Both the position numbers and the translations under genes were made by a program. DNA of 50,926 bases from Elusimicrobiota bacterium (GTDB lineage: Bacteria; Elusimicrobiota; Elusimicrobia; UBA1565; UBA9628). Each line of letters begins with the position of its first letter. Positions within the stretch are counted from its first letter, which is position 1. Shown piece after piece: positions 1 to 50,926 of the stretch. The notes below the pieces were generated by a model, which saw only the letters and a list, made by a program, of their open reading frames with translations, was not told the origin of the DNA and searched no databases. The stretch is from positions 1 to 50,926 of the forward strand of contig JACQJQ010000100.1 in NCBI GenBank assembly GCA_016204945.1, in the 5' to 3' direction.

Positions 1-574
1 CCGCGGCGGAGGCGACCTCGGGCCTGTCGTTTAAAATGCCGATCGCGGCGGGATCGAAGAAGCGGGCCTGGAAATTGGCGGAAACGCCGAGCGAAGTGAG
101 CCACTGGCGGACCGTCAGGCGCTCGACGGCCTCGGGGACGGGGCCGGACGTCATGGACTTGAGCGCCCTGCCGAACGCCGCCAACGCCGTCTTTTCCCTC
201 CACGACACGCCCTTGAGGCCCAGCAGGCCGGCGGCCAGGTGCAGCGGGGCCGGAAGCCACGAGGGGCAATGCAACCGGTCCCGTTTCCCGCCCGGCTCGG
301 CGTAGTCGACGATGACGTCGCGATCAAAAGCGAGCTTGTCTTCGGTCCCGATCGTTTTTAAGAACTTTCGAGTGGCCCGGTAGCACCCCATGAACAGATG
401 CTGACCATTGTCGATATCGAGACCGTTCTCTTTGAAGGAATAAGCTCGGCCGCCAAGGTGAGGTTTTTTGTCGAGCACCAGGACCTTGCGGCCTTTTTCC
501 GCCAAGGCCACGGCGCAGGAAAGCCCCGCGAAGCCCCCGCCGAGGACGATCGCGTCGGATCGGTCAAAACCCAT
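1..574 (-). CDS. hpnE: squalene-associated FAD-dependent desaturase (hydroxysqualene oxidoreductase) HpnE, N-terminal part; the gene continues past the left edge
   Basis: My own translation from the ATG at 572-574 (minus) gives MGFDRSDAIVLGGGFAGLSCAVALAEKGRKVLVLDKKPHLGGRAYSF..DNGQHLFMGCY, a GxGxxG FAD fold of the amine-oxidase/phytoene-desaturase type. It follows hpnC-hpnD directly and overlaps the hpnD stop by 11 nt. It is absent from the ORF track because it runs off the window. Confidence 0.8.
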   Translation of the reverse strand, partial: MGFDRSDAIVLGGGFAGLSCAVALAEKGRKVLVLDKKPHLGGRAYSFKENGLDIDNGQHLFMGCYRATRKFLKTIGTEDKLAFDRDVIVDYAEPGGKRDRLHCPSWLPAPLHLAAGLLGLKGVSWREKTALAAFGRALKSMTSGPVPEAVERLTVRQWLTSLGVSANFQARFFDPAAIGILNDRPEVASAA

Positions 575-1406
575 GACAATACAGCCACGCCTTGAGCGCG
601 AGCGCCAGCTTCCGACGGCCCGAGAGGCTCGTCTTTCGGAAGAAGACGCGGTATCCGCGCGCCTTGATCTCATCGAGAAGGCCCTCGTACACGTGGGCCA
701 TGACCTCGGCGGGCAGCAGGCCCGGCCGGTCGCGGACGTCCACGAGCGCGCGCGCGCGCGCGTAGTAGCCCTTCGCGCGCCCGTACTGGCCCTCCATGAG
801 GCGGACGAACGCCGGCCCCTGGTCGCGCGCGAGCAGCCGCTCGACGGAATAGCCGGCGGCGCGGATCTCGGACAACGGCAGGTAAATGCGGCCCAGCCCC
901 AAGTCGTCTCCGACGTCGCGGACGATGTTCGTCAGTTGGAAAGCGTAGCCGAACGTCGCGGCGAACTCATGCATGCGGTCCTTCGGCGTGTGCTTCCAGC
1001 CGAAGATATGGACGCACATGGTTCCCACGGAGGAGGCCACGCCCCGCATGTAGCTCTCGAGGTCGGCGGCGGTCTCGTAGCGCGTCCCGTCGAGGTCCAT
1101 CGCGCAGCCGCGGATCATCTCGAGAAAGGCGTCCCGGGGGATGCCGTAGTCCGCGACGGGCTTGAGGAGGCCGCGGGAGACGGCGTGCGTCGGCGCGCCC
1201 CGGTACAGAAGAGACACCTCCTCGCGCCAGAAATCAAGCCGGCGCCGCGCCTCGTCCCGGTTCCCCCCCGGCTTGTCGACGATGTCGTCGATGAGCCGGC
1301 AGTAGGCGTAAACGGCGGACAGGGCCTCGCGCTTGGGCTTCGACAGGAGCAGGAAGCCCAGGAAAAAGTTCGACTTCTTCTCGGCCGGGGGCGGCGCGGA
1401 GATCAT
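564..1406 (-). CDS. hpnD: presqualene diphosphate synthase HpnD (squalene/phytoene synthase family)
   Basis: Internal start MISAPPPAEKKSNFFLGFLLLSKPKREALSAVYAYCRLIDDIVD, then a second Asp-rich box NIVRDVGDDLGLGRIYLP. Its ATG overlaps the hpnC stop (ATGA at 1403-1406). The longer track ORF to 2051 is an out-of-frame extension over hpnC. Confidence 0.85.
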   Translation of the reverse strand: MISAPPPAEKKSNFFLGFLLLSKPKREALSAVYAYCRLIDDIVDKPGGNRDEARRRLDFWREEVSLLYRGAPTHAVSRGLLKPVADYGIPRDAFLEMIRGCAMDLDGTRYETAADLESYMRGVASSVGTMCVHIFGWKHTPKDRMHEFAATFGYAFQLTNIVRDVGDDLGLGRIYLPLSEIRAAGYSVERLLARDQGPAFVRLMEGQYGRAKGYYARARALVDVRDRPGLLPAEVMAHVYEGLLDEIKARGYRVFFRKTSLSGRRKLALALKAWLYCHGF

Positions 1407-2290
1407 GTGCCGACGAGGGCGCGCGCGACCAGCGGAATCCACTCCCGTTTTTTCAGGGTCGGACGCGTCCGGATGGTGTCGAAGTCGAGCTGATGGATCA
1501 GCTTGAGAATCCGCATGCCGCCGTACCAGGTCAGGCGAATCTCGAGGGAGAGCGGCCAGCGCAGCTTCCCCGGCAAGGGCCTGCCCCGCTCGAACAAGGC
1601 TCGAGCGCGGGAAAGCTCGAACTTCATCAGATTCTTGAAGCGCTCGTTGTAGACCCCCATGCGCAGGTCGGCCTCGGAATAGCCGTGCGCCTTGAAGTCC
1701 TCCCCCGGAATGTAGATGCGGTCCTTCTTGAGATCGACGGAAACGTCCTGCCAGAAATTGGCGAGCTGCAGGCCGGTGCAGATCGCATCCGAGTACTCGA
1801 ACAGCTCCGCGTCCCTGTAGCCGTGGATCATCAGGACGATGCGCCCCACGGGATTGGCGGAACGGCGGCAATAATCGGCCACCTCGGCGAACGTCGCGTA
1901 GCGGTTTTTCTCCGTGTCCTGGATGAACGCCGAGAGCAGGTCGTCGAACGGCTCCTTGGGCAGGTCGAGCTCGCGCAGGGTCTCGCCGAGGGCCAGAAAG
2001 ATCGGATGCGCCGGCGGACGCCTCCCGAGATCGGCCAGCATCGAGCGCCACTCCAGAAGGCGCTCCCGCCGGACCCCCTCGTACTCGGGCTCGTCCGAAA
2101 AATCATCGGCGACGCGCGCGAAGGCGTACAACGCGGCGACGTGCCGGCGCAGGCGCTTGGGCAGCAGCAGGGAGGCGACCGGGAAATTCTCGTAGTGCCC
2201 GTCCGCCAGATCCTGGCAGAAGCGATAGGCGCCCGCGACGTCGCCCGGGGCCGAGAGCTTCGCCTCGTACGCCTTGAGCGTGCCCGCCAT
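1403..2290 (-). CDS. hpnC: hydroxysqualene synthase HpnC (squalene synthase family)
   Basis: 295-aa ORF with HYENFPVASLLLP, YAFARVADDFSDE and NFWQDVSVDLKKDRIYIP motifs. It lies first in the hpnCDE order. Confidence 0.85.
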   Translation of the reverse strand: MAGTLKAYEAKLSAPGDVAGAYRFCQDLADGHYENFPVASLLLPKRLRRHVAALYAFARVADDFSDEPEYEGVRRERLLEWRSMLADLGRRPPAHPIFLALGETLRELDLPKEPFDDLLSAFIQDTEKNRYATFAEVADYCRRSANPVGRIVLMIHGYRDAELFEYSDAICTGLQLANFWQDVSVDLKKDRIYIPGEDFKAHGYSEADLRMGVYNERFKNLMKFELSRARALFERGRPLPGKLRWPLSLEIRLTWYGGMRILKLIHQLDFDTIRTRPTLKKREWIPLVARALVGT

Positions 2291-3613
2291 TTACTTCTTG
2301 CCCACGCCGATGCGCGTGCGGCCGTCGCCGCGCTTCTGGTTCAGGCGCTTGAGCGGAGCGTCCGACCACTCGAACTCGAACTCGCCGCAGCGGACGCGAT
2401 CGCCGGAGCGTATGCCGGCCTTCTTCAGGGCGCGGTCGACGCCGATGCGCTTGAGCGTGTGCTGGTAGCGATTGATCGCCTCCGGCAGGCTGACGTCGAG
2501 CATCGCGGACGCGCGCTCGACGAACTTGCCGCGCAGGACGTAGCGTCCGCCGCCCAAATTTTCGACGACAAAGCCTTGCTCGACCCTGCGGACCGAGTCG
2601 TCGGCCGTCCGCTCCGTGAAATGCAGGGGGCCGTCGTGCTTGGCCAGCTCGGCGATGACGCGATCGAGGACCGCGTCGACGCCCGCGCCGGTCGCGACCG
2701 AGACCGCGAGAATATCCCGGCGCTTTTTCTTCAGCCGCCCCAGGACCTCGTCGCTCCCGGGAAGATCCATCTTATTGAGGACGAGAAGCTTGGGCTTGGC
2801 CGCGAGCCCCGGATTGAAGCGCTTGAGCTCGTTTTCGATCGTCTTGATCCCCTCCAGCGGCTCCGCGCCCATGTAGCCGGCGGGATCCACGAGATGGATC
2901 AGGAGGCGCGTGCGCTCGACGTGCTTGAGGAACTTCACGCCGAGACCCTTGCCCTCGGAGGCGCCTTCGATGAGGCCGGGGATGTCGGCCGCGACGAAGC
3001 TGACGTGCTTGTGGTAGGCGACGCCGAGGTTCGGCGACAGGGTGGTGAACGGATAGCCGGCGATCTTCGGGCGGGCGCTGGAGACGCGCGCCAAGAAGCT
3101 CGACTTGCCGGCGTTCGGAAAGCCGACGAGGCCGACGTCGGCGAGAAGCTTGAGCTCCAGGTCAAGCGCGGCCTTCTCGCCCGGACCGCCCTTCTCCGCG
3201 AGGCGGGGCGCGTTGTTGAGACGGGTCTTGAAGGACCAGTTGCCGCGGCCGCCGCGGCCGCCCTCGCCGGCCCGCCAGCGCTGTCCGTCCTTGTGCAGAT
3301 CGGCCACGAGCGCGCCGTCCCGGTAGACCAAGGTGCCGACGGGGACCGGGACCACGACCGAGTCGCCGTCGGCGCCGTGCTTATGCGAGCCCTTGCCGTG
3401 GCCGCCCCGCCCCGCGTCCACGTGCGGGCGGAAGTGCAGGTCCATCAAAGTAGTCAGGCGCGAGGCGGCCTCGAACCAGACATCCCCGCCGCGGCCTCCG
3501 TCGCCCCCGTTGGGGCCGCCCCACTCCATGTATTTCTCGTGCTTGAACGAGAGACAGCCGTCGCCCCCGTCGCCGGCGGCGACGAACACGCGGACCTTAT
3601 CGATGAAGTTCAT
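2291..3613 (-). CDS. obg: GTPase Obg/CgtA with C-terminal OCT domain
   Basis: MNFIDKVRVFVAAGDGGDGCLSFKHEKY.. glycine-rich Obg fold; G1 motif GFPNAGKSS; DIPGLIEGA; LNKMD. Conserved rplU-rpmA-obg order. Confidence 0.95.
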   Translation of the reverse strand: MNFIDKVRVFVAAGDGGDGCLSFKHEKYMEWGGPNGGDGGRGGDVWFEAASRLTTLMDLHFRPHVDAGRGGHGKGSHKHGADGDSVVVPVPVGTLVYRDGALVADLHKDGQRWRAGEGGRGGRGNWSFKTRLNNAPRLAEKGGPGEKAALDLELKLLADVGLVGFPNAGKSSFLARVSSARPKIAGYPFTTLSPNLGVAYHKHVSFVAADIPGLIEGASEGKGLGVKFLKHVERTRLLIHLVDPAGYMGAEPLEGIKTIENELKRFNPGLAAKPKLLVLNKMDLPGSDEVLGRLKKKRRDILAVSVATGAGVDAVLDRVIAELAKHDGPLHFTERTADDSVRRVEQGFVVENLGGGRYVLRGKFVERASAMLDVSLPEAINRYQHTLKRIGVDRALKKAGIRSGDRVRCGEFEFEWSDAPLKRLNQKRGDGRTRIGVGKK

Positions 3614-3690
3614 GCGGTAGCTCTGGAAACGGCGCGGCCGCCGGCGTCGCCGGCGGCCGTCATCGACGCGCGCGGGCGCGGCGGACCGGC

Positions 3691-3978
3691 TTACTTGGCG
3701 GCTTTCGCGGGCGCGGCCTTCGCGGCGGCGGGATACACGGACGCCATCTTCTTGTCCTTGTACGCCCACTCGAACGCCACGACGCCGTTGATCTTCGCGA
3801 ACAAAGTGTCGTCCTTGCCCCGCCCGACGTTCGTACCGGGAAGAATCTTGGTGCCGCGCTGGCGCATGATCACCATGCCGGCCTTGACGACTTCTCCGCC
3901 GTAGCGCTTGACGCCGAGGCGCTGTCCATGGGAGTCCCGGCCGTTCGCGGATGAGCCCTGTGCCTTTGTTGAAGCCAT
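3691..3978 (-). CDS. rpmA: 50S ribosomal protein L27
   Basis: [44 protein letters not shown].. is a typical L27 sequence. Confidence 0.95.
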
Positions 3979-3981
3979 ATT

Positions 3982-4293
3982 TTAGTTGAGGGAAATGCTC
4001 TCGATTTTGATGGACGTCAGCCACTGACGATGGCCCTGCGTCTTCTTGTAGGCCTTCTTGGTGCGCTTCTTGAAAACGATGATTTTCGGCCCCCGGCCCT
4101 GCTTCACGACGGTCGCCGTGACCTTCGCGGCGCGCGTGGACTTGGGCTCCTGCCCCTCGGGAGCGTCGCCCACGGCCCAGAGCGCGTTGAACGTCAAAGT
4201 CTCGCCCTCCTTGACCTCCAGCTTCTCGACCTTGACGGTCTCGCCGGGAACGACCCAAAGCTGTTTTCCGCCCGTCTCGATGATCGCGTACAT
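3982..4293 (-). CDS. rplU: 50S ribosomal protein L21
   Basis: MYAIIETGGKQLWVVPGETVKVEKL.. The sequence GAGGAG lies 4 nt upstream of the ATG. The rest of the 838-aa track ORF is antisense to nrdJ. Confidence 0.9.
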   Translation of the reverse strand: MYAIIETGGKQLWVVPGETVKVEKLEVKEGETLTFNALWAVGDAPEGQEPKSTRAAKVTATVVKQGRGPKIIVFKKRTKKAYKKTQGHRQWLTSIKIESISLN

Positions 4294-4419
4294 GGGACTC
4301 CTCTTGAGGTAGGCGTACATCATAACAAAAGCCTCGCCGCAACGCAACATGCCGCATGCGCCGGTCCGCCCCTCTGGCGACGCGCCCGGAAGGCTGTTAC
4401 ACTCCCGATTGGAACGCGG

Positions 4420-6480
4420 ATGGCCAAAACCAAGCCCCCCGGCAAGGTCCGCCTGACCGAGAATCAGCTCAAGGTCATCCAGGACAAGTACATGCGCGAC
4501 GCGCCGACGGTCGAGGCGTGGCTGATGGGCGTGGCGCGGAACGTGGCCCTGGGCGAGATCCTCTCCCACCCCCAAGCCGAGGCCTGGGGCGCGTTCGACG
4601 GGGTCAAGCGAAAAGTCGAGCGCGGCATGAGCCTCTACCACCAGGGCCTTGCCGACCACGACGCCCGTCACGCCAATTTCCGGCGCCTGATGGACAACCT
4701 GGAGAGGACGACGGCCAGGATTCCCGCGGCCAAGGCCCTTCGCGAAAAATGGGCGAACGCGTTCTACGACATGATGGCGCGCTGGGACTTTCTCCCCAAT
4801 TCCCCCACCTTGATGAACGCCGGCCGCGAGCTCCAGCAGCTGTCCGCCTGCTACGTTCTGCCGGTGCCCGACTCGATGGAGGGCATTACCAAGTCGCTCG
4901 GCGCCCAGGCCATGATTCAGAAGTCCGGCGGGGGCACGGGCTTCTCGTTTTCGTCGATACGCCCCAAAGGCGACCTCGTCAAGAAAACGCGGGGCGTGGC
5001 CTCGGGCGCCTTGTCCTTCATGAAGTTGTTCGACACGATGACCGAGGTGGTCAAGCAGGGCGGCGCGCGCCGCGGCGCCAACATGGCGGTCCTGCGCTAC
5101 GACCATCCCGAGATCATGGACTTCATCCGCATGAAAACCTCGCCGGGGATGCTGGAAAATTTCAACGTTTCGGTCGGCATCGACGAGGCCTTCATGCGCG
5201 CCGCGGAGGCCGACGCCGAGTACCCGCTGGTCAATCCCCGCTCGGGCGAGCCCGTCGGGAAGCTGCGCGCCCGGGAAGTCTTCGAGGCGATGGCCGAGTG
5301 CGCCTGGAAGACGGGCGACCCCGGCTTCGTCGTCCTCGACCGCATCAACGCCTCGGGCTCGAACACGACGCCGGCGCTCGGCCGAATCGAGAGCACGAAT
5401 CCCTGCGGCGAGCAGCCTCTCCTGCCCTGGGAGCCGTGCAACCTGGGCTCGCTCAATCTTTCCGCCTTCGTCGACGGCAAGGGCCGATGGAACTTCCCGC
5501 GCCTCGAGAAGAGCGTCGGCCTCGCCATCCGCTTCCTTGAGGACGTCATCGAGGTCAACGACTACCCGCTGCCCGAGATCGAGCGGCTCGCCAAGGGCAA
5601 TCGCCGCGTCGGGCTCGGCGTGATGGGGTGGGCCGAGGCGCTCGTCAAGTCCGGGGTCGCCTACGCGGACCCCGAGGCGCTCGAGTTGGCCGACAAGGTC
5701 ATGTCGTTCATCAACGCCGCGGCGCTCGACGCCTCGGAAAAAATCGCCGCGAAGCGCGGCCCGTTCCCGAACTGGAAGGATTCGGTCTACGATCCCATGT
5801 CCAGGCACTTCCGCGGCGAGAAGCGCCGTCCGCGCCATTGCGCGCGCACGACCATCGCGCCGACGGGCACCATCGCGATCGCGGCCGGACTCCAGGGCGG
5901 CGGCATCGAGCCGTTTTTCGCGATCGCGTACACGCGCTACAACGCGAGGGCCCTCGATCTCCTGGAAAGCGGCGGGACCCCGGACGACAAGGACGTCTTC
6001 TTCGAGGCGAATCCGCTCTTCAAGGAATTCGCCGCGAGCAGCGGCTGGTTCGGACTCGATGAGAAGACGCTGATGAAGCGGATCGACGAGAACCGTCAAT
6101 CCCTGAGCGGCATTCCCGAGATTCCGGAGCGCGTGCGGCGGCTGTTCGCCACGGCCCATGACATCTCGACGCAAACGCATGTCCGCATGCAGGCGGCCTT
6201 CCAGCGCCACGTCGACAACGGCGTCTCGAAAACGATCAACCTGCCGGAAACGGCGACGATCAAGGACGTCCGCGACGCCTATCTTCTCGCCTATCGCCTC
6301 GGCTGCAAAGGCGTCACCGTCTATCGCGACGCCTCCAAGGCCCGGCAGGTGCTCAATCTCCGCGCCTCCGCGGCGGCGCCGGCCGAGCGCTGCCCGAAAT
6401 GCCTCTCGCGCAACGTCGCGCGCGAGTCCGGGTGCTCCGGCGCGACCTGCCACGACTGCGGGCACTCCGAGTGCTCGTGA
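4420..6480 (+). CDS. nrdJ: adenosylcobalamin-dependent (class II) ribonucleotide reductase
   Basis: Start at MAKTKPPGKVRLTENQLKVIQDKYM. Motifs: LPNSPTLMNAG, SACYVLPVPDSMEGI, GGGTGFSFSSIRPKG, STNPCGEQPL. C-terminal Cys cluster CPKC..CHDCGHSEC. Confidence 0.9.
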   Translation: MAKTKPPGKVRLTENQLKVIQDKYMRDAPTVEAWLMGVARNVALGEILSHPQAEAWGAFDGVKRKVERGMSLYHQGLADHDARHANFRRLMDNLERTTARIPAAKALREKWANAFYDMMARWDFLPNSPTLMNAGRELQQLSACYVLPVPDSMEGITKSLGAQAMIQKSGGGTGFSFSSIRPKGDLVKKTRGVASGALSFMKLFDTMTEVVKQGGARRGANMAVLRYDHPEIMDFIRMKTSPGMLENFNVSVGIDEAFMRAAEADAEYPLVNPRSGEPVGKLRAREVFEAMAECAWKTGDPGFVVLDRINASGSNTTPALGRIESTNPCGEQPLLPWEPCNLGSLNLSAFVDGKGRWNFPRLEKSVGLAIRFLEDVIEVNDYPLPEIERLAKGNRRVGLGVMGWAEALVKSGVAYADPEALELADKVMSFINAAALDASEKIAAKRGPFPNWKDSVYDPMSRHFRGEKRRPRHCARTTIAPTGTIAIAAGLQGGGIEPFFAIAYTRYNARALDLLESGGTPDDKDVFFEANPLFKEFAASSGWFGLDEKTLMKRIDENRQSLSGIPEIPERVRRLFATAHDISTQTHVRMQAAFQRHVDNGVSKTINLPETATIKDVRDAYLLAYRLGCKGVTVYRDASKARQVLNLRASAAAPAERCPKCLSRNVARESGCSGATCHDCGHSECS

Positions 6481-6529
6481 TCGTCGGAATGTGACCAAAG
6501 TCGCTTCCTTTAATTACATGGAAGTTTCC

Positions 6530-6559
6530 TTGCTTTGTGGCCGACTAAGGACCTATACT
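6530..6559 (+). promoter_or_regulatory. sigma70-like promoter of the pilin module: TTGCTT (6530-6535), 18 nt, TATACT (6554-6559), then 8 nt to the ATG at 6568
   Basis: Hexamers read directly from the sequence. There is no Shine-Dalgarno between the -10 box and the ATG. Confidence 0.4.
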
Positions 6560-6567
6560 TCGTGGGC

Positions 6568-9159
6568 ATGCGCGAGCGAAACACGCGGCGGGGCGGCACC
6601 TTGACGGAGCTGATGGTGGCCGTCGCCGTCCTGTCCATCGGCGTCCTGGGCCTGTTCGGGGCGTTCCGCTTCATCGCCCGCACGACCCTGATCTCGCGCG
6701 CGACCTCGCTGGCCACCAATCTCGGCCAGGAGCGCATCGAGTCGCTCAAGAACCTGAACTATTACGCCCTCCAGATCACGACCGCGACCGGAACCGACTC
6801 GACCGTCGAACCGCACGTCCTTTACGACACGGTCAACTACCCCCCGGAAACAATCGCGATCGGCGGCATCACCTTCACGCGCTACACCTACGTGAGCATG
6901 GCCGAGCTCTCGGGCAGCGACATCGACGAGGTGTCCGCCACCTACCCCGACACCGGCCTCAAGCAGATCACGACCCACATCATCTGGTCGGAGGCGGGAC
7001 GGAAAAAGGTGTGGAGCCTGCGCAACCTGCTGGAGAACCCGAACATCAACCCGCTTGACTCGACGATCACCGGCACCGTGCGCAATTCCGCGGGCGGGAC
7101 GGTGGCCAGCGCCGTCGTGGTGGTCGAGCAGAACGAGGATTGGGGCGCCGCGGCGGACGGCTCCGGCGTGTTTTCGTTCTCGGTCTATCACGGCACCTAT
7201 ACTTTGCGCGCCTCCTCGCACAGCTTCACCGACGCCGTCTCCACGTCGGTCGTCGCCAGCAGGAGCGCGATCGCCGTGCGCGACCTCACCCTGACGTCCG
7301 TCCCGACCGGCTACATCTCCGGCAACGTCTGGTTCAACTCCGGCCTGGTCATCAGCCAGGTGGTCGCGGAGACCACGACCTGGACGGGAGGCGACCTCGT
7401 CCGCAACGTCGAGTACATCGAGCTGTTCAACCCCACGACTTATCCGATCAACATCGGAACGACCGGCGATCCCGAGATCCGCGTCGACTACGACTGCGAG
7501 GCCGCGGGGTTCGATAAGTCCCACGACGATTTTAATTTCGTTTTCATGACCACCTACGTGCCCGCGCGCCACCATTACCTCTTGGCCAGCGCGACGGCCT
7601 TCATGATCGACGGCGCGGCGGTCAACGCCGACGCCTGCTTCGGCGTGGCCCCCAACTGCGACACCGCGCCGACCATTCCCGACTATCTCGACAGCGCTCG
7701 CGCGGGCGGCCTGCGCCTGCGGCGCTACTCCGACAACGCCTACTACGACAGCGTGGGCTGGGACGACAACAACAACATCGCCAGCGCGGACCCCGGGATC
7801 GCGGAAGGAACCTCGATCCCCAATTATACGGCGGCTGGTCGCGACGGCTTGGAGGCGGGCAACCAAATCGTGCGCGTCTCAAGCCCCGGCGCCAGCGTGG
7901 CGGCCATGTGGACCTACGGACGCGCCTACGACTCGAACGACAACTCGAGGGACTTCTTGTATCCGTCCGGCGTGTTCGACGGGATCGTCTATTCGCCGAG
8001 GAACACGAGCAACAGCGAGCGCCCCACGATCACGGGCAAAACCGCGGTCGGCGCCTACGTCTCCGTCAGCGACCCGAACTCCGGCTCGACCATCGCCTAC
8101 GTCGCCTACGTCACGAGCGGGTCCCTCTCCTTGCCCTACGCGCGATTCGCGCTCCCGGGCGTCGCGACGGGGACCTGGAGCGCCGCCGCCGCCTACGGCT
8201 CGTACGCCGCCTTCATCGACTCCGTGACCGTCTCCCAAAACGCCTATACCGGCCTCCCCAACGCCGACACGACCCCCTCGTGGGCCGGAGCCAACCTGCA
8301 TCACATCGTGTTGACCGACTCGATGGTCTCCGGCTTCGTCAAGGGCGTGGTCACCGACTCCGCGGGCGCGCCGATCAACGGCATCACCGTGCAGGGCGGC
8401 GGAAGCTCGAAGGTCACGGGCTCCAACGGCGTGTACTTCATGCCCGTGTCGAGCGGAACGATCACGCTCGTCGCCAACCCCAACAACCTGGTCTCGACCT
8501 ACGTGCAGGGCGTGGAGACGCCCTCCGTGACGGAGGGCGCGGTCACGACGCAGAACTTCACCTTGCCCCTCGGCGGACGCATCACGGGCTATGTCACCAC
8601 CGGCACGACCCCGCTGGCCTACCAGCCCATCGCCGCCACGAGCGGTGGCAGCCAGTCCGGCGCCGGCGTCACCGACACCGGCGGCAACTTCACGATACGG
8701 AACGTCTCGACGGGCACCCACACGGTCTTCCCCGTGCTCGAATCCGGCCAGGACGTGACGCCGAACACGATCGACGTGATCCTGACCTCCGCCGGCGGCG
8801 TGTTCGCCGGCACCTTCACCGTCTCCGGGGCGTTCGGCAACATCGCGGGCACCATCTCCGACGCGGCCGGGCTCGTGACCTCCGGCGCCCTCCTCCTGGC
8901 CTCGACCAGCACGATCGCCAGCTCGCCCTCGGCCATCGTGGCCTCGTCGGCGCCGGCGCAGCTGCCCATGTACATGGTCTCGAGCAAGGCCGACGGCAGC
9001 TACACCCTGCCGGTGCGCGGCGGCGCCAGCCCCTACTATCTCTCCGTCTACGTCCCCGTGATCTCGGCCGCGGGCGGCGTGTCGATAACGACCAAGACCT
9101 ACAGCGGGATCGTCGTCAGCCCGAGCTCGACGACGGTCAAGTACGTGACGATCCCATGA
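6568..9159 (+). CDS. giant PilV-like type IV minor pilin (863 aa) with a lamin-tail domain and four CarboxypepD_reg-like segments
   Basis: Prepilin signal MRERNTRRG|GTLTELMVAVAVLSIGVLGLFGAF with Glu at +5. LTD hallmarks VEYIELFNPTTYPINI .. GGLRLRRYSDNAYYDSVGW. Repeated G-x-V-x-(D/N)-x-x-G-x-x-(I/V)..A-x-V ...G-x-(F/Y) blocks. I prefer the ATG at 6568 to the track's TTG at 6535 because it gives a 9-aa leader peptide. Confidence 0.8.
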   Translation: MRERNTRRGGTLTELMVAVAVLSIGVLGLFGAFRFIARTTLISRATSLATNLGQERIESLKNLNYYALQITTATGTDSTVEPHVLYDTVNYPPETIAIGGITFTRYTYVSMAELSGSDIDEVSATYPDTGLKQITTHIIWSEAGRKKVWSLRNLLENPNINPLDSTITGTVRNSAGGTVASAVVVVEQNEDWGAAADGSGVFSFSVYHGTYTLRASSHSFTDAVSTSVVASRSAIAVRDLTLTSVPTGYISGNVWFNSGLVISQVVAETTTWTGGDLVRNVEYIELFNPTTYPINIGTTGDPEIRVDYDCEAAGFDKSHDDFNFVFMTTYVPARHHYLLASATAFMIDGAAVNADACFGVAPNCDTAPTIPDYLDSARAGGLRLRRYSDNAYYDSVGWDDNNNIASADPGIAEGTSIPNYTAAGRDGLEAGNQIVRVSSPGASVAAMWTYGRAYDSNDNSRDFLYPSGVFDGIVYSPRNTSNSERPTITGKTAVGAYVSVSDPNSGSTIAYVAYVTSGSLSLPYARFALPGVATGTWSAAAAYGSYAAFIDSVTVSQNAYTGLPNADTTPSWAGANLHHIVLTDSMVSGFVKGVVTDSAGAPINGITVQGGGSSKVTGSNGVYFMPVSSGTITLVANPNNLVSTYVQGVETPSVTEGAVTTQNFTLPLGGRITGYVTTGTTPLAYQPIAATSGGSQSGAGVTDTGGNFTIRNVSTGTHTVFPVLESGQDVTPNTIDVILTSAGGVFAGTFTVSGAFGNIAGTISDAAGLVTSGALLLASTSTIASSPSAIVASSAPAQLPMYMVSSKADGSYTLPVRGGASPYYLSVYVPVISAAGGVSITTKTYSGIVVSPSSTTVKYVTIP

Positions 9160-9650
9160 GGAAATTCCGCGAACGCGCCGGCTACACCCTGACCGAGCTG
9201 ATGCTGGTCGTCGCCATCGTCGGCATTCTCTCCACCATCGGACCGGGCATGCTGACCAGCATGCAGAACTTCTTCCTGATGACGAGCGCGCGCTACGAGA
9301 TCCAGCGCGACGCGCGCACGACGCTCGACACGGTCAACCGCTACCTGCGCCAGGCGGTGGCCTCCACGGTGATCATCGACACCAACGGCCAGGGCCCGTT
9401 TTCCCGCATCCGCTTCAAGCACGTGGACGGCCGCTACATGGAGTTCCGCCAAAACGGGAAAAAGCTCATCCAGGTCATCGACACCGCCGAGTCCGTGGTC
9501 AGTGAAAACCTCGTCTACATCGCCTTCACCTACCCCCATACCGACGACACTTCGATCATCAGCGTCGCGATCACCATGGGCAAGTCCATCCAGCTCGGCC
9601 GCCGAAAGGTGCTCGAGCTGACCATCCAGAAAATCCGCGTCATGAACTGA
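9156..9650 (+). CDS. PilW/GspJ-like type IV minor pilin (164 aa)
   Basis: MRKFRERAG|YTLTELMLVVAIVGILSTIG is a prepilin N-methylation motif with Glu at +5. The ATG overlaps the upstream stop (ATGA, 9156-9159). Confidence 0.8.
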   Translation: MRKFRERAGYTLTELMLVVAIVGILSTIGPGMLTSMQNFFLMTSARYEIQRDARTTLDTVNRYLRQAVASTVIIDTNGQGPFSRIRFKHVDGRYMEFRQNGKKLIQVIDTAESVVSENLVYIAFTYPHTDDTSIISVAITMGKSIQLGRRKVLELTIQKIRVMN

Positions 9651-9651
9651 C

Positions 9652-10977
9652 ATGAAGACAAATCCATCGCCCGAGCGGCGCGGCCAGATCCTCCCCGGCG
9701 CGATCGCCATGCTTCTGATCCTGGCCGTCATGGTCCCGGCCATCGTCTACTGGGTTCAGCGCGAGGGCGTCTACGCGAGCAAGCAATCCCACAACACCAC
9801 CGCCTTCCACTTGGCGGAAGCAGGCGCGGAAAAAGCCTACCTCTACATCTCCCTCTCCACGATCACCTGGAACTCCATCCAGGCCGGCGAGGTCCAAGAC
9901 GACTACAATTTCGACAAGACGTTCGAGGATATCCCGGGCGGCACCTACACGATCAGCATCACGAGCGGCCCGGGCGTCCAGCAGGCGACGATCATCAGCG
10001 TCGGGCGCGACCGTTTCCGCAAGGAGACGCGCGCCCTGCGCGTGGTCTACAGCAATTCCATTCTCGGCGACACCGCCATCTACTCCGGGCGGGGCGTGCA
10101 GATCGGCAACAACGTGACCGTCGAATGGGGCGGGGTCATGAGTCCCTACACGATCATGGCCAACAACGCCAATCATCCGCAATTCTGGTCCGCCAGCCAA
10201 ATCACCACGAAGGACACCAACCCGGATCCTCCGAATTGCGACGGCGACACGCCGGCGGACGGGACCATCTGCTGCCAGTGGCACTCGTATGAGAAAAGCC
10301 TTCCCTCCACGCCCTCCATCGACTTAGACTTCTACCGGGCCTCCGCCGCGGCGACGACGGGCTGCCCGAGCCACGCGGGCGCGGCCGGAGCGCTGTTGGA
10401 CGGAACCCCGTCGCCGGGCCGATGCTATTACCCCGGCGCCGTCACCAATTGGGACGACACGACCAACGGCAAGACGATCTTCATGGAAAACGACCTGACG
10501 GTCAAGTCGAACGGCATGTTCCACACCGGCACGATGATCGTCATGGGCAACGTCAACCTGCCCAACGGCCAGTGGGGCGACGGCAACGTGACGATGAGCG
10601 TGCCGAGCAGCGCCTGGAAGCAGTACTGCAACGACTGGGACCATTACCACGATACGTTCGACTCCGCCGGCCCCGCCGTCTTCCCGGGCCTCAACAGCGA
10701 TTACGCGCCGACCGGGCTGACGCATTCCTCCTCCAAGGTCGCGGTCAACGGCTTTCTGTACGTCGGCGGCAACTTCAACAACGGCGGCGGCGGCGGCGGC
10801 AACAGCGACGTCTACGGCGTGCTCTACGCGGTCGGCACGACGACCATGACCCCGACGTCCAACGACGTGACCTTCTTCTACAACGGCCAGGCGACCGCCA
10901 ACCTCGTCACCACGGACGTGAGCTTGACCCGGGTTTCATGGAAAGACGAGCTGCGCGGCTGGCCCTCGGGACTGTGA
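9652..10977 (+). CDS. PilX-like pilus assembly/tip protein (441 aa)
   Basis: N-terminal hydrophobic helix [20 protein letters not shown], followed by [19 protein letters not shown] (PilX_N-type signature). It starts 1 nt after the upstream stop. Confidence 0.65.
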
Positions 10978-11591
10978 GCCGCCCCAAGGGCGTGTTCATC
11001 GTCTTGGAGGGCCCCGACAAATCCGGGAAGTCCACCCAGGCCCGCATGCTCGCGGAGGCGCTCCGGGCGAAGGGGCGAGAGGTCCTGCACACGCGCGAAC
11101 CCGGCGGCACTTCGGTCGCCGAGGGCGTGCGCCGCGTGCTTCTCGATCCGAATCTGACGATCGATCCCCTGACCGAGCTTTTTCTCTACGAGGCCTCGCG
11201 CGCCCAGCACACCAGCGAAAAAATACGTCCCGCGCTGGAGGCCGGGAAAATAGTCGTCTCGGAGCGCTTCACGATGTCGACGGACGCCTATCAAGGCGCC
11301 GCCCGCGGCCTCGGGCTCGCGATAACCGCGACCCTCAACAAGATCGCGACGGGCGGGCTCCGGCCGGACCTCACCGTCCTCCTCGACATCCCGGCGGCCG
11401 AGTTCGACAGCCGGGATCCGGGACGCGAGCTCGACCGCCTCGAACGCGAAAGCGCCGACTTCCGCGGCAAGGTCCGGAGAGGCTATCTGAAAGCCGCCAA
11501 GGCCGACCCCCGCGCGGTCGTGCTGAGCGGCCGGCTGCCGGCCGACGTCCTGCACGCCAAGATCCTCGCGTTGGCCGAGAAAAAGCTCTGA
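10974..11591 (+). CDS. tmk: thymidylate kinase
   Basis: The GTG start overlaps the PilX-like stop (GTGA). [17 protein letters not shown]-loop, [12 protein letters not shown]. Confidence 0.9.
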
Positions 11592-12523
11592 TGCGCCTCG
11601 ACAAGGTCCTCGGCCAACGCCGCGCCGTCAAGACCCTCGAAAGCCTCCTGGCGTCCGAGCGCCTGCCGGCCGCGATGCTGTTCGTCGGGCCCGAAGGCGT
11701 CGGCAAGCGCCTGGCCGCCGTCGAGCTGGCCAAGGCCCTGCTGTGCCGCGAGCGCCCGTTCACCGGCGAGGCCTCCTGCGGGGAATGCCGCGACTGCCGA
11801 GGCGTCGACGGGCGCGTCCACCCGGACGCCGTCATGGTCGACGCGGCCTACCAGGCGTCCCTGGAGGAGGGCGAGCTCGAAAAACAAAAAGTATGGAAGG
11901 TGGACACGATCCGCCGCCTCCTCAAGGACCTCAGCTTCAAGTCCATGCTGGACGGCTGGAAGATCGCCATGATCCCCGACGCTCAACGCCTCAACGAGGC
12001 CGCGGCCAACGCGATGCTCAAGATACTGGAGGAGCCCCAGCCGAAGACCCTGTGGATATTGGGCGCCACCCAACGCGAACGGCTGCCCCGCACGATCTCC
12101 TCGCGCTGCTTTACAATCCCCTTCGGGCCCCTGCCCGAGCCCGTTCTCGAGAAAATCTTGGCCGGACGGGGCGCGGCGCCCGCCGAAGCCAAGCGCCTGG
12201 CCGCGCTGTCCGACGGCTCCGCCGGACGCGCGCTTGAGCTCGGCGTCGATAACGGCCTCTCCCAAGGCGACGGGCCGCTCGCCGCCGTCACCGTTTCCGA
12301 CGGCCTGCCGAGGGACCTCGCCGCCGCGCGCGTCAAGGTGGAGGGCGCCCTCTACTCGCTCGCCCAACAGCTGAGACTCCGGCACCTCAATGGAGAACGG
12401 GCATTTGGAGATGTCGAAGGCCCCTTGCGCGAGCTCTCCCGCCTGCGCGCGGCCCTGCGCGCCAACGCCGATCCCAAACTGATCCTGACGCTGGCCGCCC
12501 TGGAGGCCGAAGCCGCGCGGTAA
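11591..12523 (+). CDS. holB: DNA polymerase III subunit delta-prime
   Basis: [31 protein letters not shown] zinc module, conserved tmk-holB order. Confidence 0.85.
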
Positions 12524-12527
12524 GCCC

Positions 12528-14039
12528 ATGACCAAGCGCTACTACATCACGACCCCGATCTACTACATCAACGCGGCGCCCCACATCGGCCACGCGTACA
12601 CGACGATCGCCGCCGACGTTCTCGCCCGCCACATGCGCGGCCGCGGACGGGCCGCCCACCTGCTCACGGGCACCGACGAGCACGGCCAGAAGATCGAGGA
12701 CGCGGCCAAGGCCGCGGGCAAGCACGTGATGGACTTCTGCGACCAGACCTCGGCCAAGTTCCGCGATCTCTGGAAGCACCTCGACGTCCACGTCGACGAC
12801 TACATCCGCACGACGGAGAAGCGCCACGAGAGCAAGGTCCAGGAGCTGTTCGCCCTGCTTCTCAAAAACGGGGACATCTACAAAGGCCGGTATGAGGGCC
12901 TCTACGACGTGGTCAGCGAGTCCTTCGTCAAGGAGAGCGACGCGGTGAAGGGCCCCGGCGGCGTCCTGCTCGGCCCCGACTCGGGCAAGCCCCTGCAGAA
13001 TCTCTCCGAGGAGACCTATTTTTTCAAGCTCTCGAAATTCGGACCGAGACTGCTCGCCCATTATGAGGCGAACCCGGGCTTCCTCGCGCCCCCGCACCGC
13101 GCCGCGGAGCTCCTCCGCTTCGTGTCGGACGGACTCGAGGACATCTCGGTCTCGCGCACGAAGGTCAAGTGGGGCATCCCCGTTCCCGGAGACCCCGGCC
13201 ATACGATCTACGTCTGGTTCGACGCGCTGATCAACTACTGGTCGGCGGCCGCCGCTTCGCCGGATCTTTGGCCGGTGGACGTCCAAATCGTGGGAAAGGA
13301 GATATTCCGCTTCCACGGCGTGATCTGGCCGGCGATGCTGATGGCGGCCGGCCTGCCCCTGCCGAAACAAGTCTTCGCGCACGGCTGGTGGACGATCGAG
13401 GGGCAGAAAATGTCGAAGTCCCTCGGCAACTTCATCTCGCCGTACGACGTCACGGCCGAGTTCGGCGTGGACGCCCTGCGCTACTTTCTCCTGCGCGAGA
13501 TGCCGTTCGGCAGCGACGGCGACTTTTCCAAGGCGTCCCTGACCAAGCGCTACAACGCCGAGCTCGCCAACGACCTGGGCAACCTCGTCTCGCGCGTGTC
13601 GGAAATGGTGGACAAGTTCCTCGGCGGCCGCCTCCCGACGAAGCCTCCTCTTGGCCATGACTTCTACACGACGACGGTCGCCAGGCGCACGCCCGAGATA
13701 TCGGCCAAGATGGAGGCCCTGGACTTCTGCGGCGCCCTGGACGCGATCTGGGAGGTGATCCGCAGCCTCAACGCGCGCGTCAACGAAAAAGCCCCCTGGA
13801 AGCTCGCCAAGACGGACCCGAAGGAATGCGAGCTCGTCCTCTTCGATCTCGTCTGGTCCCTGCGCCTCGTCGGCGGCTGGCTCGACCCGTTCATGCCCTC
13901 GACCGCGGCGAAGATCCACATGCAGCTCGGCGTGCGCCAGTTCCCCGACGCGCTGACGGCCGAGGACGTGCTCGCCGGCAAGACTCAGCGCCAAGGCCTG
14001 ATCGCGAAAGGCCCCGTCCTGTTCCCGCGTAAAATTTAA
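12528..14039 (+). CDS. metG: methionine--tRNA ligase (short form)
   Basis: YYITTPIYYINAAPHIGHAYT (HIGH motif) and KMSKSLGN. Confidence 0.95.
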   Translation: MTKRYYITTPIYYINAAPHIGHAYTTIAADVLARHMRGRGRAAHLLTGTDEHGQKIEDAAKAAGKHVMDFCDQTSAKFRDLWKHLDVHVDDYIRTTEKRHESKVQELFALLLKNGDIYKGRYEGLYDVVSESFVKESDAVKGPGGVLLGPDSGKPLQNLSEETYFFKLSKFGPRLLAHYEANPGFLAPPHRAAELLRFVSDGLEDISVSRTKVKWGIPVPGDPGHTIYVWFDALINYWSAAAASPDLWPVDVQIVGKEIFRFHGVIWPAMLMAAGLPLPKQVFAHGWWTIEGQKMSKSLGNFISPYDVTAEFGVDALRYFLLREMPFGSDGDFSKASLTKRYNAELANDLGNLVSRVSEMVDKFLGGRLPTKPPLGHDFYTTTVARRTPEISAKMEALDFCGALDAIWEVIRSLNARVNEKAPWKLAKTDPKECELVLFDLVWSLRLVGGWLDPFMPSTAAKIHMQLGVRQFPDALTAEDVLAGKTQRQGLIAKGPVLFPRKI

Positions 14040-14049
14040 TTGAGCGGCG

Positions 14050-14481
14050 CTATTTGCCGGTCGAGCCGAAGCCGCCGAGGCCGCGCGCCGTCTCGCCGAG
14101 ATCGTCGCAGTCCTTGGGCAACGGCGTGGCGATCGCGACGACCAGGAGCTGGGCGATGCGCTCCCCCTTCTTGAGCGCCTGCGCCGCGCGCGAAACGTTC
14201 CAGAGCATCACCCCGACCTCGCCGCGGTAGCCCGCGTCGATCACGCCGCCGGCGGTCTTGAGGCCGCGCTTGGCCAGCGACGAGCGGTCGCAGACCAGTC
14301 CGACGTGCCCCGCCGGGATGGCCATCGCCACGCCCGTGCGCACCACCGCGCCCTCGCCGGGCGCCAACTCCGCGTCCTCGAGCGCGTACAGGTCGAGACC
14401 CGCGTCGTCGGCATGGGCCCGCGTGGGCAAGGTCGCGGCCGGATCGAGGCGCCGCATCGAGAGAATTCCGCGGGCGCTCAT
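14050..14481 (-). CDS. dut: dUTP diphosphatase
   Basis: Internal start MSARGIL. DAGLDLYA, GLVCDRSSLAKRG, GVIDAGYRGEV, RIAQLLV, GFGSTGK. Confidence 0.9.
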   Translation of the reverse strand: MSARGILSMRRLDPAATLPTRAHADDAGLDLYALEDAELAPGEGAVVRTGVAMAIPAGHVGLVCDRSSLAKRGLKTAGGVIDAGYRGEVGVMLWNVSRAAQALKKGERIAQLLVVAIATPLPKDCDDLGETARGLGGFGSTGK

Positions 14482-15287
14482 AAATGCTCCCCGTAGTCGC
14501 GGGGCGGCGAGGCCGGTATCCAGCCGACGAGGCGGCCCCCCGCGCGCGCCAGCCACGACACCGGCCCCAGCAGGGCGTAGAAGAAGAAGCAGATGAACAG
14601 GATCATCAGCGGGTAGTAGAAAATCAGGAAGCCCAGGCCGAGCAGTCCGAGTATCGCGGCCACCGACTTCGGCCGCAGAACGCCCGGCTGCTTGAACGCG
14701 GGGTAGGGGATCGTCGAAACCATCAGCAGGGAGATCGCGACGACCATGACCGGAGCCAGGCCGTAGAGCGCTGGAATCTGGTCCATCAGGAAGCGCCAGG
14801 TGCCCGCGGGCCGCCCCTCCTCGATCTTTTGATAGAGCAGGACGAAGCCGGCGAGGAAGCCCGCGCCCCCCGGGATCGGCAGGCCCGTGAAGTGGGACTT
14901 CGAACCCTGGCCGTCATGCGCCATCGCGTTGAAGCGCGCCAGGCGCAGGCCGCCGCATAGCGCGAACAAGAAGGCCATCGGATAGCCCCACGCGCCGTAG
15001 TCCTTCAGCATGAACGCGTACATCATATGCGCCGGGGCCACGCCGAAGGTGAGGAAGTCGGCCATCGAGTCGAACTCGACGCCGAAGGAGGACTCCCCGT
15101 GCACGAGGCGGGCGACGCGGCCGTCGAGCGCGTCGAAGACCATGCCGGCCATGATCGCCGTCGCCGAGGACACGAACTCCCCCCGCACGGAGGAGAGCAG
15201 CGCGTAGAAGCCGCACGCCATGTTGCCGAGCGTGAACAGGGAGGGGGCGAGGACCTGCCCGCCGCGCTTCAGAGCCTGCTTGTCCAT
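14478..15287 (-). CDS. pssA: CDP-diacylglycerol--serine O-phosphatidyltransferase
   Basis: Start MDKQALKRG. CDP-alcohol phosphatidyltransferase motif DALDGRVARLVHGESSFGVEFDSMADF. Multiple TM segments. Adjacent to psd, with an ATGA overlap with dut. Confidence 0.85.
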   Translation of the reverse strand: MDKQALKRGGQVLAPSLFTLGNMACGFYALLSSVRGEFVSSATAIMAGMVFDALDGRVARLVHGESSFGVEFDSMADFLTFGVAPAHMMYAFMLKDYGAWGYPMAFLFALCGGLRLARFNAMAHDGQGSKSHFTGLPIPGGAGFLAGFVLLYQKIEEGRPAGTWRFLMDQIPALYGLAPVMVVAISLLMVSTIPYPAFKQPGVLRPKSVAAILGLLGLGFLIFYYPLMILFICFFFYALLGPVSWLARAGGRLVGWIPASPPRDYGEHL

Positions 15288-15910
15288 TCCCCGATGGGCG
15301 TCACGCCGCCGGCGACCCGGTCGCCCGGCTTGGCCGTGCAGAGCGAGCCGGACGGAAAGTGCACGGCCGCCTGCGAGCCGAAATAGATGATGCCGTACTT
15401 CTCTCCCGCGGCGACCGCGTCGCCGGGCCTGCGCCAGCACTCGATGCGCCGCGCGATGAGGCCGGCGATCTGCTCGACGACGACGGGGCCGCGGCCCTCG
15501 GGCTCGATGGTCATGACCACGCGCGCGTTCCCGCGCGCCGCGTCCTTCATCGCGGCGGCGAACGAGCCCGCGACCGAGCTGACCTTCGTCACGCGCCCCG
15601 CCGTCGGGGCGCGCTGGATGTGGACGTCGAAGATGGAGAGGAATATCCGGCAGGTGACCGCGTCCCCGGGGCCCTCGCGGCCGACGGACAGCACGACCCC
15701 GTCGCCGGGCGAGTAGATGCGTCCGTCGCTCGGCAGGGCCCGCTCCGGATCGCGGAAGAAGTAGGCCGTGAACGCGGCGAAGCCGAAGGCGAGAAACGAC
15801 AGCAGGGCGCCGAGGACCGCGGTCGACTCTCGGCCCGTCAGCCACACGCCGCCGGCGCCGGCCGCGACGGCCGGGACCACGAACCGCCACGCCTGGGATG
15901 CGATTTTCAT
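15269..15910 (-). CDS. psd: phosphatidylserine decarboxylase proenzyme (short form)
   Basis: 213-aa ORF with N-terminal TM segments, IFLSIFDVHIQRAP and an FGSQ self-cleavage-type motif. Paired with pssA. Confidence 0.8.
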   Translation of the reverse strand: MKIASQAWRFVVPAVAAGAGGVWLTGRESTAVLGALLSFLAFGFAAFTAYFFRDPERALPSDGRIYSPGDGVVLSVGREGPGDAVTCRIFLSIFDVHIQRAPTAGRVTKVSSVAGSFAAAMKDAARGNARVVMTIEPEGRGPVVVEQIAGLIARRIECWRRPGDAVAAGEKYGIIYFGSQAAVHFPSGSLCTAKPGDRVAGGVTPIGEWTSRL

Positions 15911-16689
15911 TGCTCATCCACCAAAGATATTGGCGGCGGTGGGACTCGAACCCACATGCCCTTACGGGCGGCAGATTTTAAGTCTGCTCTGGATACCAAT
16001 TTCAGCACGCCGCCGGGTCCCTTCATTCTAGCATCTGGAGGAGTCGGCTTCACCGTCTTACTCCGGCTCCATCCGTTCGAGGCTGCAGCACAGGAAAAAG
16101 CGAGCCGTCTCTTGCGTTCAAGCGCCGGAACTTTTTCATCATAGCAAGCCCCGAGCACCTTCTGAGCCGCCATTTTTCCATACTTCAACACCCAAACGCT
16201 TTCATGTCCATGATGAATTTTACCCTCAAGTCCGATGAGCCGGGTTAAAGCCGCCTTCAGCCACTCGAGAAAAGGCGGCGAAGCGGAGAAAACGCGCAGC
16301 GACCACTGTTCGCCGCCATTGCCGGGATGAATCCAGCGCCTGATCGAGCCGTCACCGTCAACGACTCCGCGAAAGAAATCCAGGAGCATCCGATCTGGAA
16401 CGTTCAACGCTCCCATGGTCTTCGATTTCGCCGGAGTCAGACCGATGCGCGCGAGTTCTTCCCAATACGACCGACCGCAAATATTGATTCGATGAGAAAG
16501 CTGGCCCCGGCCGTTTAGGTGCTGACACACCTTGTTCGTAATGCGGCAACGATCCCTGATCATCTCAAGGAATTCATGATCTTTGGCAACCAGGATGACA
16601 TGTCGTCGGTTTCTCAACAGACAGCCATCGGTGGAGACAAGGCCGGCGAGATACCACCACTCACGAGAGCAAGAGGCGAGATTGATCAT
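15907..16689 (-). CDS. free-standing double-motif LAGLIDADG homing endonuclease. The ORF has no stop before the tRNA, so codons after about aa 225 are tRNA-Leu sequence.
   Basis: Two dodecapeptide motifs: WWYLAGLVSTDGCL (aa ~12-25) and FFRGVVDGDGSI (aa ~105-116). Both retain the acidic catalytic residue. G+C is visibly lower than in the flanks. Confidence 0.75.
   Translation of the reverse strand: MINLASCSREWWYLAGLVSTDGCLLRNRRHVILVAKDHEFLEMIRDRCRITNKVCQHLNGRGQLSHRINICGRSYWEELARIGLTPAKSKTMGALNVPDRMLLDFFRGVVDGDGSIRRWIHPGNGGEQWSLRVFSASPPFLEWLKAALTRLIGLEGKIHHGHESVWVLKYGKMAAQKVLGACYDEKVPALERKRRLAFSCAAASNGWSRSKTVKPTPPDARMKGPGGVLKLVSRADLKSAARKGMWVRVPPPPISLVDEQ
15931..16014 (-). tRNA. tRNA-Leu, anticodon UAA (class II, long variable arm); CCA not encoded
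   Basis: Hand-folded from the reverse complement: acceptor GGCGGCG/CGCCGCC; anticodon arm GCAGA-CTTAAAA-TCTGC; variable arm GCCC-GTAA-GGGC; T arm GTGGG-TTCGAGT-CCCAC; discriminator A. Confidence 0.9.
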
Positions 16690-16722
16690 ACCTTCATACG
16701 ATCGACCGGCCCAAAAAGTTCC

Positions 16723-17163
16723 CTAGAGACCTATATCCTCGTTCCAGAGGTCGGGCCTCTCGCGCGTGAAGCGAGCCATCAGCGCGACGCAGTCGGGATC
16801 CTGAAGAACGGACACCGTCACGCCGCGCGCGGCGAACAGATCCTCGGCCCCGAGAAAGTTCCTATTTTCCCCCACGACCACGCGCGGGATGCGGTACAGC
16901 AGCGCCGTCCCGGCGCACATGATGCACGGGCTCAGGGAGGACACCAAGGTCAACTCCGGCCAGTCGCGCCGGCGTCCCGCGTTCCGGAGGCAGACGACCT
17001 CGGCGTGCGCGGTCGGATCGCCCGTCTGCACGCGCAGGTTGCGCCCGCGCGCGACGATCGCCCCCCGCGCGTCGACGAGGACGGAACCGATCGGCAGACC
17101 GCCCGCGTCATAGCCCTTCTTGGCCTCGAGGTAAGCCTCGCGCACGAGCTCCCGATCGGTCAT
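16723..17163 (-). CDS. cytosine deaminase, FCY1-like (CMP/dCMP-type zinc deaminase fold)
   Basis: HAEVVCL .. SPCIMCAG zinc motifs. The C-terminal RERPDLWNEDIGL resembles the yeast FCY1 tail. Confidence 0.7.
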   Translation of the reverse strand: MTDRELVREAYLEAKKGYDAGGLPIGSVLVDARGAIVARGRNLRVQTGDPTAHAEVVCLRNAGRRRDWPELTLVSSLSPCIMCAGTALLYRIPRVVVGENRNFLGAEDLFAARGVTVSVLQDPDCVALMARFTRERPDLWNEDIGL

Positions 17164-18833
17164 TCCGGCACGCGCATCGCCGAGCTCTTCTCGATGCGCT
17201 TAAGCGCCGCGGACAGGTCGTCGTCCTCGGTCCAGGCATCGAACTCATCGAGAATTCCCGAGCTGCGAAGCACCCGCAGGGGCTGCTTCTGCAGGCCGCA
17301 GAGCAAGAGCGCGGTCCCGAGGCGCCGGCAGCGGGCCTGAAAGTCGCGCAGGGCGTGCTGGCCCGTGGCGTCCAGCACGGGAACGGCGCCCAGACGCAGG
17401 ATGAAGACCTTCGGCGGGTCTTGGATGTGGGAAAGGACCTGGCCCAACTTGTCCGCGGCGCCGAAAAAAAGCGGGCCGCTGACGTCGTAGACCTCGACGC
17501 CCACGGGCAAGGCGAGGCGCACCCGATTCGACTTTCCTCCCGCCTCCTCGTCGCCTCGGTCGGCGACCGCCGCGGCGACGGTGGTCATCTCGGCCATGCG
17601 CCGCATGAAGAGGAAGGCCGACAGGACCATCCCGATCTCCACCGCCGCCGTCAGGTCCACGAGGACCGTCAGCCCGAAGGTGGTCAGGAGCACCGCGACG
17701 TCCGAGCGCGGAGACTTCAGGAGGAAGGAGAAGGTGCGCCACTCGCTCATGTTGTAGGAGACGATGACGAGGATCGCGGCCAGCGAGCAGAGGGGAATGC
17801 GCGCCACCGCGGGGCCCGCGAAAAGGAGCACGCAGACCAGGACCACGGCATGCGCGATGCCCGCCACCGGCGTGCGGCCGCCGCTCTTGACGTTCGTGGC
17901 GGTGCGCGCGATGGCTCCGGTGACCGGAATCCCGCCGAAGAGCGGGGAGACCACGTTGGCGACGCCCTGGGCGACCAGCTCCATGCTGGAGCGGTGGCGG
18001 CCGCCGATCATCCCGTCGGCCACCACGGCCGAGAGCAAGGACTCGATGGCGGCCAGGAGGGCCACCACGGTCGCCGGACGCACCAAGGCCGCGACCGTCT
18101 TGAAATCCATCTCCGGCAGGCGCGGCGCGGGCAGGCCGCGGGGCAGGTCGCCGAAGCGCGAGCCGATGGTCTCCACGGGAAGGCCGAAGAGGGCCGCCGC
18201 CGCCGTGGCGAAGACGAGGGCCGCGAAGGGCGAGGGTATCTTCTTGGTCAGGCGCGGCAATAGGACGAGAACCGCGAGGGTCGCGGCGGAAAGCGCCATC
18301 GTCGGGCCGTCGGCGCTCGGCAAGGCATGGAGGTAGGCGCCCCATTTCTCCGCGAACTCGGGAGGAACCGCGTCCATGCGCAGGCCGAGGAGGTCCTTGA
18401 CCTGGGAGGAAAAGATGATGACCGCGATTCCGCTGGTGAAGCCCGTCGTGACGGGATAGGGGATCCACTTGATGAGGTTGCCCATCCGGCACAGGCCCAT
18501 GACGATGAGGATCACGCCGGCCATGATGGTGCAGACCGTGAGGGCGTCGCGCCCGTACTGATGGACGATGCCGTAGATGATGACCACGAAAGCCCCGGTC
18601 GGGCCGCCGATCTGGACGCGGCTGCCGCCCAAAAGCGAGATGAGGAATCCGCCGATGACCGCGGCGTAGAGTCCCTCGGCCGGGGTCACGCCCGAGGCGA
18701 TGCCGAAGGCCAAGGCGAGCGGGATGGCGACCACCCCGACGATGAGGCCGGCGATGAGATCTTTGACGAGTTGGGCCCGATCATACGACTTGAAGGTGGC
18801 GACGATCTTGGGCGTCAGGAATGCCGGAGTCAT
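17160..18833 (-). CDS. SulP family anion (sulfate/bicarbonate) permease with C-terminal STAS domain
   Basis: 557 aa, polytopic. N-terminal DLIAGLIVGVVAIPLALAFGIASGV. C-terminal STAS-like VYDVSGPLFFGAADKL .. ILRLGAVPVLDATG. Confidence 0.85.
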   Translation of the reverse strand: MTPAFLTPKIVATFKSYDRAQLVKDLIAGLIVGVVAIPLALAFGIASGVTPAEGLYAAVIGGFLISLLGGSRVQIGGPTGAFVVIIYGIVHQYGRDALTVCTIMAGVILIVMGLCRMGNLIKWIPYPVTTGFTSGIAVIIFSSQVKDLLGLRMDAVPPEFAEKWGAYLHALPSADGPTMALSAATLAVLVLLPRLTKKIPSPFAALVFATAAAALFGLPVETIGSRFGDLPRGLPAPRLPEMDFKTVAALVRPATVVALLAAIESLLSAVVADGMIGGRHRSSMELVAQGVANVVSPLFGGIPVTGAIARTATNVKSGGRTPVAGIAHAVVLVCVLLFAGPAVARIPLCSLAAILVIVSYNMSEWRTFSFLLKSPRSDVAVLLTTFGLTVLVDLTAAVEIGMVLSAFLFMRRMAEMTTVAAAVADRGDEEAGGKSNRVRLALPVGVEVYDVSGPLFFGAADKLGQVLSHIQDPPKVFILRLGAVPVLDATGQHALRDFQARCRRLGTALLLCGLQKQPLRVLRSSGILDEFDAWTEDDDLSAALKRIEKSSAMRVPE

Positions 18834-19852
18834 CGCAGGGACGGGTCGGACTGCAGGGCGGTCACGCAGGCCATGTCGACGATGTCTTCGACGGAGGCGC
18901 CGCGCGAGAGGTCGTTGACGGGCTTGGCGAAGCCCTGCATGATCGGTCCCAGCGCCGAGGCTCCCGTCAGGCGCTGGACCAGCTTATAGCCGATGTTGCC
19001 GCTCTGCAGGTCCGGAAACACCAGGACGTTCGCGCGTCCCGCGACCCTCGAGCCGGGGAATTTCTTCCGGCCGATTTCGGGCACGAGCGCCGCGTCGGCC
19101 TGCATCTCGCCGTCGATGGCCAAGTCCGGCGCCTTCTCCTTGGCGATGCGCACGGCCTCCTTGACGGCCGCGGCCAGCTCGTGCTCCGTCGAGCCGTTCG
19201 TCGAGAAGGACAGGAACGCGACGCGCGGCTCGATGCCGGCCAGAACCTTCGCCATGCGCGCCGAGGAGATGCCGATCGCGGCGAGCTTCACCGGCACGGG
19301 ATCGATGTTGATCGCGCAGTCGCCCATGATCAGCACGCCCTCGTCGCCCTGCTCCGGGCTCGGGAAGATCATGATGAAGAAGCTCGAGATCGTGCGCACG
19401 CCGGGTGCGGGCTTGATGATGTGCAGGGCGGGCCTGACCGTATCGGCCGTCGCGTGGTCCGCGCCCGACAGGAAGCCGTCGACGCGGTCGTTGTGGAGCA
19501 TCATCACGCCGTAAACGAGGGGCTCGGCCACCGCCTTCCTGGCCTCCTCCGCGGTGATCCCCTTGTGCTTGCGCAGCTCGTGGTACTGCGCGGCGTACTC
19601 GGCGAACTTCGCGTCCTCGACGGGACGCACGATCTCGATGCCGGAAAGGTCCGTTCCGTTTTCCGCCGCCGTCCTGCGGGCCGCCTCGGGGTCGCCGAGG
19701 AGAATCGGGATGCAGAGGCCCTCTCTCCTCAGGATCGACGCGGCCTTGAGCGTCCGTTTTTCCTCGCCCTCGGGCAGGACGATTTTTTTCTTGAGCGCGG
19801 CGGCCTTGCGGCGGATGTCTCCGATGATGTCGCGCTTCAAAACGGCGGTCAT
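18830..19852 (-). CDS. pta: phosphate acetyltransferase
   Basis: Start MTAVLKRDIIG. KKKIVLPEGEEKRTLKAA, DGFLSGADHATADTVRPAL, LSFSTNGS, VFPDLQSGNIGYKLVQR. Confidence 0.9.
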   Translation of the reverse strand: MTAVLKRDIIGDIRRKAAALKKKIVLPEGEEKRTLKAASILRREGLCIPILLGDPEAARRTAAENGTDLSGIEIVRPVEDAKFAEYAAQYHELRKHKGITAEEARKAVAEPLVYGVMMLHNDRVDGFLSGADHATADTVRPALHIIKPAPGVRTISSFFIMIFPSPEQGDEGVLIMGDCAINIDPVPVKLAAIGISSARMAKVLAGIEPRVAFLSFSTNGSTEHELAAAVKEAVRIAKEKAPDLAIDGEMQADAALVPEIGRKKFPGSRVAGRANVLVFPDLQSGNIGYKLVQRLTGASALGPIMQGFAKPVNDLSRGASVEDIVDMACVTALQSDPSLR

Positions 19853-19856
19853 GCCC

Positions 19857-20369
19857 CTAAGGATAGCGAATCGCGCCCTTGGTCGGCAACCAGCGATCGG
19901 CCGCGGCCAGGTGCTCGGCCTCGTCATCGGCGATGCGGCCGAAGATGGCGGCCGTGACCGGATCTCGGTCGGCCAAGGAACGGCGGAAGCTCTCCTCGGC
20001 GGCCCGCCCTCGGGCCTCGGCCTCGCGCATCGCGGCCGCGAACTCCGGAGCGGTCCTGCTTGCGGTCAGGCGCCGCCACAGACGATCGGAGACGGGCCGG
20101 CCGTCGACCCTCACGCCGAGTTCGGCCATGCGCCCGAGCAGAAGATCGAGGTGCGCTTCCTCCTCGCGGCCGATGCGCCGCCACGCCGCGCGCAGTTCGA
20201 CGGATGCGTCGGTCAAATTCTCCGCGGCCCACAGGAATGCCGCGAAGGCCTGGCGCTCGGCGAAGGCCGCCGTGCGCAGGCGGTCGCCCAAGCCGTCAGG
20301 CCCGCCCATGCCGCGCGCCGACGGCGCGTAGTCGTCCGGAGCGCAAACGACGAAAGGCCGCCAATCCAT
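19857..20369 (-). CDS. ferritin-like di-iron protein (DUF455-like, short)
   Basis: Two ExxH boxes, GREEEAHLDLLLGRMAELG and ADDEAEHLAAA, plus RPVSDRLW as in DUF455-type proteins. Confidence 0.45.
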   Translation of the reverse strand: MDWRPFVVCAPDDYAPSARGMGGPDGLGDRLRTAAFAERQAFAAFLWAAENLTDASVELRAAWRRIGREEEAHLDLLLGRMAELGVRVDGRPVSDRLWRRLTASRTAPEFAAAMREAEARGRAAEESFRRSLADRDPVTAAIFGRIADDEAEHLAAADRWLPTKGAIRYP

Positions 20370-20422
20370 GACCCATGATAGCCAAAAAGAGTTCGGCGCC
20401 GTGCTCCTCTTTTTCCAGCAGG

Positions 20423-20623
20423 CTAGGGGCGTCGGCCCAGCTTGCCGCCGGCGAAGCGGTCACGATCGAGCGAGCGGGTTTTGCGGCGGGAGAGCCCGTA
20501 CCAGGCCAGCGCGCAGACCGCGCACAGCGCGAGCCGCCCCGGCGTCGCGCCCCTGAACAGCACGGCCAGCAAAGCCGCCGCGGCCGCGGGAAGGAGGGCC
20601 CAACGCAGGCGGTCGAGCGTCAT
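20423..20623 (-). CDS. hypothetical small membrane protein (two predicted TM helices)
   Basis: 66-aa ORF starting 7 nt after the upstream stop, with hydrophobic helices LLPAAAAALLAVLF and LALCAVCALAWYGL. No recognisable family. Confidence 0.3.
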   Translation of the reverse strand: MTLDRLRWALLPAAAAALLAVLFRGATPGRLALCAVCALAWYGLSRRKTRSLDRDRFAGGKLGRRP

Positions 20624-20629
20624 GCGCCG

Positions 20630-21010
20630 CTACAGAGCGTCGGACTCGGCCTTCTTCTCGGCGCAGCTCTCCTGAGGACCGCAGGCGCCGAGCCCCTCCG
20701 TCAGCCCGGTCTTGGGCGGCTCGGAACGCTTCTTTTTCGTCGCGGGCGCCTTTTTCTCGTCCGCGCGGATAGGCTCTCCCTTCTCATCGAACTTATAGGC
20801 CGAAGTCTGGGAGGGCTCGCGGGATTTATACTTGGACCGGTCGTAATCGTAGGGCTTCCGTTTCGCGGGCGCCTTCTTCGCTTTCTTCCTCGCCGGCTTC
20901 GGGGCGGGCCTCGCCTCCGCGGCCCCGATGGACTCGCCCTCGGCGCGCGCGGGAGGCGCGAAGAGGACGAGCGAAGCGGCCAGGGCAAGGAGAAATCGTC
21001 GCGGTGTCAT
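20630..21010 (-). CDS. hypothetical secreted Lys-rich protein
   Basis: Start MTPRRFLLALAASLVLFAPPARA (signal peptide), followed by low-complexity K/P/A/E-rich sequence. The ATG overlaps the rlmM stop. Confidence 0.45.
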   Translation of the reverse strand: MTPRRFLLALAASLVLFAPPARAEGESIGAAEARPAPKPARKKAKKAPAKRKPYDYDRSKYKSREPSQTSAYKFDEKGEPIRADEKKAPATKKKRSEPPKTGLTEGLGACGPQESCAEKKAESDAL

Positions 21011-21975
21011 GCTCGTAGTATAGCGCGCTCGCCAACGAGGGTCAACTCCTCGCGGTCGTGGAACAGGTGGCGCGCGCGCAGAAGCGAGCATCGGGAGCGC
21101 AGCGCCAGCGCGCCTCTCAAGACGCGCAGCGGATCGCGGCGCGCGAACTTCAGATTGACGATGAAACGGCGGCACCAACCCCGGTCGAGCCAGCGCGCGA
21201 GAAGGTCCGTGACGCGGTCGGGGTCCTCCACCATGTCGCAAAACAGCCAGGCCGCCTCCTTCTCCGGCGCGTACTTGAAGGCGTCCTCCGCCCTATGCTC
21301 GATGCCGGGGTGGACCGCGCCGCCCTTGAGCGGGCCGTTGTCGACGGCGACGACCAGCGCCCCGCGCTTGGCCGCGCTGTAGCTCCAGCCGCCGGGAGCG
21401 GCGCCAAGGTCCGCGACCGTCTCGCCCTCGGCGGGCTCGCGCCCGATAATCCCGTAGGCCTCCTCGATTTTCAGGTACGAGCGCGACGGGGCTTGAGGGT
21501 CGTCGGCCATCCGCTTCTGGCCGCCGAAAACCGCGTCGCGCGCGACGTAGGCGCGGCCGAAGTCCGGCAGGTAGGCGAAGAGGCCTCGCGCCGGCCCGAG
21601 CCCCGGGCGGCCGCGCACGGCGAGCCTCGCGACGCGCGACATGCGCCCCCTCACGCGGGCGAGGCATTCCTCCGCGGCCGTCTTCGCGCGGCGGCTCAAC
21701 CCGGCCTCGCCCGCCGACTCGACGCAGAACGGCCACGGGGCGTCGAAACGTTCGCCGCGCGCGGACGCGGCGAAGTGATCCGCCATCGCGCCGGCCAGCG
21801 CGTTCAAGGATTTTCCCGCGACCTCGACCGGGGCCTTCATGGACACGTGCGCGAAGCACGGTTCCCCCGCGCCCTCGGGGCCGAGCACCCAGCCGGCTCC
21901 CGCCTTCTCCGCGGCGCCCCCGAGCTCCTTGACGAGAAAGGCCTCGTAGCCCGCCTGGCAGAGGTGCAGCGTCAC
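21007..21975 (-). CDS. rlmM: 23S rRNA (cytidine2498-2'-O)-methyltransferase RlmM
   Basis: GTG start VTLHLCQAGYE. SRSYLKIEEA, DLGAAPGGWSY, VDNGPL, LFCDMVEDP, GWCRRFIVNLKF and HLFHDREELT match E. coli RlmM block by block. Confidence 0.85.
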   Translation of the reverse strand: MTLHLCQAGYEAFLVKELGGAAEKAGAGWVLGPEGAGEPCFAHVSMKAPVEVAGKSLNALAGAMADHFAASARGERFDAPWPFCVESAGEAGLSRRAKTAAEECLARVRGRMSRVARLAVRGRPGLGPARGLFAYLPDFGRAYVARDAVFGGQKRMADDPQAPSRSYLKIEEAYGIIGREPAEGETVADLGAAPGGWSYSAAKRGALVVAVDNGPLKGGAVHPGIEHRAEDAFKYAPEKEAAWLFCDMVEDPDRVTDLLARWLDRGWCRRFIVNLKFARRDPLRVLRGALALRSRCSLLRARHLFHDREELTLVGERAILRA

Positions 21976-22811
21976 CCGAACAGATACTGCTTCATGCAGT
22001 ACACGCTGCCCCCCGACTTGATGAACTCGGAGGTGTCCACCTCGACGACCTCGAGACCCATCGCGCGCATGTGCCCCGACGCGGCGCCGGCCCCCTTCTG
22101 CATGACGGCGGTCTTCGAGCGCCATACCGCGGCGTTGCAGGCCATGCGCGAGACGGCGTCGGACTCGGAGGCGGTGACGACGATCGGGAATATCTTCAGG
22201 ATCAGCTCGAGGCTCGCCGCGTCGAAGGCCGAAGGGTAGATGAGGACCGCCTCCGGCGTCAGAGGACAAAAGCATGTGTCGAGGTGGTAGAACCTCTCGT
22301 TGACCAGCTTGAGCTGGATGACGGGGGTCTTGAAGGTTTCCGCGACCTGCTCGAACATCCCGGGGTCGGTGCGGAAGCCGTGGCCGCCCCAGATCAAGCG
22401 CTTGCCCGGATGCCACACGGCGTCGCCGGAGCCCTCGAAAGTTTCGTGGCCGCCTGATTTGGTGCGCGCGACGCGGTAGCCGTGAGCCTCGTACCAGGAC
22501 GCGAAGGCCTCGGTCTCCCGGCGCCGGGACGCGTGGCGCATCGAGGAGATCAAGGCGACCTTTTCACCGTCGGGGCGCGTGCCCGTCAAGGATGAGTTGG
22601 CGGCGAAGACCATGTCCTCCAGGCCGGGCGTAGGGGGAATGACGGAGACGGGACAACCCGCGGCCCGGAACGCGGCGGCCAGCTCGGCCCATTGCTTCAT
22701 GGCCTTTTCGCGATCCGCGGCGCCGACGTGGCGGGCCATGTACGGGTTGTTCGCGGACAGTATCTGGAAATGGTCCGGAGGACACATCAAAACGCCCGAC
22801 GGCTCGTCCAT
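21972..22811 (-). CDS. amidinotransferase-superfamily hydrolase (DDAH / arginine-deiminase-related)
   Basis: Start MDEPSGVLMCPPDHF. FYHLDTCFCPL, and a C-terminal catalytic-Cys motif GGSVYCMKQ. Confidence 0.65.
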   Translation of the reverse strand: MDEPSGVLMCPPDHFQILSANNPYMARHVGAADREKAMKQWAELAAAFRAAGCPVSVIPPTPGLEDMVFAANSSLTGTRPDGEKVALISSMRHASRRRETEAFASWYEAHGYRVARTKSGGHETFEGSGDAVWHPGKRLIWGGHGFRTDPGMFEQVAETFKTPVIQLKLVNERFYHLDTCFCPLTPEAVLIYPSAFDAASLELILKIFPIVVTASESDAVSRMACNAAVWRSKTAVMQKGAGAASGHMRAMGLEVVEVDTSEFIKSGGSVYCMKQYLFG

Positions 22812-22873
22812 CGACGGGCAGTTCCTCAGGGAAAAACCCTTGAGATCGGAAATGCCGCGGTATAAGTTGGCGC

Positions 22874-24139
22874 TCACTCGAAGTGCTCCCGAGTGAACCG
22901 TTCGGCCAGCTCCTCGTCGGCCATCTCCTCGGGCTCGCCGGACCCGCCCGCTCGGACGACGCGCGCGCGCCCCCTCCCCGCCCAAGTGACGCCCCAAGCC
23001 TCCCGCACCGACACGCCGAGCGGCTCGGCGCGGTGGACGACGGGAATCAGCAGCAGGGGGCGGCGCCGCGCCGCGCGTCCGACGAGGAGGCGGAACAGCC
23101 GGCGGCGCGAGGGCGTTTCCCGCGTCATGTCACTCGACAGTTCGGCGAGCAGGGCGGCGCGGGCCCGCTCAGGGACCCGCAGGCAACCGAGAGCCGCGCA
23201 AGCCGCCGACTCGGCCGTCTCGCCCGGCATGAGCCCCGCGGCGGCGGTCATGAGCCAAGCCTCGATCATGCGCCAGGGGCCGCGCGGAAGCGGCGCGTGC
23301 GCGACGACGGCTTTCTCAAAACGCGCGAACGACTCGTCGGCGCGCAGGCATGCGAGCGCCCGCGCGGGATCGGCCGGGAACGCGGCGGCCGCGCGCGCGC
23401 GGCGCGCCCACTCGCGCGCGCCGTACAGCACGCGGCCCGTCGAGGGGACCCCCCCGGACTGCACCATGCCGACCTCCCGGCCTTCGCCCAAGAACCTGAA
23501 GAGGCGCAGCGGCATGCGGTCCCAACGAGCCTGGGGCGACATGAGAGGGCCGAGGTGCCCGCGGCCCAGCGCCAAACGGTCGATGCCCAAATGAAAGCTC
23601 CCCATGAAGCCCGCGTACAATCCTTCCTCCAGAACCCCGATCGTGTCAAGGGCGAATGGGTCGATAGCAACGACGAGACGCGGGCGGCACGGACGGCCGC
23701 GAATCTCGCGCAGGGCCAAGATCGCGTGCCGCATGAGCTCGAAGTTCAGGTGGGAGAGTTCTCCCATGACCGGCGGATGCGAGAGCATCGCGAGCAAGGC
23801 GGGGGATCGGCCCGATTCTTTCTCCAGGCGCGCGGCCAACGCTCGGGCCGCGACGATCGCGGGCGCTTCCGAGTCGAACGGGCGCGCGCGCCCGTCGGCC
23901 AGGCTCAGGAGCGCCTTGTCATGGATGCAGACCGTCCAGTCGGGCGGCGCGAGCTCCAACATGGCCGCCGCCGACATGCCGAGCGCGCGCGCGAAAGGCT
24001 CCGCGAAAATGCGCAGGAGCTCCGATTTGGCGGGGAGGACCGCGCCCTCGAGCGCGAGCTGGCTCTCGTAGGCTTTCGTCACGGCGCGCATCAGGTCCTG
24101 GGCGGTGCCGGTGTGCGCGGACGGGTAGGCGGATGCCAT
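22874..24139 (-). CDS. hypothetical protein (421 aa), no family recognised
   Basis: Protein-like composition, in contrast to the R/G/P-rich plus-strand ORF 22883..24154. The start codon follows a TAGAGT box by 8 nt. Confidence 0.5.
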   Translation of the reverse strand: MASAYPSAHTGTAQDLMRAVTKAYESQLALEGAVLPAKSELLRIFAEPFARALGMSAAAMLELAPPDWTVCIHDKALLSLADGRARPFDSEAPAIVAARALAARLEKESGRSPALLAMLSHPPVMGELSHLNFELMRHAILALREIRGRPCRPRLVVAIDPFALDTIGVLEEGLYAGFMGSFHLGIDRLALGRGHLGPLMSPQARWDRMPLRLFRFLGEGREVGMVQSGGVPSTGRVLYGAREWARRARAAAAFPADPARALACLRADESFARFEKAVVAHAPLPRGPWRMIEAWLMTAAAGLMPGETAESAACAALGCLRVPERARAALLAELSSDMTRETPSRRRLFRLLVGRAARRRPLLLIPVVHRAEPLGVSVREAWGVTWAGRGRARVVRAGGSGEPEEMADEELAERFTREHFE

Positions 24140-24179
24140 TCGTTTCTACTCTAACAAAAAAATATGATAGCTTCTGGAG

Positions 24180-25541
24180 ATGATCGTCCTCGCTCTCGCC
24201 TCCCTGCTCGCGCTGTCCGGTCCCGCTCGCGCCGCCGCGCCCTCCAAAGGCTACGTCGTGAAGGTCGACGGCGCCCAGGTCTGGCTCGATCTGACGGCCG
24301 CGGACGGCGCCGTCCCGGGCCGCGGCTTCCAGGTGTACGAGGAAGGCGAGGACCTCAAGCATCCCGTGACCGGCGAGCAGCTCGGCAAGGCCGAAAAGAA
24401 TATCGCCGAAGGCAGGATCGAGCTGGTCTCCGAGAAGCACTCTCTGGGACGGACCGCCGCGCGCCCCCTCTCCGGGCCCGTGCCCCTGGTCCGCGCCGGC
24501 CAGCGCGCGCGCCTCGCGGCCGCCTCGGCCGCGCCCGACGCCCCGGCCGCGCCCGCCTCGCCGCGCCGGCCCGGCGAGGCGGACCTGCGCGCTCCCCGGT
24601 CGCGCGGGGCGTCCCTGCCGTTCGTCGTCACCGGGATGGCGGTCGCGGATTTCGACGGGGCCGGCAAGCCGCAGATCGTTCTGTCCGATGACAAGGCCTT
24701 CCGGCTGTACGCCTATCCCGCCGCGGAAAACAAGGTTCTGGCGCAGGGCGAACTGCCCGGGACCGGGGTCCGCATCCTGTCCCTGGAAGCGGCCGACCTC
24801 GACGGCGACAAAAAATGCGAGCTCTACGTCTCCGCGTACAACGAGCAGTTCCGCCGCCTGGAAACGTCCGTTTACGCGCTCGACGCGGGCAAGTGGACCA
24901 AGACCGCGGACCTCCCCATGCTCGTGCGCGCGCATCAGAACGAAAAAGGCGAGCGCGTCGTCGCCTCCCAGCAGATCCAAGACGACAAGACGTTCCCGTT
25001 CGGCGCGGTGTACCCCTTGCTGTACAAGGACGGCCGCTACGCGCAGGGCCGCCCGAAGCTCAACCCCAAGCGCGCCGACTGGCTGTACGGCTTCACCTAC
25101 GCCCAGCTCGACGCGGCGGGCGAACCCGCCGCGCTGTACCTGACCAGCGTCAACAGCCTGCGCGCGCAGTTCGCCAAGGGTCATTGGCGCTCCGCGGAGA
25201 GCTTCGGCCAGAGCCCGACCCGCGTGCGCTGGCATGACCACCTGCTCGAATTCCATCCGGCCATGCTCGCGACGTACGGCCCCAAGGGCTTCGACAAGCT
25301 CTACATCGTACGCAACCTCGCCATGCTCGGCGGCCTCGCCAATCCCTTCGGTCTGTTCAACGGCGGGGAACTGCACGCCAAGAACTGGACCGGCGTGGCC
25401 TTCGAGACGGCGTGGAAGGCCGAGCTCGGCGGCTCGTCCTCGGGTTTCGCCCTGGTCGAGCCCGAGGCCGGCCGCCGGGAGCTCGCCGTCGCCGTCGCGG
25501 GGTCGACCGGCAAGTCCGCGGTCTGGACTTTCGACCCCTAG
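24180..25541 (+). CDS. secreted FG-GAP/VCBS-like repeat protein
   Basis: Signal peptide MIVLALASLLALSGPARA. Motifs ADFDGAGKPQIV and ADLDGDKKCELYV. Confidence 0.55.
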   Translation: MIVLALASLLALSGPARAAAPSKGYVVKVDGAQVWLDLTAADGAVPGRGFQVYEEGEDLKHPVTGEQLGKAEKNIAEGRIELVSEKHSLGRTAARPLSGPVPLVRAGQRARLAAASAAPDAPAAPASPRRPGEADLRAPRSRGASLPFVVTGMAVADFDGAGKPQIVLSDDKAFRLYAYPAAENKVLAQGELPGTGVRILSLEAADLDGDKKCELYVSAYNEQFRRLETSVYALDAGKWTKTADLPMLVRAHQNEKGERVVASQQIQDDKTFPFGAVYPLLYKDGRYAQGRPKLNPKRADWLYGFTYAQLDAAGEPAALYLTSVNSLRAQFAKGHWRSAESFGQSPTRVRWHDHLLEFHPAMLATYGPKGFDKLYIVRNLAMLGGLANPFGLFNGGELHAKNWTGVAFETAWKAELGGSSSGFALVEPEAGRRELAVAVAGSTGKSAVWTFDP

Positions 25542-25543
25542 GC

Positions 25544-25936
25544 ATGGGCGGCCGCAAGATTCTCGTCGTGGACGACGACCCGTCGATCCGCGAGATTCTT
25601 TCCATCCAACTGACGCGGCTCGGCTACGAGGTCACGACGGCCGAAGACGGACTCGAGGCCGTCGCGGCCTTCAAGTCCGCCGCGCCCGACGCGATCCTGC
25701 TGGACCTCATGATGCCGCGGGTCGACGGGCTCGCCACCTGCCGGCAGATACGCGCGCTTGAAAAAAAAGCCGGCGCGAAGCGCACTCCCGTCCTCTTCCT
25801 CACGGCGCGCGACTCGACGCACGACAAAACCAGCGCGGCGCTCTCCGGCGGAGACGAGTTCGTGCCCAAGCCCGTCAGCATCCAGGAACTGCGCGACCGC
25901 CTCGAGGCCGTCTTCCTCAAAAAGGGAAAGCCGTGA
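25544..25936 (+). CDS. single-domain CheY-like response regulator
   Basis: KILVVDDDPSIRE, DAILLDLMMPRVDG, LFLTARD, FVPKPV. Confidence 0.85.
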   Translation: MGGRKILVVDDDPSIREILSIQLTRLGYEVTTAEDGLEAVAAFKSAAPDAILLDLMMPRVDGLATCRQIRALEKKAGAKRTPVLFLTARDSTHDKTSAALSGGDEFVPKPVSIQELRDRLEAVFLKKGKP

Positions 25937-26898
25937 TCGGCGCGGCCTTTCTCCTGGCGCTCGCGGCCTCTCCGGCCGCGTCGTCGGGCTTCGGCAACGC
26001 CTCGATGGGGAGCAAGCCGTACGGCGTCCTGCTCCTCGCCTCCGACGCGGGCGGAGCGTGGAAGACCGAGCTCGGCGCGCTTCGCTCGCAGCTGCGCGGC
26101 GTCGCCGTCGAAAGCGTCGAGTCCGCCGGAGACGTCGTCGCGATCCAGCGAGGCCTCGACCGGCTCAAAAGCCAGCACGTGACGAAGGTCGTCGCGGTCC
26201 CGCTCGAGCTCGTCGCCGAGTCGCCCGTCATGGACGAGCTGCGTTATCTGTTCGGAATCCGGGAGGAGCCGGCGCGCGACAGGCCCGACGCCCCGCGCCC
26301 GGGCATGGCGCCGGTCAAATCCGCGAATAAGAGCTCTCTGGTCTTCCCGGGCCGCGGCCCCAGGCGCCTCAAGAGCGAGTCCGAGCTCGTCCTCGCCGCC
26401 ACGATCGACAAGTCGCCCGCGCTCGCCGGCATATTAGCCGACCGCGCGAGGACCCTCGCGCGCGACCCGGCCAAGGAGTCCGTGGTGCTCGTGGGGATCG
26501 CCCCCCGCTCGGACAAGGGCCTGGAAGCCTGGAAGACGGCGGCGGCGGCGATCGCCGAGTCCATCCGCGTCAAGGGCGGCTTCCGCGAGGCCGCGATCAT
26601 CTGGGTGCGCGACGGCACGCGCGCCGGCCAGCAGGACAAGGATCGAGAATCGAACAAGGCGACTTTGCGCCGCCTCGCGACGCAGGGCGGCGTCGTGGCG
26701 GTGCCCCTCGCCCCCGACGGCCGCCGCGTCGAGAAGCTTCTTCGGCGCCAGCTCGGCTCCGCCGGCTACCGCTGGAACGGCAAGGGCTTGATCGGCGACC
26801 CGCGCCTGGCCGACTGGATCGTCTCGATTTCGAAATCCGCGTCCGCCCTTCCCGACGTCAGACAGTATCGAGACAACGCTCCAGGAGGATTCCGATGA
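25933..26898 (+). CDS. exported protein with two CbiX-like (class II chelatase fold) halves that lack the usual His residues
   Basis: GTG start overlaps the response-regulator stop. Signal-like N-terminus. Repeated pattern VLLLAS..KVVAVPLELV and VVLVGIAPRS..VVAVPLAPDG. Confidence 0.35.
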   Translation: MIGAAFLLALAASPAASSGFGNASMGSKPYGVLLLASDAGGAWKTELGALRSQLRGVAVESVESAGDVVAIQRGLDRLKSQHVTKVVAVPLELVAESPVMDELRYLFGIREEPARDRPDAPRPGMAPVKSANKSSLVFPGRGPRRLKSESELVLAATIDKSPALAGILADRARTLARDPAKESVVLVGIAPRSDKGLEAWKTAAAAIAESIRVKGGFREAAIIWVRDGTRAGQQDKDRESNKATLRRLATQGGVVAVPLAPDGRRVEKLLRRQLGSAGYRWNGKGLIGDPRLADWIVSISKSASALPDVRQYRDNAPGGFR

Positions 26899-27638
26899 AG
26901 GCCGAGAGCAACCGCGAGCCGGTCAAGGTTCTGGACAAAGGCTTCGTCCGTCTTGTGGATTTCATGGGCGGAGACCAGGGCGTCGTCGACGCCGCGCGCG
27001 TCTCCTACGGCGGCGCGTCGAAGGGCGCCGAGGCCGACCGGAAGCTGATCGGCTACCTGCTCAAGCACTCCCACATGACGCCGTTCGAGCACGCGGTGTT
27101 CAAGTTCCACGTCAGCGCCCCCATCTTCGTCGCGCGCCAATGGTTCCGCCACCGCTTCGCCGCCTACAACGAGGTTTCGTTCCGGTACACGGAGGTGAAG
27201 GACTACTTCTACATGCCGGAAAGATGGCGGGGGCAGGACAAGAAAAACAAGCAGGGCTCCTCCGCCGCGCCGGAGCTCGATCAGGACGCGCTTCACGGGC
27301 TGTTCCGGACCCAGGTGGACGGAGCCCTCGCCGCTTACAAAAAAATGCTCGGGATGGGCGTCGCCCGCGAGATGGCGCGCATGGTCCTGCCCGTCAACCT
27401 CTACACCGAGTTCTACTGGACGGTCAACGCCCGCAGCCTCATGAACTTCGTGGCGCTGCGCGCCGACGCGCACGCGCAGCTCGAGATCCAGGCCTACGGA
27501 GAGGCCCTGGCCCGGCAGTTCAAGGACCTCATGCCGTGGACCTACGAGGCGTTCCTGCGCGACGGTTGGAGGGGCGAGAACCCGACGATCGCCGCCGAGA
27601 AGGCCGCCCTTCCCAGCCTCCAGACCGCCGCGAAATAG
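26895..27638 (+). CDS. thyX: flavin-dependent thymidylate synthase
   Basis: ThyX motif RHRFAAYNEVSFRY, HMTPFEH, YTEFYWTVNARSLMNF. Confidence 0.9.
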   Translation: MKAESNREPVKVLDKGFVRLVDFMGGDQGVVDAARVSYGGASKGAEADRKLIGYLLKHSHMTPFEHAVFKFHVSAPIFVARQWFRHRFAAYNEVSFRYTEVKDYFYMPERWRGQDKKNKQGSSAAPELDQDALHGLFRTQVDGALAAYKKMLGMGVAREMARMVLPVNLYTEFYWTVNARSLMNFVALRADAHAQLEIQAYGEALARQFKDLMPWTYEAFLRDGWRGENPTIAAEKAALPSLQTAAK

Positions 27639-27639
27639 C

Positions 27640-28092
27640 GTGTCGCCGGCCTACGAGATCGTGCTCGTGCGGCCCGACATCGCGGGCAACACCGGGAACA
27701 TCGGGCGCAGCTGCATGGCCCTTGGCTGCCGCCTGCACCTCGTGCATCCGCTGGGCTACGAGATCACCGACGCGAACCTCAAGCGCGCGGGCCTCGACTA
27801 CTGGCCGAACCTGGACCTCCGGCAGCACGACGGCGTCGCCGAATGGCTCGCGAGCGTCGAGCCGGAGCGCGAGGTTTGGCTGCTCTCGACCAAGGCGAAG
27901 AAGAGCTGGAGCCCCGCCGAGGTCTCCCGCGGCGCGGTCCTGGTGTTCGGCTCCGAGACGGGCGGCCTGCCGCCCGAGGTCCACGCTCGCTGGAGCGAAC
28001 GCGAGCGCAAAATCCCCATCGACGCGCGGGCTCGAAGCCTGAACCTGTCCGCATGCGTCGCGATGACGCTGGGCAGCCTCATCCTTCGCTGA
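27640..28092 (+). CDS. trmL: tRNA (cytidine/uridine-34-2'-O)-methyltransferase TrmL (SpoU family)
   Basis: GTG start. IAGNTGNIGRSC, LVFGSETGGLP, RSLNLS. Confidence 0.8.
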   Translation: MSPAYEIVLVRPDIAGNTGNIGRSCMALGCRLHLVHPLGYEITDANLKRAGLDYWPNLDLRQHDGVAEWLASVEPEREVWLLSTKAKKSWSPAEVSRGAVLVFGSETGGLPPEVHARWSERERKIPIDARARSLNLSACVAMTLGSLILR

Positions 28093-28144
28093 CCCGCAAG
28101 GCGAGCGGCGCCATGATGCACGCACAACATCCCACATCCAACGA

Positions 28145-28194
28145 GCATGAATTTTGATGCTCAAAGCATGGAATTTGTCGGGCCTGTGCATGCA
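28145..28194. promoter_or_regulatory. three phased GCATG-core repeats in a non-coding lower-G+C spacer: GCATGAATTTTG at 28145, GCATGGAATTTG at 28166, TGCATGCA at 28187
   Basis: Read directly from the sequence. Spacing is 21-22 nt. No ORF of 60 aa or more covers 28160-28345 apart from the 5' end of the 27529..28269 (-) track ORF, which I reject as a shadow. Confidence 0.25.
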
Positions 28195-28309
28195 GAAACG
28201 AACCAGGGGTTCATTAGCGAAACTCAATCTACCAGGCGGAATGCAGCTGTAGCCGGTCCGGGTGTCCATTGATCACCCAGCAATCCGACTTACCTATGTC
28301 GCGTTATTC

Positions 28310-28329
28310 AACTCGTCCTGGGACGAGTT
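28310..28329. terminator. perfect hairpin AACTCGTC-CTGG-GACGAGTT between the convergent trmL and relE ends
   Basis: 8-bp stem with a 4-nt loop. TTTAT follows on the plus strand. There is no U-tract on the minus strand. Confidence 0.3.
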
Positions 28330-28345
28330 TATGGATAACTGGACG

Positions 28346-28627
28346 TTATTTCTTGTAGGCATCTCGCCGCAGTGAAAGCGCGAGCATCGAGACGACCCGC
28401 GCCTCATCGTCCACCAGATAAAAAGCCCTCCAATCGCCGATGCGCCACCGCCACGTTTCAGGCTGATAATTCCTCAGCATGCGAGCCTGGGAATGACCCC
28501 GAGAGCGCCTCAGAAAGGGATAAACATAGCCGGTCAGCTTGGCGCGAAGCCGCTCGCGCAAGGAGGCGGGGGCTGCCGCAATATCTTCCAAAAAAGAGGC
28601 GGTTTCGAAGATTCGGTAATCAGCCAA
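28346..28627 (-). CDS. type II toxin, RelE/ParE family
   Basis: 93 aa. ..WRWRIGDWRAFYLVDDEARVVSMLALSLRRDAY is the typical RelE/ParE C-terminal core. Overlaps the antitoxin stop by 8 nt. Confidence 0.8.
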   Translation of the reverse strand: MADYRIFETASFLEDIAAAPASLRERLRAKLTGYVYPFLRRSRGHSQARMLRNYQPETWRWRIGDWRAFYLVDDEARVVSMLALSLRRDAYKK

Positions 28628-28859
28628 TCATGCGTCCGCGACGGGCTTTCGCGTCGCGCGTGCCGGCACGAATGCGTCGCATGAGCGAGGCATCGCGCAC
28701 GATCCCATGTTGCTCCTCCGCGTCAATATACGCGCTTTCCAGATGCCGCTTGGCCGCCGTCTCGATCATATTCGAGAGCGTGCGGTTGTCGGCCTGGGCG
28801 CAATCGCGGAAGAAGGCGTAGGTCGCGTCGTCGAGGCGGAGGGTCACCGTTTTGGGCAT
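28620..28859 (-). CDS. type II antitoxin, ribbon-helix-helix (CopG-like)
   Basis: MPKTVTLRLDDATYAFFRDCAQADNRTLSNMIETAAKRHL is an RHH fold pattern. Located upstream of the toxin. Confidence 0.75.
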   Translation of the reverse strand: MPKTVTLRLDDATYAFFRDCAQADNRTLSNMIETAAKRHLESAYIDAEEQHGIVRDASLMRRIRAGTRDAKARRGRMIG

Positions 28860-28868
28860 GATTTTTTT

Positions 28869-28898
28869 ATATTCGATCGTATTCATATATATTCTAAC
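28869..28898 (-). promoter_or_regulatory. candidate toxin-antitoxin promoter/operator: (A/G)TATTC three times at exact 10-bp phasing (28870, 28880, 28890), overlapping a minus-strand TAGAAT box (28891-28896)
   Basis: Read directly from the AT-rich stretch immediately upstream of the antitoxin ATG. Confidence 0.4.
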
Positions 28899-29039
28899 GG
28901 GACTCCCGGGTTCCGTCAAGGCCCCCCACACCATACGATCGACATGCCCCGATTGTTCCCTTCAGCGCCATTGCGCGCTCTCGATTTTCCCTTTATAATT
29001 CGGCATTAACGTCCGCATTCGGCTCGCCGGTCCACACCC

Positions 29040-30044
29040 ATGAAAACCATCCTCACCGTCGGAGTCGCCCTCTTCGCCGCCGTCGCGGGCGCCGCGACGC
29101 CCGCCGAGGTCGAACGCGGCGACCTCGAGATCGTCGTCAAGGCGTCGGGCACCGTCGTGGCCGACGGCGTCTTCCTCATCAAGTCGGCGATCGAGGGCCG
29201 CGTCGAGAGCGTCCCGGCCTCGACCTACGCCTGGCATAAGGCGGACCAGACGCTCGCCTGGCTCGCGCACAGGGAGCTGGCGGCGATGATCGACTCGAAA
29301 GGCTCCCAGGACGTCGGCATCCTCGAGGACCGCTGGCAGCGCGTCTTCCGCCCGGCGCCCGCGCGCTGCCGGGACACGTGCTTCATCCTCAAGAGCTTCC
29401 TCAAGCTGAAGACCTGGATCAAGCCCGAGTCCCCGATGTTCGAGGCCGCCTCGACGCTCAAGCTCGTGGGACGCGTGCGGCCCGAGGACGCGTACTGGAT
29501 CCGCGACGGGCAGGAGCTCGTTTTTTGGCCGCTCGCGGATCCGAGGCGGGTCCTGCGCGGACGCGTGGCGCAATACCGCCTCGACCGGCGGGACGCGAAA
29601 GACTCCGCTCCGGGCGGCGCGTTCACTTTGATCATGCCGCCCGACCGCTCCCTCGTCCCGGGAACCGCGTGGGAAGGCCGGATCATCCCGCTCTCGAGGA
29701 AAGGCGCGCTCCATGTGCCGACCGGGGCGCTCATCCGCAGGGGCGAGGACACCTATTTGACCGTGCGCGTCTCGACCGGGATCACGACGCGGGGGCGGAC
29801 CGAGGTCACCTCCGGCGTCCAAGAGGGGCGCGGCATCCTCATCCTCGGAGACTCGCAGCTGTCCGGCGCGCAGCGCTACGCGCCGGAAGACGATCACGAG
29901 GCCCTCCGGCTCCGAGCGCGCGAACGGCGGGACGCCGAGGCATGGGACGAGGGGCGCCCGGCCCCGGCGAAGCGGCGGGACAAGCACGCCGAGGTCATCG
30001 ACAACGCCGACTACGGGGAGGATCCTTATGCCGAGCCCCAATAG
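29040..30044 (+). CDS. HlyD/membrane-fusion-protein-like periplasmic adaptor (orphan)
   Basis: Signal peptide. VERGDLEIVVKASGTVVADGVFLIKSAIEGRVESV (MFP N-terminal pattern) and ALHVPTGALIRRGEDTYLTVRV..TEVTSGV..GILILGD (C-terminal pattern). Confidence 0.5.
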   Translation: MKTILTVGVALFAAVAGAATPAEVERGDLEIVVKASGTVVADGVFLIKSAIEGRVESVPASTYAWHKADQTLAWLAHRELAAMIDSKGSQDVGILEDRWQRVFRPAPARCRDTCFILKSFLKLKTWIKPESPMFEAASTLKLVGRVRPEDAYWIRDGQELVFWPLADPRRVLRGRVAQYRLDRRDAKDSAPGGAFTLIMPPDRSLVPGTAWEGRIIPLSRKGALHVPTGALIRRGEDTYLTVRVSTGITTRGRTEVTSGVQEGRGILILGDSQLSGAQRYAPEDDHEALRLRARERRDAEAWDEGRPAPAKRRDKHAEVIDNADYGEDPYAEPQ

Positions 30045-31272
30045 GCCGCACATCGCGCCCACGCGGCGCGTGCTCGCGATCGTGCTCGCCGGAGGCAAGG
30101 GCGAGCGCCTGCACCCGCTAACGCACGAGCGCTCCAAGCCCGCCGTGCCGTTCGGCGGGAAATACCGCATCGTGGACTTCGTGCTCTCGAATCTCGTGAA
30201 CTCGGGCATGCTGTCGATCTACGTCCTCGTGCAGTACATGTCCCAGAGCCTCATCGAGCACCTGCGCTCCAACTGGCGGACCGCCGGCCTCACGCGGGAG
30301 CACTTCATCACCGTCGTGCCCCCGCAGATGCGCCTCGGCACTATGTGGTACCGGGGCACGGCCGACGCCGTGCGCCAGAACTTGAACTTGATCCATGATT
30401 TCGATCCGGACCTCGTGGTCGTTTTCGGGGCGGATCACGTCTACCGCATGGACGTCGGCCAAATGGTCCAGTGGCACGCGGAAAAGGGCGCCGACGTCAC
30501 CATCTCGACGATCCCCGTTCCCCTCAAGAGCGTCCCGTCCTTCGGCATCGTGCAGGCCGACGCCAAGGGCCGCGTGTCCGAGTTCATCGAGAAGCCGCAG
30601 ACGACCGCGCCGATGCCCGGCAGCGCCTCGCACGCGCTGGCGTCGATGGGCAACTACGTGTTCACCAAGGACGTCCTCGTCGACCTGCTCAAGAGCAGGC
30701 ACAAGGACGACGGCGACCTCGACTTCGGCAAGAACGTCCTGCCCGGCATGCTCAAGACCCACAAGCTCTACGCCTACGACTTCTCGACCAACATCCTGCC
30801 CGGGCTCAAGACGTACGAGGAGCAGGCGTACTGGCGCGACGTCGGGACGATCGGCGCCTTCTACCAGTCCAACATGGACATTCTCGGCGCGCGCCCGCGC
30901 CTGAACCTCAACAATCGCCGCTGGTTCATCCACTCGGGCCGCTACGACGGCCCCCCCGCGAAAGTGCTCGACGGCAAGCTGACGAACTGCATCATCAGCG
31001 ACGGCTGCTTCGTGCGCAACGCGACGATCAAGAACTCGATCATCGGCCGCGGCGTGCACATCCACGATGGGGCCGTGATCGAGGATTCGATCATCATGGA
31101 TTTCTGCAAGATCCGCTCCGAGGCGCACCTCCGGCGCGTGATCGTGGACCGCTTCAACGAGATACCCGCCAAGCTCAAGATCGGCCTCAACTCGGCGGAA
31201 GACGCGAAGCGCTATTTCGTGGATCCGAGCGGCATCGTGCTCGTCCCCCGCGGAGAAACGGCCCAACGCTGA
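30028..31272 (+). CDS. glgC: glucose-1-phosphate adenylyltransferase
   Basis: LAIVLAGGKGERLHPLTHERSKPAVPFGGKYRIVDFVLSN, WYRGTADAV, GADHVYRMD. Confidence 0.9.
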   Translation: MPSPNRPHIAPTRRVLAIVLAGGKGERLHPLTHERSKPAVPFGGKYRIVDFVLSNLVNSGMLSIYVLVQYMSQSLIEHLRSNWRTAGLTREHFITVVPPQMRLGTMWYRGTADAVRQNLNLIHDFDPDLVVVFGADHVYRMDVGQMVQWHAEKGADVTISTIPVPLKSVPSFGIVQADAKGRVSEFIEKPQTTAPMPGSASHALASMGNYVFTKDVLVDLLKSRHKDDGDLDFGKNVLPGMLKTHKLYAYDFSTNILPGLKTYEEQAYWRDVGTIGAFYQSNMDILGARPRLNLNNRRWFIHSGRYDGPPAKVLDGKLTNCIISDGCFVRNATIKNSIIGRGVHIHDGAVIEDSIIMDFCKIRSEAHLRRVIVDRFNEIPAKLKIGLNSAEDAKRYFVDPSGIVLVPRGETAQR

Positions 31273-31404
31273 CCCGCTGGCCGGGATCTCTCCACCGCTC
31301 CCCTATCTGAGCATTCAGATACATCACACAGATAGGAGGCTCTGAAGAAAGCGAAATACGGGGCGAAATGGCTACAATGGGGCCGTGAAGTCGGAGGCCG
31401 ATCC

Positions 31405-32361
31405 ATGACCACGAAGCTCATACGGCTCAACGATCAGGCGGAGACGGTGCGCCTCCTGGGAGAACAGGACGCGCGGCTGCGCGAGCTCGAGCGCGACTTC
31501 GGCGTCGAGATCTTCCTGCGCCAGGACGCGGAGAGCGGGGGCCTCTCGCTGACCGTGAAGGGAAGCGCCGGACGCGTGGAGAAGGCCGCGCGCCGCCTGC
31601 GCGCGGAGATCGACGCCCTGCGGCGCCGCGCCGCGCCCGCCGATCCGCGCGGCTTCGAGCCGATCAACCTCGACGCGCCGTCCCTGCCCGAGGACGGCCT
31701 GTACCGCGCCCACAGCGGCAAGGTGATCCGGGCGCGCACGCCGAACCAGCAGAAGTACTGCGACATGATCGCCGGACACGATCTGACCTTCGGCGTCGGC
31801 CCGGCCGGCACGGGCAAGACTTTCCTCGCGGTCGCCTGCGCCCTGCGCGCCTTGGAATCCCGGCAGGCGACCCGGATCGTCCTCTCGCGTCCGGTCGTCG
31901 AGGCGGGCGAGAGGCTCGGCTTCCTGCCCGGCGACCTGATGGAGAAGGTGAACCCCTACCTGCGCCCGCTCTACGACGCGTTCATCTCGCTCCTCGGCGG
32001 AGAGCGCTTCCGCACCTGGCGCGACAACGACGTCATCGAGATCGTGCCGCTGGCCTACATGCGCGGCCGCACGTTCGAGGACGCGTTCATGATTCTCGAT
32101 GAGGCGCAAAACACCACGCCGGAACAGATGAAGATGTTCCTCACGCGCATGGGCTCCGGCTCCAAGGCCGTCGTCACCGGAGACACCACGCAGAACGACC
32201 TCGGCGCGCGCGCGGCCTCGGGCCTCGTGCGCGTGCTGGAGATCCTCAAGGGCATAGAGGGCGCGGCCACGATGCGCATGGCCGAGGCCGACGTGTCCCG
32301 CCACCCCCTCGTCAAGCGCATCGTCCGCGCCTACGACAAATGGGACGAAAAGGCGGGCTGA
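31405..32361 (+). CDS. phoH: PhoH-family ATPase
   Basis: GVGPAGTGKTFLAVA Walker A, ILDEAQN, VVTGDTTQNDL. GGAGG (31393-31397) lies 7 nt before the ATG, and TACAAT is at 31373-31378. Confidence 0.9.
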   Translation: MTTKLIRLNDQAETVRLLGEQDARLRELERDFGVEIFLRQDAESGGLSLTVKGSAGRVEKAARRLRAEIDALRRRAAPADPRGFEPINLDAPSLPEDGLYRAHSGKVIRARTPNQQKYCDMIAGHDLTFGVGPAGTGKTFLAVACALRALESRQATRIVLSRPVVEAGERLGFLPGDLMEKVNPYLRPLYDAFISLLGGERFRTWRDNDVIEIVPLAYMRGRTFEDAFMILDEAQNTTPEQMKMFLTRMGSGSKAVVTGDTTQNDLGARAASGLVRVLEILKGIEGAATMRMAEADVSRHPLVKRIVRAYDKWDEKAG

Positions 32362-32807
32362 ACGTCGTCGTCGCCGGCATGGCCTCCCTGCCGCCCGCGG
32401 CGCGGCGCGGCCTTCTCTACAAAAAGGCGGTGGCGCTCGCCTTCGCTTCGTCGAGGAAAGCGGCCGGAATCCGCGGCGAGGTCAACCTCGTGTTCATCGG
32501 GCGCGCCGCGATGCTGCGGATGAACCGCCATTACCTGGGTCATGACGGCGACACGGACGTCATCGCCTTTCCGTACGACGCCCCGCGGGCGCTCGCCGGC
32601 CCCGAGCGCCCGGTCGGGGACATCTTCATCTCCGCGTGGATGACGCGGCGGCAGGCGAAGGCGCTGGGCCACTCCGTCGCCGTCGAGGCCGCGACGCTCG
32701 CCGTCCACGGCGCCCTGCACCTGCTCGGCCACGACGATCACCGCCCGGCCGCGAAAGCCCGCATGTTCCGGGCGCAGGACCGGATCGTCGCCTCCCTGCG
32801 TGGCTAA
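32340..32807 (+). CDS. ybeY: rRNA maturation endoribonuclease YbeY
   Basis: TDVIAFPY and HGALHLLGHDD metal motif. Conserved phoH-ybeY order. The exact start is uncertain (22-nt overlap with phoH). Confidence 0.85.
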   Translation: MGRKGGLNVVVAGMASLPPAARRGLLYKKAVALAFASSRKAAGIRGEVNLVFIGRAAMLRMNRHYLGHDGDTDVIAFPYDAPRALAGPERPVGDIFISAWMTRRQAKALGHSVAVEAATLAVHGALHLLGHDDHRPAAKARMFRAQDRIVASLRG

Positions 32808-34470
32808 GGACGCGTCCGGCGTCCGGATCGAGCCCGAGCGCGCCTTGGGGGCGCTGTGGATGCTTGGGGCGGCGGTCTTCTGGCTCGTGCCCGACCAGAA
32901 GCTCATCCGCGCGAAACTGCTCGCCGTGCAGGCCGTCGTTCTGCTCGCGGGCGGCCGCCTCGCGTGGCGCGCCGCGGCGCGGCGCGATCCGGGACGACGC
33001 TCCGCCCTTGACGGCCCGGCGGCGGCTCTCTCGGCCGCGGGCCTCGTTTTCTGGGCGCTCTCGCCCGATCTCGCCGTTTCGCAGTCCGAAGCCGCGCGCC
33101 TTCTGTTCTGCGGCCTCGCTTTCTGGACCGCCAGCCGCTCTTTCGCGCTGACGAGCCCGGAGCCGTTCCTGGCGTCTTGGAGCGCCGCCGCGGCGGCGGC
33201 GGCCTCTTGGGCGCTCCTGGAGGCGGCTCAAGGCCGCTCCCGTCCCTTCGCGAGTTTCGGCAATCCGATCTTTCTCGGCACGGCGCTGGCCTCGGCCCTG
33301 CCCTTGACTCTGGCCCGGGCCCTGAAATCCGCCGGGGCCAACCGCGCGCTGTGGACGGCGGCGGCGGCGCTTCAAGGCGCCGGGCTTCTGCTCGCGCGCT
33401 CCCGCGCGGCGGCCTTCGGGCTCCTCGCCGGCCTCTCGCTCTGGGCGCTCGCGAGCCTTGAAGGACGAAGGCGCCTGGGGGCGCTCGGCGGCGCCGCGGC
33501 CCTCGCCGCCGCGGCGGCATGGGCGTTCCTTGGCCGCGAGTGGACGCACGTCTTGATCTGGCGCGACACGCTGGCGCTGTGGCGCTCCCATCCACTGATC
33601 GGCTGCGGCCTCGGCCGCTTTCATCTCGAATTTCCCGCCTTCGCCTCCGCGGAGCTCAAGGCCCGCTGGCCCGAGGGACGCATGATCGTCAATTTCGCCC
33701 ACAACGAGTACCTGCAGACCTTGGCCGAGACCGGCCCGCTCGGCTTGGCGGCCCTGCTCGCGGTGCCCGCCGCCGCGTGGCTCATGCTCAAGCGCGGCGG
33801 CGCCGGCGAGGGGCGCCTGGAGCGCGGGGCGGCGACGGCCGGCGCCTTGGCCCTGTTCTCCGCCGCCCTCGTTTCCCCGGATATGCGCCTGGGAGCCTCG
33901 TCGTTCGCGGCGTTCGCCCTTCTCGGCGCCGCGTCCCGCGCCGAGGCGAGCGGCGCCGCGCCGCGCGCGATTTTTCCCCTCGGAGCCCTGCTCGTCTTCC
34001 TCGGCCTCGCCGCGCAGTCGCCGCTCGCCGTGCGCCGCAACGCGGCGGAGGCCCCTTTTCACGCCGGCGCCGACGCGATCCGCCTCCGCGAACTGGAGGA
34101 GCGCTTGGCGCGCTCGCCGCGGGACGCGGATGCGGCCGAGGAGCTCGGCTTCCTCAAGGCGAAGGCGTCCGATTTCGACGGGGCTCGAGCCGCGTTTCGC
34201 CGCGCGTCGAGGCTCGCGCCCTCGCGGCCGGGCCCGCTGAACAACCTGGGGAACCTCGCCTATCTCGCGGGCGATTTCGACGAAGCGATCGGCTGGTGGG
34301 AGAAATCGCTGGCCGCGGCGCCCGCGCAGATCGACGCGCGGATAAACCTCGCCAAGCTTCTCTGCGAGCGCGGCCGCCTGAAGGCCTGCTCGGGCCACCT
34401 CGACGAGGTATTGCGCCGGGAGCCGTCGAACGCGAAGGCCCGGGTGTTGTATAAGAAGATGCTCGAATGA
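32800..34470 (+). CDS. O-antigen ligase (Wzy_C) family membrane protein with C-terminal TPR repeats
   Basis: Polytopic. LLARSRAAAFGLLAG, GCGLGRFHLEF, FAHNEYLQTLAETGPLGL. The C-terminal part has repeats of the type AEELGFLKA.., LNNLGNLAYLAGDFDEAIGWWEKSL. Confidence 0.75.
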   Translation: MAKDASGVRIEPERALGALWMLGAAVFWLVPDQKLIRAKLLAVQAVVLLAGGRLAWRAAARRDPGRRSALDGPAAALSAAGLVFWALSPDLAVSQSEAARLLFCGLAFWTASRSFALTSPEPFLASWSAAAAAAASWALLEAAQGRSRPFASFGNPIFLGTALASALPLTLARALKSAGANRALWTAAAALQGAGLLLARSRAAAFGLLAGLSLWALASLEGRRRLGALGGAAALAAAAAWAFLGREWTHVLIWRDTLALWRSHPLIGCGLGRFHLEFPAFASAELKARWPEGRMIVNFAHNEYLQTLAETGPLGLAALLAVPAAAWLMLKRGGAGEGRLERGAATAGALALFSAALVSPDMRLGASSFAAFALLGAASRAEASGAAPRAIFPLGALLVFLGLAAQSPLAVRRNAAEAPFHAGADAIRLRELEERLARSPRDADAAEELGFLKAKASDFDGARAAFRRASRLAPSRPGPLNNLGNLAYLAGDFDEAIGWWEKSLAAAPAQIDARINLAKLLCERGRLKACSGHLDEVLRREPSNAKARVLYKKMLE

Positions 34471-35852
34471 CGCGCTCCCTGCTCGCCGCTCTCTTTTTCA
34501 TCCCGCCCGCCGCGGCCGCGCCGCCCGACCCGACCTTGACCATCGAGGCGCGCGCGTTCCGGCCGGGGGAGGTCATCCTCGTGACCGTCTCCGGCCACGA
34601 CGCCAAGGCGCCTCCCGACGCGTCCATGAAGGGGCGCGCCCTGGACTTTTTTCCGGGCGCCTCGACGGGAACGTGGCTCGCCCTCATCGGCCTCGACCTT
34701 GAATTCTCGACCGGCCCCGCGACGCTCTCCGCCGTGATGCGCGCACCCGGCGGCAAGGCGGTGCGCGCGAGCGAAACCTTCGACGTCATGGACGCGGGCT
34801 TTCCCGTCGTGGAGCTCAAAGTCGACCAGAAATTCGTCACGCCCGAGAAGAACGACGCCGAGCGCGCCGAGGCCGAGTCCGCCAGGCTCCAGAAGCTGTT
34901 CTCGGTAAGCGACGAGAAGCGGCTGTTCGACGGCCGTTTCGACTCCCCGATCCCCGGGGCGGCGACCGCCCGCTTCGGCGAACGGCGCGTGTTCAACGGC
35001 CAGCCGCGCGCCCCGCACTCGGGCATGGACTTGAAAGCCCGGTCCGGACTGCCCGTGCGCGCCCCCGCCGGCGGGAAGGTCTTGCTCTCCGATCGGCTGT
35101 TCTTCGCGGGCAAAACCATCATCATCGACCACGGCCTTGGTCTGATGACGCAGTACGCCCATCTCTCCAGATCCCTGGTCAAGCCGGGCGACCTCGTGAA
35201 GAAGGGGCGGATCATCGGCGAGGTCGGCGCGACCGGGCGCGTCACGGGGCCGCACCTGCACTGGGCCCTTAAGTTCCGCGGCGCTCGCGTCGACCCGTAT
35301 TCGCTGGTCTTCCTCGATCTCGACGCGAAGCTCACGGCCCGCCCAGATGATCCGCTGAGGCGTTCGGCGCTTTGCGGACGCGTCGATGGACCCGAGCCGG
35401 CCTGGAGCAAGCCTTCCCGGGGCCTGCGCGCGCGCGCGCGCGCGGCCAAGGCCGCCTATGCTCCGGGCGAGGGCATCTCTTTCCTGATTGAGATACAGAA
35501 CCTCGGCTGGAAGCCGGCCTTCATCGACTTCGTGCGCGACGCCGCCATGCGTCCGCTCGTGCTGGGCATCGGCGAGGAGCCGCGGCCGTATGACGCGCTC
35601 GCCTCCTCGAGAACCGCGGCGGGCCCCCTCACCGAGCAGATCAAGATCAAGAGGGGAGGAACGCTGTGCTTCGAGCAGGGCCGGTCCTCCGCGGGGCCCC
35701 TGCTCGCCCGCGAAACCACGAGCTACGCCCTGTCGTACGGCACCGAGCGCCTGTATCTTTCGACCTCGGCGGCTCGCGCCGGCCTTTGGCGCGGACGCAT
35801 CGCGATCCCTCCCGCGACCGTCATCGTTTCCACCGCCGCGCGCGCTCACTAA
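34467..35852 (+). CDS. M23 family metallopeptidase with an unassigned C-terminal extension of about 170 aa
   Basis: PHSGMDLKA .. IIIDHGLGLMTQYAHLS .. GATGRVTGPHLHWAL. ATGA overlap with the upstream gene. Confidence 0.85.
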   Translation: MTRSLLAALFFIPPAAAAPPDPTLTIEARAFRPGEVILVTVSGHDAKAPPDASMKGRALDFFPGASTGTWLALIGLDLEFSTGPATLSAVMRAPGGKAVRASETFDVMDAGFPVVELKVDQKFVTPEKNDAERAEAESARLQKLFSVSDEKRLFDGRFDSPIPGAATARFGERRVFNGQPRAPHSGMDLKARSGLPVRAPAGGKVLLSDRLFFAGKTIIIDHGLGLMTQYAHLSRSLVKPGDLVKKGRIIGEVGATGRVTGPHLHWALKFRGARVDPYSLVFLDLDAKLTARPDDPLRRSALCGRVDGPEPAWSKPSRGLRARARAAKAAYAPGEGISFLIEIQNLGWKPAFIDFVRDAAMRPLVLGIGEEPRPYDALASSRTAAGPLTEQIKIKRGGTLCFEQGRSSAGPLLARETTSYALSYGTERLYLSTSAARAGLWRGRIAIPPATVIVSTAARAH

Positions 35853-35872
35853 GCGGGGTCCCGCGAAAAGCT

Positions 35873-35878
35873 ATAATT
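35873..35878 (+). promoter_or_regulatory. consensus TATAAT box 6 nt upstream of the leuS TTG start
   Basis: Read directly from the sequence. No Shine-Dalgarno in between. Confidence 0.3.
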
Positions 35879-35884
35879 TTTCCC

Positions 35885-38404
35885 TTGAAGACCGAGCACA
35901 TCGACCACGCCGGGATCGAAAAAAAATGGCAGGACAAATGGGAAGCGGCCGGCGTCTTCCGCGCTCCCCGAACGCCCCGTCCGGGCAGGAAGTTCTATTG
36001 CCTCGACATGTTCCCCTACCCTTCAGCCGCCGGCCTCCACGTCGGCCACCCCGAAGGCTACACCGCCACCGACATCCTCTGCCGCTACAAACGAATGAAC
36101 GATTTCGACGTCCTGCACCCGATAGGCTGGGACGCCTTCGGCCTGCCCGCAGAAAACTTCGCCATCGCGACGGGCATGCACCCGGCGCAGGTCACCAAGG
36201 ACAACATCGACAATTTCCGCCGGCAGATCAAATCCCTCGGCTTTTCCTACGACTGGAGCCGGGAGGTCGATACGACGGACCCGCGTTATTACCGCTGGAC
36301 CCAATGGATATTCCTGCAGTTGTTCAAGAAGGGCCTGGCCTACGAAAGCACGGCGCCCATTAATTTCTGCCCTTCGTGCAAGACCGGCCTCGCGAACGAA
36401 GAGGTGTTCAACGGCGCATGCGAGCGCTGCGGCGCCAAAGTCGAACGGAAAAACATCCGGCAGTGGGTCCTGAAGATCACCGCGTACGCGGACAGGCTTG
36501 AGTCCGACCTCGCCGGCCTCGACTGGCCCGGGTCCACGCTCGCGATGCAGCGGCACTGGATCGGACGCTCCGAGGGCGCGGAGGTGGCGTTCCGATCCGA
36601 AGGCGGCGATGAGATCAAGGTCTTCACGACCCGGCCCGACACCTTGTTCGGGGCGACGTACATGGTGCTCGCGCCCGAGCATCCGCTTGTCGAGCGGATA
36701 ACCGCGGAAGCGCGGAGACGCGCGGTGAGGTCCTATGCCGAAGCAGCTCGAAGCAAGTCCGATCTCGAAAGAACGGAGCTGCAGAAGGAGAAGACGGGGG
36801 TATTCACCGGCGGTTTCGCGGTGAACCCCGTCAACGGCGGGAGAATACCGGTCTACGTCGCCGATTACGTCCTGGGCTCCTACGGAACCGGCGCCATCAT
36901 GGCCGTGCCCGGGCACGATGCGCGGGATCGCGAATTCGCCTTGAAGTATAAGCTCGACATCAAGATGGTCGTGTCTCCGCCCGAGGGAACGGCGCTCGAG
37001 GAAGGCGCGGCGTTCACCGGGGAAGGAACGGCGGTGAATTCGGACTTCCTGAACGGGCTCGCGACGCCCGCGGCCAAGAGAGCGATGATCTCTTGGCTTG
37101 AGAAAAAAGGCCTCGGGGCCGAGCGCGTCAACTACAAGCTGAGGGACTGGCTTTTTTCGCGGCAGCGCTATTGGGGGGAGCCGATACCGCTCGTGCACTG
37201 CGCCAAGTGCGGCGTCGTTCCCGTGCCCGAAGACCAGCTTCCCCTGCGCTTGCCGGATGTCGCCGATTTCAAGCCGACCGGAACCGGCGAATCGCCCCTG
37301 GCGAACGCGGACGATTGGGTCAACGCCGCGTGTCCCGCGTGCGCCGGACCGGCCAAGCGCGAAACGAACACCATGCCGCAGTGGGCCGGATCGTGCTGGT
37401 ACTACCTGCGCTACGTCGATCCGAACAACGCCTCGGCGGCCTGGGGCGCCGAGCTGGAAAAGGCGTGGGGGCCCGTCGACTGCTACGTCGGCGGCGCCGA
37501 ACACGCCGTCCTGCACCTGCTCTACGCCCGCTTCTGGCACAAGGTCCTCTTCGATCTCGGCCTCGTTTCCACGGAGGAGCCCTTCCGCAAGCTCAGGCAT
37601 CAAGGCATGATCCTGTCCTACTCGAACCGCGACGCCCAGGGGACCTACCACTCCTACGAGGACGTCGAATACGACGAGCAGGGCCGCGCGACGCTCGCGG
37701 CCACGGGCGAGATTCTGGCCTTGCAGGTCGAGAAGATGTCCAAGTCCAAGAAGAACGTCGTCAACCCCGACGTCGTGCTCAAGCGCTACGGCGCGGACGC
37801 ATTCCGGCTCTATGAAATGTTCATGGGCCCGTTCGAGCAGGCCAAACCCTGGGACATGCGCAGCATCGAGGGCGTCTACCGCTTCCTGCGCCGGGCCTAC
37901 GTCCTGGTCAACGACCTGAAGGCGGCTCCCGCCTCCGGCGAGGGCCTCGCGGCCTTGCGGCACCGCACGATCAAAAAGGTCGGCGAGGACATCGAGTCGT
38001 TCGGCTTCAACACGGGCATTTCCTCGCTGATGATTTATCTCAATGCCATTCATGGCGAAAAATCGCCGGCCAAGATCGATCTGGAGACATTCTTGACGCT
38101 TCTCAATCCGTTCGCCCCCCACCTGACCGAGGAGCTGTGGGAAAAACTCGGCCACGCGGATCTGCTCTGCCGCCGGCCGTGGCCGAAATGGGACCCCGGC
38201 CACCTGGTCGACGCCGTCGTCGAATACGCGGTCCAAGTCAACGGGAAGCTGAGAGACACGTTCAAGATCGCCTCCGATGCGCCGCAAGAACTCGTCCAAG
38301 AGGCCGCGATCAAGCTCGTCAAGGTCCAAACCGCGATCGGGCAAAAAACCATCGTCAAAATGATCGTCATTCCCAAAAAGCTCGTCAACCTGGTGGTCAA
38401 ATGA
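35885..38404 (+). CDS. leuS: leucine--tRNA ligase
   Basis: TTG start, chosen by alignment of EHIDHAGIEKKWQDKWEAAGVF to the LeuS N-terminus. HVGHPEGY (HIGH) and KMSKSKKN motifs. Confidence 0.9.
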   Translation: MKTEHIDHAGIEKKWQDKWEAAGVFRAPRTPRPGRKFYCLDMFPYPSAAGLHVGHPEGYTATDILCRYKRMNDFDVLHPIGWDAFGLPAENFAIATGMHPAQVTKDNIDNFRRQIKSLGFSYDWSREVDTTDPRYYRWTQWIFLQLFKKGLAYESTAPINFCPSCKTGLANEEVFNGACERCGAKVERKNIRQWVLKITAYADRLESDLAGLDWPGSTLAMQRHWIGRSEGAEVAFRSEGGDEIKVFTTRPDTLFGATYMVLAPEHPLVERITAEARRRAVRSYAEAARSKSDLERTELQKEKTGVFTGGFAVNPVNGGRIPVYVADYVLGSYGTGAIMAVPGHDARDREFALKYKLDIKMVVSPPEGTALEEGAAFTGEGTAVNSDFLNGLATPAAKRAMISWLEKKGLGAERVNYKLRDWLFSRQRYWGEPIPLVHCAKCGVVPVPEDQLPLRLPDVADFKPTGTGESPLANADDWVNAACPACAGPAKRETNTMPQWAGSCWYYLRYVDPNNASAAWGAELEKAWGPVDCYVGGAEHAVLHLLYARFWHKVLFDLGLVSTEEPFRKLRHQGMILSYSNRDAQGTYHSYEDVEYDEQGRATLAATGEILALQVEKMSKSKKNVVNPDVVLKRYGADAFRLYEMFMGPFEQAKPWDMRSIEGVYRFLRRAYVLVNDLKAAPASGEGLAALRHRTIKKVGEDIESFGFNTGISSLMIYLNAIHGEKSPAKIDLETFLTLLNPFAPHLTEELWEKLGHADLLCRRPWPKWDPGHLVDAVVEYAVQVNGKLRDTFKIASDAPQELVQEAAIKLVKVQTAIGQKTIVKMIVIPKKLVNLVVK

Positions 38405-39021
38405 AAAAAATCAAACTCGTCCCCCTCGCCGCCGTCGTGCTGGCCGCCGCGTGCGGCACCGACGTCGCCTACAAGCCCACGGCCCAGATTCTCCCGGCGC
38501 ACGTCAAGCGCCTCGCCCTGCGCCCGATCACCAACAAGACCCAGCAGTTCGGCCTCGAGGACAAGCTCTCCCTGCGCGTGCGGGACGAATTCCTGCGCGA
38601 CGGCCGCTATCCCCCGGTCCCGGAACCCGAGGCGCAGGGCATCGTATGGATCACCATCTCGCGCTACATCCTGACCCCCGTGCAGTACGACTCGACGCAG
38701 GCCGCGACGGCCTTCAAGCTGCGCATCCTCGTCGATCTCCAGTTCATCGACAAGAGCACGAACCAGATATTGTGGGAGGAAAAGAACCTGGAGGGCGCTC
38801 TCTCCTTCCCCGCCCTGACCCTGCGCGGCGGGCTGACCGAGGAGCAGGCGCGCGAGCAGATATGGGAGGTCCTGTCGCACAGCATCGTCAAGCGCGTCGT
38901 GGACGGCTTCGGCTCGGTCACCGGCACCTCGGAGCGGCGCATCACCGGCGCGGCCCCGTCGACGGCGCCTCCCGCCAAGCCGGAAACGCCCCTCAAGCCC
39001 GTCATCGTCAATCCCTACTGA
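38401..39021 (+). CDS. lptE: LPS-assembly lipoprotein LptE-like
   Basis: Lipobox LAAAC|G. About 200 aa. Sits between leuS and holA, as lptE (rlpB) does in E. coli. ATGA overlap with leuS. Confidence 0.6.
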   Translation: MKKIKLVPLAAVVLAAACGTDVAYKPTAQILPAHVKRLALRPITNKTQQFGLEDKLSLRVRDEFLRDGRYPPVPEPEAQGIVWITISRYILTPVQYDSTQAATAFKLRILVDLQFIDKSTNQILWEEKNLEGALSFPALTLRGGLTEEQAREQIWEVLSHSIVKRVVDGFGSVTGTSERRITGAAPSTAPPAKPETPLKPVIVNPY

Positions 39022-39025
39022 GACG

Positions 39026-40039
39026 ATGGAGCTCAAGCCCAACGACCTCGCGGCGGAATGGGCGGCGGGCCGCTTCCGCCCGGTCTACTACCTGTTCGGA
39101 GAGGAATCCGCGGCCAAGGCCGACGCGATCCTGAAGCTCAAGGCTCTCTTCAAGCCCGACGACTTCAATCTCAGGGAATTCTCCGGCGACCCCAACTCCG
39201 AGCATCCCGCGATCGTCAGCGAGGCGCTGACCTTGCCCGTGTTCGCGGACAAGCGCCTCGTCATCGTGCGCAGCCCCAGGCTCCCCGCCGAGGCCCGCGC
39301 GGCCTTCGCCGCCTACCTGCGCTCCCCCTCGACGACGACGACGCTCGTCCTCCTGTCGGAGGACCGCCGCCCGGACAAGAAGGACGTCCTGGCCGACGCG
39401 GCGGCGCGAGCCGGCGCGATCTGCGTTTTTTCCCCGCTCACCGAAGAGGAGGCCGTCGAGCGCCTTCTGGCCGAGGCCAAGAAGGCGGGCAAGAGCCTGG
39501 ACCCGGCGGCGGCCGCGGCCCTGACCGAGCAAGCCGGAACGGACTGGGGAATCTTGAGCGGCGAACTGGAGAAGGCCGTCCTGTTCGCCGGACGATCGGC
39601 GGACATCGGGATGGAGGCGGTGTCCGCGAGCATGGGCTTGCGCAAGGCAGCCGATCCCTGGGCGTTTGAGCGCCTCGTTTCAGGACGCGACCTCAAAGCC
39701 TGCCTCTTATACCTGCGCGACGCCTTCTCGGGCGCGAAGCCGGAAGAGGTGGTCTTCCGCTCGCTGGCCCAGGCCCGGACCGCCTACCTCAAGCAGCTCA
39801 AGGCCAAGCGCATGCTGAAGGCGGGCATGCCCCCGGGCGAGATCGAGAGGGCCCTGCGCATCTTCTACGACCGGGATTTTTTCGCGCGCGCCCAGCGCGT
39901 CACCGAGGGGCGCCTGCGCCGCGACCTGCGACGCCTGCTCGAGGTCGAGACCGACCTCAAGTCCAAGGCCTGGCTCGACGCCAAGATCGAACTGGAGGGC
40001 GTCGTCGTCGAGCTCTGCACGCCGACCGCGCGGCTTTAA
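39026..40039 (+). CDS. holA: DNA polymerase III subunit delta
   Basis: 337 aa. RPVYYLFGEE, LPVFADKRLVIV, helical C-terminal domain. Conserved position after lptE. Confidence 0.8.
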   Translation: MELKPNDLAAEWAAGRFRPVYYLFGEESAAKADAILKLKALFKPDDFNLREFSGDPNSEHPAIVSEALTLPVFADKRLVIVRSPRLPAEARAAFAAYLRSPSTTTTLVLLSEDRRPDKKDVLADAAARAGAICVFSPLTEEEAVERLLAEAKKAGKSLDPAAAAALTEQAGTDWGILSGELEKAVLFAGRSADIGMEAVSASMGLRKAADPWAFERLVSGRDLKACLLYLRDAFSGAKPEEVVFRSLAQARTAYLKQLKAKRMLKAGMPPGEIERALRIFYDRDFFARAQRVTEGRLRRDLRRLLEVETDLKSKAWLDAKIELEGVVVELCTPTARL

Positions 40040-40326
40040 GACGCGGCGGGGGCCAGCTTGCCGACCTGGGCGGCCAGGCGCGACTTCTTTCGCGCGGCGG
40101 CCTTCCAGTGGATGGCCCCGCTTCTCGCGGCCTTGTCAAGCGCGGAGGCGGCCTTCCCGGTCAAGTCGGACAAGTCCTTGATGTCCTTGCTCTTCGCGGC
40201 GTCCACGACGGCGCGGACGGCGAGGCGGACCGACTTCCTGAGACCCGCGTTATGGATCGCGTGCTTCAGGGACTGCCGGTGAGCCTTGAGCCCCGACTTG
40301 TGACGCATCTGCTTCTTCTTTGCCAT
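40036..40326 (-). CDS. rpsT: 30S ribosomal protein S20
   Basis: MAKKKQMRHKSGLKAHRQSLKHAIHNAGLRKSVR.. is a basic helical S20-type sequence. Confidence 0.9.
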   Translation of the reverse strand: MAKKKQMRHKSGLKAHRQSLKHAIHNAGLRKSVRLAVRAVVDAAKSKDIKDLSDLTGKAASALDKAARSGAIHWKAAARKKSRLAAQVGKLAPAAS

Positions 40327-40335
40327 GGGAGCGTC

Positions 40336-40365
40336 ATTATGGCTTTTTAAGCCCCCGCCCGTCAA
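40336..40365 (-). promoter_or_regulatory. rpsT promoter: TTGACG (40360-40365), 18 nt, CATAAT (40336-40341), then 9 nt to the ATG at 40326
   Basis: Read on the minus strand. No Shine-Dalgarno between the box and the ATG. Confidence 0.45.
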
Positions 40366-40389
40366 TGCGGCCGCCGACGACGCCCCCCT

Positions 40390-40398
40390 TGATATACT
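40390..40398 (+). promoter_or_regulatory. extended -10 TGaTATACT, 6 nt upstream of the uvrC ATG at 40405
   Basis: Read directly from the sequence. Divergent from the rpsT promoter within a 78-nt spacer. Confidence 0.4.
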
Positions 40399-40404
40399 GT
40401 CGTC

Positions 40405-41712
40405 ATGGATTCGCCGTACCGAGGACACCTCCCCCACAAGACGGGCGTCTACATCATGCGCGACGCCGCGGGCGAAATCCTGTACATCGGCAAAGCGGTC
40501 GATCTCTTCAAACGCGTGGCCCAGTACTTCAATCCCAACAAGACCGATGTGATGGACCGCTCGCTCGTCCCGCTGATCCGCGCGATCGACTATATCCTCT
40601 GCGAATCCGAGCGCGAGTCCCTGCTTCTCGAGCGCCGCCTGATCAACGAGAATCAGCCGTTCTTCAACGTGCTTTGGAAGGACGGCAAAAGCTACCCCTA
40701 CGTCAAAATCACCATGGGAGAAGACTTCCCGCGGATAGTCATGACGCGCAAAAAGAGCCGCGACGGCGGCGCCTACTTCGGCCCCTTCCCCAGAGTGGCG
40801 CCCCTGCGGGGACTCCTGCGCCACCTTTGGCGGCTGAAAATATTCCCGCTCCGCCCCTGCCGATGGGACTTTTCCGAGACGAAGCCCCTCGACCGCCGCC
40901 GGATCAACTCCTGCCTCTATTACCACACGAAGGAATGCCCGGCCCCGTGCGCGGGCAAGACGACGAAAAAAGATTACCGGGAGATCGCGGAGCGCGCCGC
41001 GCTGTTCTTCAGGGGCCGCTATGCCGCCCTCGGGAAAAAATTCGAGCGGGAAATGAAGCGCGCCTCGAAGGCCCTGGATTATGAGCGCGCGGCGCGATTG
41101 CGCGACAACATATCCGCCCTATCCCAAATGGGAGAGCGGGTGCGGGTGCGGGCGGTGGAGGCGGAGACCGTCGGCAGGCACACCGCCCCGACCCGGATGC
41201 TGACCGATCTCCAAAGGGCTCTCCGGCTGCCCGCGCCCCCGGTTCATATCGAGTGCTTCGACGTCTCGCATTTCCAGGGGCATCAGACGGTCGCCTCGAT
41301 GGTCTGCTTCATCGGGGGAAAGGCGCATCGCGGCCACTATCGGAAGTTCAAGATCCGCGGCACGGCGGGCATCGACGATTTCAAGTCCATGCGCGAGGCC
41401 GTCTACCGCCGCTGCAAGCGCCTGAAGATGGAGGGCGCGGCCCTGCCCGACCTGATCCTCATCGACGGCGGCAAGGGCCAGCTGGGCGCGGCGCGGGCGG
41501 CCCTCAAGGAGCTCGGGACCGATATCCCGACGGCCTCCCTCGCCAAGCGGATCGAGGAGATATTCCTGCCCGGGCGCCCCGAATCGCTCATCCTGAGGCT
41601 CGACGACCCCGCGCTGCGCCTGCTGCAGCGGCTGCGCGACGAGGCGCACCGCTTCGGCGTGGCGTACCACCGCCTGCTTCGCGCCAAGCGCCTTTTCGGA
41701 CCGCGGCCTTAG
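40405..41712 (+). CDS. uvrC: excinuclease ABC subunit C, short form without the C-terminal (HhH)2 domain
   Basis: GIY-YIG domain (GVYIMRDAAGEILYIGKA), UVR domain (LDYERAARLRDNISAL), endonuclease domain (IECFDVSHFQG, DDFKSM, PDLILIDGGKGQL, RDEAHRFG). Ends at 435 aa. Confidence 0.85.
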   Translation: MDSPYRGHLPHKTGVYIMRDAAGEILYIGKAVDLFKRVAQYFNPNKTDVMDRSLVPLIRAIDYILCESERESLLLERRLINENQPFFNVLWKDGKSYPYVKITMGEDFPRIVMTRKKSRDGGAYFGPFPRVAPLRGLLRHLWRLKIFPLRPCRWDFSETKPLDRRRINSCLYYHTKECPAPCAGKTTKKDYREIAERAALFFRGRYAALGKKFEREMKRASKALDYERAARLRDNISALSQMGERVRVRAVEAETVGRHTAPTRMLTDLQRALRLPAPPVHIECFDVSHFQGHQTVASMVCFIGGKAHRGHYRKFKIRGTAGIDDFKSMREAVYRRCKRLKMEGAALPDLILIDGGKGQLGAARAALKELGTDIPTASLAKRIEEIFLPGRPESLILRLDDPALRLLQRLRDEAHRFGVAYHRLLRAKRLFGPRP

Positions 41713-42944
41713 CCCTGCTTGCCGGCCAGCTCTCCCATGGCGAACATGGGCATGAACATCGCGATGACGATCGTGCCGATGATGAGGCCCATGACGACGA
41801 TGACGATGGGTTCTATGAGCGAGGTCAGGCCCTTGACCGCGGTGTCGACCTCCTGGTCGTAGAAATCCGCGATCTTGCTCAGCATGATGTCGAGCGCGCC
41901 GGTCTCCTCGCCGACGGAAATCATCGAGGTGACCATGTTCGGAAAGATGCCGGATTTCTTGAGGGGATCCGACAGGTGCCCGCCTTCGCGGATGGACTCG
42001 CGCGTCTGGCTGACGGCCTCCGCGATGACGACGTTCCCGGCCGTGGACGCGACGGTCTCGAGCGCCTGCATGATCGGCACGCCCGACTTGATCAAGGTGC
42101 CGAGCGTGCGCGTGAAGCGCGCGACGGCGACCTTCTTGAGGATCGGCCCGAAAATAGGCGCCTTGAGGGACCGCGTGTCGACCCACTTGCGGCCCGCCGC
42201 CGTTGAATAGAATTTTCCGAAACCCTTCCAAGCGGCGACCGGGAACGCGACGAGCAGGTACCAGCGGGCTTTCATCGCGTCCGAAAGGTCGATGAGAATC
42301 TGCGTCGGCAGGGGAAGTTCGGCGCCGAAGCCGGCGAAGATGTTCTTGAAGGTCGGGATCACGAAGACCATCAGGAACACCGTAACGAGCGAGCAGATCG
42401 AGAGCACGATCGCGGGATACATCATCGCCGACTTCACCTTGGCCTTCAGGGCCTCCGAGCTCTCGAGATAGGCCGTCAAGCGCTCCAGGATGGTGTCCAG
42501 AATGCCGCCGAGCTCTCCGGCCTTGACCATCGAGCAGTACAGGTCCGGAAACGCATGGGGATGCTTCTTCAGGGCGTCGGAAATCGACAGGCCGGCCTCG
42601 ATGTCGGACTTGACCGCGCTCAGGACCTCCTTGAAGGCGGGGTTCTCCGCCTGTCCCTCGAGAATGCCCAGGCTCTGCACGATCGGCACCCCCGCGCCGA
42701 CCAAGGTCGAGAGCTGGCGGGAGAACAGAGACAGGTCCTTCGAGGGGATCTCGCCCTTGCTCTTCTTCCAGCCGATCAGGGCCCGGAACTTCTCGAGCGG
42801 GGGCACCGGCTTCTCCACGATCTCGAGAACGACCATTTTCTGGCCGCGGAGCTTCTCGACGGCCGCGCGCTGCTCGTCGGCCTCGATCAACCCCTCCATG
42901 ACGAGGCCGGCGGCGGTTTTAGCTTTGTATTTGTAGGCGGGCAT
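41709..42944 (-). CDS. pilC: type IV pilus platform protein PilC (GspF family)
   Basis: Start MPAYKYKAKTAAG. Two GspF repeats (FSRQLSTLVGAGVPIVQSL / FTRTLGTLIKSGVPIMQAL). Confidence 0.9.
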   Translation of the reverse strand: MPAYKYKAKTAAGLVMEGLIEADEQRAAVEKLRGQKMVVLEIVEKPVPPLEKFRALIGWKKSKGEIPSKDLSLFSRQLSTLVGAGVPIVQSLGILEGQAENPAFKEVLSAVKSDIEAGLSISDALKKHPHAFPDLYCSMVKAGELGGILDTILERLTAYLESSEALKAKVKSAMMYPAIVLSICSLVTVFLMVFVIPTFKNIFAGFGAELPLPTQILIDLSDAMKARWYLLVAFPVAAWKGFGKFYSTAAGRKWVDTRSLKAPIFGPILKKVAVARFTRTLGTLIKSGVPIMQALETVASTAGNVVIAEAVSQTRESIREGGHLSDPLKKSGIFPNMVTSMISVGEETGALDIMLSKIADFYDQEVDTAVKGLTSLIEPIVIVVMGLIIGTIVIAMFMPMFAMGELAGKQG

Positions 42945-42958
42945 AAGCTCTCCCTGCT

Positions 42959-44038
42959 CTAAGATTGCGCGGGCGCCATGTGTCGCTGCATCAGGCGACG
43001 AAGGTCTTCCGGGTCCATGGAATGAGACATCGCCTCCTGGAACGTGATCTTCTGCTTGAGGTAGAGCTCGGCAAGGGACTGGTTCATCGTCTGCATGCCG
43101 ACCTTGCCCCCTGTCTGGATCGCGACCTGGATCTGCTCCACCTTCTGCTCCCGGATCAGGTTGCGGATCGCCGAGTTGACGATGAGCGTCTCGCACGCCA
43201 GCACTCGCCCGGCCCCCGACGCATGGCCGAGCAGCTGCTGGCAGAGGACGGCCTGGAGGACGAAGGAGAGCTGGACGCGCACCTGCTCGAGCTGATGCTG
43301 CGGGAAAACGTCGATGATGCGGTTGATCGTCTGCGCGCAGTCCGTCGTATGGAGCGTCGATAAGACCATGTGGCCCGTCTCGGCGATATTAAGCGCGGCC
43401 TGGATCGTCTCGAGGTCGCGCAGCTCCCCGATGAGGATCACGTTGGGATCCTGCCGCAGGATATGCCGGAGGGCGGTGCCGAACGTCGCCGTGTCCGAGC
43501 CGACCTCGCGCTGATTGATGACGGACTTCTTGTGCGTGTGCACGAACTCGATCGGGTCCTCGATCGTCACGATATGCGCGGAGCGCGTTTCGTTGATGAA
43601 GTCGATCATGCTGCCCAAGGTCGTGGACTTCCCCGATCCCGTCGGCCCGGTGACCAGAATGAGGCCTTTGGGAAGCTTCATGATGTCGAGGATGGACTTG
43701 GGCACGCCGATCTCGTCGAAAGTTTTGAAGGAGCTCGGGATCGCGCGGATCGCTGCGCCGACCGAGCCGGTCTGGCGGTACACGTTCATGCGCACGCGGC
43801 CTATGCCGCGCAGGTTGAAGGCCAGGTCGAGCTCGTTGGACGCCTCGAAGCGCTGGCGCTGCTGATCGTTGAGCAGGGAGTAGATCAAGGTCTGGACCGT
43901 CTCGTTGCCGAGCTTCTCGAAGGGAGTCGGGAGCAGGGCGCCGTCGATGCGCAGCGTCGGGGGAGCCCCCACCGTGAGATGGAGGTCGGACGCTCCGCGC
44001 TCGTGCATCAGCAGAAACAACTCGCCCATCGAAACCAT
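42959..44038 (-). CDS. pilT: type IV pilus retraction ATPase PilT
   Basis: ASDLHL, GLILVTGPTGSGKSTTL, ILIGELRD, GHMVLSTLHT, about 360 aa. AAGGAG lies 6 nt before the ATG. Confidence 0.9.
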   Translation of the reverse strand: MVSMGELFLLMHERGASDLHLTVGAPPTLRIDGALLPTPFEKLGNETVQTLIYSLLNDQQRQRFEASNELDLAFNLRGIGRVRMNVYRQTGSVGAAIRAIPSSFKTFDEIGVPKSILDIMKLPKGLILVTGPTGSGKSTTLGSMIDFINETRSAHIVTIEDPIEFVHTHKKSVINQREVGSDTATFGTALRHILRQDPNVILIGELRDLETIQAALNIAETGHMVLSTLHTTDCAQTINRIIDVFPQHQLEQVRVQLSFVLQAVLCQQLLGHASGAGRVLACETLIVNSAIRNLIREQKVEQIQVAIQTGGKVGMQTMNQSLAELYLKQKITFQEAMSHSMDPEDLRRLMQRHMAPAQS

Positions 44039-44055
44039 GAAGGCTCCTTGAAACC

Positions 44056-45837
44056 CTACGTGTCGCCGTCCGCCGCCGTCACGCGCATCATTTCCTCGGC
44101 CGTCGTGACGCCCGACAGGAGCTTGCGGACGGCGCACATGCGCAGAGTCAGCATGCCCTGCTTCATCGACTGTAGCTTGATCTGCTTGGCGGAGGCGCGG
44201 TCCAGAATAAGCTGGCGGATCGCGTCGGTGACCTCCATGACCTCGTAGAGGCCCTGCCGGCCCCTGTAGCCCGTGCCGGCGCAGTTCTCGCAGCCCTTGC
44301 CCTTGTACAGGGTGATCTTCTTGTTCGTCAAAGCCGCCGCCTGCAGCTGAACCGCGGGCACGCCGAGCTTCAGCAGCCAGTCCTTCTCGACTTCGTAGCC
44401 CTCCTTGCACTTCGGGCAAATGCCGCGGAGCAGGCGCTGGGCCTCGATCATCAGCATCGCCGAGCTGACGAGAAAAGGCTCGACGCCCATCATGCCCAGG
44501 CGCGTGATCGTCTGCGAGGTGTCGTTCGTGTGCAGAGTGGAGAAGACCAGGTGGCCGGTCAAGGCCGCGTTAATCGCGATCGTCGCCGTCTCCTGATCGC
44601 GAATCTCGCCGACCATGATCACGTCGGGGTCCTGGCGCAGGAACGAGCGCAGGGCCGCGGGAAAGGTCAGGCCGACTTGGTTGTTGACCTGGACCTGGTT
44701 GATGCCCACGAGCTGGTACTCGACCGGGTCCTCGGCCGTCATGATGTTGCAATCCGGAGTGTTGAGGTTCGACAGCGCGGAGTAAAGCGTCGTGGACTTG
44801 CCCGAACCGGTCGGGCCGGTCACGAGGTTGACCCCGTAGGGCGCCTCCATGGCCTTCTTGAAGACGGCCATCGCCTCCGGCTCGAAGCCCAGCTGGGTCA
44901 TGTTGACCTTCAGGCCCGACGAATCCAATATGCGCGCGACGATCTTCTCGCCCGGCGCGCAGGGCAGGACCGACACGCGCATGTCGATCTCCTTGCCCTC
45001 CATCTTGATGCGCATGCGCCCGTCCTGGGGGATGCGCCTCTCGGCGATGTTGAGGTTCGACATGATCTTGACGCGCGCGCAAATCGCGGAGTGGAACTTC
45101 TTCGGCGGCGCGGGCTGCTCGTGCAGGACGCCGTCGATCCGATAGCGGATGCGCAGGTCCTTGGCGTACGCCTCGATATGGATGTCGGACGCCTTGGCCT
45201 TGACCGCCCCGGCGATGATCAGGTTCACCATCTTGATGACCGGAGCGTCCTCGGCCGCCTGCTCCAGCCCGGCCTCGGCGTTTTCAGCCTTCTCCTCGAC
45301 TTGCTCGAGGCCGTCGGCCGCCGCCTCGTCGACCGCGGACTGCTTGACGATGCCCTCGAGCACCTCCTGCGAGGTGGCCTGCTTGTAGTACTTTTCATGG
45401 GCCGCCGAGATCTCGGCTTCGGAGGCGAGGCAGCCGACGACGTCGCAGCCGGTCTGCATCTTCAGATCATCGAGAATCATCACGTCGAGAGGATCGGCGA
45501 TGGCGACGGTAAGCCGGTCCTTCGTCTTGTTGAACGGCATCAGCATCTTCTGCCGCGCGATGGACTCCGGCACCGCCGCGATCGCCTCTTCGGATATTTC
45601 TCCGATGTCGGCCAAGGACACGTAGGAAATGCCCGTCTTCTCGGCGAGGAACTGGAGGAGCTCCTCCTCCTCGATGAATCCCTTTTCGATCAGCAGGGAG
45701 CCCAGCTTCTCGCCGCCCTTCTTCTGGGCGTCCAGCGCCTCCTGCAGATTCTTGGCGCTGATGCGCTTTTCCTCGACCAGGAAGTCGGCGAGACGCCGGG
45801 ACAAACCGAGCGAGATCACGTGCTGGGTGCCTGCCAT
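44056..45837 (-). CDS. pilB: type IV pilus assembly ATPase PilB (GspE family, with N-terminal T2SSE_N domain)
   Basis: 593 aa. ASDIHIE, NLVTGPTGSGKSTTLY, IMVGEIRD, GHLVFSTLHTND, C4 cluster CPKC..CENC. Confidence 0.9.
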   Translation of the reverse strand: MAGTQHVISLGLSRRLADFLVEEKRISAKNLQEALDAQKKGGEKLGSLLIEKGFIEEEELLQFLAEKTGISYVSLADIGEISEEAIAAVPESIARQKMLMPFNKTKDRLTVAIADPLDVMILDDLKMQTGCDVVGCLASEAEISAAHEKYYKQATSQEVLEGIVKQSAVDEAAADGLEQVEEKAENAEAGLEQAAEDAPVIKMVNLIIAGAVKAKASDIHIEAYAKDLRIRYRIDGVLHEQPAPPKKFHSAICARVKIMSNLNIAERRIPQDGRMRIKMEGKEIDMRVSVLPCAPGEKIVARILDSSGLKVNMTQLGFEPEAMAVFKKAMEAPYGVNLVTGPTGSGKSTTLYSALSNLNTPDCNIMTAEDPVEYQLVGINQVQVNNQVGLTFPAALRSFLRQDPDVIMVGEIRDQETATIAINAALTGHLVFSTLHTNDTSQTITRLGMMGVEPFLVSSAMLMIEAQRLLRGICPKCKEGYEVEKDWLLKLGVPAVQLQAAALTNKKITLYKGKGCENCAGTGYRGRQGLYEVMEVTDAIRQLILDRASAKQIKLQSMKQGMLTLRMCAVRKLLSGVTTAEEMMRVTAADGDT

Positions 45838-45846
45838 TTCCCTACT

Positions 45847-45875
45847 AGGTTAGGGTCCACGCCGATTTTTGTCAA
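45847..45875 (-). promoter_or_regulatory. pilB promoter: TTGACA (45870-45875), 17 nt, TAACCT (45847-45852), then 9 nt to the ATG at 45837
   Basis: Consensus -35 box and a TAnnnT -10 box read on the minus strand. Confidence 0.45.
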
Positions 45876-45922
45876 GGCCGGACGCGATATTCCGCTGTTA
45901 ACAAACGGTGAACTCTTTCCTC

Positions 45923-47617
45923 TTAAATGCCCGTGTCGGCGGCGTCCGCGTCGAACGCGCCGCCGTCTTCGGCGGGGGGACGCAGCTCCCCCGAATCAGG
46001 CAGGGGCAGAAGCGGAATTTCCTTGGACGCCGCGGGCGCGGCGCGGCGCTTGGGGGCCCGTTTGGGCGCGGTCGTCTTCACCCGCCTCTTTTCGGCCCGC
46101 GGAGCCGCGAGCGGCGCCCCGCCGGCGAGCATCTGGCTCGCCTCGACGTTCTTGCCCACGACGATCCCGTTGGAGCTCACTTCGAACAGGTACAAGGCGC
46201 CCTTGCCTCCCGACGCGCCTGGAACCATGCGGTACTCCACGAGCGCGGTCCCGTCCCCCGTCGGACTCGCGCTCCATTTCTCGGAACCGGCGTTCGGATC
46301 CGCCGTGTATGAGTACTGCAGCCAGCGACCGACCGTGCCGCGTCCGCCGTCGAGCGGAAATTCCTTGACCAGTTCGATCGCGGCCGCGTGCTCGGCGGAA
46401 AGCCCGGCGGGCGCCGGCGCCTCCGCGGGCGGCTCGGGGGCCGGCGGTTGAGCGGCCGGAGACGGCGCCGCGGCGCCGTCATCGGGGGGCAAGCCGATGG
46501 GCGCCTTCCCGTCATCGAGCGTCGTCATCTGCTTCAAATCCTCTTTCGGCGTCTGACGCACGAAAATCGTTCCCAAGATCATCAGCAGGACCGCGAGCGT
46601 GCCGCCCACGATCAGGAACGCCTTATTGCTCCGTCCCGTCTGCTTGACGCCGCCCGTCGACGGCGGGGGCTCGGGCTTGACGAAGCGCGCGGCGGCGGCG
46701 TCAGCCGCCGCCGGAGGACCGGCTAGGTCCTCGGAAACCGCCTCGGGCGCGGCGCGCTTGAGCGTATTCGGCGGCGGAGAAAACGGCGCCGCGGTCGGCG
46801 GCGGCGGGTTCTCGGGCAGGGAGAACGAATACGCGACCGGAGCCGGCGCGGGCGTCGGGATCGGCGCTGCGAGGATGGCTGGGGGAGCGGCCGGCGACGC
46901 CGCGATGCTCGGCTTGAATTCCGGCACGGGATTCAGGGCGGCGCCCGGCGCGGCCTCATCGACTCCAAGGACCTTGAACGACCTGAGCGCCGGGACGATC
47001 TTGAAGGTTTTCGGCTTCCCGAGCGAGAACGGCTTCGGCTCCTCGACCGGAGGCGCCTCCGGAGGCGGCGATGGCTCGTCGATAGGAGCGAGGGGCGGAA
47101 TCTCCGGCAACGACGGGGGAGCCGGAGGCGGGAACGGGGACGCCGGGGACGAAGCCTCCGCGTCGCGCGGACGAAGCTCAAGCTCCGCGATCCGGCGGCG
47201 CGCGGCCTCGAGCTTGGCCGTGAGCTCCGAAATTTGCGCGCGCGCGAGGCCGACCTCGGGCGCGTCCGACGGAGCGCGCGCGGAGAGGATGTCCTGGAAA
47301 TCCTTCTTGAAGGCCGGATCCTGAAACAGCTCCTCGGCGACGGCACCGGGAAATTCATCGTCGCCGACAAGGCCGGAGGCATCGATCTGGAGTTGATCAA
47401 GGAGCGCGATGCTGGATGGAAAATCATTCAGCGGATCGCCGGCGCCGCCCGCCTCGGCGCGCGCCGTGCCGATGAGTTCCCCCGCCGGCGTCCACGCATT
47501 CCCGGCCGGATCGCCTGCGCACACGAGGGTCCCCGCGTCCAGCCCGGGGAGGCTCGACACCGCCTCCCTGTCGAAGGGACCGAGGATGCGCGTTTCCTTG
47601 TAGACCCAATACTCCAC
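45923..47617 (-). CDS. hypothetical bitopic membrane protein: N-terminal GYF_2 (DUF4339)-like domain, coiled coil, proline-rich linker, TM helix, unassigned C-terminal domain, Lys-rich tail
   Basis: GTG start VEYWVYKETRILGPFDREAV..AGNAWTPAGEL (GYF_2 pattern). AQISELTAKLEAARRRIAELE. Long P/A-rich stretch. TM helix AFLIVGGTLAVLLMILGTIFV. Co-directional with pilB, 85 nt upstream. Confidence 0.6.
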   Translation of the reverse strand: MEYWVYKETRILGPFDREAVSSLPGLDAGTLVCAGDPAGNAWTPAGELIGTARAEAGGAGDPLNDFPSSIALLDQLQIDASGLVGDDEFPGAVAEELFQDPAFKKDFQDILSARAPSDAPEVGLARAQISELTAKLEAARRRIAELELRPRDAEASSPASPFPPPAPPSLPEIPPLAPIDEPSPPPEAPPVEEPKPFSLGKPKTFKIVPALRSFKVLGVDEAAPGAALNPVPEFKPSIAASPAAPPAILAAPIPTPAPAPVAYSFSLPENPPPPTAAPFSPPPNTLKRAAPEAVSEDLAGPPAAADAAAARFVKPEPPPSTGGVKQTGRSNKAFLIVGGTLAVLLMILGTIFVRQTPKEDLKQMTTLDDGKAPIGLPPDDGAAAPSPAAQPPAPEPPAEAPAPAGLSAEHAAAIELVKEFPLDGGRGTVGRWLQYSYTADPNAGSEKWSASPTGDGTALVEYRMVPGASGGKGALYLFEVSSNGIVVGKNVEASQMLAGGAPLAAPRAEKRRVKTTAPKRAPKRRAAPAASKEIPLLPLPDSGELRPPAEDGGAFDADAADTGI

Positions 47618-47625
47618 TCGGGGCC

Positions 47626-47654
47626 AGGGTAGCTTCCCCGTGTTACAGTTTCAA
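47626..47654 (-). promoter_or_regulatory. promoter of the GYF_2 protein gene: TTGAAA (47649-47654), 17 nt, TACCCT (47626-47631), then 8 nt to the GTG at 47617
   Basis: Read on the minus strand. Confidence 0.4.
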
Positions 47655-47720
47655 GACGGACGCGGGGCGACTGTCGGCGCCAACAGTCGCTCCGTTCGCG
47701 CCAAAATGTAGAATGGGCTC

Positions 47721-49112
47721 GTGCTGATCCGCCCTTTCTACCTAGCCTGCCTGGCCCACGCCTCCTACCTCCTCGGCGACGAAAAAACGGGCGTCGCGGT
47801 CGTCGTGGACCCGCAGCGCGACGTAAACGATTATGTCGCGGAGGCGGCGCGCCTGAGACTGCGCATCGAGCACGTCATGCTCACCCACTTCCACGCCGAT
47901 TTCGTGGCCGGACACCTGGAACTGCGCGACCGCTGCGGCGCGACAATCCATCTCGGCGCGCGCGCCGAGGCGGACTATGCCTTCTCCCCCCTCAAGGACG
48001 GCGCGCGGCTCGAGTTCGGCTCGCTTGGAATCGGCGTTTTGGAAACACCGGGCCATACGCCCGAAGGCGTCTGTCTTCTCGTCTACGATCTCGACGGCGA
48101 CCGGAACCAGCCCAAGGCCGTTCTGACCGGCGACACGTTGTTCATCGGCGACGTCGGCCGCCCCGACTTGATGGCCTCGGTCGGCTACCGGGCTGAAGAC
48201 CTGGCCGGGATGCTGCACGACTCGCTTAAGACCAAACTGCTGACGCTGCCCGACGAGACCTTGGTCTACCCGGCGCACGGGGCGGGCTCGCTCTGCGGGA
48301 AAAAAATGTCGGATGAGCGCGTCTCGACGATCGGCGAGCAGAAGCTCTACAACTACGCCCTCAAGGCTCGCTCGCGGGAGGAATTCACGCGCCTCGTGGC
48401 CGCCGACCAGCCCGAAATGCCCGCCTATTTCGCGCACGACGCGGAGCTGAACCGCCGCGAGCGCGGAACGCTCGACGCGGCCCTGGACGCCCTTCGGGAG
48501 CTGTCGCCCGAGGAGGCGGAGCGTCTCCAGCGGGACGGCGCCCGGATTCTGGACACGCGCGATCCGGCCGACTTCGCGGGCGCGCATTGGCGCGGAGCGG
48601 TCAACGTGGGCCTCGACGGAAAGTTCGCGGCCTGGGCGGGCCAGGTCGTGGACCGCGAGCGTCCCCTGATCGTCGTCGCCGCCGCCGGGCGCGAGAAAGA
48701 ATCGGTTCTCCGCCTGGCCCGCGTGGGCCTCGACCGGGTGGCGGGCGTTCTGCGCGGCGGGATGCTCGCCCTCGACGCTCGTCCCGATCTGGTGGTCCGC
48801 GCTCCGCGCACCACCGCGCGGGCCCTCGCCGAGCGCCTGAAGGGCCCGGACGCGCCGGTCGTCGTGGACGTGCGCACCGACGCCGAGCGCGCGGAGGGCT
48901 TCATCGCGGGCAGCCTCCACCTTCCGCTGTCAAGGTGGCCGGAGCGCGTCGCCGAGATCCCCGAAGGCCGGCCGGTGGCCGTCTACTGCGCCGGGGGCTA
49001 CCGTTCCTCGATCGCGGCGAGCCTGCTGCGCGCGGCGGGCCGCAACGACGTCGCCGACCTCGTCGGCGGCTTCGCCGCCTGGCGCGACGCCGCGCTTCCG
49101 ACGACGGATTAG
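47721..49112 (+). CDS. CstB-like persulfide dioxygenase (MBL fold) fused to a degenerate rhodanese domain and an active rhodanese domain
   Basis: THFHADF metal motif. The first rhodanese lacks the catalytic Cys (VVAAAGRE). The second has the CAGGYRS loop. GTG start 6 nt after TAGAAT (47709-47714). Confidence 0.75.
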   Translation: MLIRPFYLACLAHASYLLGDEKTGVAVVVDPQRDVNDYVAEAARLRLRIEHVMLTHFHADFVAGHLELRDRCGATIHLGARAEADYAFSPLKDGARLEFGSLGIGVLETPGHTPEGVCLLVYDLDGDRNQPKAVLTGDTLFIGDVGRPDLMASVGYRAEDLAGMLHDSLKTKLLTLPDETLVYPAHGAGSLCGKKMSDERVSTIGEQKLYNYALKARSREEFTRLVAADQPEMPAYFAHDAELNRRERGTLDAALDALRELSPEEAERLQRDGARILDTRDPADFAGAHWRGAVNVGLDGKFAAWAGQVVDRERPLIVVAAAGREKESVLRLARVGLDRVAGVLRGGMLALDARPDLVVRAPRTTARALAERLKGPDAPVVVDVRTDAERAEGFIAGSLHLPLSRWPERVAEIPEGRPVAVYCAGGYRSSIAASLLRAAGRNDVADLVGGFAAWRDAALPTTD

Positions 49113-49118
49113 TCGGCC

Positions 49119-49637
49119 CTACTCGCCGGCGCGCTCGGCTTCGCCGATGACGCTGAAGTCGAGGCCCGGCTCGGCGGCGTCCGTCACCTTCTGCTCCAGC
49201 TGGTTCTGGTAGCCGATCGAGTAGCGCGCGTAGGGAATCGCCTCGAGGCGGGCGCGGGCGATCGGCCTCTGCGTGGCCTCGCACAAGCCGTAGGTCCCGT
49301 TGTCGATCTTGCGGATCGCGGCCTCGACCATGTCGAGCGTGGTGCGCTCGTTGTCGGAGAGCTCGAACATCAACTCCTTCTCGATGGACTGGCTCGCCTG
49401 GTCGACGGAATCGCCGTTGTCCACGTCGCCGACGCTCTGCTTGCGCACCGTGCGCAGGATGCCGTCGCGCATCGCGACGAGCTCGGCCCGAATCGAGCGG
49501 AGCTTCGCCGGAGTCAGCCACGCCAAATCCTTGGCGGAAGCCGCGGCCTGGGGGGCCCGCCCGGCTTTGCCCTTCGCCCTGGGCTTCACCGCGGCCCTCG
49601 CCTTCTTCGCGGCCATCTTCACGCGCTTTTTCGCCAT
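49119..49637 (-). CDS. DksA/TraR-family protein lacking the C4 zinc finger, with a Lys/Ala-rich N-terminal tail
   Basis: Start MAKKRVKMAAKK, with GGAGG 5 nt upstream. Coiled-coil tip DSVDQA (DxxDxA). The C-terminal YGLCEATQRPIARARLEAIPYARYSIGYQ keeps only 1 of the 4 Cys. Confidence 0.75.
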   Translation of the reverse strand: MAKKRVKMAAKKARAAVKPRAKGKAGRAPQAAASAKDLAWLTPAKLRSIRAELVAMRDGILRTVRKQSVGDVDNGDSVDQASQSIEKELMFELSDNERTTLDMVEAAIRKIDNGTYGLCEATQRPIARARLEAIPYARYSIGYQNQLEQKVTDAAEPGLDFSVIGEAERAGE

Positions 49638-49642
49638 CGCAA

Positions 49643-49692
49643 CCTCCGACTCAAGTGAGGGGATAGTATATGAGAATGCCCGAGCCGCGCAA
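49643..49692 (-). promoter_or_regulatory. leadered promoter plus Shine-Dalgarno of the dksA-like gene: TTGCGC (49687-49692), 16 nt, TATACT (49665-49670), GGAGG (49643-49647)
   Basis: Read on the minus strand. It serves as a contrast to the leaderless-type spacers elsewhere in the window. Confidence 0.4.
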
Positions 49693-49695
49693 GAC

Positions 49696-50926
49696 CTAGG
49701 GCAGGCGCGCGGCGGCGTCCTTGAGGCGGGAGACGACCGTGTCCTTGCCCATGATTTCAAGCATCTGGAACAAGGTCGGACCCTCGGTCCGGCCGCTCAC
49801 GGCCACGCGGATCGGATGGAAGACCTGGCCGTTCTTGAGGCCTTTTTCCGCGACGAACCGGCGGATGCGCGCCTCGAGAACCTTCTCATCGAAAGGCGCC
49901 AAGGCGCCCAGGACTCCCGCGAGGTCGAGCAATATCCCCTTGGCGCCCGGAGCCTTGAGAACCTTGTCGAACGCCTTGGGATCGAACCGGACCGGCTTGT
50001 AGAAGAACTCGATCAAGGTCGGGATTTCGGAGAGCAGCTTGAACTTCTCGTGCTCCAGGGCCACCGTGCGCTTCAGGTCCGGGCCGGGCAGGCCGATGAG
50101 TCCCGCTTTCTCGAGGAAAGGCCTCGCCAGTTCCACGAGTTGATCGACCGGCGTCTGGCGTATATACTCGCCGTTCATCCAATTCAGCTTGACCGTGTCG
50201 AACGTCGCCGGGCTCTTCTGGCATCCCTCCAGATTGAACTTGGAAATCAAATCTTCATCGGTAAACAGCTGCTGGGACTCCGGCGTGGACCAGCCGAGCA
50301 GCGCGAGGTAGTTGCGCATCGTGCGCGGCAGATAGCCCTGATCGCGGTACTCCAGCACCGAGGTCGCGCCGTGGCGCTTTGAGAGCTTCGAGCCGTCGGG
50401 GCCGAGGATCATGGATAAATGCGCGAATAGCGGCGGGGTCCAGCCGAACGCATGGTAGATCTGGATCTGCGACGGCGTGTTCGAGAGATGTTCGTCTCCG
50501 CGCACCACATGGGTCACTTCCATGAGATGGTCGTCGATGACGCAGCAGAAGTTGTACGTCGGGCCGTCCGTTGTCTTCCAGATCACGAGGTCCTGCTGGA
50601 GGCTGTTCTCGAAGGCGACCCTGCCGCGGATCTGATCGTCGACGATCGTGACGCCGCTCGTCGGCATCTTGAAGCGGATCGAGAATTTCCTGCCCGAGGC
50701 CTCGATCGCCGCGCGCTGCGCGCCGCTGAGCGCCCGGCAGCGGCCCTCGTAGCGCGGCGGGCGCTTCTCGAGCTGCGCCAGACGGCGCATCTCGTCGAGC
50801 TCCTCCTTCGTGCAGTAGCACCTGTAGGCCTTCCCCGCGTCCAGGAGCTCCTGAAGATGCTTCCGGTAGGTGTCCACCCGCTTCATCTGGTAGTACGGCG
50901 CGTGCGGCCCCCGATCCGTTTTCCCG
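49696..50926 (-). CDS. gltX: glutamate--tRNA ligase, C-terminal about 410 codons; the N-terminus lies beyond the right edge
   Basis: HVVRGDEHLSNTPSQIQIY, KLSKRHG (KMSKS-type motif), NYLALLGWS. The open frame continues to the window end. Confidence 0.9.
   Translation of the reverse strand, partial: GKTDRGPHAPYYQMKRVDTYRKHLQELLDAGKAYRCYCTKEELDEMRRLAQLEKRPPRYEGRCRALSGAQRAAIEASGRKFSIRFKMPTSGVTIVDDQIRGRVAFENSLQQDLVIWKTTDGPTYNFCCVIDDHLMEVTHVVRGDEHLSNTPSQIQIYHAFGWTPPLFAHLSMILGPDGSKLSKRHGATSVLEYRDQGYLPRTMRNYLALLGWSTPESQQLFTDEDLISKFNLEGCQKSPATFDTVKLNWMNGEYIRQTPVDQLVELARPFLEKAGLIGLPGPDLKRTVALEHEKFKLLSEIPTLIEFFYKPVRFDPKAFDKVLKAPGAKGILLDLAGVLGALAPFDEKVLEARIRRFVAEKGLKNGQVFHPIRVAVSGRTEGPTLFQMLEIMGKDTVVSRLKDAAARLP

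Follow-up and report, generated by a model that had tools for sequence, protein, structure and literature searches.

A seven-module PilV-like minor pilin of Elusimicrobiota and its predicted place in a type IV pilus tip with a ComZ-like partner

In a 50,926-nucleotide stretch of DNA from an Elusimicrobiota bacterium (contig JACQJQ010000100.1 of assembly GCA_016204945.1; the whole stretch is called the window here), the gene g1 (6568..9159, + strand, whole coding sequence including the stop) encodes an 863-aa modular minor pilin. A modular pilin is defined by an N-terminal pilin motif (IPR012902) combined with at least one domain that is not specific to pilus biology, and such proteins have been proposed as tip-exposed carriers of effector modules (PMC8179133). 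With N_methyl, PF13620 and a probable lamin-tail domain (LTD), g1 falls within this definition. Because a pilin module is joined to six sandwiches, in an Elusimicrobiota-wide triad of genes (g1, g2 and g3) with a predicted ComZ-like cap, g1 is placed in this known class as an uncharacterised member and is not a new kind of system. The reading that we favour, and consider probable, is that g1 is a PilV/GspI-class modular minor pilin with an adhesin stalk, placed in a tip complex resembling I-J-K on a retractile type IV pilus.

The open reading frame represents a single real gene, as had been assumed. Its translation is identical to the version quoted in the original prediction, and GC3 is uniform at 0.93, which is usual for genuine genes in this window of 66% GC. 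The ATG at 6568 is favoured as the start by the homologue consensus ..RGxTLTELMVA, and a longer start at TTG 6535 is unnecessary. Two homologue searches recovered 217 and 296 relatives, mostly full-length and mostly of 800–900 aa, together with a few fragments (e.g. P0064, P0260) and some variants of more than 1,000 aa. AlphaFold modelling of the protein alone, a check that had been proposed earlier, gave a confident structure (pLDDT 86.8) with a pilin fold followed by six beta-sandwich modules. The possibility that frameshift or misassembly merged two genes into one long frame has next to no chance of being correct; it is ruled out by homologues from independent assemblies that span the whole query and by relatives in 123 species-level genomes, while the uniform GC3 and the confidence of the model across all module junctions also speak against it, and no point in its favour was found. 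The large extra mass is a covalent part of the pilin subunit, as originally described. Simple promoter and terminator scans around the g1-g2-g3 operon gave nothing beyond chance.

The N-terminus had been read as a prepilin signal with Glu at +5, and profile and family evidence bear this out. The class III leader MRERNTRRG (6568..6594, +), whose last residue is Gly-1, belongs to an N-terminus matched by Pfam N_methyl (PF07963) at 21.2 bits, which equals the gathering cutoff, and by NCBIfam TIGR02532 at 18.3 bits against a cutoff of 16.3. A short basic leader ending in Gly, Glu+5 and a hydrophobic stretch of about 20 residues are all present. N_methyl was matched in 47 of the 54 homologues taken into the family Pfam scan, and in the 84-sequence alignment used for residue counts, Gly9 (-1) and Glu14 (+5) were invariant (75/75 and 79/79 aligned sequences, respectively). 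Prepilin peptidase would be expected to cleave after Gly9. The pilin module that follows (aa 10–160; 6595..7047, +) comprises an alpha1 helix with Glu+5 and a beta-sheet head, modelled as a helix at 12–61 and strands at 74–156 (pLDDT 80–95), and the order of the predicted elements is that of a pilin fold. Against PDB sequences, profiles of the g1 pilin module, g2 and g3 matched pilin N-terminal helices only, or nothing; solved minor-pilin constructs lack alpha1N.

The resemblance to PilV, also part of the original prediction, holds at the level of the family, but every score lies under the equivalog cutoff. TIGR02523 (PilV) was the commonest class match, found in 26/26 g1 members (best E 3.2e-8), and ComGE and GspI were matched in 22/26 and 13/26, all below cutoffs. 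The pilin module in the window scored 21.8 bits, below the equivalog cutoff of TIGR02523 (52.2) or TIGR01707, so g1 resembles PilV/GspI yet is no member by curated threshold. When 1.84 billion proteins were searched by profile, the pilin head occurred almost exclusively in proteins of ~800–1050 aa, and 171 clusters at 50% identity matched it at E<=1e-30. Stand-alone short PilV relatives of the head were sought in the same search; the nine short matches (<230 aa) inspected all end at or just past the pilin module, eight of them entering the start of the first sandwich, and therefore look like fragments. The near-constant fusion of this head to a long chain supports the tip-adhesin reading.

The chain begins with S1 (aa 164–246; 7057..7305, +), a CarboxypepD_reg or transthyretin-like sandwich assigned by PF13620 and by a PDB profile match. 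PF13620 scored 56.9 bits on g1 against a cutoff of 32.3, in three stretches of which aa 166–242 was the best, and was matched in 54/54 homologues; among PDB sequences, the family profile further matches the transthyretin-like domain of carboxypeptidase D (3mn8, 5aq0). Beyond the LTD and the segment that follows it lie S2 (aa 496–587; 8053..8328, +; model strands 497–584), the CarboxypepD_reg-like sandwiches S3 (aa 588–666) and S4 (aa 667–755; together 8329..8832, +; hhalign, model strands 589–753) and the C-terminal CarboxypepD_reg-like sandwich S5 (aa 756–863; 8833..9156, +), the distal end of the chain. By hhalign, S1 matched S3, S4 and S5 with probabilities of 96%, 92% and 77%; the four CarboxypepD_reg segments recognised earlier in the sequence are thus mutually homologous in profile–profile comparison, with PF13620 above its cutoff. 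The additional sandwich S2 gave 22–30% to S1, S3 and S4 and 0.6% to S5. The segment after the LTD (aa 401–495; 7768..8052, +) consists mostly of loops in the model (pLDDT 81–93), with conserved motifs QIVRVSSP and YGRAYDSxxNxxDF and invariant R436, Y454 and D462 in the alignment, and presumably forms an extension of the LTD. Both S2 and this conserved segment had been overlooked in the first reading of the sequence.

Conservation along the chain bears on its possible partners. S5 (conservation 0.69) has a conserved Ser/Ala/Pro-rich loop at ~780–800, and pLDDT falls to 54 at aa 791–800. S4 and S5 are conserved to the same degree as the pilin module, so they could touch a conserved partner of the cell's own and not an external ligand, which counts against the adhesin reading. 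A whole-chain Foldseek search of g1 against the PDB matched Ig-like and transthyretin-like arrays of pilus adhesins and tip pilins (PitA, SpaC, BcpA, SdrD); these are generic multi-sandwich adhesins, pilins and ushers, with a query-normalised TM of <=0.17 among the 50 matches listed.

The LTD, with insertions (aa 247–400; 7306..7767, +), is recognised by PF00932 mainly through homologues. It had been placed at nt 7343–7770 (aa 259–401), and these coordinates were right, with matches at E<=0.01 in 40/54 homologues, but in g1 itself the match stays below the threshold of 34.3 bits (15.7 bits, E 0.02) and covers aa 258–297 only (profile 6–38). Ten homologues scanned singly all had a PF00932 match at the position homologous to window aa 258–400, spanning profile 6–8 to 106–108 of 109 in nine of the ten; one lay above the cutoff (36.3 bits) and the others at 22–33 bits. 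The g1 family profile had no lamin match among PDB sequences.

The original prediction suggested DNA or polymer binding for this domain, and it is highly improbable that the LTD is a tip-exposed receptor for DNA or another nucleic-acid polymer. Extracellular nucleases such as ExeM do carry LTDs, deletion of the LTD slows DNA degradation by ExeM in vitro (PMC6085458), and the LTD is found across the g1 family. However, the role of the ExeM domain is described as 'not yet elucidated', and in vivo it is not required for degrading extracellular DNA (PMC6085458). The LTD core of g1 is strongly acidic (K+R 8, D+E 21, net -13), and its net charge across the family is never positive, with a median of -9; no other module of the protein is as poorly conserved or as acidic. 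As the third of seven modules, the LTD is internal and not distal in the chain. If the locus has a DNA receptor, g3, whose sole significant fold matches are to ComZ, or the basic g2 (pI 10) are better candidates.

g2 (9156..9650, +) encodes a 164-aa basic minor pilin with an N_methyl match (23.3 bits in the window; 51/52 family members) and a family median net charge of +8. Its start overlaps the g1 stop (ATGA) by 4 bp, and a 1-bp gap separates it from g3. Class matches in the g2 family were to Verru_Chthon cassette protein C (52/52), GspH (40), GspJ (32) and ComGF (19), all below cutoff, and leave the class ambiguous between GspJ, GspH and ComGF. g3 (9652..10977, +) encodes a 441-aa PilX_N/GspK-type pilin-like protein with a beta-solenoid, assigned by AlphaFold, Foldseek and Pfam. 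The AlphaFold model (pLDDT 90.4, pTM 0.81) predicts a ComZ-like fold: the only significant PDB matches were two chains of ComZ (6qvi; E 1.3e-7, probability 1.0), at a TM-score of just 0.25, followed by ice-binding solenoids and tapirin. The predicted order of elements, with three strands at 97–135, the solenoid and a last strand at 425–433, would fit a ComZ-like pilin. PilX_N was matched in 12/47 g3 members, and one member is named a PilX N-terminal domain protein by NCBI. Gly-1 is conserved, while +5 is occupied by Gly, Ile, Leu or Ala and in no member by Glu; in the window it is Gly. Here g3 is acidic (net -13; family median -2), and profile searches detected no sequence-level similarity between g3 and ComZ.

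In Pseudomonas and Neisseria, PilY1 is a separate adhesin protein, and PilY1/PilC carries a C-terminal beta-propeller (PF05567 / IPR008707). It had been claimed that no pilY1-type gene follows g1, and indeed PF05567 matched neither g1 nor the g2 and g3 families at a maximum E of 1, nor g2 and g3 of the window at a maximum E of 0.01.

Wherever the contig is long enough, the three genes lie side by side in unchanged order, at 31–74% identity and amid changing flanks. In this conserved g1-g2-g3 order, g3 is PilX_N/ComZ-like and the class of g2 is ambiguous with respect to an I-J-K arrangement. Housekeeping genes surround the triad (nrd upstream, tmk-holB-metG downstream), with no pilus cluster. 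The motor genes of a type IVa pilus span 41709..45837 on the - strand, 32 kb from the triad: PilC/T2SSF (41709..43196; Pfam T2SSF, 1.1e-70), PilT (ORF 42959..44419, match from residue 132; NCBIfam pilT_fam, 460 bits, cutoff 319) and PilB/T2SSE+MshEN (44056..45837; Pfam T2SSE, 1.9e-136). PilT marks retractile type IVa pili. The window ORFs examined yielded no major pilin, secretin or prepilin peptidase (PilD); the window ORFs scanned included no com genes, and a motif scan of the window gave no Glu+5 pilin genes besides g1 and g2.

All g1 homologues that carry a taxon name belong to Elusimicrobiota, and the triad is conserved across the phylum. It is also carried by the complete or near-complete genomes CP096137.1, OY969767.1 and CBDIQC010000001.1. 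A second search, seeded from an Elusimicrobiaceae member to reach a carrier in culture, for example Elusimicrobium minutum, gave MAG proteins only among the top 120, and the named homologues seen in either search included no cultured organism. Genes of the family are currently annotated only as 'carboxypeptidase regulatory-like domain-containing protein' or 'hypothetical protein'.

Several known systems share features with the triad. Thermus ComZ was reported to bind the GspI-like PilA2 and dsDNA and argued to cap the pilus; it has Gly and not Glu at +5, and ice-binding solenoids were reported as its structural neighbours (PMC6561018). The PilA2-PilA3-ComZ set of Thermus thermophilus is like the triad in combining a GspI-like pilin, another minor pilin and a large beta-solenoid subunit in the GspK position without Glu+5, and g3 shares with ComZ both Gly at +5 in this window and ice-binding solenoids as fold neighbours. 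However, PilA2 is a small pilin with a small subdomain only, whereas g1 carries ~700 extra residues; no PilA1/GspH-like gene adjoins the triad, and the likeness of g3 to ComZ is one of predicted fold only. Gene order, the PilV/GspI matches of g1 and the PilX_N matches of g3 agree with GspI-GspJ-GspK of type II secretion and PilV-PilW-PilX of type IVa pili, as does a cap subunit without Glu+5, but the class scores of the triad are all below cutoff and g2 falls between the J and H classes. In comparison with PilV-PilW-PilX plus PilY1, the adhesin-sized mass sits on the PilV-like g1 itself.

Among modular pilins, the 2021 census tabulated 66 proteins with pilin plus PF13620 and six with pilin plus LTD, and no architecture combining PF13620 with LTD is found in its table (PMC8179133 and its Dataset S1). 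The earlier statement that no pilin with the g1 architecture had been characterised is thus literally true, but modular pilins were already an established class in which both partial combinations had been tabulated. PilB (vWA) and PilC (lectin) of Streptococcus sanguinis, like g1, join a small N-terminal pilin module to C-terminal grafted functional modules and are proposed to be tip-exposed (PMC8179133, PMC9934059); they are bimodular, monoderm and experimentally shown adhesins, whereas g1, with its seven modules, belongs to a diderm phylum and is known from sequence and model. CofB of ETEC and TcpB, in which a pilin module precedes beta-repeat and beta-sandwich domains, are located at the tip and needed for the start of assembly (PMC8179133, PMC6561018). 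They resemble g1 in following the pilin module with beta-sandwich-type domains, but belong to T4b systems, form homotrimers and use other domain families, without LTD or CarboxypepD_reg; no homology of g1 to CofB or TcpB was detected.

For g1 we infer heterotrimer formation, a tip location and an adhesin function. Cleavage by prepilin peptidase at Gly9 would free the mature protein, whose pilin module may assemble through its alpha1 helix with g2 and g3. The small basic g2 probably takes the GspJ position, and the ComZ-like g3, which lacks Glu+5 and so would sit on top of the complex, may take the GspK/PilX position. The three proteins would then form the complex that primes or tips a retractile type IVa pilus powered by PilB, PilT and PilC, and the C-terminal chain of ~700 residues (S1, LTD, S2, S3, S4, S5), borne at the tip, could pass through the secretin. 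At the pilus tip the chain would serve as both stalk and binding surface, replacing the adhesin role of a separate PilY1 in Pseudomonas and Neisseria. The ligand seems more likely to be a surface polymer, glycan or particle than DNA. Where the original prediction offered a pilus-tip adhesin or a DNA receptor, the tip-displayed adhesin is the most reasonable reading, while the DNA role of the LTD found little support.

It is rather unlikely that the triad serves chiefly as the tip of a competence pilus, a counterpart of Thermus PilA2-PilA3-ComZ, in which DNA is caught by g3 and/or g2 and the g1 arm is an accessory for spacing, matrix binding or shielding. The only protein that g3 significantly matches in fold, ComZ, binds both dsDNA and the GspI-like PilA2, proteins of the g2 family are strongly basic, the window encodes a PilT retraction ATPase, and competence genes are reportedly usually conserved within Elusimicrobia (PMC8809381). 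Weighing against these points, g3 is acidic and without sequence similarity to ComZ, the DNA-binding lysines of ComZ are not mappable onto it, similar beta-solenoids occur in ice-binding proteins and tapirin adhesin domains that g3 also matches, and the scanned window ORFs held no com genes. Distinctly unlikely is a place for g1 outside any extended pilus, either as an envelope protein exported and anchored by means of the prepilin signal, or in a short T2SS-like pseudopilus, with the sandwiches at or under the cell surface. GspI/J/K-type matches are just as characteristic of the pseudopili of type II secretion, the triad lies beside housekeeping genes and not in a pilus cluster, and the high conservation of S4 and S5 would suit such a place, but PilT adjoins PilB and PilC in the window, and a sandwich chain of 700 residues suits surface display better than a periplasmic piston.

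Beyond the favoured reading of g1 as a tip-displayed adhesin pilin, a bolder and still doubtful proposal is that Elusimicrobiota possess a phylum-wide, self-contained three-protein tip without a separate PilY1. A PilV-position subunit bearing an adhesin arm of ~25 nm, together with a ComZ-like solenoid cap, would unite attachment to surfaces or prey with DNA capture in one tip, and ancient duplicate triads in some genomes would be alternative tips.

How type IV pili acquire specific tip functions is an active question. The g1 family represents an unusually large modular pilin in a diderm, with seven modules conserved over 31–74% identity, and g1 shows the grafting of modules onto a minor pilin beside a predicted ComZ-like cap. 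The current annotation of the family is misleading. For Elusimicrobiota, which are almost wholly uncultured, the triad provides a defined three-gene target for attachment to surfaces or partners, or for DNA uptake.

The 863-aa modular minor pilin g1 (6568..9159, + strand) is one gene and not two joined, because its relatives, 217 of which were found among 5.8 billion proteins, span nearly its whole length. Almost all of the matches listed are 850–900 aa long, with query coverage of 96–100% and identity down to 40%, and one is a fragment (537 aa). These relatives exclude a frameshift or misassembly as the origin of g1. The originally predicted translation was reproduced exactly, the start at ATG 6568 is backed by homologues, and GC contents of 0.93 at third and 0.53 at second codon positions are the signature of the real genes in a window with many spurious ORFs (64–72% GC). 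Organism names, where given in this search, are all Elusimicrobia or Elusimicrobiota. A second search, seeded with a distant Elusimicrobiaceae member, yielded 296 further relatives of about 720–885 aa; among the named matches of both searches, no cultured carrier was found. Scanning a single genome for each species gave 123 relatives, and the 80 kept are 31–74% identical to g1, with titles naming Elusimicrobia, Elusimicrobiota, Elusimicrobiales, Elusimicrobiaceae, Endomicrobiia/Endomicrobiales/Endomicrobia or an unclassified 'bacterium'.

The predicted prepilin signal with Glu at +5 is borne out by NCBIfam motif TIGR02532, which is above its cutoff, by a Pfam N_methyl score of 21.2 bits (exactly the cutoff) and by the invariance of Gly9 (−1) and Glu14 (+5) across the family; NCBIfam also gives a weak PilV match. 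In an AlphaFold model built from 84 homologues (mean pLDDT 86.8, confident), a helix (aa 12–61) and a beta-sheet head (aa 74–156) are followed by six beta-rich modules: S1, a lamin-tail domain (LTD), S2, S3, S4 and S5. CarboxypepD_reg matches three stretches (best aa 166–242) at 56.9 bits, above its cutoff of 32.3, and the four like modules proposed from the sequence proved mutually homologous in profile–profile comparison, where S3 (aa 588–666), S4 (aa 667–755) and S5 (aa 756–863) match S1 (aa 164–246) with probabilities of 96%, 92% and 77%, respectively. S2 (aa 496–587), absent from that prediction, is either a sandwich of its own or one that has diverged strongly from the others. The pilin module, S4 and S5 are the most conserved parts (0.67–0.69) and the LTD the least (0.51). 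A conserved Ser/Ala/Pro-rich loop (8905..8970, aa ~780–800, family consensus ASTxTIxSTPPAIVGSSAPAQ) interrupts S5, the last distal sandwich, with a pLDDT of 54 at aa 791–800; speculatively, it could be glycosylated or a flexible binding loop.

A profile of the pilin head returned 171 clusters at E ≤ 1e-30 from 1.84 billion representative proteins, and most of the 150 listed are 800–1050 aa. All nine short matches examined (<230 aa) end at or just past the pilin module, eight of them extending into the beginning of S1, and they look like fragments. From these lengths, the head appears to be tied to the long architecture. Two longer variants, P0386 (1017 aa) and P0373 (1047 aa), keep the module order and carry extra insertions, one with a fibronectin-III-like sequence pattern, which indicates that the architecture tolerates added modules.

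The LTD (aa 247–400) stands at the level of the family, while the window protein itself is sub-threshold (15.7 bits versus 34.3, E 0.02, aa 258–297). PF00932 matches 40 of 54 homologues at E ≤ 0.01 and, in 10 of 10 scanned individually, lies in the region equivalent to aa 258–400 of the window protein; nine of these matches cover profile positions 6–8 to 106–108 of 109, one homologue, at 36.3 bits, exceeds the gathering threshold and several reach 27–33 bits. The domain is unrelated to the other modules in profile–profile comparison. We infer that the loop-rich yet confidently modelled segment that follows (aa 401–495; invariant R436, Y454 and D462) is an extension of it. This segment contains a family-conserved motif, YDSxxNxxDF (aa 454–463, 7927..7956; D462 invariant, N459 in at least 90%), which resembles a short acidic metal-binding loop. 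The original proposal that the LTD is a DNA receptor is weak, because the domain is internal, variable and strongly acidic (K+R 8 and D+E 21 in the window core; across the family the net charge has a median of −9 and never exceeds −1), and because, for the nuclease ExeM, what the LTD does has been called not yet elucidated and that domain is not needed to degrade extracellular DNA in vivo (PMC6085458). Should the locus function in DNA uptake, the two downstream proteins, g2 and g3, are better DNA-binding candidates.

Among 26 family members, the pilin module of g1 is matched by PilV (TIGR02523) in all 26 (best E 3.2e-8), by ComGE in 22 and by GspI in 13, all below the curated cutoffs. The 164-aa g2 (9156..9650, +), whose start overlaps g1 in an ATGA junction, is a pilin, as N_methyl matches 51 of 52 family members; its class is ambiguous between Verru_Chthon cassette protein C (52 members), GspH (40), GspJ (32) and ComGF (19). 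The g2 family is strongly basic (median net charge +8, pI 10) whereas its partners g1 and g3 are acidic or neutral, a difference that may stem from DNA binding or from complementary charges inside the complex.

One base further lies the 441-aa g3 (9652..10977, +), annotated as 'hypothetical protein' and with no Pfam family match in this genome, although PilX_N matches 12 of 47 relatives and NCBI names one accordingly. A very confident AlphaFold model (pLDDT 90.4, pTM 0.81) predicts that it is pilin-like and includes a beta-solenoid. The only significant PDB neighbours of the model, with E 1.3e-7 and 4.1e-7, probability 1.0 and TM-scores of 0.25–0.27, are both chains (6qvi) of Thermus thermophilus ComZ, which has been proposed to receive DNA at the tip of the competence pilus of Thermus. 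Sequence similarity to ComZ is not detectable; ice-binding beta-solenoids and tapirin come next in the fold ranking. In the g3 family Gly-1 is conserved and +5 is Gly, Ile, Leu or Ala, never Glu. ComZ likewise has Gly at position 5, and in its GspK-like pilin fold the last strand is preceded by an inserted beta-solenoid whose nearest neighbour is an ice-binding protein; it binds GspI-like PilA2 and dsDNA, and its location is compatible only with the pilus tip (PMC6561018).

When 82 related loci were searched by tblastn with the proteins of the window, g1, g2 and g3 were adjacent and in the same order wherever the contig is long enough; the flanks vary, with nrd often found upstream and tmk-holB-metG often downstream, though not always. 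In the window (4030..14039) and in about 30 related loci, the triad sits tightly between ribonucleotide reductase and tmk-holB-metG, and in the window only a few bases separate the g3 stop from tmk. This neighbourhood is a housekeeping rather than a pilus cluster, which suggests constitutive co-transcription. Three genomes each hold two complete triads (L032/L059, both on contig JAJZJF010000004.1; L036/L061; L046/L073) that are only 29–47% identical in every module; these are ancient paralogues and possibly alternative pilus tips.

PilC, PilT and PilB are encoded at 41.7–45.8 kb on the opposite (−) strand, so a retractile type IVa machine is available. A motif scan of the window found no Glu+5 pilin gene besides g1 and g2. 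Directly upstream of pilB lies a proline-rich protein of 564 aa, for which one membrane helix is predicted (45923..47617, −). Elsewhere, a 453-aa protein (24180..25541, +) has an FG-GAP repeat and an N-terminus weakly resembling ExtJ, its neighbouring ORF (25933..26898) has no family match, and ORF 29040..30044 matches an RND adaptor only weakly, well below the cutoff.

By analogy, the triad seems to parallel GspI-J-K, PilV-W-X and PilA2-PilA3-ComZ, except that g1, in the I position, is about six-fold larger. We consider it most likely, with moderate confidence, that g1 is a modular minor pilin of a g3-capped tip complex: through its pilin module it would join two other subunits in a priming or tip complex, g3 would form the cap, and a retractile pilus would carry the sandwich modules at its tip as stalk and adhesin. 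Consistent with this, a fold search gave the chain a generic resemblance to multi-domain pilus adhesins, and the proposed role matches the general model of modular pilins, where 'effector' modules, probably tip-exposed, are borne by a 'carrier' pilin module (PMC8179133). Less probably, g1 acts outside a filament or in a pseudopilus. The class of modular pilins is already established, and in it pilin plus PF13620 is the third most frequent architecture (66 proteins) and pilin plus LTD is represented by 6 proteins; the combination of PF13620 and LTD in one pilin is not in that collection (PMC8179133 Dataset S1). The gene g1 is an uncharacterised addition to this known class and stands out by its size, by being conserved across the phylum and by having a ComZ-like partner.

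Follow-up and report, generated by a model that had tools for sequence, protein, structure and literature searches.

Homing endonucleases, and with them intronless and collaborative homing, are known mainly from phages and organelles. Enzymes of the LAGLIDADG class are recognized by site-specific DNA cleavage leaving 4-nt 3' overhangs. The closest case of intronless homing is SegB of phage T4, a free-standing GIY-YIG endonuclease encoded in the T4 tRNA gene cluster. On the host side, tRNA-Leu(UAA) is the classic carrier of an ancient group I intron in cyanobacteria and plastids. This intron lies between U34 and A35, has no endonuclease gene of its own, and its movement between lineages is debated; to our knowledge, no endonuclease gene has been linked to it. 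WhiA-like regulators have lost the catalytic acidic residues, carry a C-terminal HTH domain and show a near-universal, vertical distribution. Intronless homing by free-standing phage endonucleases has been reviewed (PMC2988022), and collaborative homing has been described for F-CphI at the cyanophage psbA gene and for mobE together with the nrdB intron of T4 (PMC3984707, PMC2790892, PMC6083498). Our literature search returned no description of a LAGLIDADG family linked to tRNA-Leu.

The stretch of DNA investigated here (the window) comprises 50,926 nt from a bacterium of the Elusimicrobiota. An ORF of 260 aa at 15907..16689 on its minus strand encodes a two-domain LAGLIDADG protein. It is located between dea, a gene of the cytidine/cytosine deaminase family, and a tRNA-Leu(UAA) gene, through which the reading frame continues. 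According to Pfam, a complete dea and psd lie on the same strand as the ORF; the tRNA was found uninterrupted by ARAGORN and Rfam, in accordance with the gene order given in a first-pass annotation of this DNA. The features of the locus are as follows.

16723..17163, minus strand: dea, cytidine/cytosine deaminase-family gene (PF00383, 75 bits); proposed left homology arm
16690..16722, minus strand: leader 5' to the endonuclease gene, reading GGAACTTTTTGGGCCGG...AAGGT, with the motif GGAACTT(T/C)TT common to the leaders of loci L104 and L135
16051..16689, minus strand: LAGLIDADG core, 213 codons, ending in ...GWSRSKTV (LAGLIDADG_3, 127 homologues, AlphaFold2, dN/dS)
16618..16659, minus strand: LAGLIDADG motif 1, WWYLAGLVSTDGCL, residues 11–24, with catalytic D21 at 16627–16629
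16342..16377, minus strand: LAGLIDADG motif 2, FFRGVVDGDGSI, residues 105–116, with catalytic D111 at 16357–16359
16015..16050, minus strand: 36-nt spacer, translated as KPTPPDARMKGP, with a promoter-like −10 box; site of the stop codon in relatives
15931..16014, minus strand: divergent ('variant') tRNA-Leu(UAA) (ARAGORN; Rfam 54 bits)
15907..15930, minus strand: shortened tRNA–psd spacer, holding the TGA at 15907–15909 that overlaps the psd ATG
15269..15910, minus strand: psd, phosphatidylserine decarboxylase (PF02666, 118 bits); proposed right homology arm

The islet of lower G+C content noted in the annotation was recovered, with a G+C of about 0.55 (0.53–0.56 over 15900–16800) in comparison to 0.69 in dea and 0.72 in psd. 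The endonuclease gene has a GC3 of 0.60, its neighbors dea and psd have 0.88 and 0.94, respectively. The dea proteins of congeners share 85–91% amino acid identity with that of the window, and psd is syntenic in 29 of 31 congeners. The dea stop codon forms the left edge of the exchanged segment; on the other side, the tRNA–psd spacer measures about 65 nt in the relatives L102, L105 and G296 and is shorter in the window.

The protein matches LAGLIDADG_3 (PF14528; Pfam cut-off 22.5 bits) with a score of 33.8 bits and E = 4e-8, and the HMM significance, the loss of which would have spoken against an endonuclease, is thereby kept. No model of NCBIfam matches the protein. In total, 127 homologues were found, mostly of 218–225 aa (best E = 1e-121). 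The two motifs are 94 aa apart and contain both acidic residues, D21 and D111, much as the annotation had read them, and D21, D111 and D113 are invariant in an alignment of 42 sequences. For the AlphaFold2 model (pLDDT 92, pTM 0.89), the top Foldseek matches all exhibit the LAGLIDADG fold, the first being I-Tsp061I (2dch; E = 1e-11, TM 0.67/0.73), to which a profile match was obtained as well (E = 3e-15). The predicted tandem alpha-beta-beta-alpha-beta-beta-alpha fold agrees with the monomeric double-motif LAGLIDADG superfamily. I-Tsp061I and I-DmoI (1b24), the best structural and sequence relatives, are similar two-domain proteins of about 200–220 aa. In contrast to these archaeal enzymes, which are encoded inside rRNA introns, the present gene is free-standing beside a tRNA gene, and the identity is only about 18%. 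Values of dN/dS between 0.08 and 0.18 in ten pairs, that is about 0.1, point to purifying selection. We consider it quite probable that the ORF is an intact, selected, free-standing gene for a monomeric (two-domain) LAGLIDADG homing endonuclease with predicted cleavage activity. This agrees with the earlier description of an intact, free-standing homing endonuclease gene in an islet of foreign composition, the motifs being intact and the gene lying outside any intron. Within the genus, the endonuclease genes show a high dS (0.8–2.2) and a G+C content that is still low (0.55–0.62), which would be unusual if they had long resided in a genome of 68% G+C.

No in-frame stop codon precedes the TGA at 15907–15909, which overlaps the psd ATG at 15908–15910 as ATGA; the overlap had been seen correctly in the first reading. 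That reading had also taken the last 35 or so codons for the tRNA itself. The run-through to 15907 stands, but the count does not: 47 codons follow the conserved C-terminus, of which 12 fall in the spacer, 28 in the tRNA and 7 in the tRNA–psd spacer. The nearest relatives, L102, L105 and L106, stop at TAG or TAA in the spacer, ahead of the promoter-like box of the tRNA, where the window has CAG. An overlap with the tRNA is found in about 40% of the family, and six further members read through a whole tRNA. Gene and tRNA are tightly spaced in the family, and a stop codon is therefore easily lost. The 47-codon run through spacer, tRNA and psd start is best read as a secondary, derived and lineage-specific loss of the stop codon, a minor accident and not a design feature. 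It is plausible that processing of the tRNA by RNase P leaves an endonuclease message without a stop codon, as had been suggested before.

Group I introns were searched for over 15000–17800 of the window, and none was found even at E ≤ 10. The tRNA-Leu(UAA) is uninterrupted according to ARAGORN and Rfam, as had been read from its anticodon loop, and the gene is therefore neither intron-borne nor situated within a decayed intron here; the ORF is intergenic and has a start codon of its own. The suspected link to the tRNA-Leu(UAA) intron does exist in its relatives: the seven closest outgroup lineages (L003, L004, L104, L130, L132, L134 and L135) all abut an intron-split tRNA-Leu(UAA). The clade of the window nests with L104 and L135 with 100% support. 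In these two, the gene abuts a genus-type tRNA interrupted by a group I intron of about 200 nt (RF00028, 43–45 bits), and the next relatives are five further intron-associated lineages (RF00028, 60–77 bits). The intron of the L003 type measures about 265 nt. The annotation had asked whether the closest relatives are intron-encoded. In seven of seven relatives with an intron, the gene is located outside of it and upstream of the tRNA 5' exon, with 34 nt of this exon between gene and intron; an intron-encoded member was found at none of the 112 loci collected for the family. From the sequences of the sister lineages the splice site was placed between U33 and U34, with a U·G pair in P1. As in cyanobacteria and plastids, it is the anticodon loop of tRNA-Leu(UAA) that carries a group I intron in these lineages, but at another position than the classical U34/A35 site, and the window itself has none.

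These observations also bear on a stranded gene, formerly inside a tRNA-Leu group I intron, which was left behind or moved out at intron loss and is now immobile and decaying. Such a history would fit the lost stop codon with its added, unconserved tail of 47 codons, the introns of the sister lineages and two congeners that have already deleted the gene. We give it very little probability, as the location outside the intron in all seven relatives and the lack of intron-encoded members speak against it, together with the strong purifying selection on a core whose motifs are all intact. Further, a near-identical genome pair that differs by the presence of the gene (L105 and L088, see below) points to recent exchange.

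The arrangement known from collaborative homing, a free-standing endonuclease gene combined with an intron, is absent from the window and present in the seven relatives. [quoted passage not shown] The present system differs in its enzyme, which is of the LAGLIDADG type and not HNH or Endo VII-like, in its hosts, which are cellular bacteria and not phages, and in its host gene, a tRNA; moreover, the window is without intron. That the target coincides with the intron insertion site is only presumed for the present family.

Comparison of the deaminase/tRNA-Leu junction in related genomes, as recommended in the annotation, defined an empty site in about 20 genomes of the same genus. It consists of dea, 18–90 nt with a −10 box, tRNA-Leu(UAA) and psd; the spacer contains TGCTA(T/C)(C/A)AT, and the tRNA-Leu(UAA) is of the type 'GGGCAGGTGGCGAAACTGG...'. 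In the window and in three metagenome relatives (L102, L105, L106), a cassette of about 0.8–0.9 kb is found in its place, composed of the leader, the endonuclease gene, the 36-nt promoter-like spacer, the divergent tRNA-Leu(UAA) and a short 3' spacer. In the window, the cassette has replaced the resident promoter and tRNA-Leu(UAA) between dea and psd. L105, which carries the gene, and L088, which is empty, differ only in the dea–psd spacer: the flanks are 93–100% identical across dea up to the stop codon, with 100% identity over the last 60 nt of dea, and identity resumes about 70 nt 3' of the tRNA. A larger integrase-type element with the tRNA as attachment site was also considered and rejected, because only about 0.8–0.9 kb differs from the empty alleles and a recombinase gene is absent.

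The distribution of the gene is patchy. None of the 300 other genomes of the phylum contains it (1 of 301 overall), and in 30 other genomes of the same genus found via psd it is absent wherever the locus could be examined, while tRNA-Leu is intact there. Remnants left by deletion or decay were observed in G234, G296, G354 and G347. A tree built on 770 columns from dea, psd, pssA and dut shows a scattered distribution of the carriers; the AU test rejects their monophyly (p = 3e-5), and with it vertical inheritance of the endonuclease gene. The annotation had named relatives with a conserved, vertically inherited copy and its own stop codon as evidence that would count against a mobile gene. Relatives with their own stop codon do occur, but vertical inheritance is rejected. 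Two hallmarks of a mobile homing endonuclease gene were observed, namely presence/absence polymorphism with precise boundaries in an otherwise identical locus and incongruence with the host tree. A third, cleavage of empty alleles while the carrier's own allele is spared, is predicted from the linkage of the gene to intron-split or divergent tRNA alleles.

This pattern also matters for the proposal that the LAGLIDADG protein has been domesticated and serves the host in connection with tRNA-Leu, either as a WhiA-like, DNA-binding regulator of the tRNA operon or as an intron maturase; it would then be kept by host selection and not by homing. The dN/dS of about 0.1 and the constant position across phyla are in accordance with it, and the introns of the sister clade recall the bifunctional LAGLIDADG maturases I-AniI and bI3, both of which are among the fold matches. 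WhiA provides a precedent for domestication of the fold (PMC3984707). The proposal is nevertheless improbable in view of the absences just described, the patchiness against the host tree and the remnants in four genomes. In contrast to WhiA, both catalytic Asp residues are invariant and Pfam detects no HTH domain in the endonuclease, and most partner tRNAs have no intron to mature.

The variant tRNA is the only tRNA-Leu(UAA) of the window's genome and is 76% identical to the tRNA of empty-site congeners. Copies of at least 98% identity were found only in G000, G234 and G296 among 401 genomes of the phylum. It occurs only together with the gene (window, L102, L105, L106) or with its deletion remnants, as in the congeners G234 and G296, which contain the variant tRNA plus mere remnants of the endonuclease gene. 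The uninterrupted genus-type tRNA never occurs together with the gene in the genus; it is intact in 0 of 6 carrier alleles in comparison to 17 of 19 gene-free alleles. The tRNA-Leu(UAA) of the window hence appears to be a divergent allele brought in with the gene and not the original one of the host.

In the 36-nt spacer, a promoter-like extended −10 box, TGCTAGAAT, is found, with TAGAAT at 16025–16030, 10 nt before tRNA +1. The pattern TGCTAnnAT lies 7–10 nt before tRNA +1 in both allele types, and a simple sigma-70 scan returned no full promoter. Because of this conservation before tRNA +1, we propose the −10-like TGCTAnnAT as a candidate promoter. As a suggestion, the spacer might be a relic of the 5' exon of the old tRNA: its length of 35–36 nt is close to 34 nt, and GGGC(A/T/G)GG follows the SKTV codons where L104 has tRNA +1. 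Shuffled local alignments gave no significance for a relic of the genus tRNA 5' exon (p = 0.25–0.6), and the part TGCTAAAAT resembles the D-arm of the variant tRNA itself about equally well (p about 0.05). The 33-nt leader was likewise inspected as an old tRNA 5'-end stub (GGGCCGGT...). The slight likeness is not significant (p = 0.47–0.93), the sequence being instead a leader motif common with L104 and L135; no upstream tRNA stub is detectable in the window.

The association with tRNA-Leu extends to the whole family. From the 112 homologue loci, 108 were informative, the other four being cut by contig ends. At 107 of the 108, which represent more than a dozen phyla, a tRNA-Leu gene follows directly 3' of the endonuclease gene on the same strand; the sole exception is a tRNA-Phe. 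The isoacceptors comprise 70 UAA, 7 intron-split UAA, 13 UAG, 8 CAA, 7 GAG and 2 CAG, and about 93% of the carrier alleles contain an intron-less tRNA. The endonuclease family is therefore dedicated to the 5' flank of tRNA-Leu genes, and the first view of a gene that merely landed next to, or was left behind at, a tRNA had to be abandoned. Mapped onto the protein tree, the tRNA labels require 11 changes, in comparison to 40.5 on average for shuffled labels. The UAA clade and the non-UAA clade are each supported with 100%, and protein clades track the isoacceptor even inside one phylum. In 57 of 100 loci, the endonuclease stop codon precedes tRNA +1 by a median of 7–8 nt. The region 5' of the insertion is unrelated across phyla and holds a deaminase gene, tRNA-Cys, tRNA-Lys or tRNA-Thr.

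Empty and partial states were also found outside the genus. In the order of G335, gene and intron occur together in two genomes, a third has the intron with no more than the final 27 nt of the gene, and a fourth has a gene fragment without intron. Twelve other genomes of this order have an intron-less tRNA-Leu and no endonuclease match; at nine of these endonuclease-free loci a tRNA-Cys is located 15–546 nt upstream. An Omnitrophota family comprises two carriers and five empty Cys-Leu-Val clusters. In L108, L009, L056 and L061, stubs of 16–41 nt from the 5' end of a resident tRNA-Leu are preserved upstream of the gene. Their sequence type is unlike that of the working tRNA downstream, and the breakpoints are therefore placed inside the tRNA.

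Taken at the level of the enzyme, the product is probably a free-standing homing endonuclease that cuts tRNA-Leu genes and to which an intron or a divergent tRNA gives immunity. The putative target site was derived solely from comparative footprints. The enzyme would introduce a double-strand break into endonuclease-free tRNA-Leu alleles, most likely within the tRNA body between D-loop and anticodon loop. Repair from the cassette-bearing allele would then copy the gene together with an uncuttable tRNA-Leu, the flanking genes serving as homology arms here and flanking tRNA genes in other phyla. In the sister lineages, immunity would be provided by the group I intron at position 33/34, corresponding to collaborative homing. 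In the lineage of the window it would come from the divergent sequence of D-arm and anticodon stem, that is by intronless homing of a cut-and-replace type. Similar to SegB, the gene lies in or next to tRNA genes, and for the present family a break in the endonuclease-free allele, flanking co-conversion and sparing of the carrier by sequence differences may be assumed as well. Unlike the phage GIY-YIG enzyme, the LAGLIDADG family is tied to the tRNAs of one amino acid in more than a dozen bacterial phyla and travels with, or overwrites, the tRNA itself.

A wider reading, to which we give a less than even probability, is that the family acts as a natural 'cut-and-replace' drive on an essential tRNA. 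It would cut the tRNA-Leu body at some point between D-loop and anticodon loop and spread by being welded, at a distance of 0–40 nt, to an uncuttable tRNA-Leu with a changed D-stem or anticodon stem or with an intron at 33/34. Several observations weigh against the homing model given above. The intron-less carrier alleles (about 93%) would be explained by a junction-spanning target without any special tRNA, and the exchange of the tRNA in the genus might reflect passive co-conversion of a closely linked marker. Counted as independent events, these replacements come down to essentially two, one of the variant-tRNA type and one of the intron type. A role useful to the host would likewise agree with the strong purifying selection and the constant location.

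A classical target would span the insertion point, i.e. the last upstream bases and the first 10 bp or so of the tRNA. Insertion would then destroy the site, and the divergent tRNA and the intron would be co-converted passengers. The precise right junction indicated by the median stop position, the predominance of uninterrupted tRNAs and the exchange of the whole intergenic region between L105 and L088, as expected for conversion armed by the flanks, are all consistent with this. With upstream sequences unrelated between phyla, however, such a target would lack conservation in one of its halves, and the tRNA stubs in L108, L009, L056 and L061 put breakpoints inside the tRNA. Since, in addition, the intact genus-type tRNA is confined to gene-free alleles of the genus and the protein clades correspond to isoacceptors even in a single phylum, we regard a junction target as rather unlikely.

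The results describe one LAGLIDADG family that is bound to one type of cellular gene, tRNA-Leu, and whose clades correspond to the isoacceptor in more than a dozen bacterial phyla. It consists of many compact monomeric meganucleases (about 215 aa) whose presumed natural targets are short, known and vary by compensatory change, which makes them useful for the study of specificity evolution. Seven lineages with the endonuclease gene 34 nt from the intron render the explanation by collaborative homing directly testable. If the cut-and-replace drive holds, free-standing LAGLIDADG genes would supply, through collaborative homing, the mobility so far missing for ORF-less tRNA-Leu(UAA) group I introns to pass between bacteria. 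An essential tRNA gene would in that case be a battleground on which the resident tRNA-Leu is overwritten by foreign alleles, as in the genome of the window, whose only tRNA-Leu(UAA) is to all appearances an import. In many phyla, the family would then force tRNA-Leu genes into rapid compensatory evolution and bring about their wholesale replacement.

The first-pass annotation had described an intact two-motif LAGLIDADG reading frame, and this could be confirmed. The frame lies between a deaminase gene (dea) and tRNA-Leu(UAA), with the phosphatidylserine decarboxylase gene (psd) next in line, and its product matches Pfam LAGLIDADG_3 with 33.8 bits against a curated cut-off of 22.5, with motifs at residues 11-24 and 105-116. 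The locus comprises the following features:

16723..17163, minus strand, dea, complete, cytidine/cytosine deaminase-family gene
15907..16689, minus strand, endonuclease ORF, 260 aa
15931..16014, minus strand, tRNA-Leu(UAA)
15269..15910, minus strand, psd

The lower G+C content ascribed to this segment is real, with 0.53-0.56 compared to 0.69 for dea and 0.72 for psd; GC3 is 0.60 in the endonuclease gene and 0.88 and 0.94 in its two neighbors. Within the genus, the endonuclease genes (window 16051-16689 and the homologue loci L102, L104 and L105) exhibit a G+C content of 0.55-0.62 in 68% G+C genomes. Their mutual dS amounts to 0.8-2.2, yet the low G+C is kept and no drift to host composition is seen, contrary to the expectation for a long-resident gene.

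A database search gave 127 homologues, mostly of 218-225 aa, that end shortly past a conserved GWxxSKT(V/I). An alignment of 42 sequences shows no variation at either catalytic aspartate or in the DGDG of motif 2. The AlphaFold2 model consists of two tandem LAGLIDADG domains and is confident (pLDDT 92). The archaeal rRNA-intron enzyme I-Tsp061I (2dch) ranks first in both structural comparison (TM 0.67/0.73) and sequence-profile comparison (E = 3e-15). No NCBIfam model covers the family. Strong purifying selection acts on the protein (dN/dS 0.08-0.18 in ten pairs), despite which the gene has decayed in some lineages. A second, distant LAGLIDADG-like frame in an Omnitrophota genome (L163, G323:C1:892500-895500; 26% identity) stays open over 441 aa, is not close to any tRNA and probably represents another kind of element.

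Comparison within the genus, where psd was found in 29 of 31 genomes, revealed four states of the locus. At the empty site (about 20 loci examined) the endonuclease gene is absent, and dea is followed after 18-90 nt by a tRNA-Leu(UAA) of the type GGGCAGGTGGCGAAACTGGCAGACGC... and then by psd. The spacer contains a conserved TGCTA(T/C)(C/A)AT 7-9 nt before tRNA +1. When window 15911-16014 was compared with the congeners L083-L101, the empty-site alleles also showed a TTTGGTATGAT box between tRNA and psd; the two boxes are probably extended -10 promoters of the tRNA and of psd, respectively. The occupied site was found in the window and in three metagenome relatives (L102, L105, L106; 79-82% aa identity), whereas the gene is absent from all 300 further genomes of the phylum. 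At the occupied site, the endonuclease gene starts 7-33 nt after the dea stop and is followed by a 35-36 nt spacer with ATGCTA(A/G)AAT and a variant tRNA-Leu(UAA), GGCGGCGTGCTGAAATTGGTATCCAGAGC..., which is 76% identical to the genus-type tRNA. This variant is the only tRNA-Leu(UAA) of the window genome. Across the 401 genomes of the phylum, matches with at least 98% identity to it are confined to this genome, G234 and G296. The latter two have lost the gene but retain remnants of its 3' end (...CGGTGACGAGCC... and ...AACGGATTGTAAGACGGGAGGGCGGGG...) before the same spacer and tRNA, and are thus deletion derivatives. In the fourth state, represented by L104 and L135 (about 70% aa identity, likewise between dea and psd), the gene runs directly into a genus-type tRNA, and a group I intron of about 200 nt interrupts this tRNA after U33 (RF00028, 43-45 bits, E = 3e-10 and 5e-8) with the canonical U.G pair in P1 and the terminal G. 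Within the genus, no copy of the gene was seen beside an uninterrupted genus-type tRNA, and every variant tRNA is accompanied by the gene or its remains.

The distribution of these alleles points towards mobility. A 770-column phylogeny of the neighboring proteins (dea, psd, pssA, dut) shows carriers interspersed with empty-site lineages, L105 being sister to the empty L088 with 98/94 support, and monophyly of the variant-tRNA lineages was rejected by the AU test (p = 3e-5). Between L105 and L088, DNA identity is 93-100% along dea to its stop, with 100% over the last 60 nt, and it resumes about 70 nt downstream of the tRNA, so that only the dea-psd spacer is exchanged. This pattern would be the expected trace of allele replacement via recombination in the flanking genes.

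Similar allele sets exist elsewhere. In the order containing L003, two genomes have gene and intron. In a third, the intron is accompanied by nothing more of the gene than its terminal 27 nt (encoding RGWSRSKTV), and a fourth retains a fragment of the gene but no intron. Twelve others have an intron-less tRNA-Leu and no endonuclease match, with tRNA-Cys 15-546 nt upstream at the same locus in nine and no tRNA-Cys at the locus in three. At L165 (G354), about 800 nt with two small unrelated ORFs replace the gene between tRNA-Cys and the intron-split tRNA-Leu; the 27 nt before the tRNA (RGWSRSKTV) are the sole endonuclease remnant. An Omnitrophota family comprises two gene-carrying genomes and five empty Cys-Leu-Val clusters. 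In L139 (G333), the 66-nt spacer between tRNA-Cys and tRNA-Leu includes a tRNA-Cys 3' end for the second time (GGTTCGAATCCGACAGCCGCCT). This copy matches the tRNA-Cys of the carrier G323 and not that of G333, and resembles a scar left by a previous exchange at the site.

The linkage to tRNA-Leu extends across phyla. From genome and metagenome contigs 112 homologue loci were gathered, four of which were cut off by a contig edge. Of the 108 informative loci, 107 have a same-strand tRNA-Leu immediately 3' of the gene. The anticodon is UAA in 70 intact tRNAs and in 7 that a group I intron interrupts, UAG in 13, CAA in 8, GAG in 7 and CAG in 2; the sole exception is a tRNA-Phe. Besides Elusimicrobiota (the window), hosts include Omnitrophota, many Patescibacteria lineages, Planctomycetota, Armatimonadota, Methylomirabilota/Rokubacteria, Acidobacteriota, Chloroflexota, Gemmatimonadota and Binatota. 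The usual order is tRNA-Cys, endonuclease gene, tRNA-Leu(UAA), tRNA-Val, and the conserved tRNA genes on either side would act as portable homology arms. Protein clades track the isoacceptor: the tRNA label requires 11 changes on the tree compared to 40.5 on average after shuffling, and support is 100% for the UAA half as well as for the non-UAA half. A single genome can carry two paralogues at different tRNA-Leu genes, as G325 does with one at UAA and one at GAG.

The open frame through the tRNA was also verified. It continues across the 36-nt spacer, the entire tRNA and the 20 nt between tRNA and psd to a TGA overlapping the psd ATG. The relatives stop earlier, L102 with a TAG just after ...SKTIG and L105 and L106 with the TAA of ...ACTAAATGCTAAAAT... 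At this site the window reads ...TCCAGATGCTAGAAT..., and the stretch ahead of ATGCTA is shorter by two bases, leaving no in-frame stop. The overlap with psd results from the shortened tRNA-psd spacer (20 nt compared to about 65 nt in relatives). The 47 added residues are not conserved; only the first 12 are included in the AlphaFold2 model, as its lowest-confidence residues. The -10-like box of the tRNA lies inside the extended ORF, and if gene and tRNA are co-transcribed, RNase P cleavage would leave a message without stop codon, as proposed in the first-pass annotation. In 100 loci with a stop codon and an intact tRNA, the stop falls 0-30 nt before tRNA +1 in 57 (median 7-8 nt) and within the tRNA in 27; in 9 the anticodon itself is the stop (TAA in L018, L031, L042, L048, L050 and L128; TAG in L044, L058 and L066), and 6 read through the whole tRNA. 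Overlap is therefore a common by-product of the tight layout and not peculiar to the window, where the read-through is a derived accident.

As initially stated, no intron is present now: group I intron models gave no match in the window region even at E ≤ 10. The suggested connection to the tRNA-Leu intron was apt insofar as the partner tRNAs of the sister and next relatives are intron-split, but the gene lies outside the intron in every case. The window clade groups with L104 and L135 (100% support). The next relatives are five lineages (L003, L004, L130, L132, L134) whose tRNA-Leu(UAA) is likewise interrupted at position 33/34, here by a group I intron of 245-270 nt (RF00028, 60-77 bits). 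This nesting indicates that the window lineage stems from intron-associated ancestors. L130 additionally shows a group II intron D1-D4 match (3713-3821, RF02001, 57 bits) about 180 nt downstream of its group I intron.

Two pathways have been described for phage endonucleases of the free-standing type, namely collaborative (trans) homing and intronless homing (PMC3984707, PMC2790892, PMC6083498), and the layout of the window family matches both. The enzyme would cut tRNA-Leu alleles without the gene, inside the tRNA body, and gene-carrying alleles would be immune. We infer a target within the tRNA from four observations: the tRNA is the sole sequence common to all empty sites across phyla, protein clades are isoacceptor-specific, carrier alleles of the genus are either intron-split or replaced, and L108, L009, L056 and L061 contain a 16-41 nt stub of a resident tRNA-Leu 5' end upstream of the gene, pointing to breakpoints inside the tRNA. 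No such stub is present in the window. The stubs, that of L009 included, differ in sequence type from the working downstream tRNA. They match at 17/20 bases in L108 and 19/19 in L009, about 27 and 28 nt upstream of the gene start. In both, the gene ATG is the AUG of the stub D-loop (GGAATGGCA), and hence the gene may borrow promoter and start of the old tRNA. A point against a target within the tRNA is that most carrier alleles are intron-less, and a target spanning the junction is a less likely alternative. Seven related tRNA-Leu(UAA) genes of the Omnitrophota family of G323 (L136-L149) have near-identical acceptor, variable and T arms, and their D-stems (GGTG, GGCG, GTCG, GCTG) and anticodon stems vary by paired, compensatory changes. 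Unusual D-stems occur in more than half of the endonuclease-linked tRNAs. Such variation could represent escape from the endonuclease.

LAGLIDADG genes are known from rRNA introns of candidate-phyla bacteria (PMC8172020, PMC7143001). In the literature searched, no description of a LAGLIDADG family flanking tRNA-Leu genes was found, and as far as could be found the family is undescribed. The window harbors a real, intact and mobile homing endonuclease cassette of this widespread family. It contributes a clean series of alleles from a single genus (empty, occupied, intron-protected and decayed), a case of wholesale tRNA replacement, and a phylogenetic bridge to tRNA-Leu(UAA) genes that carry an intron.
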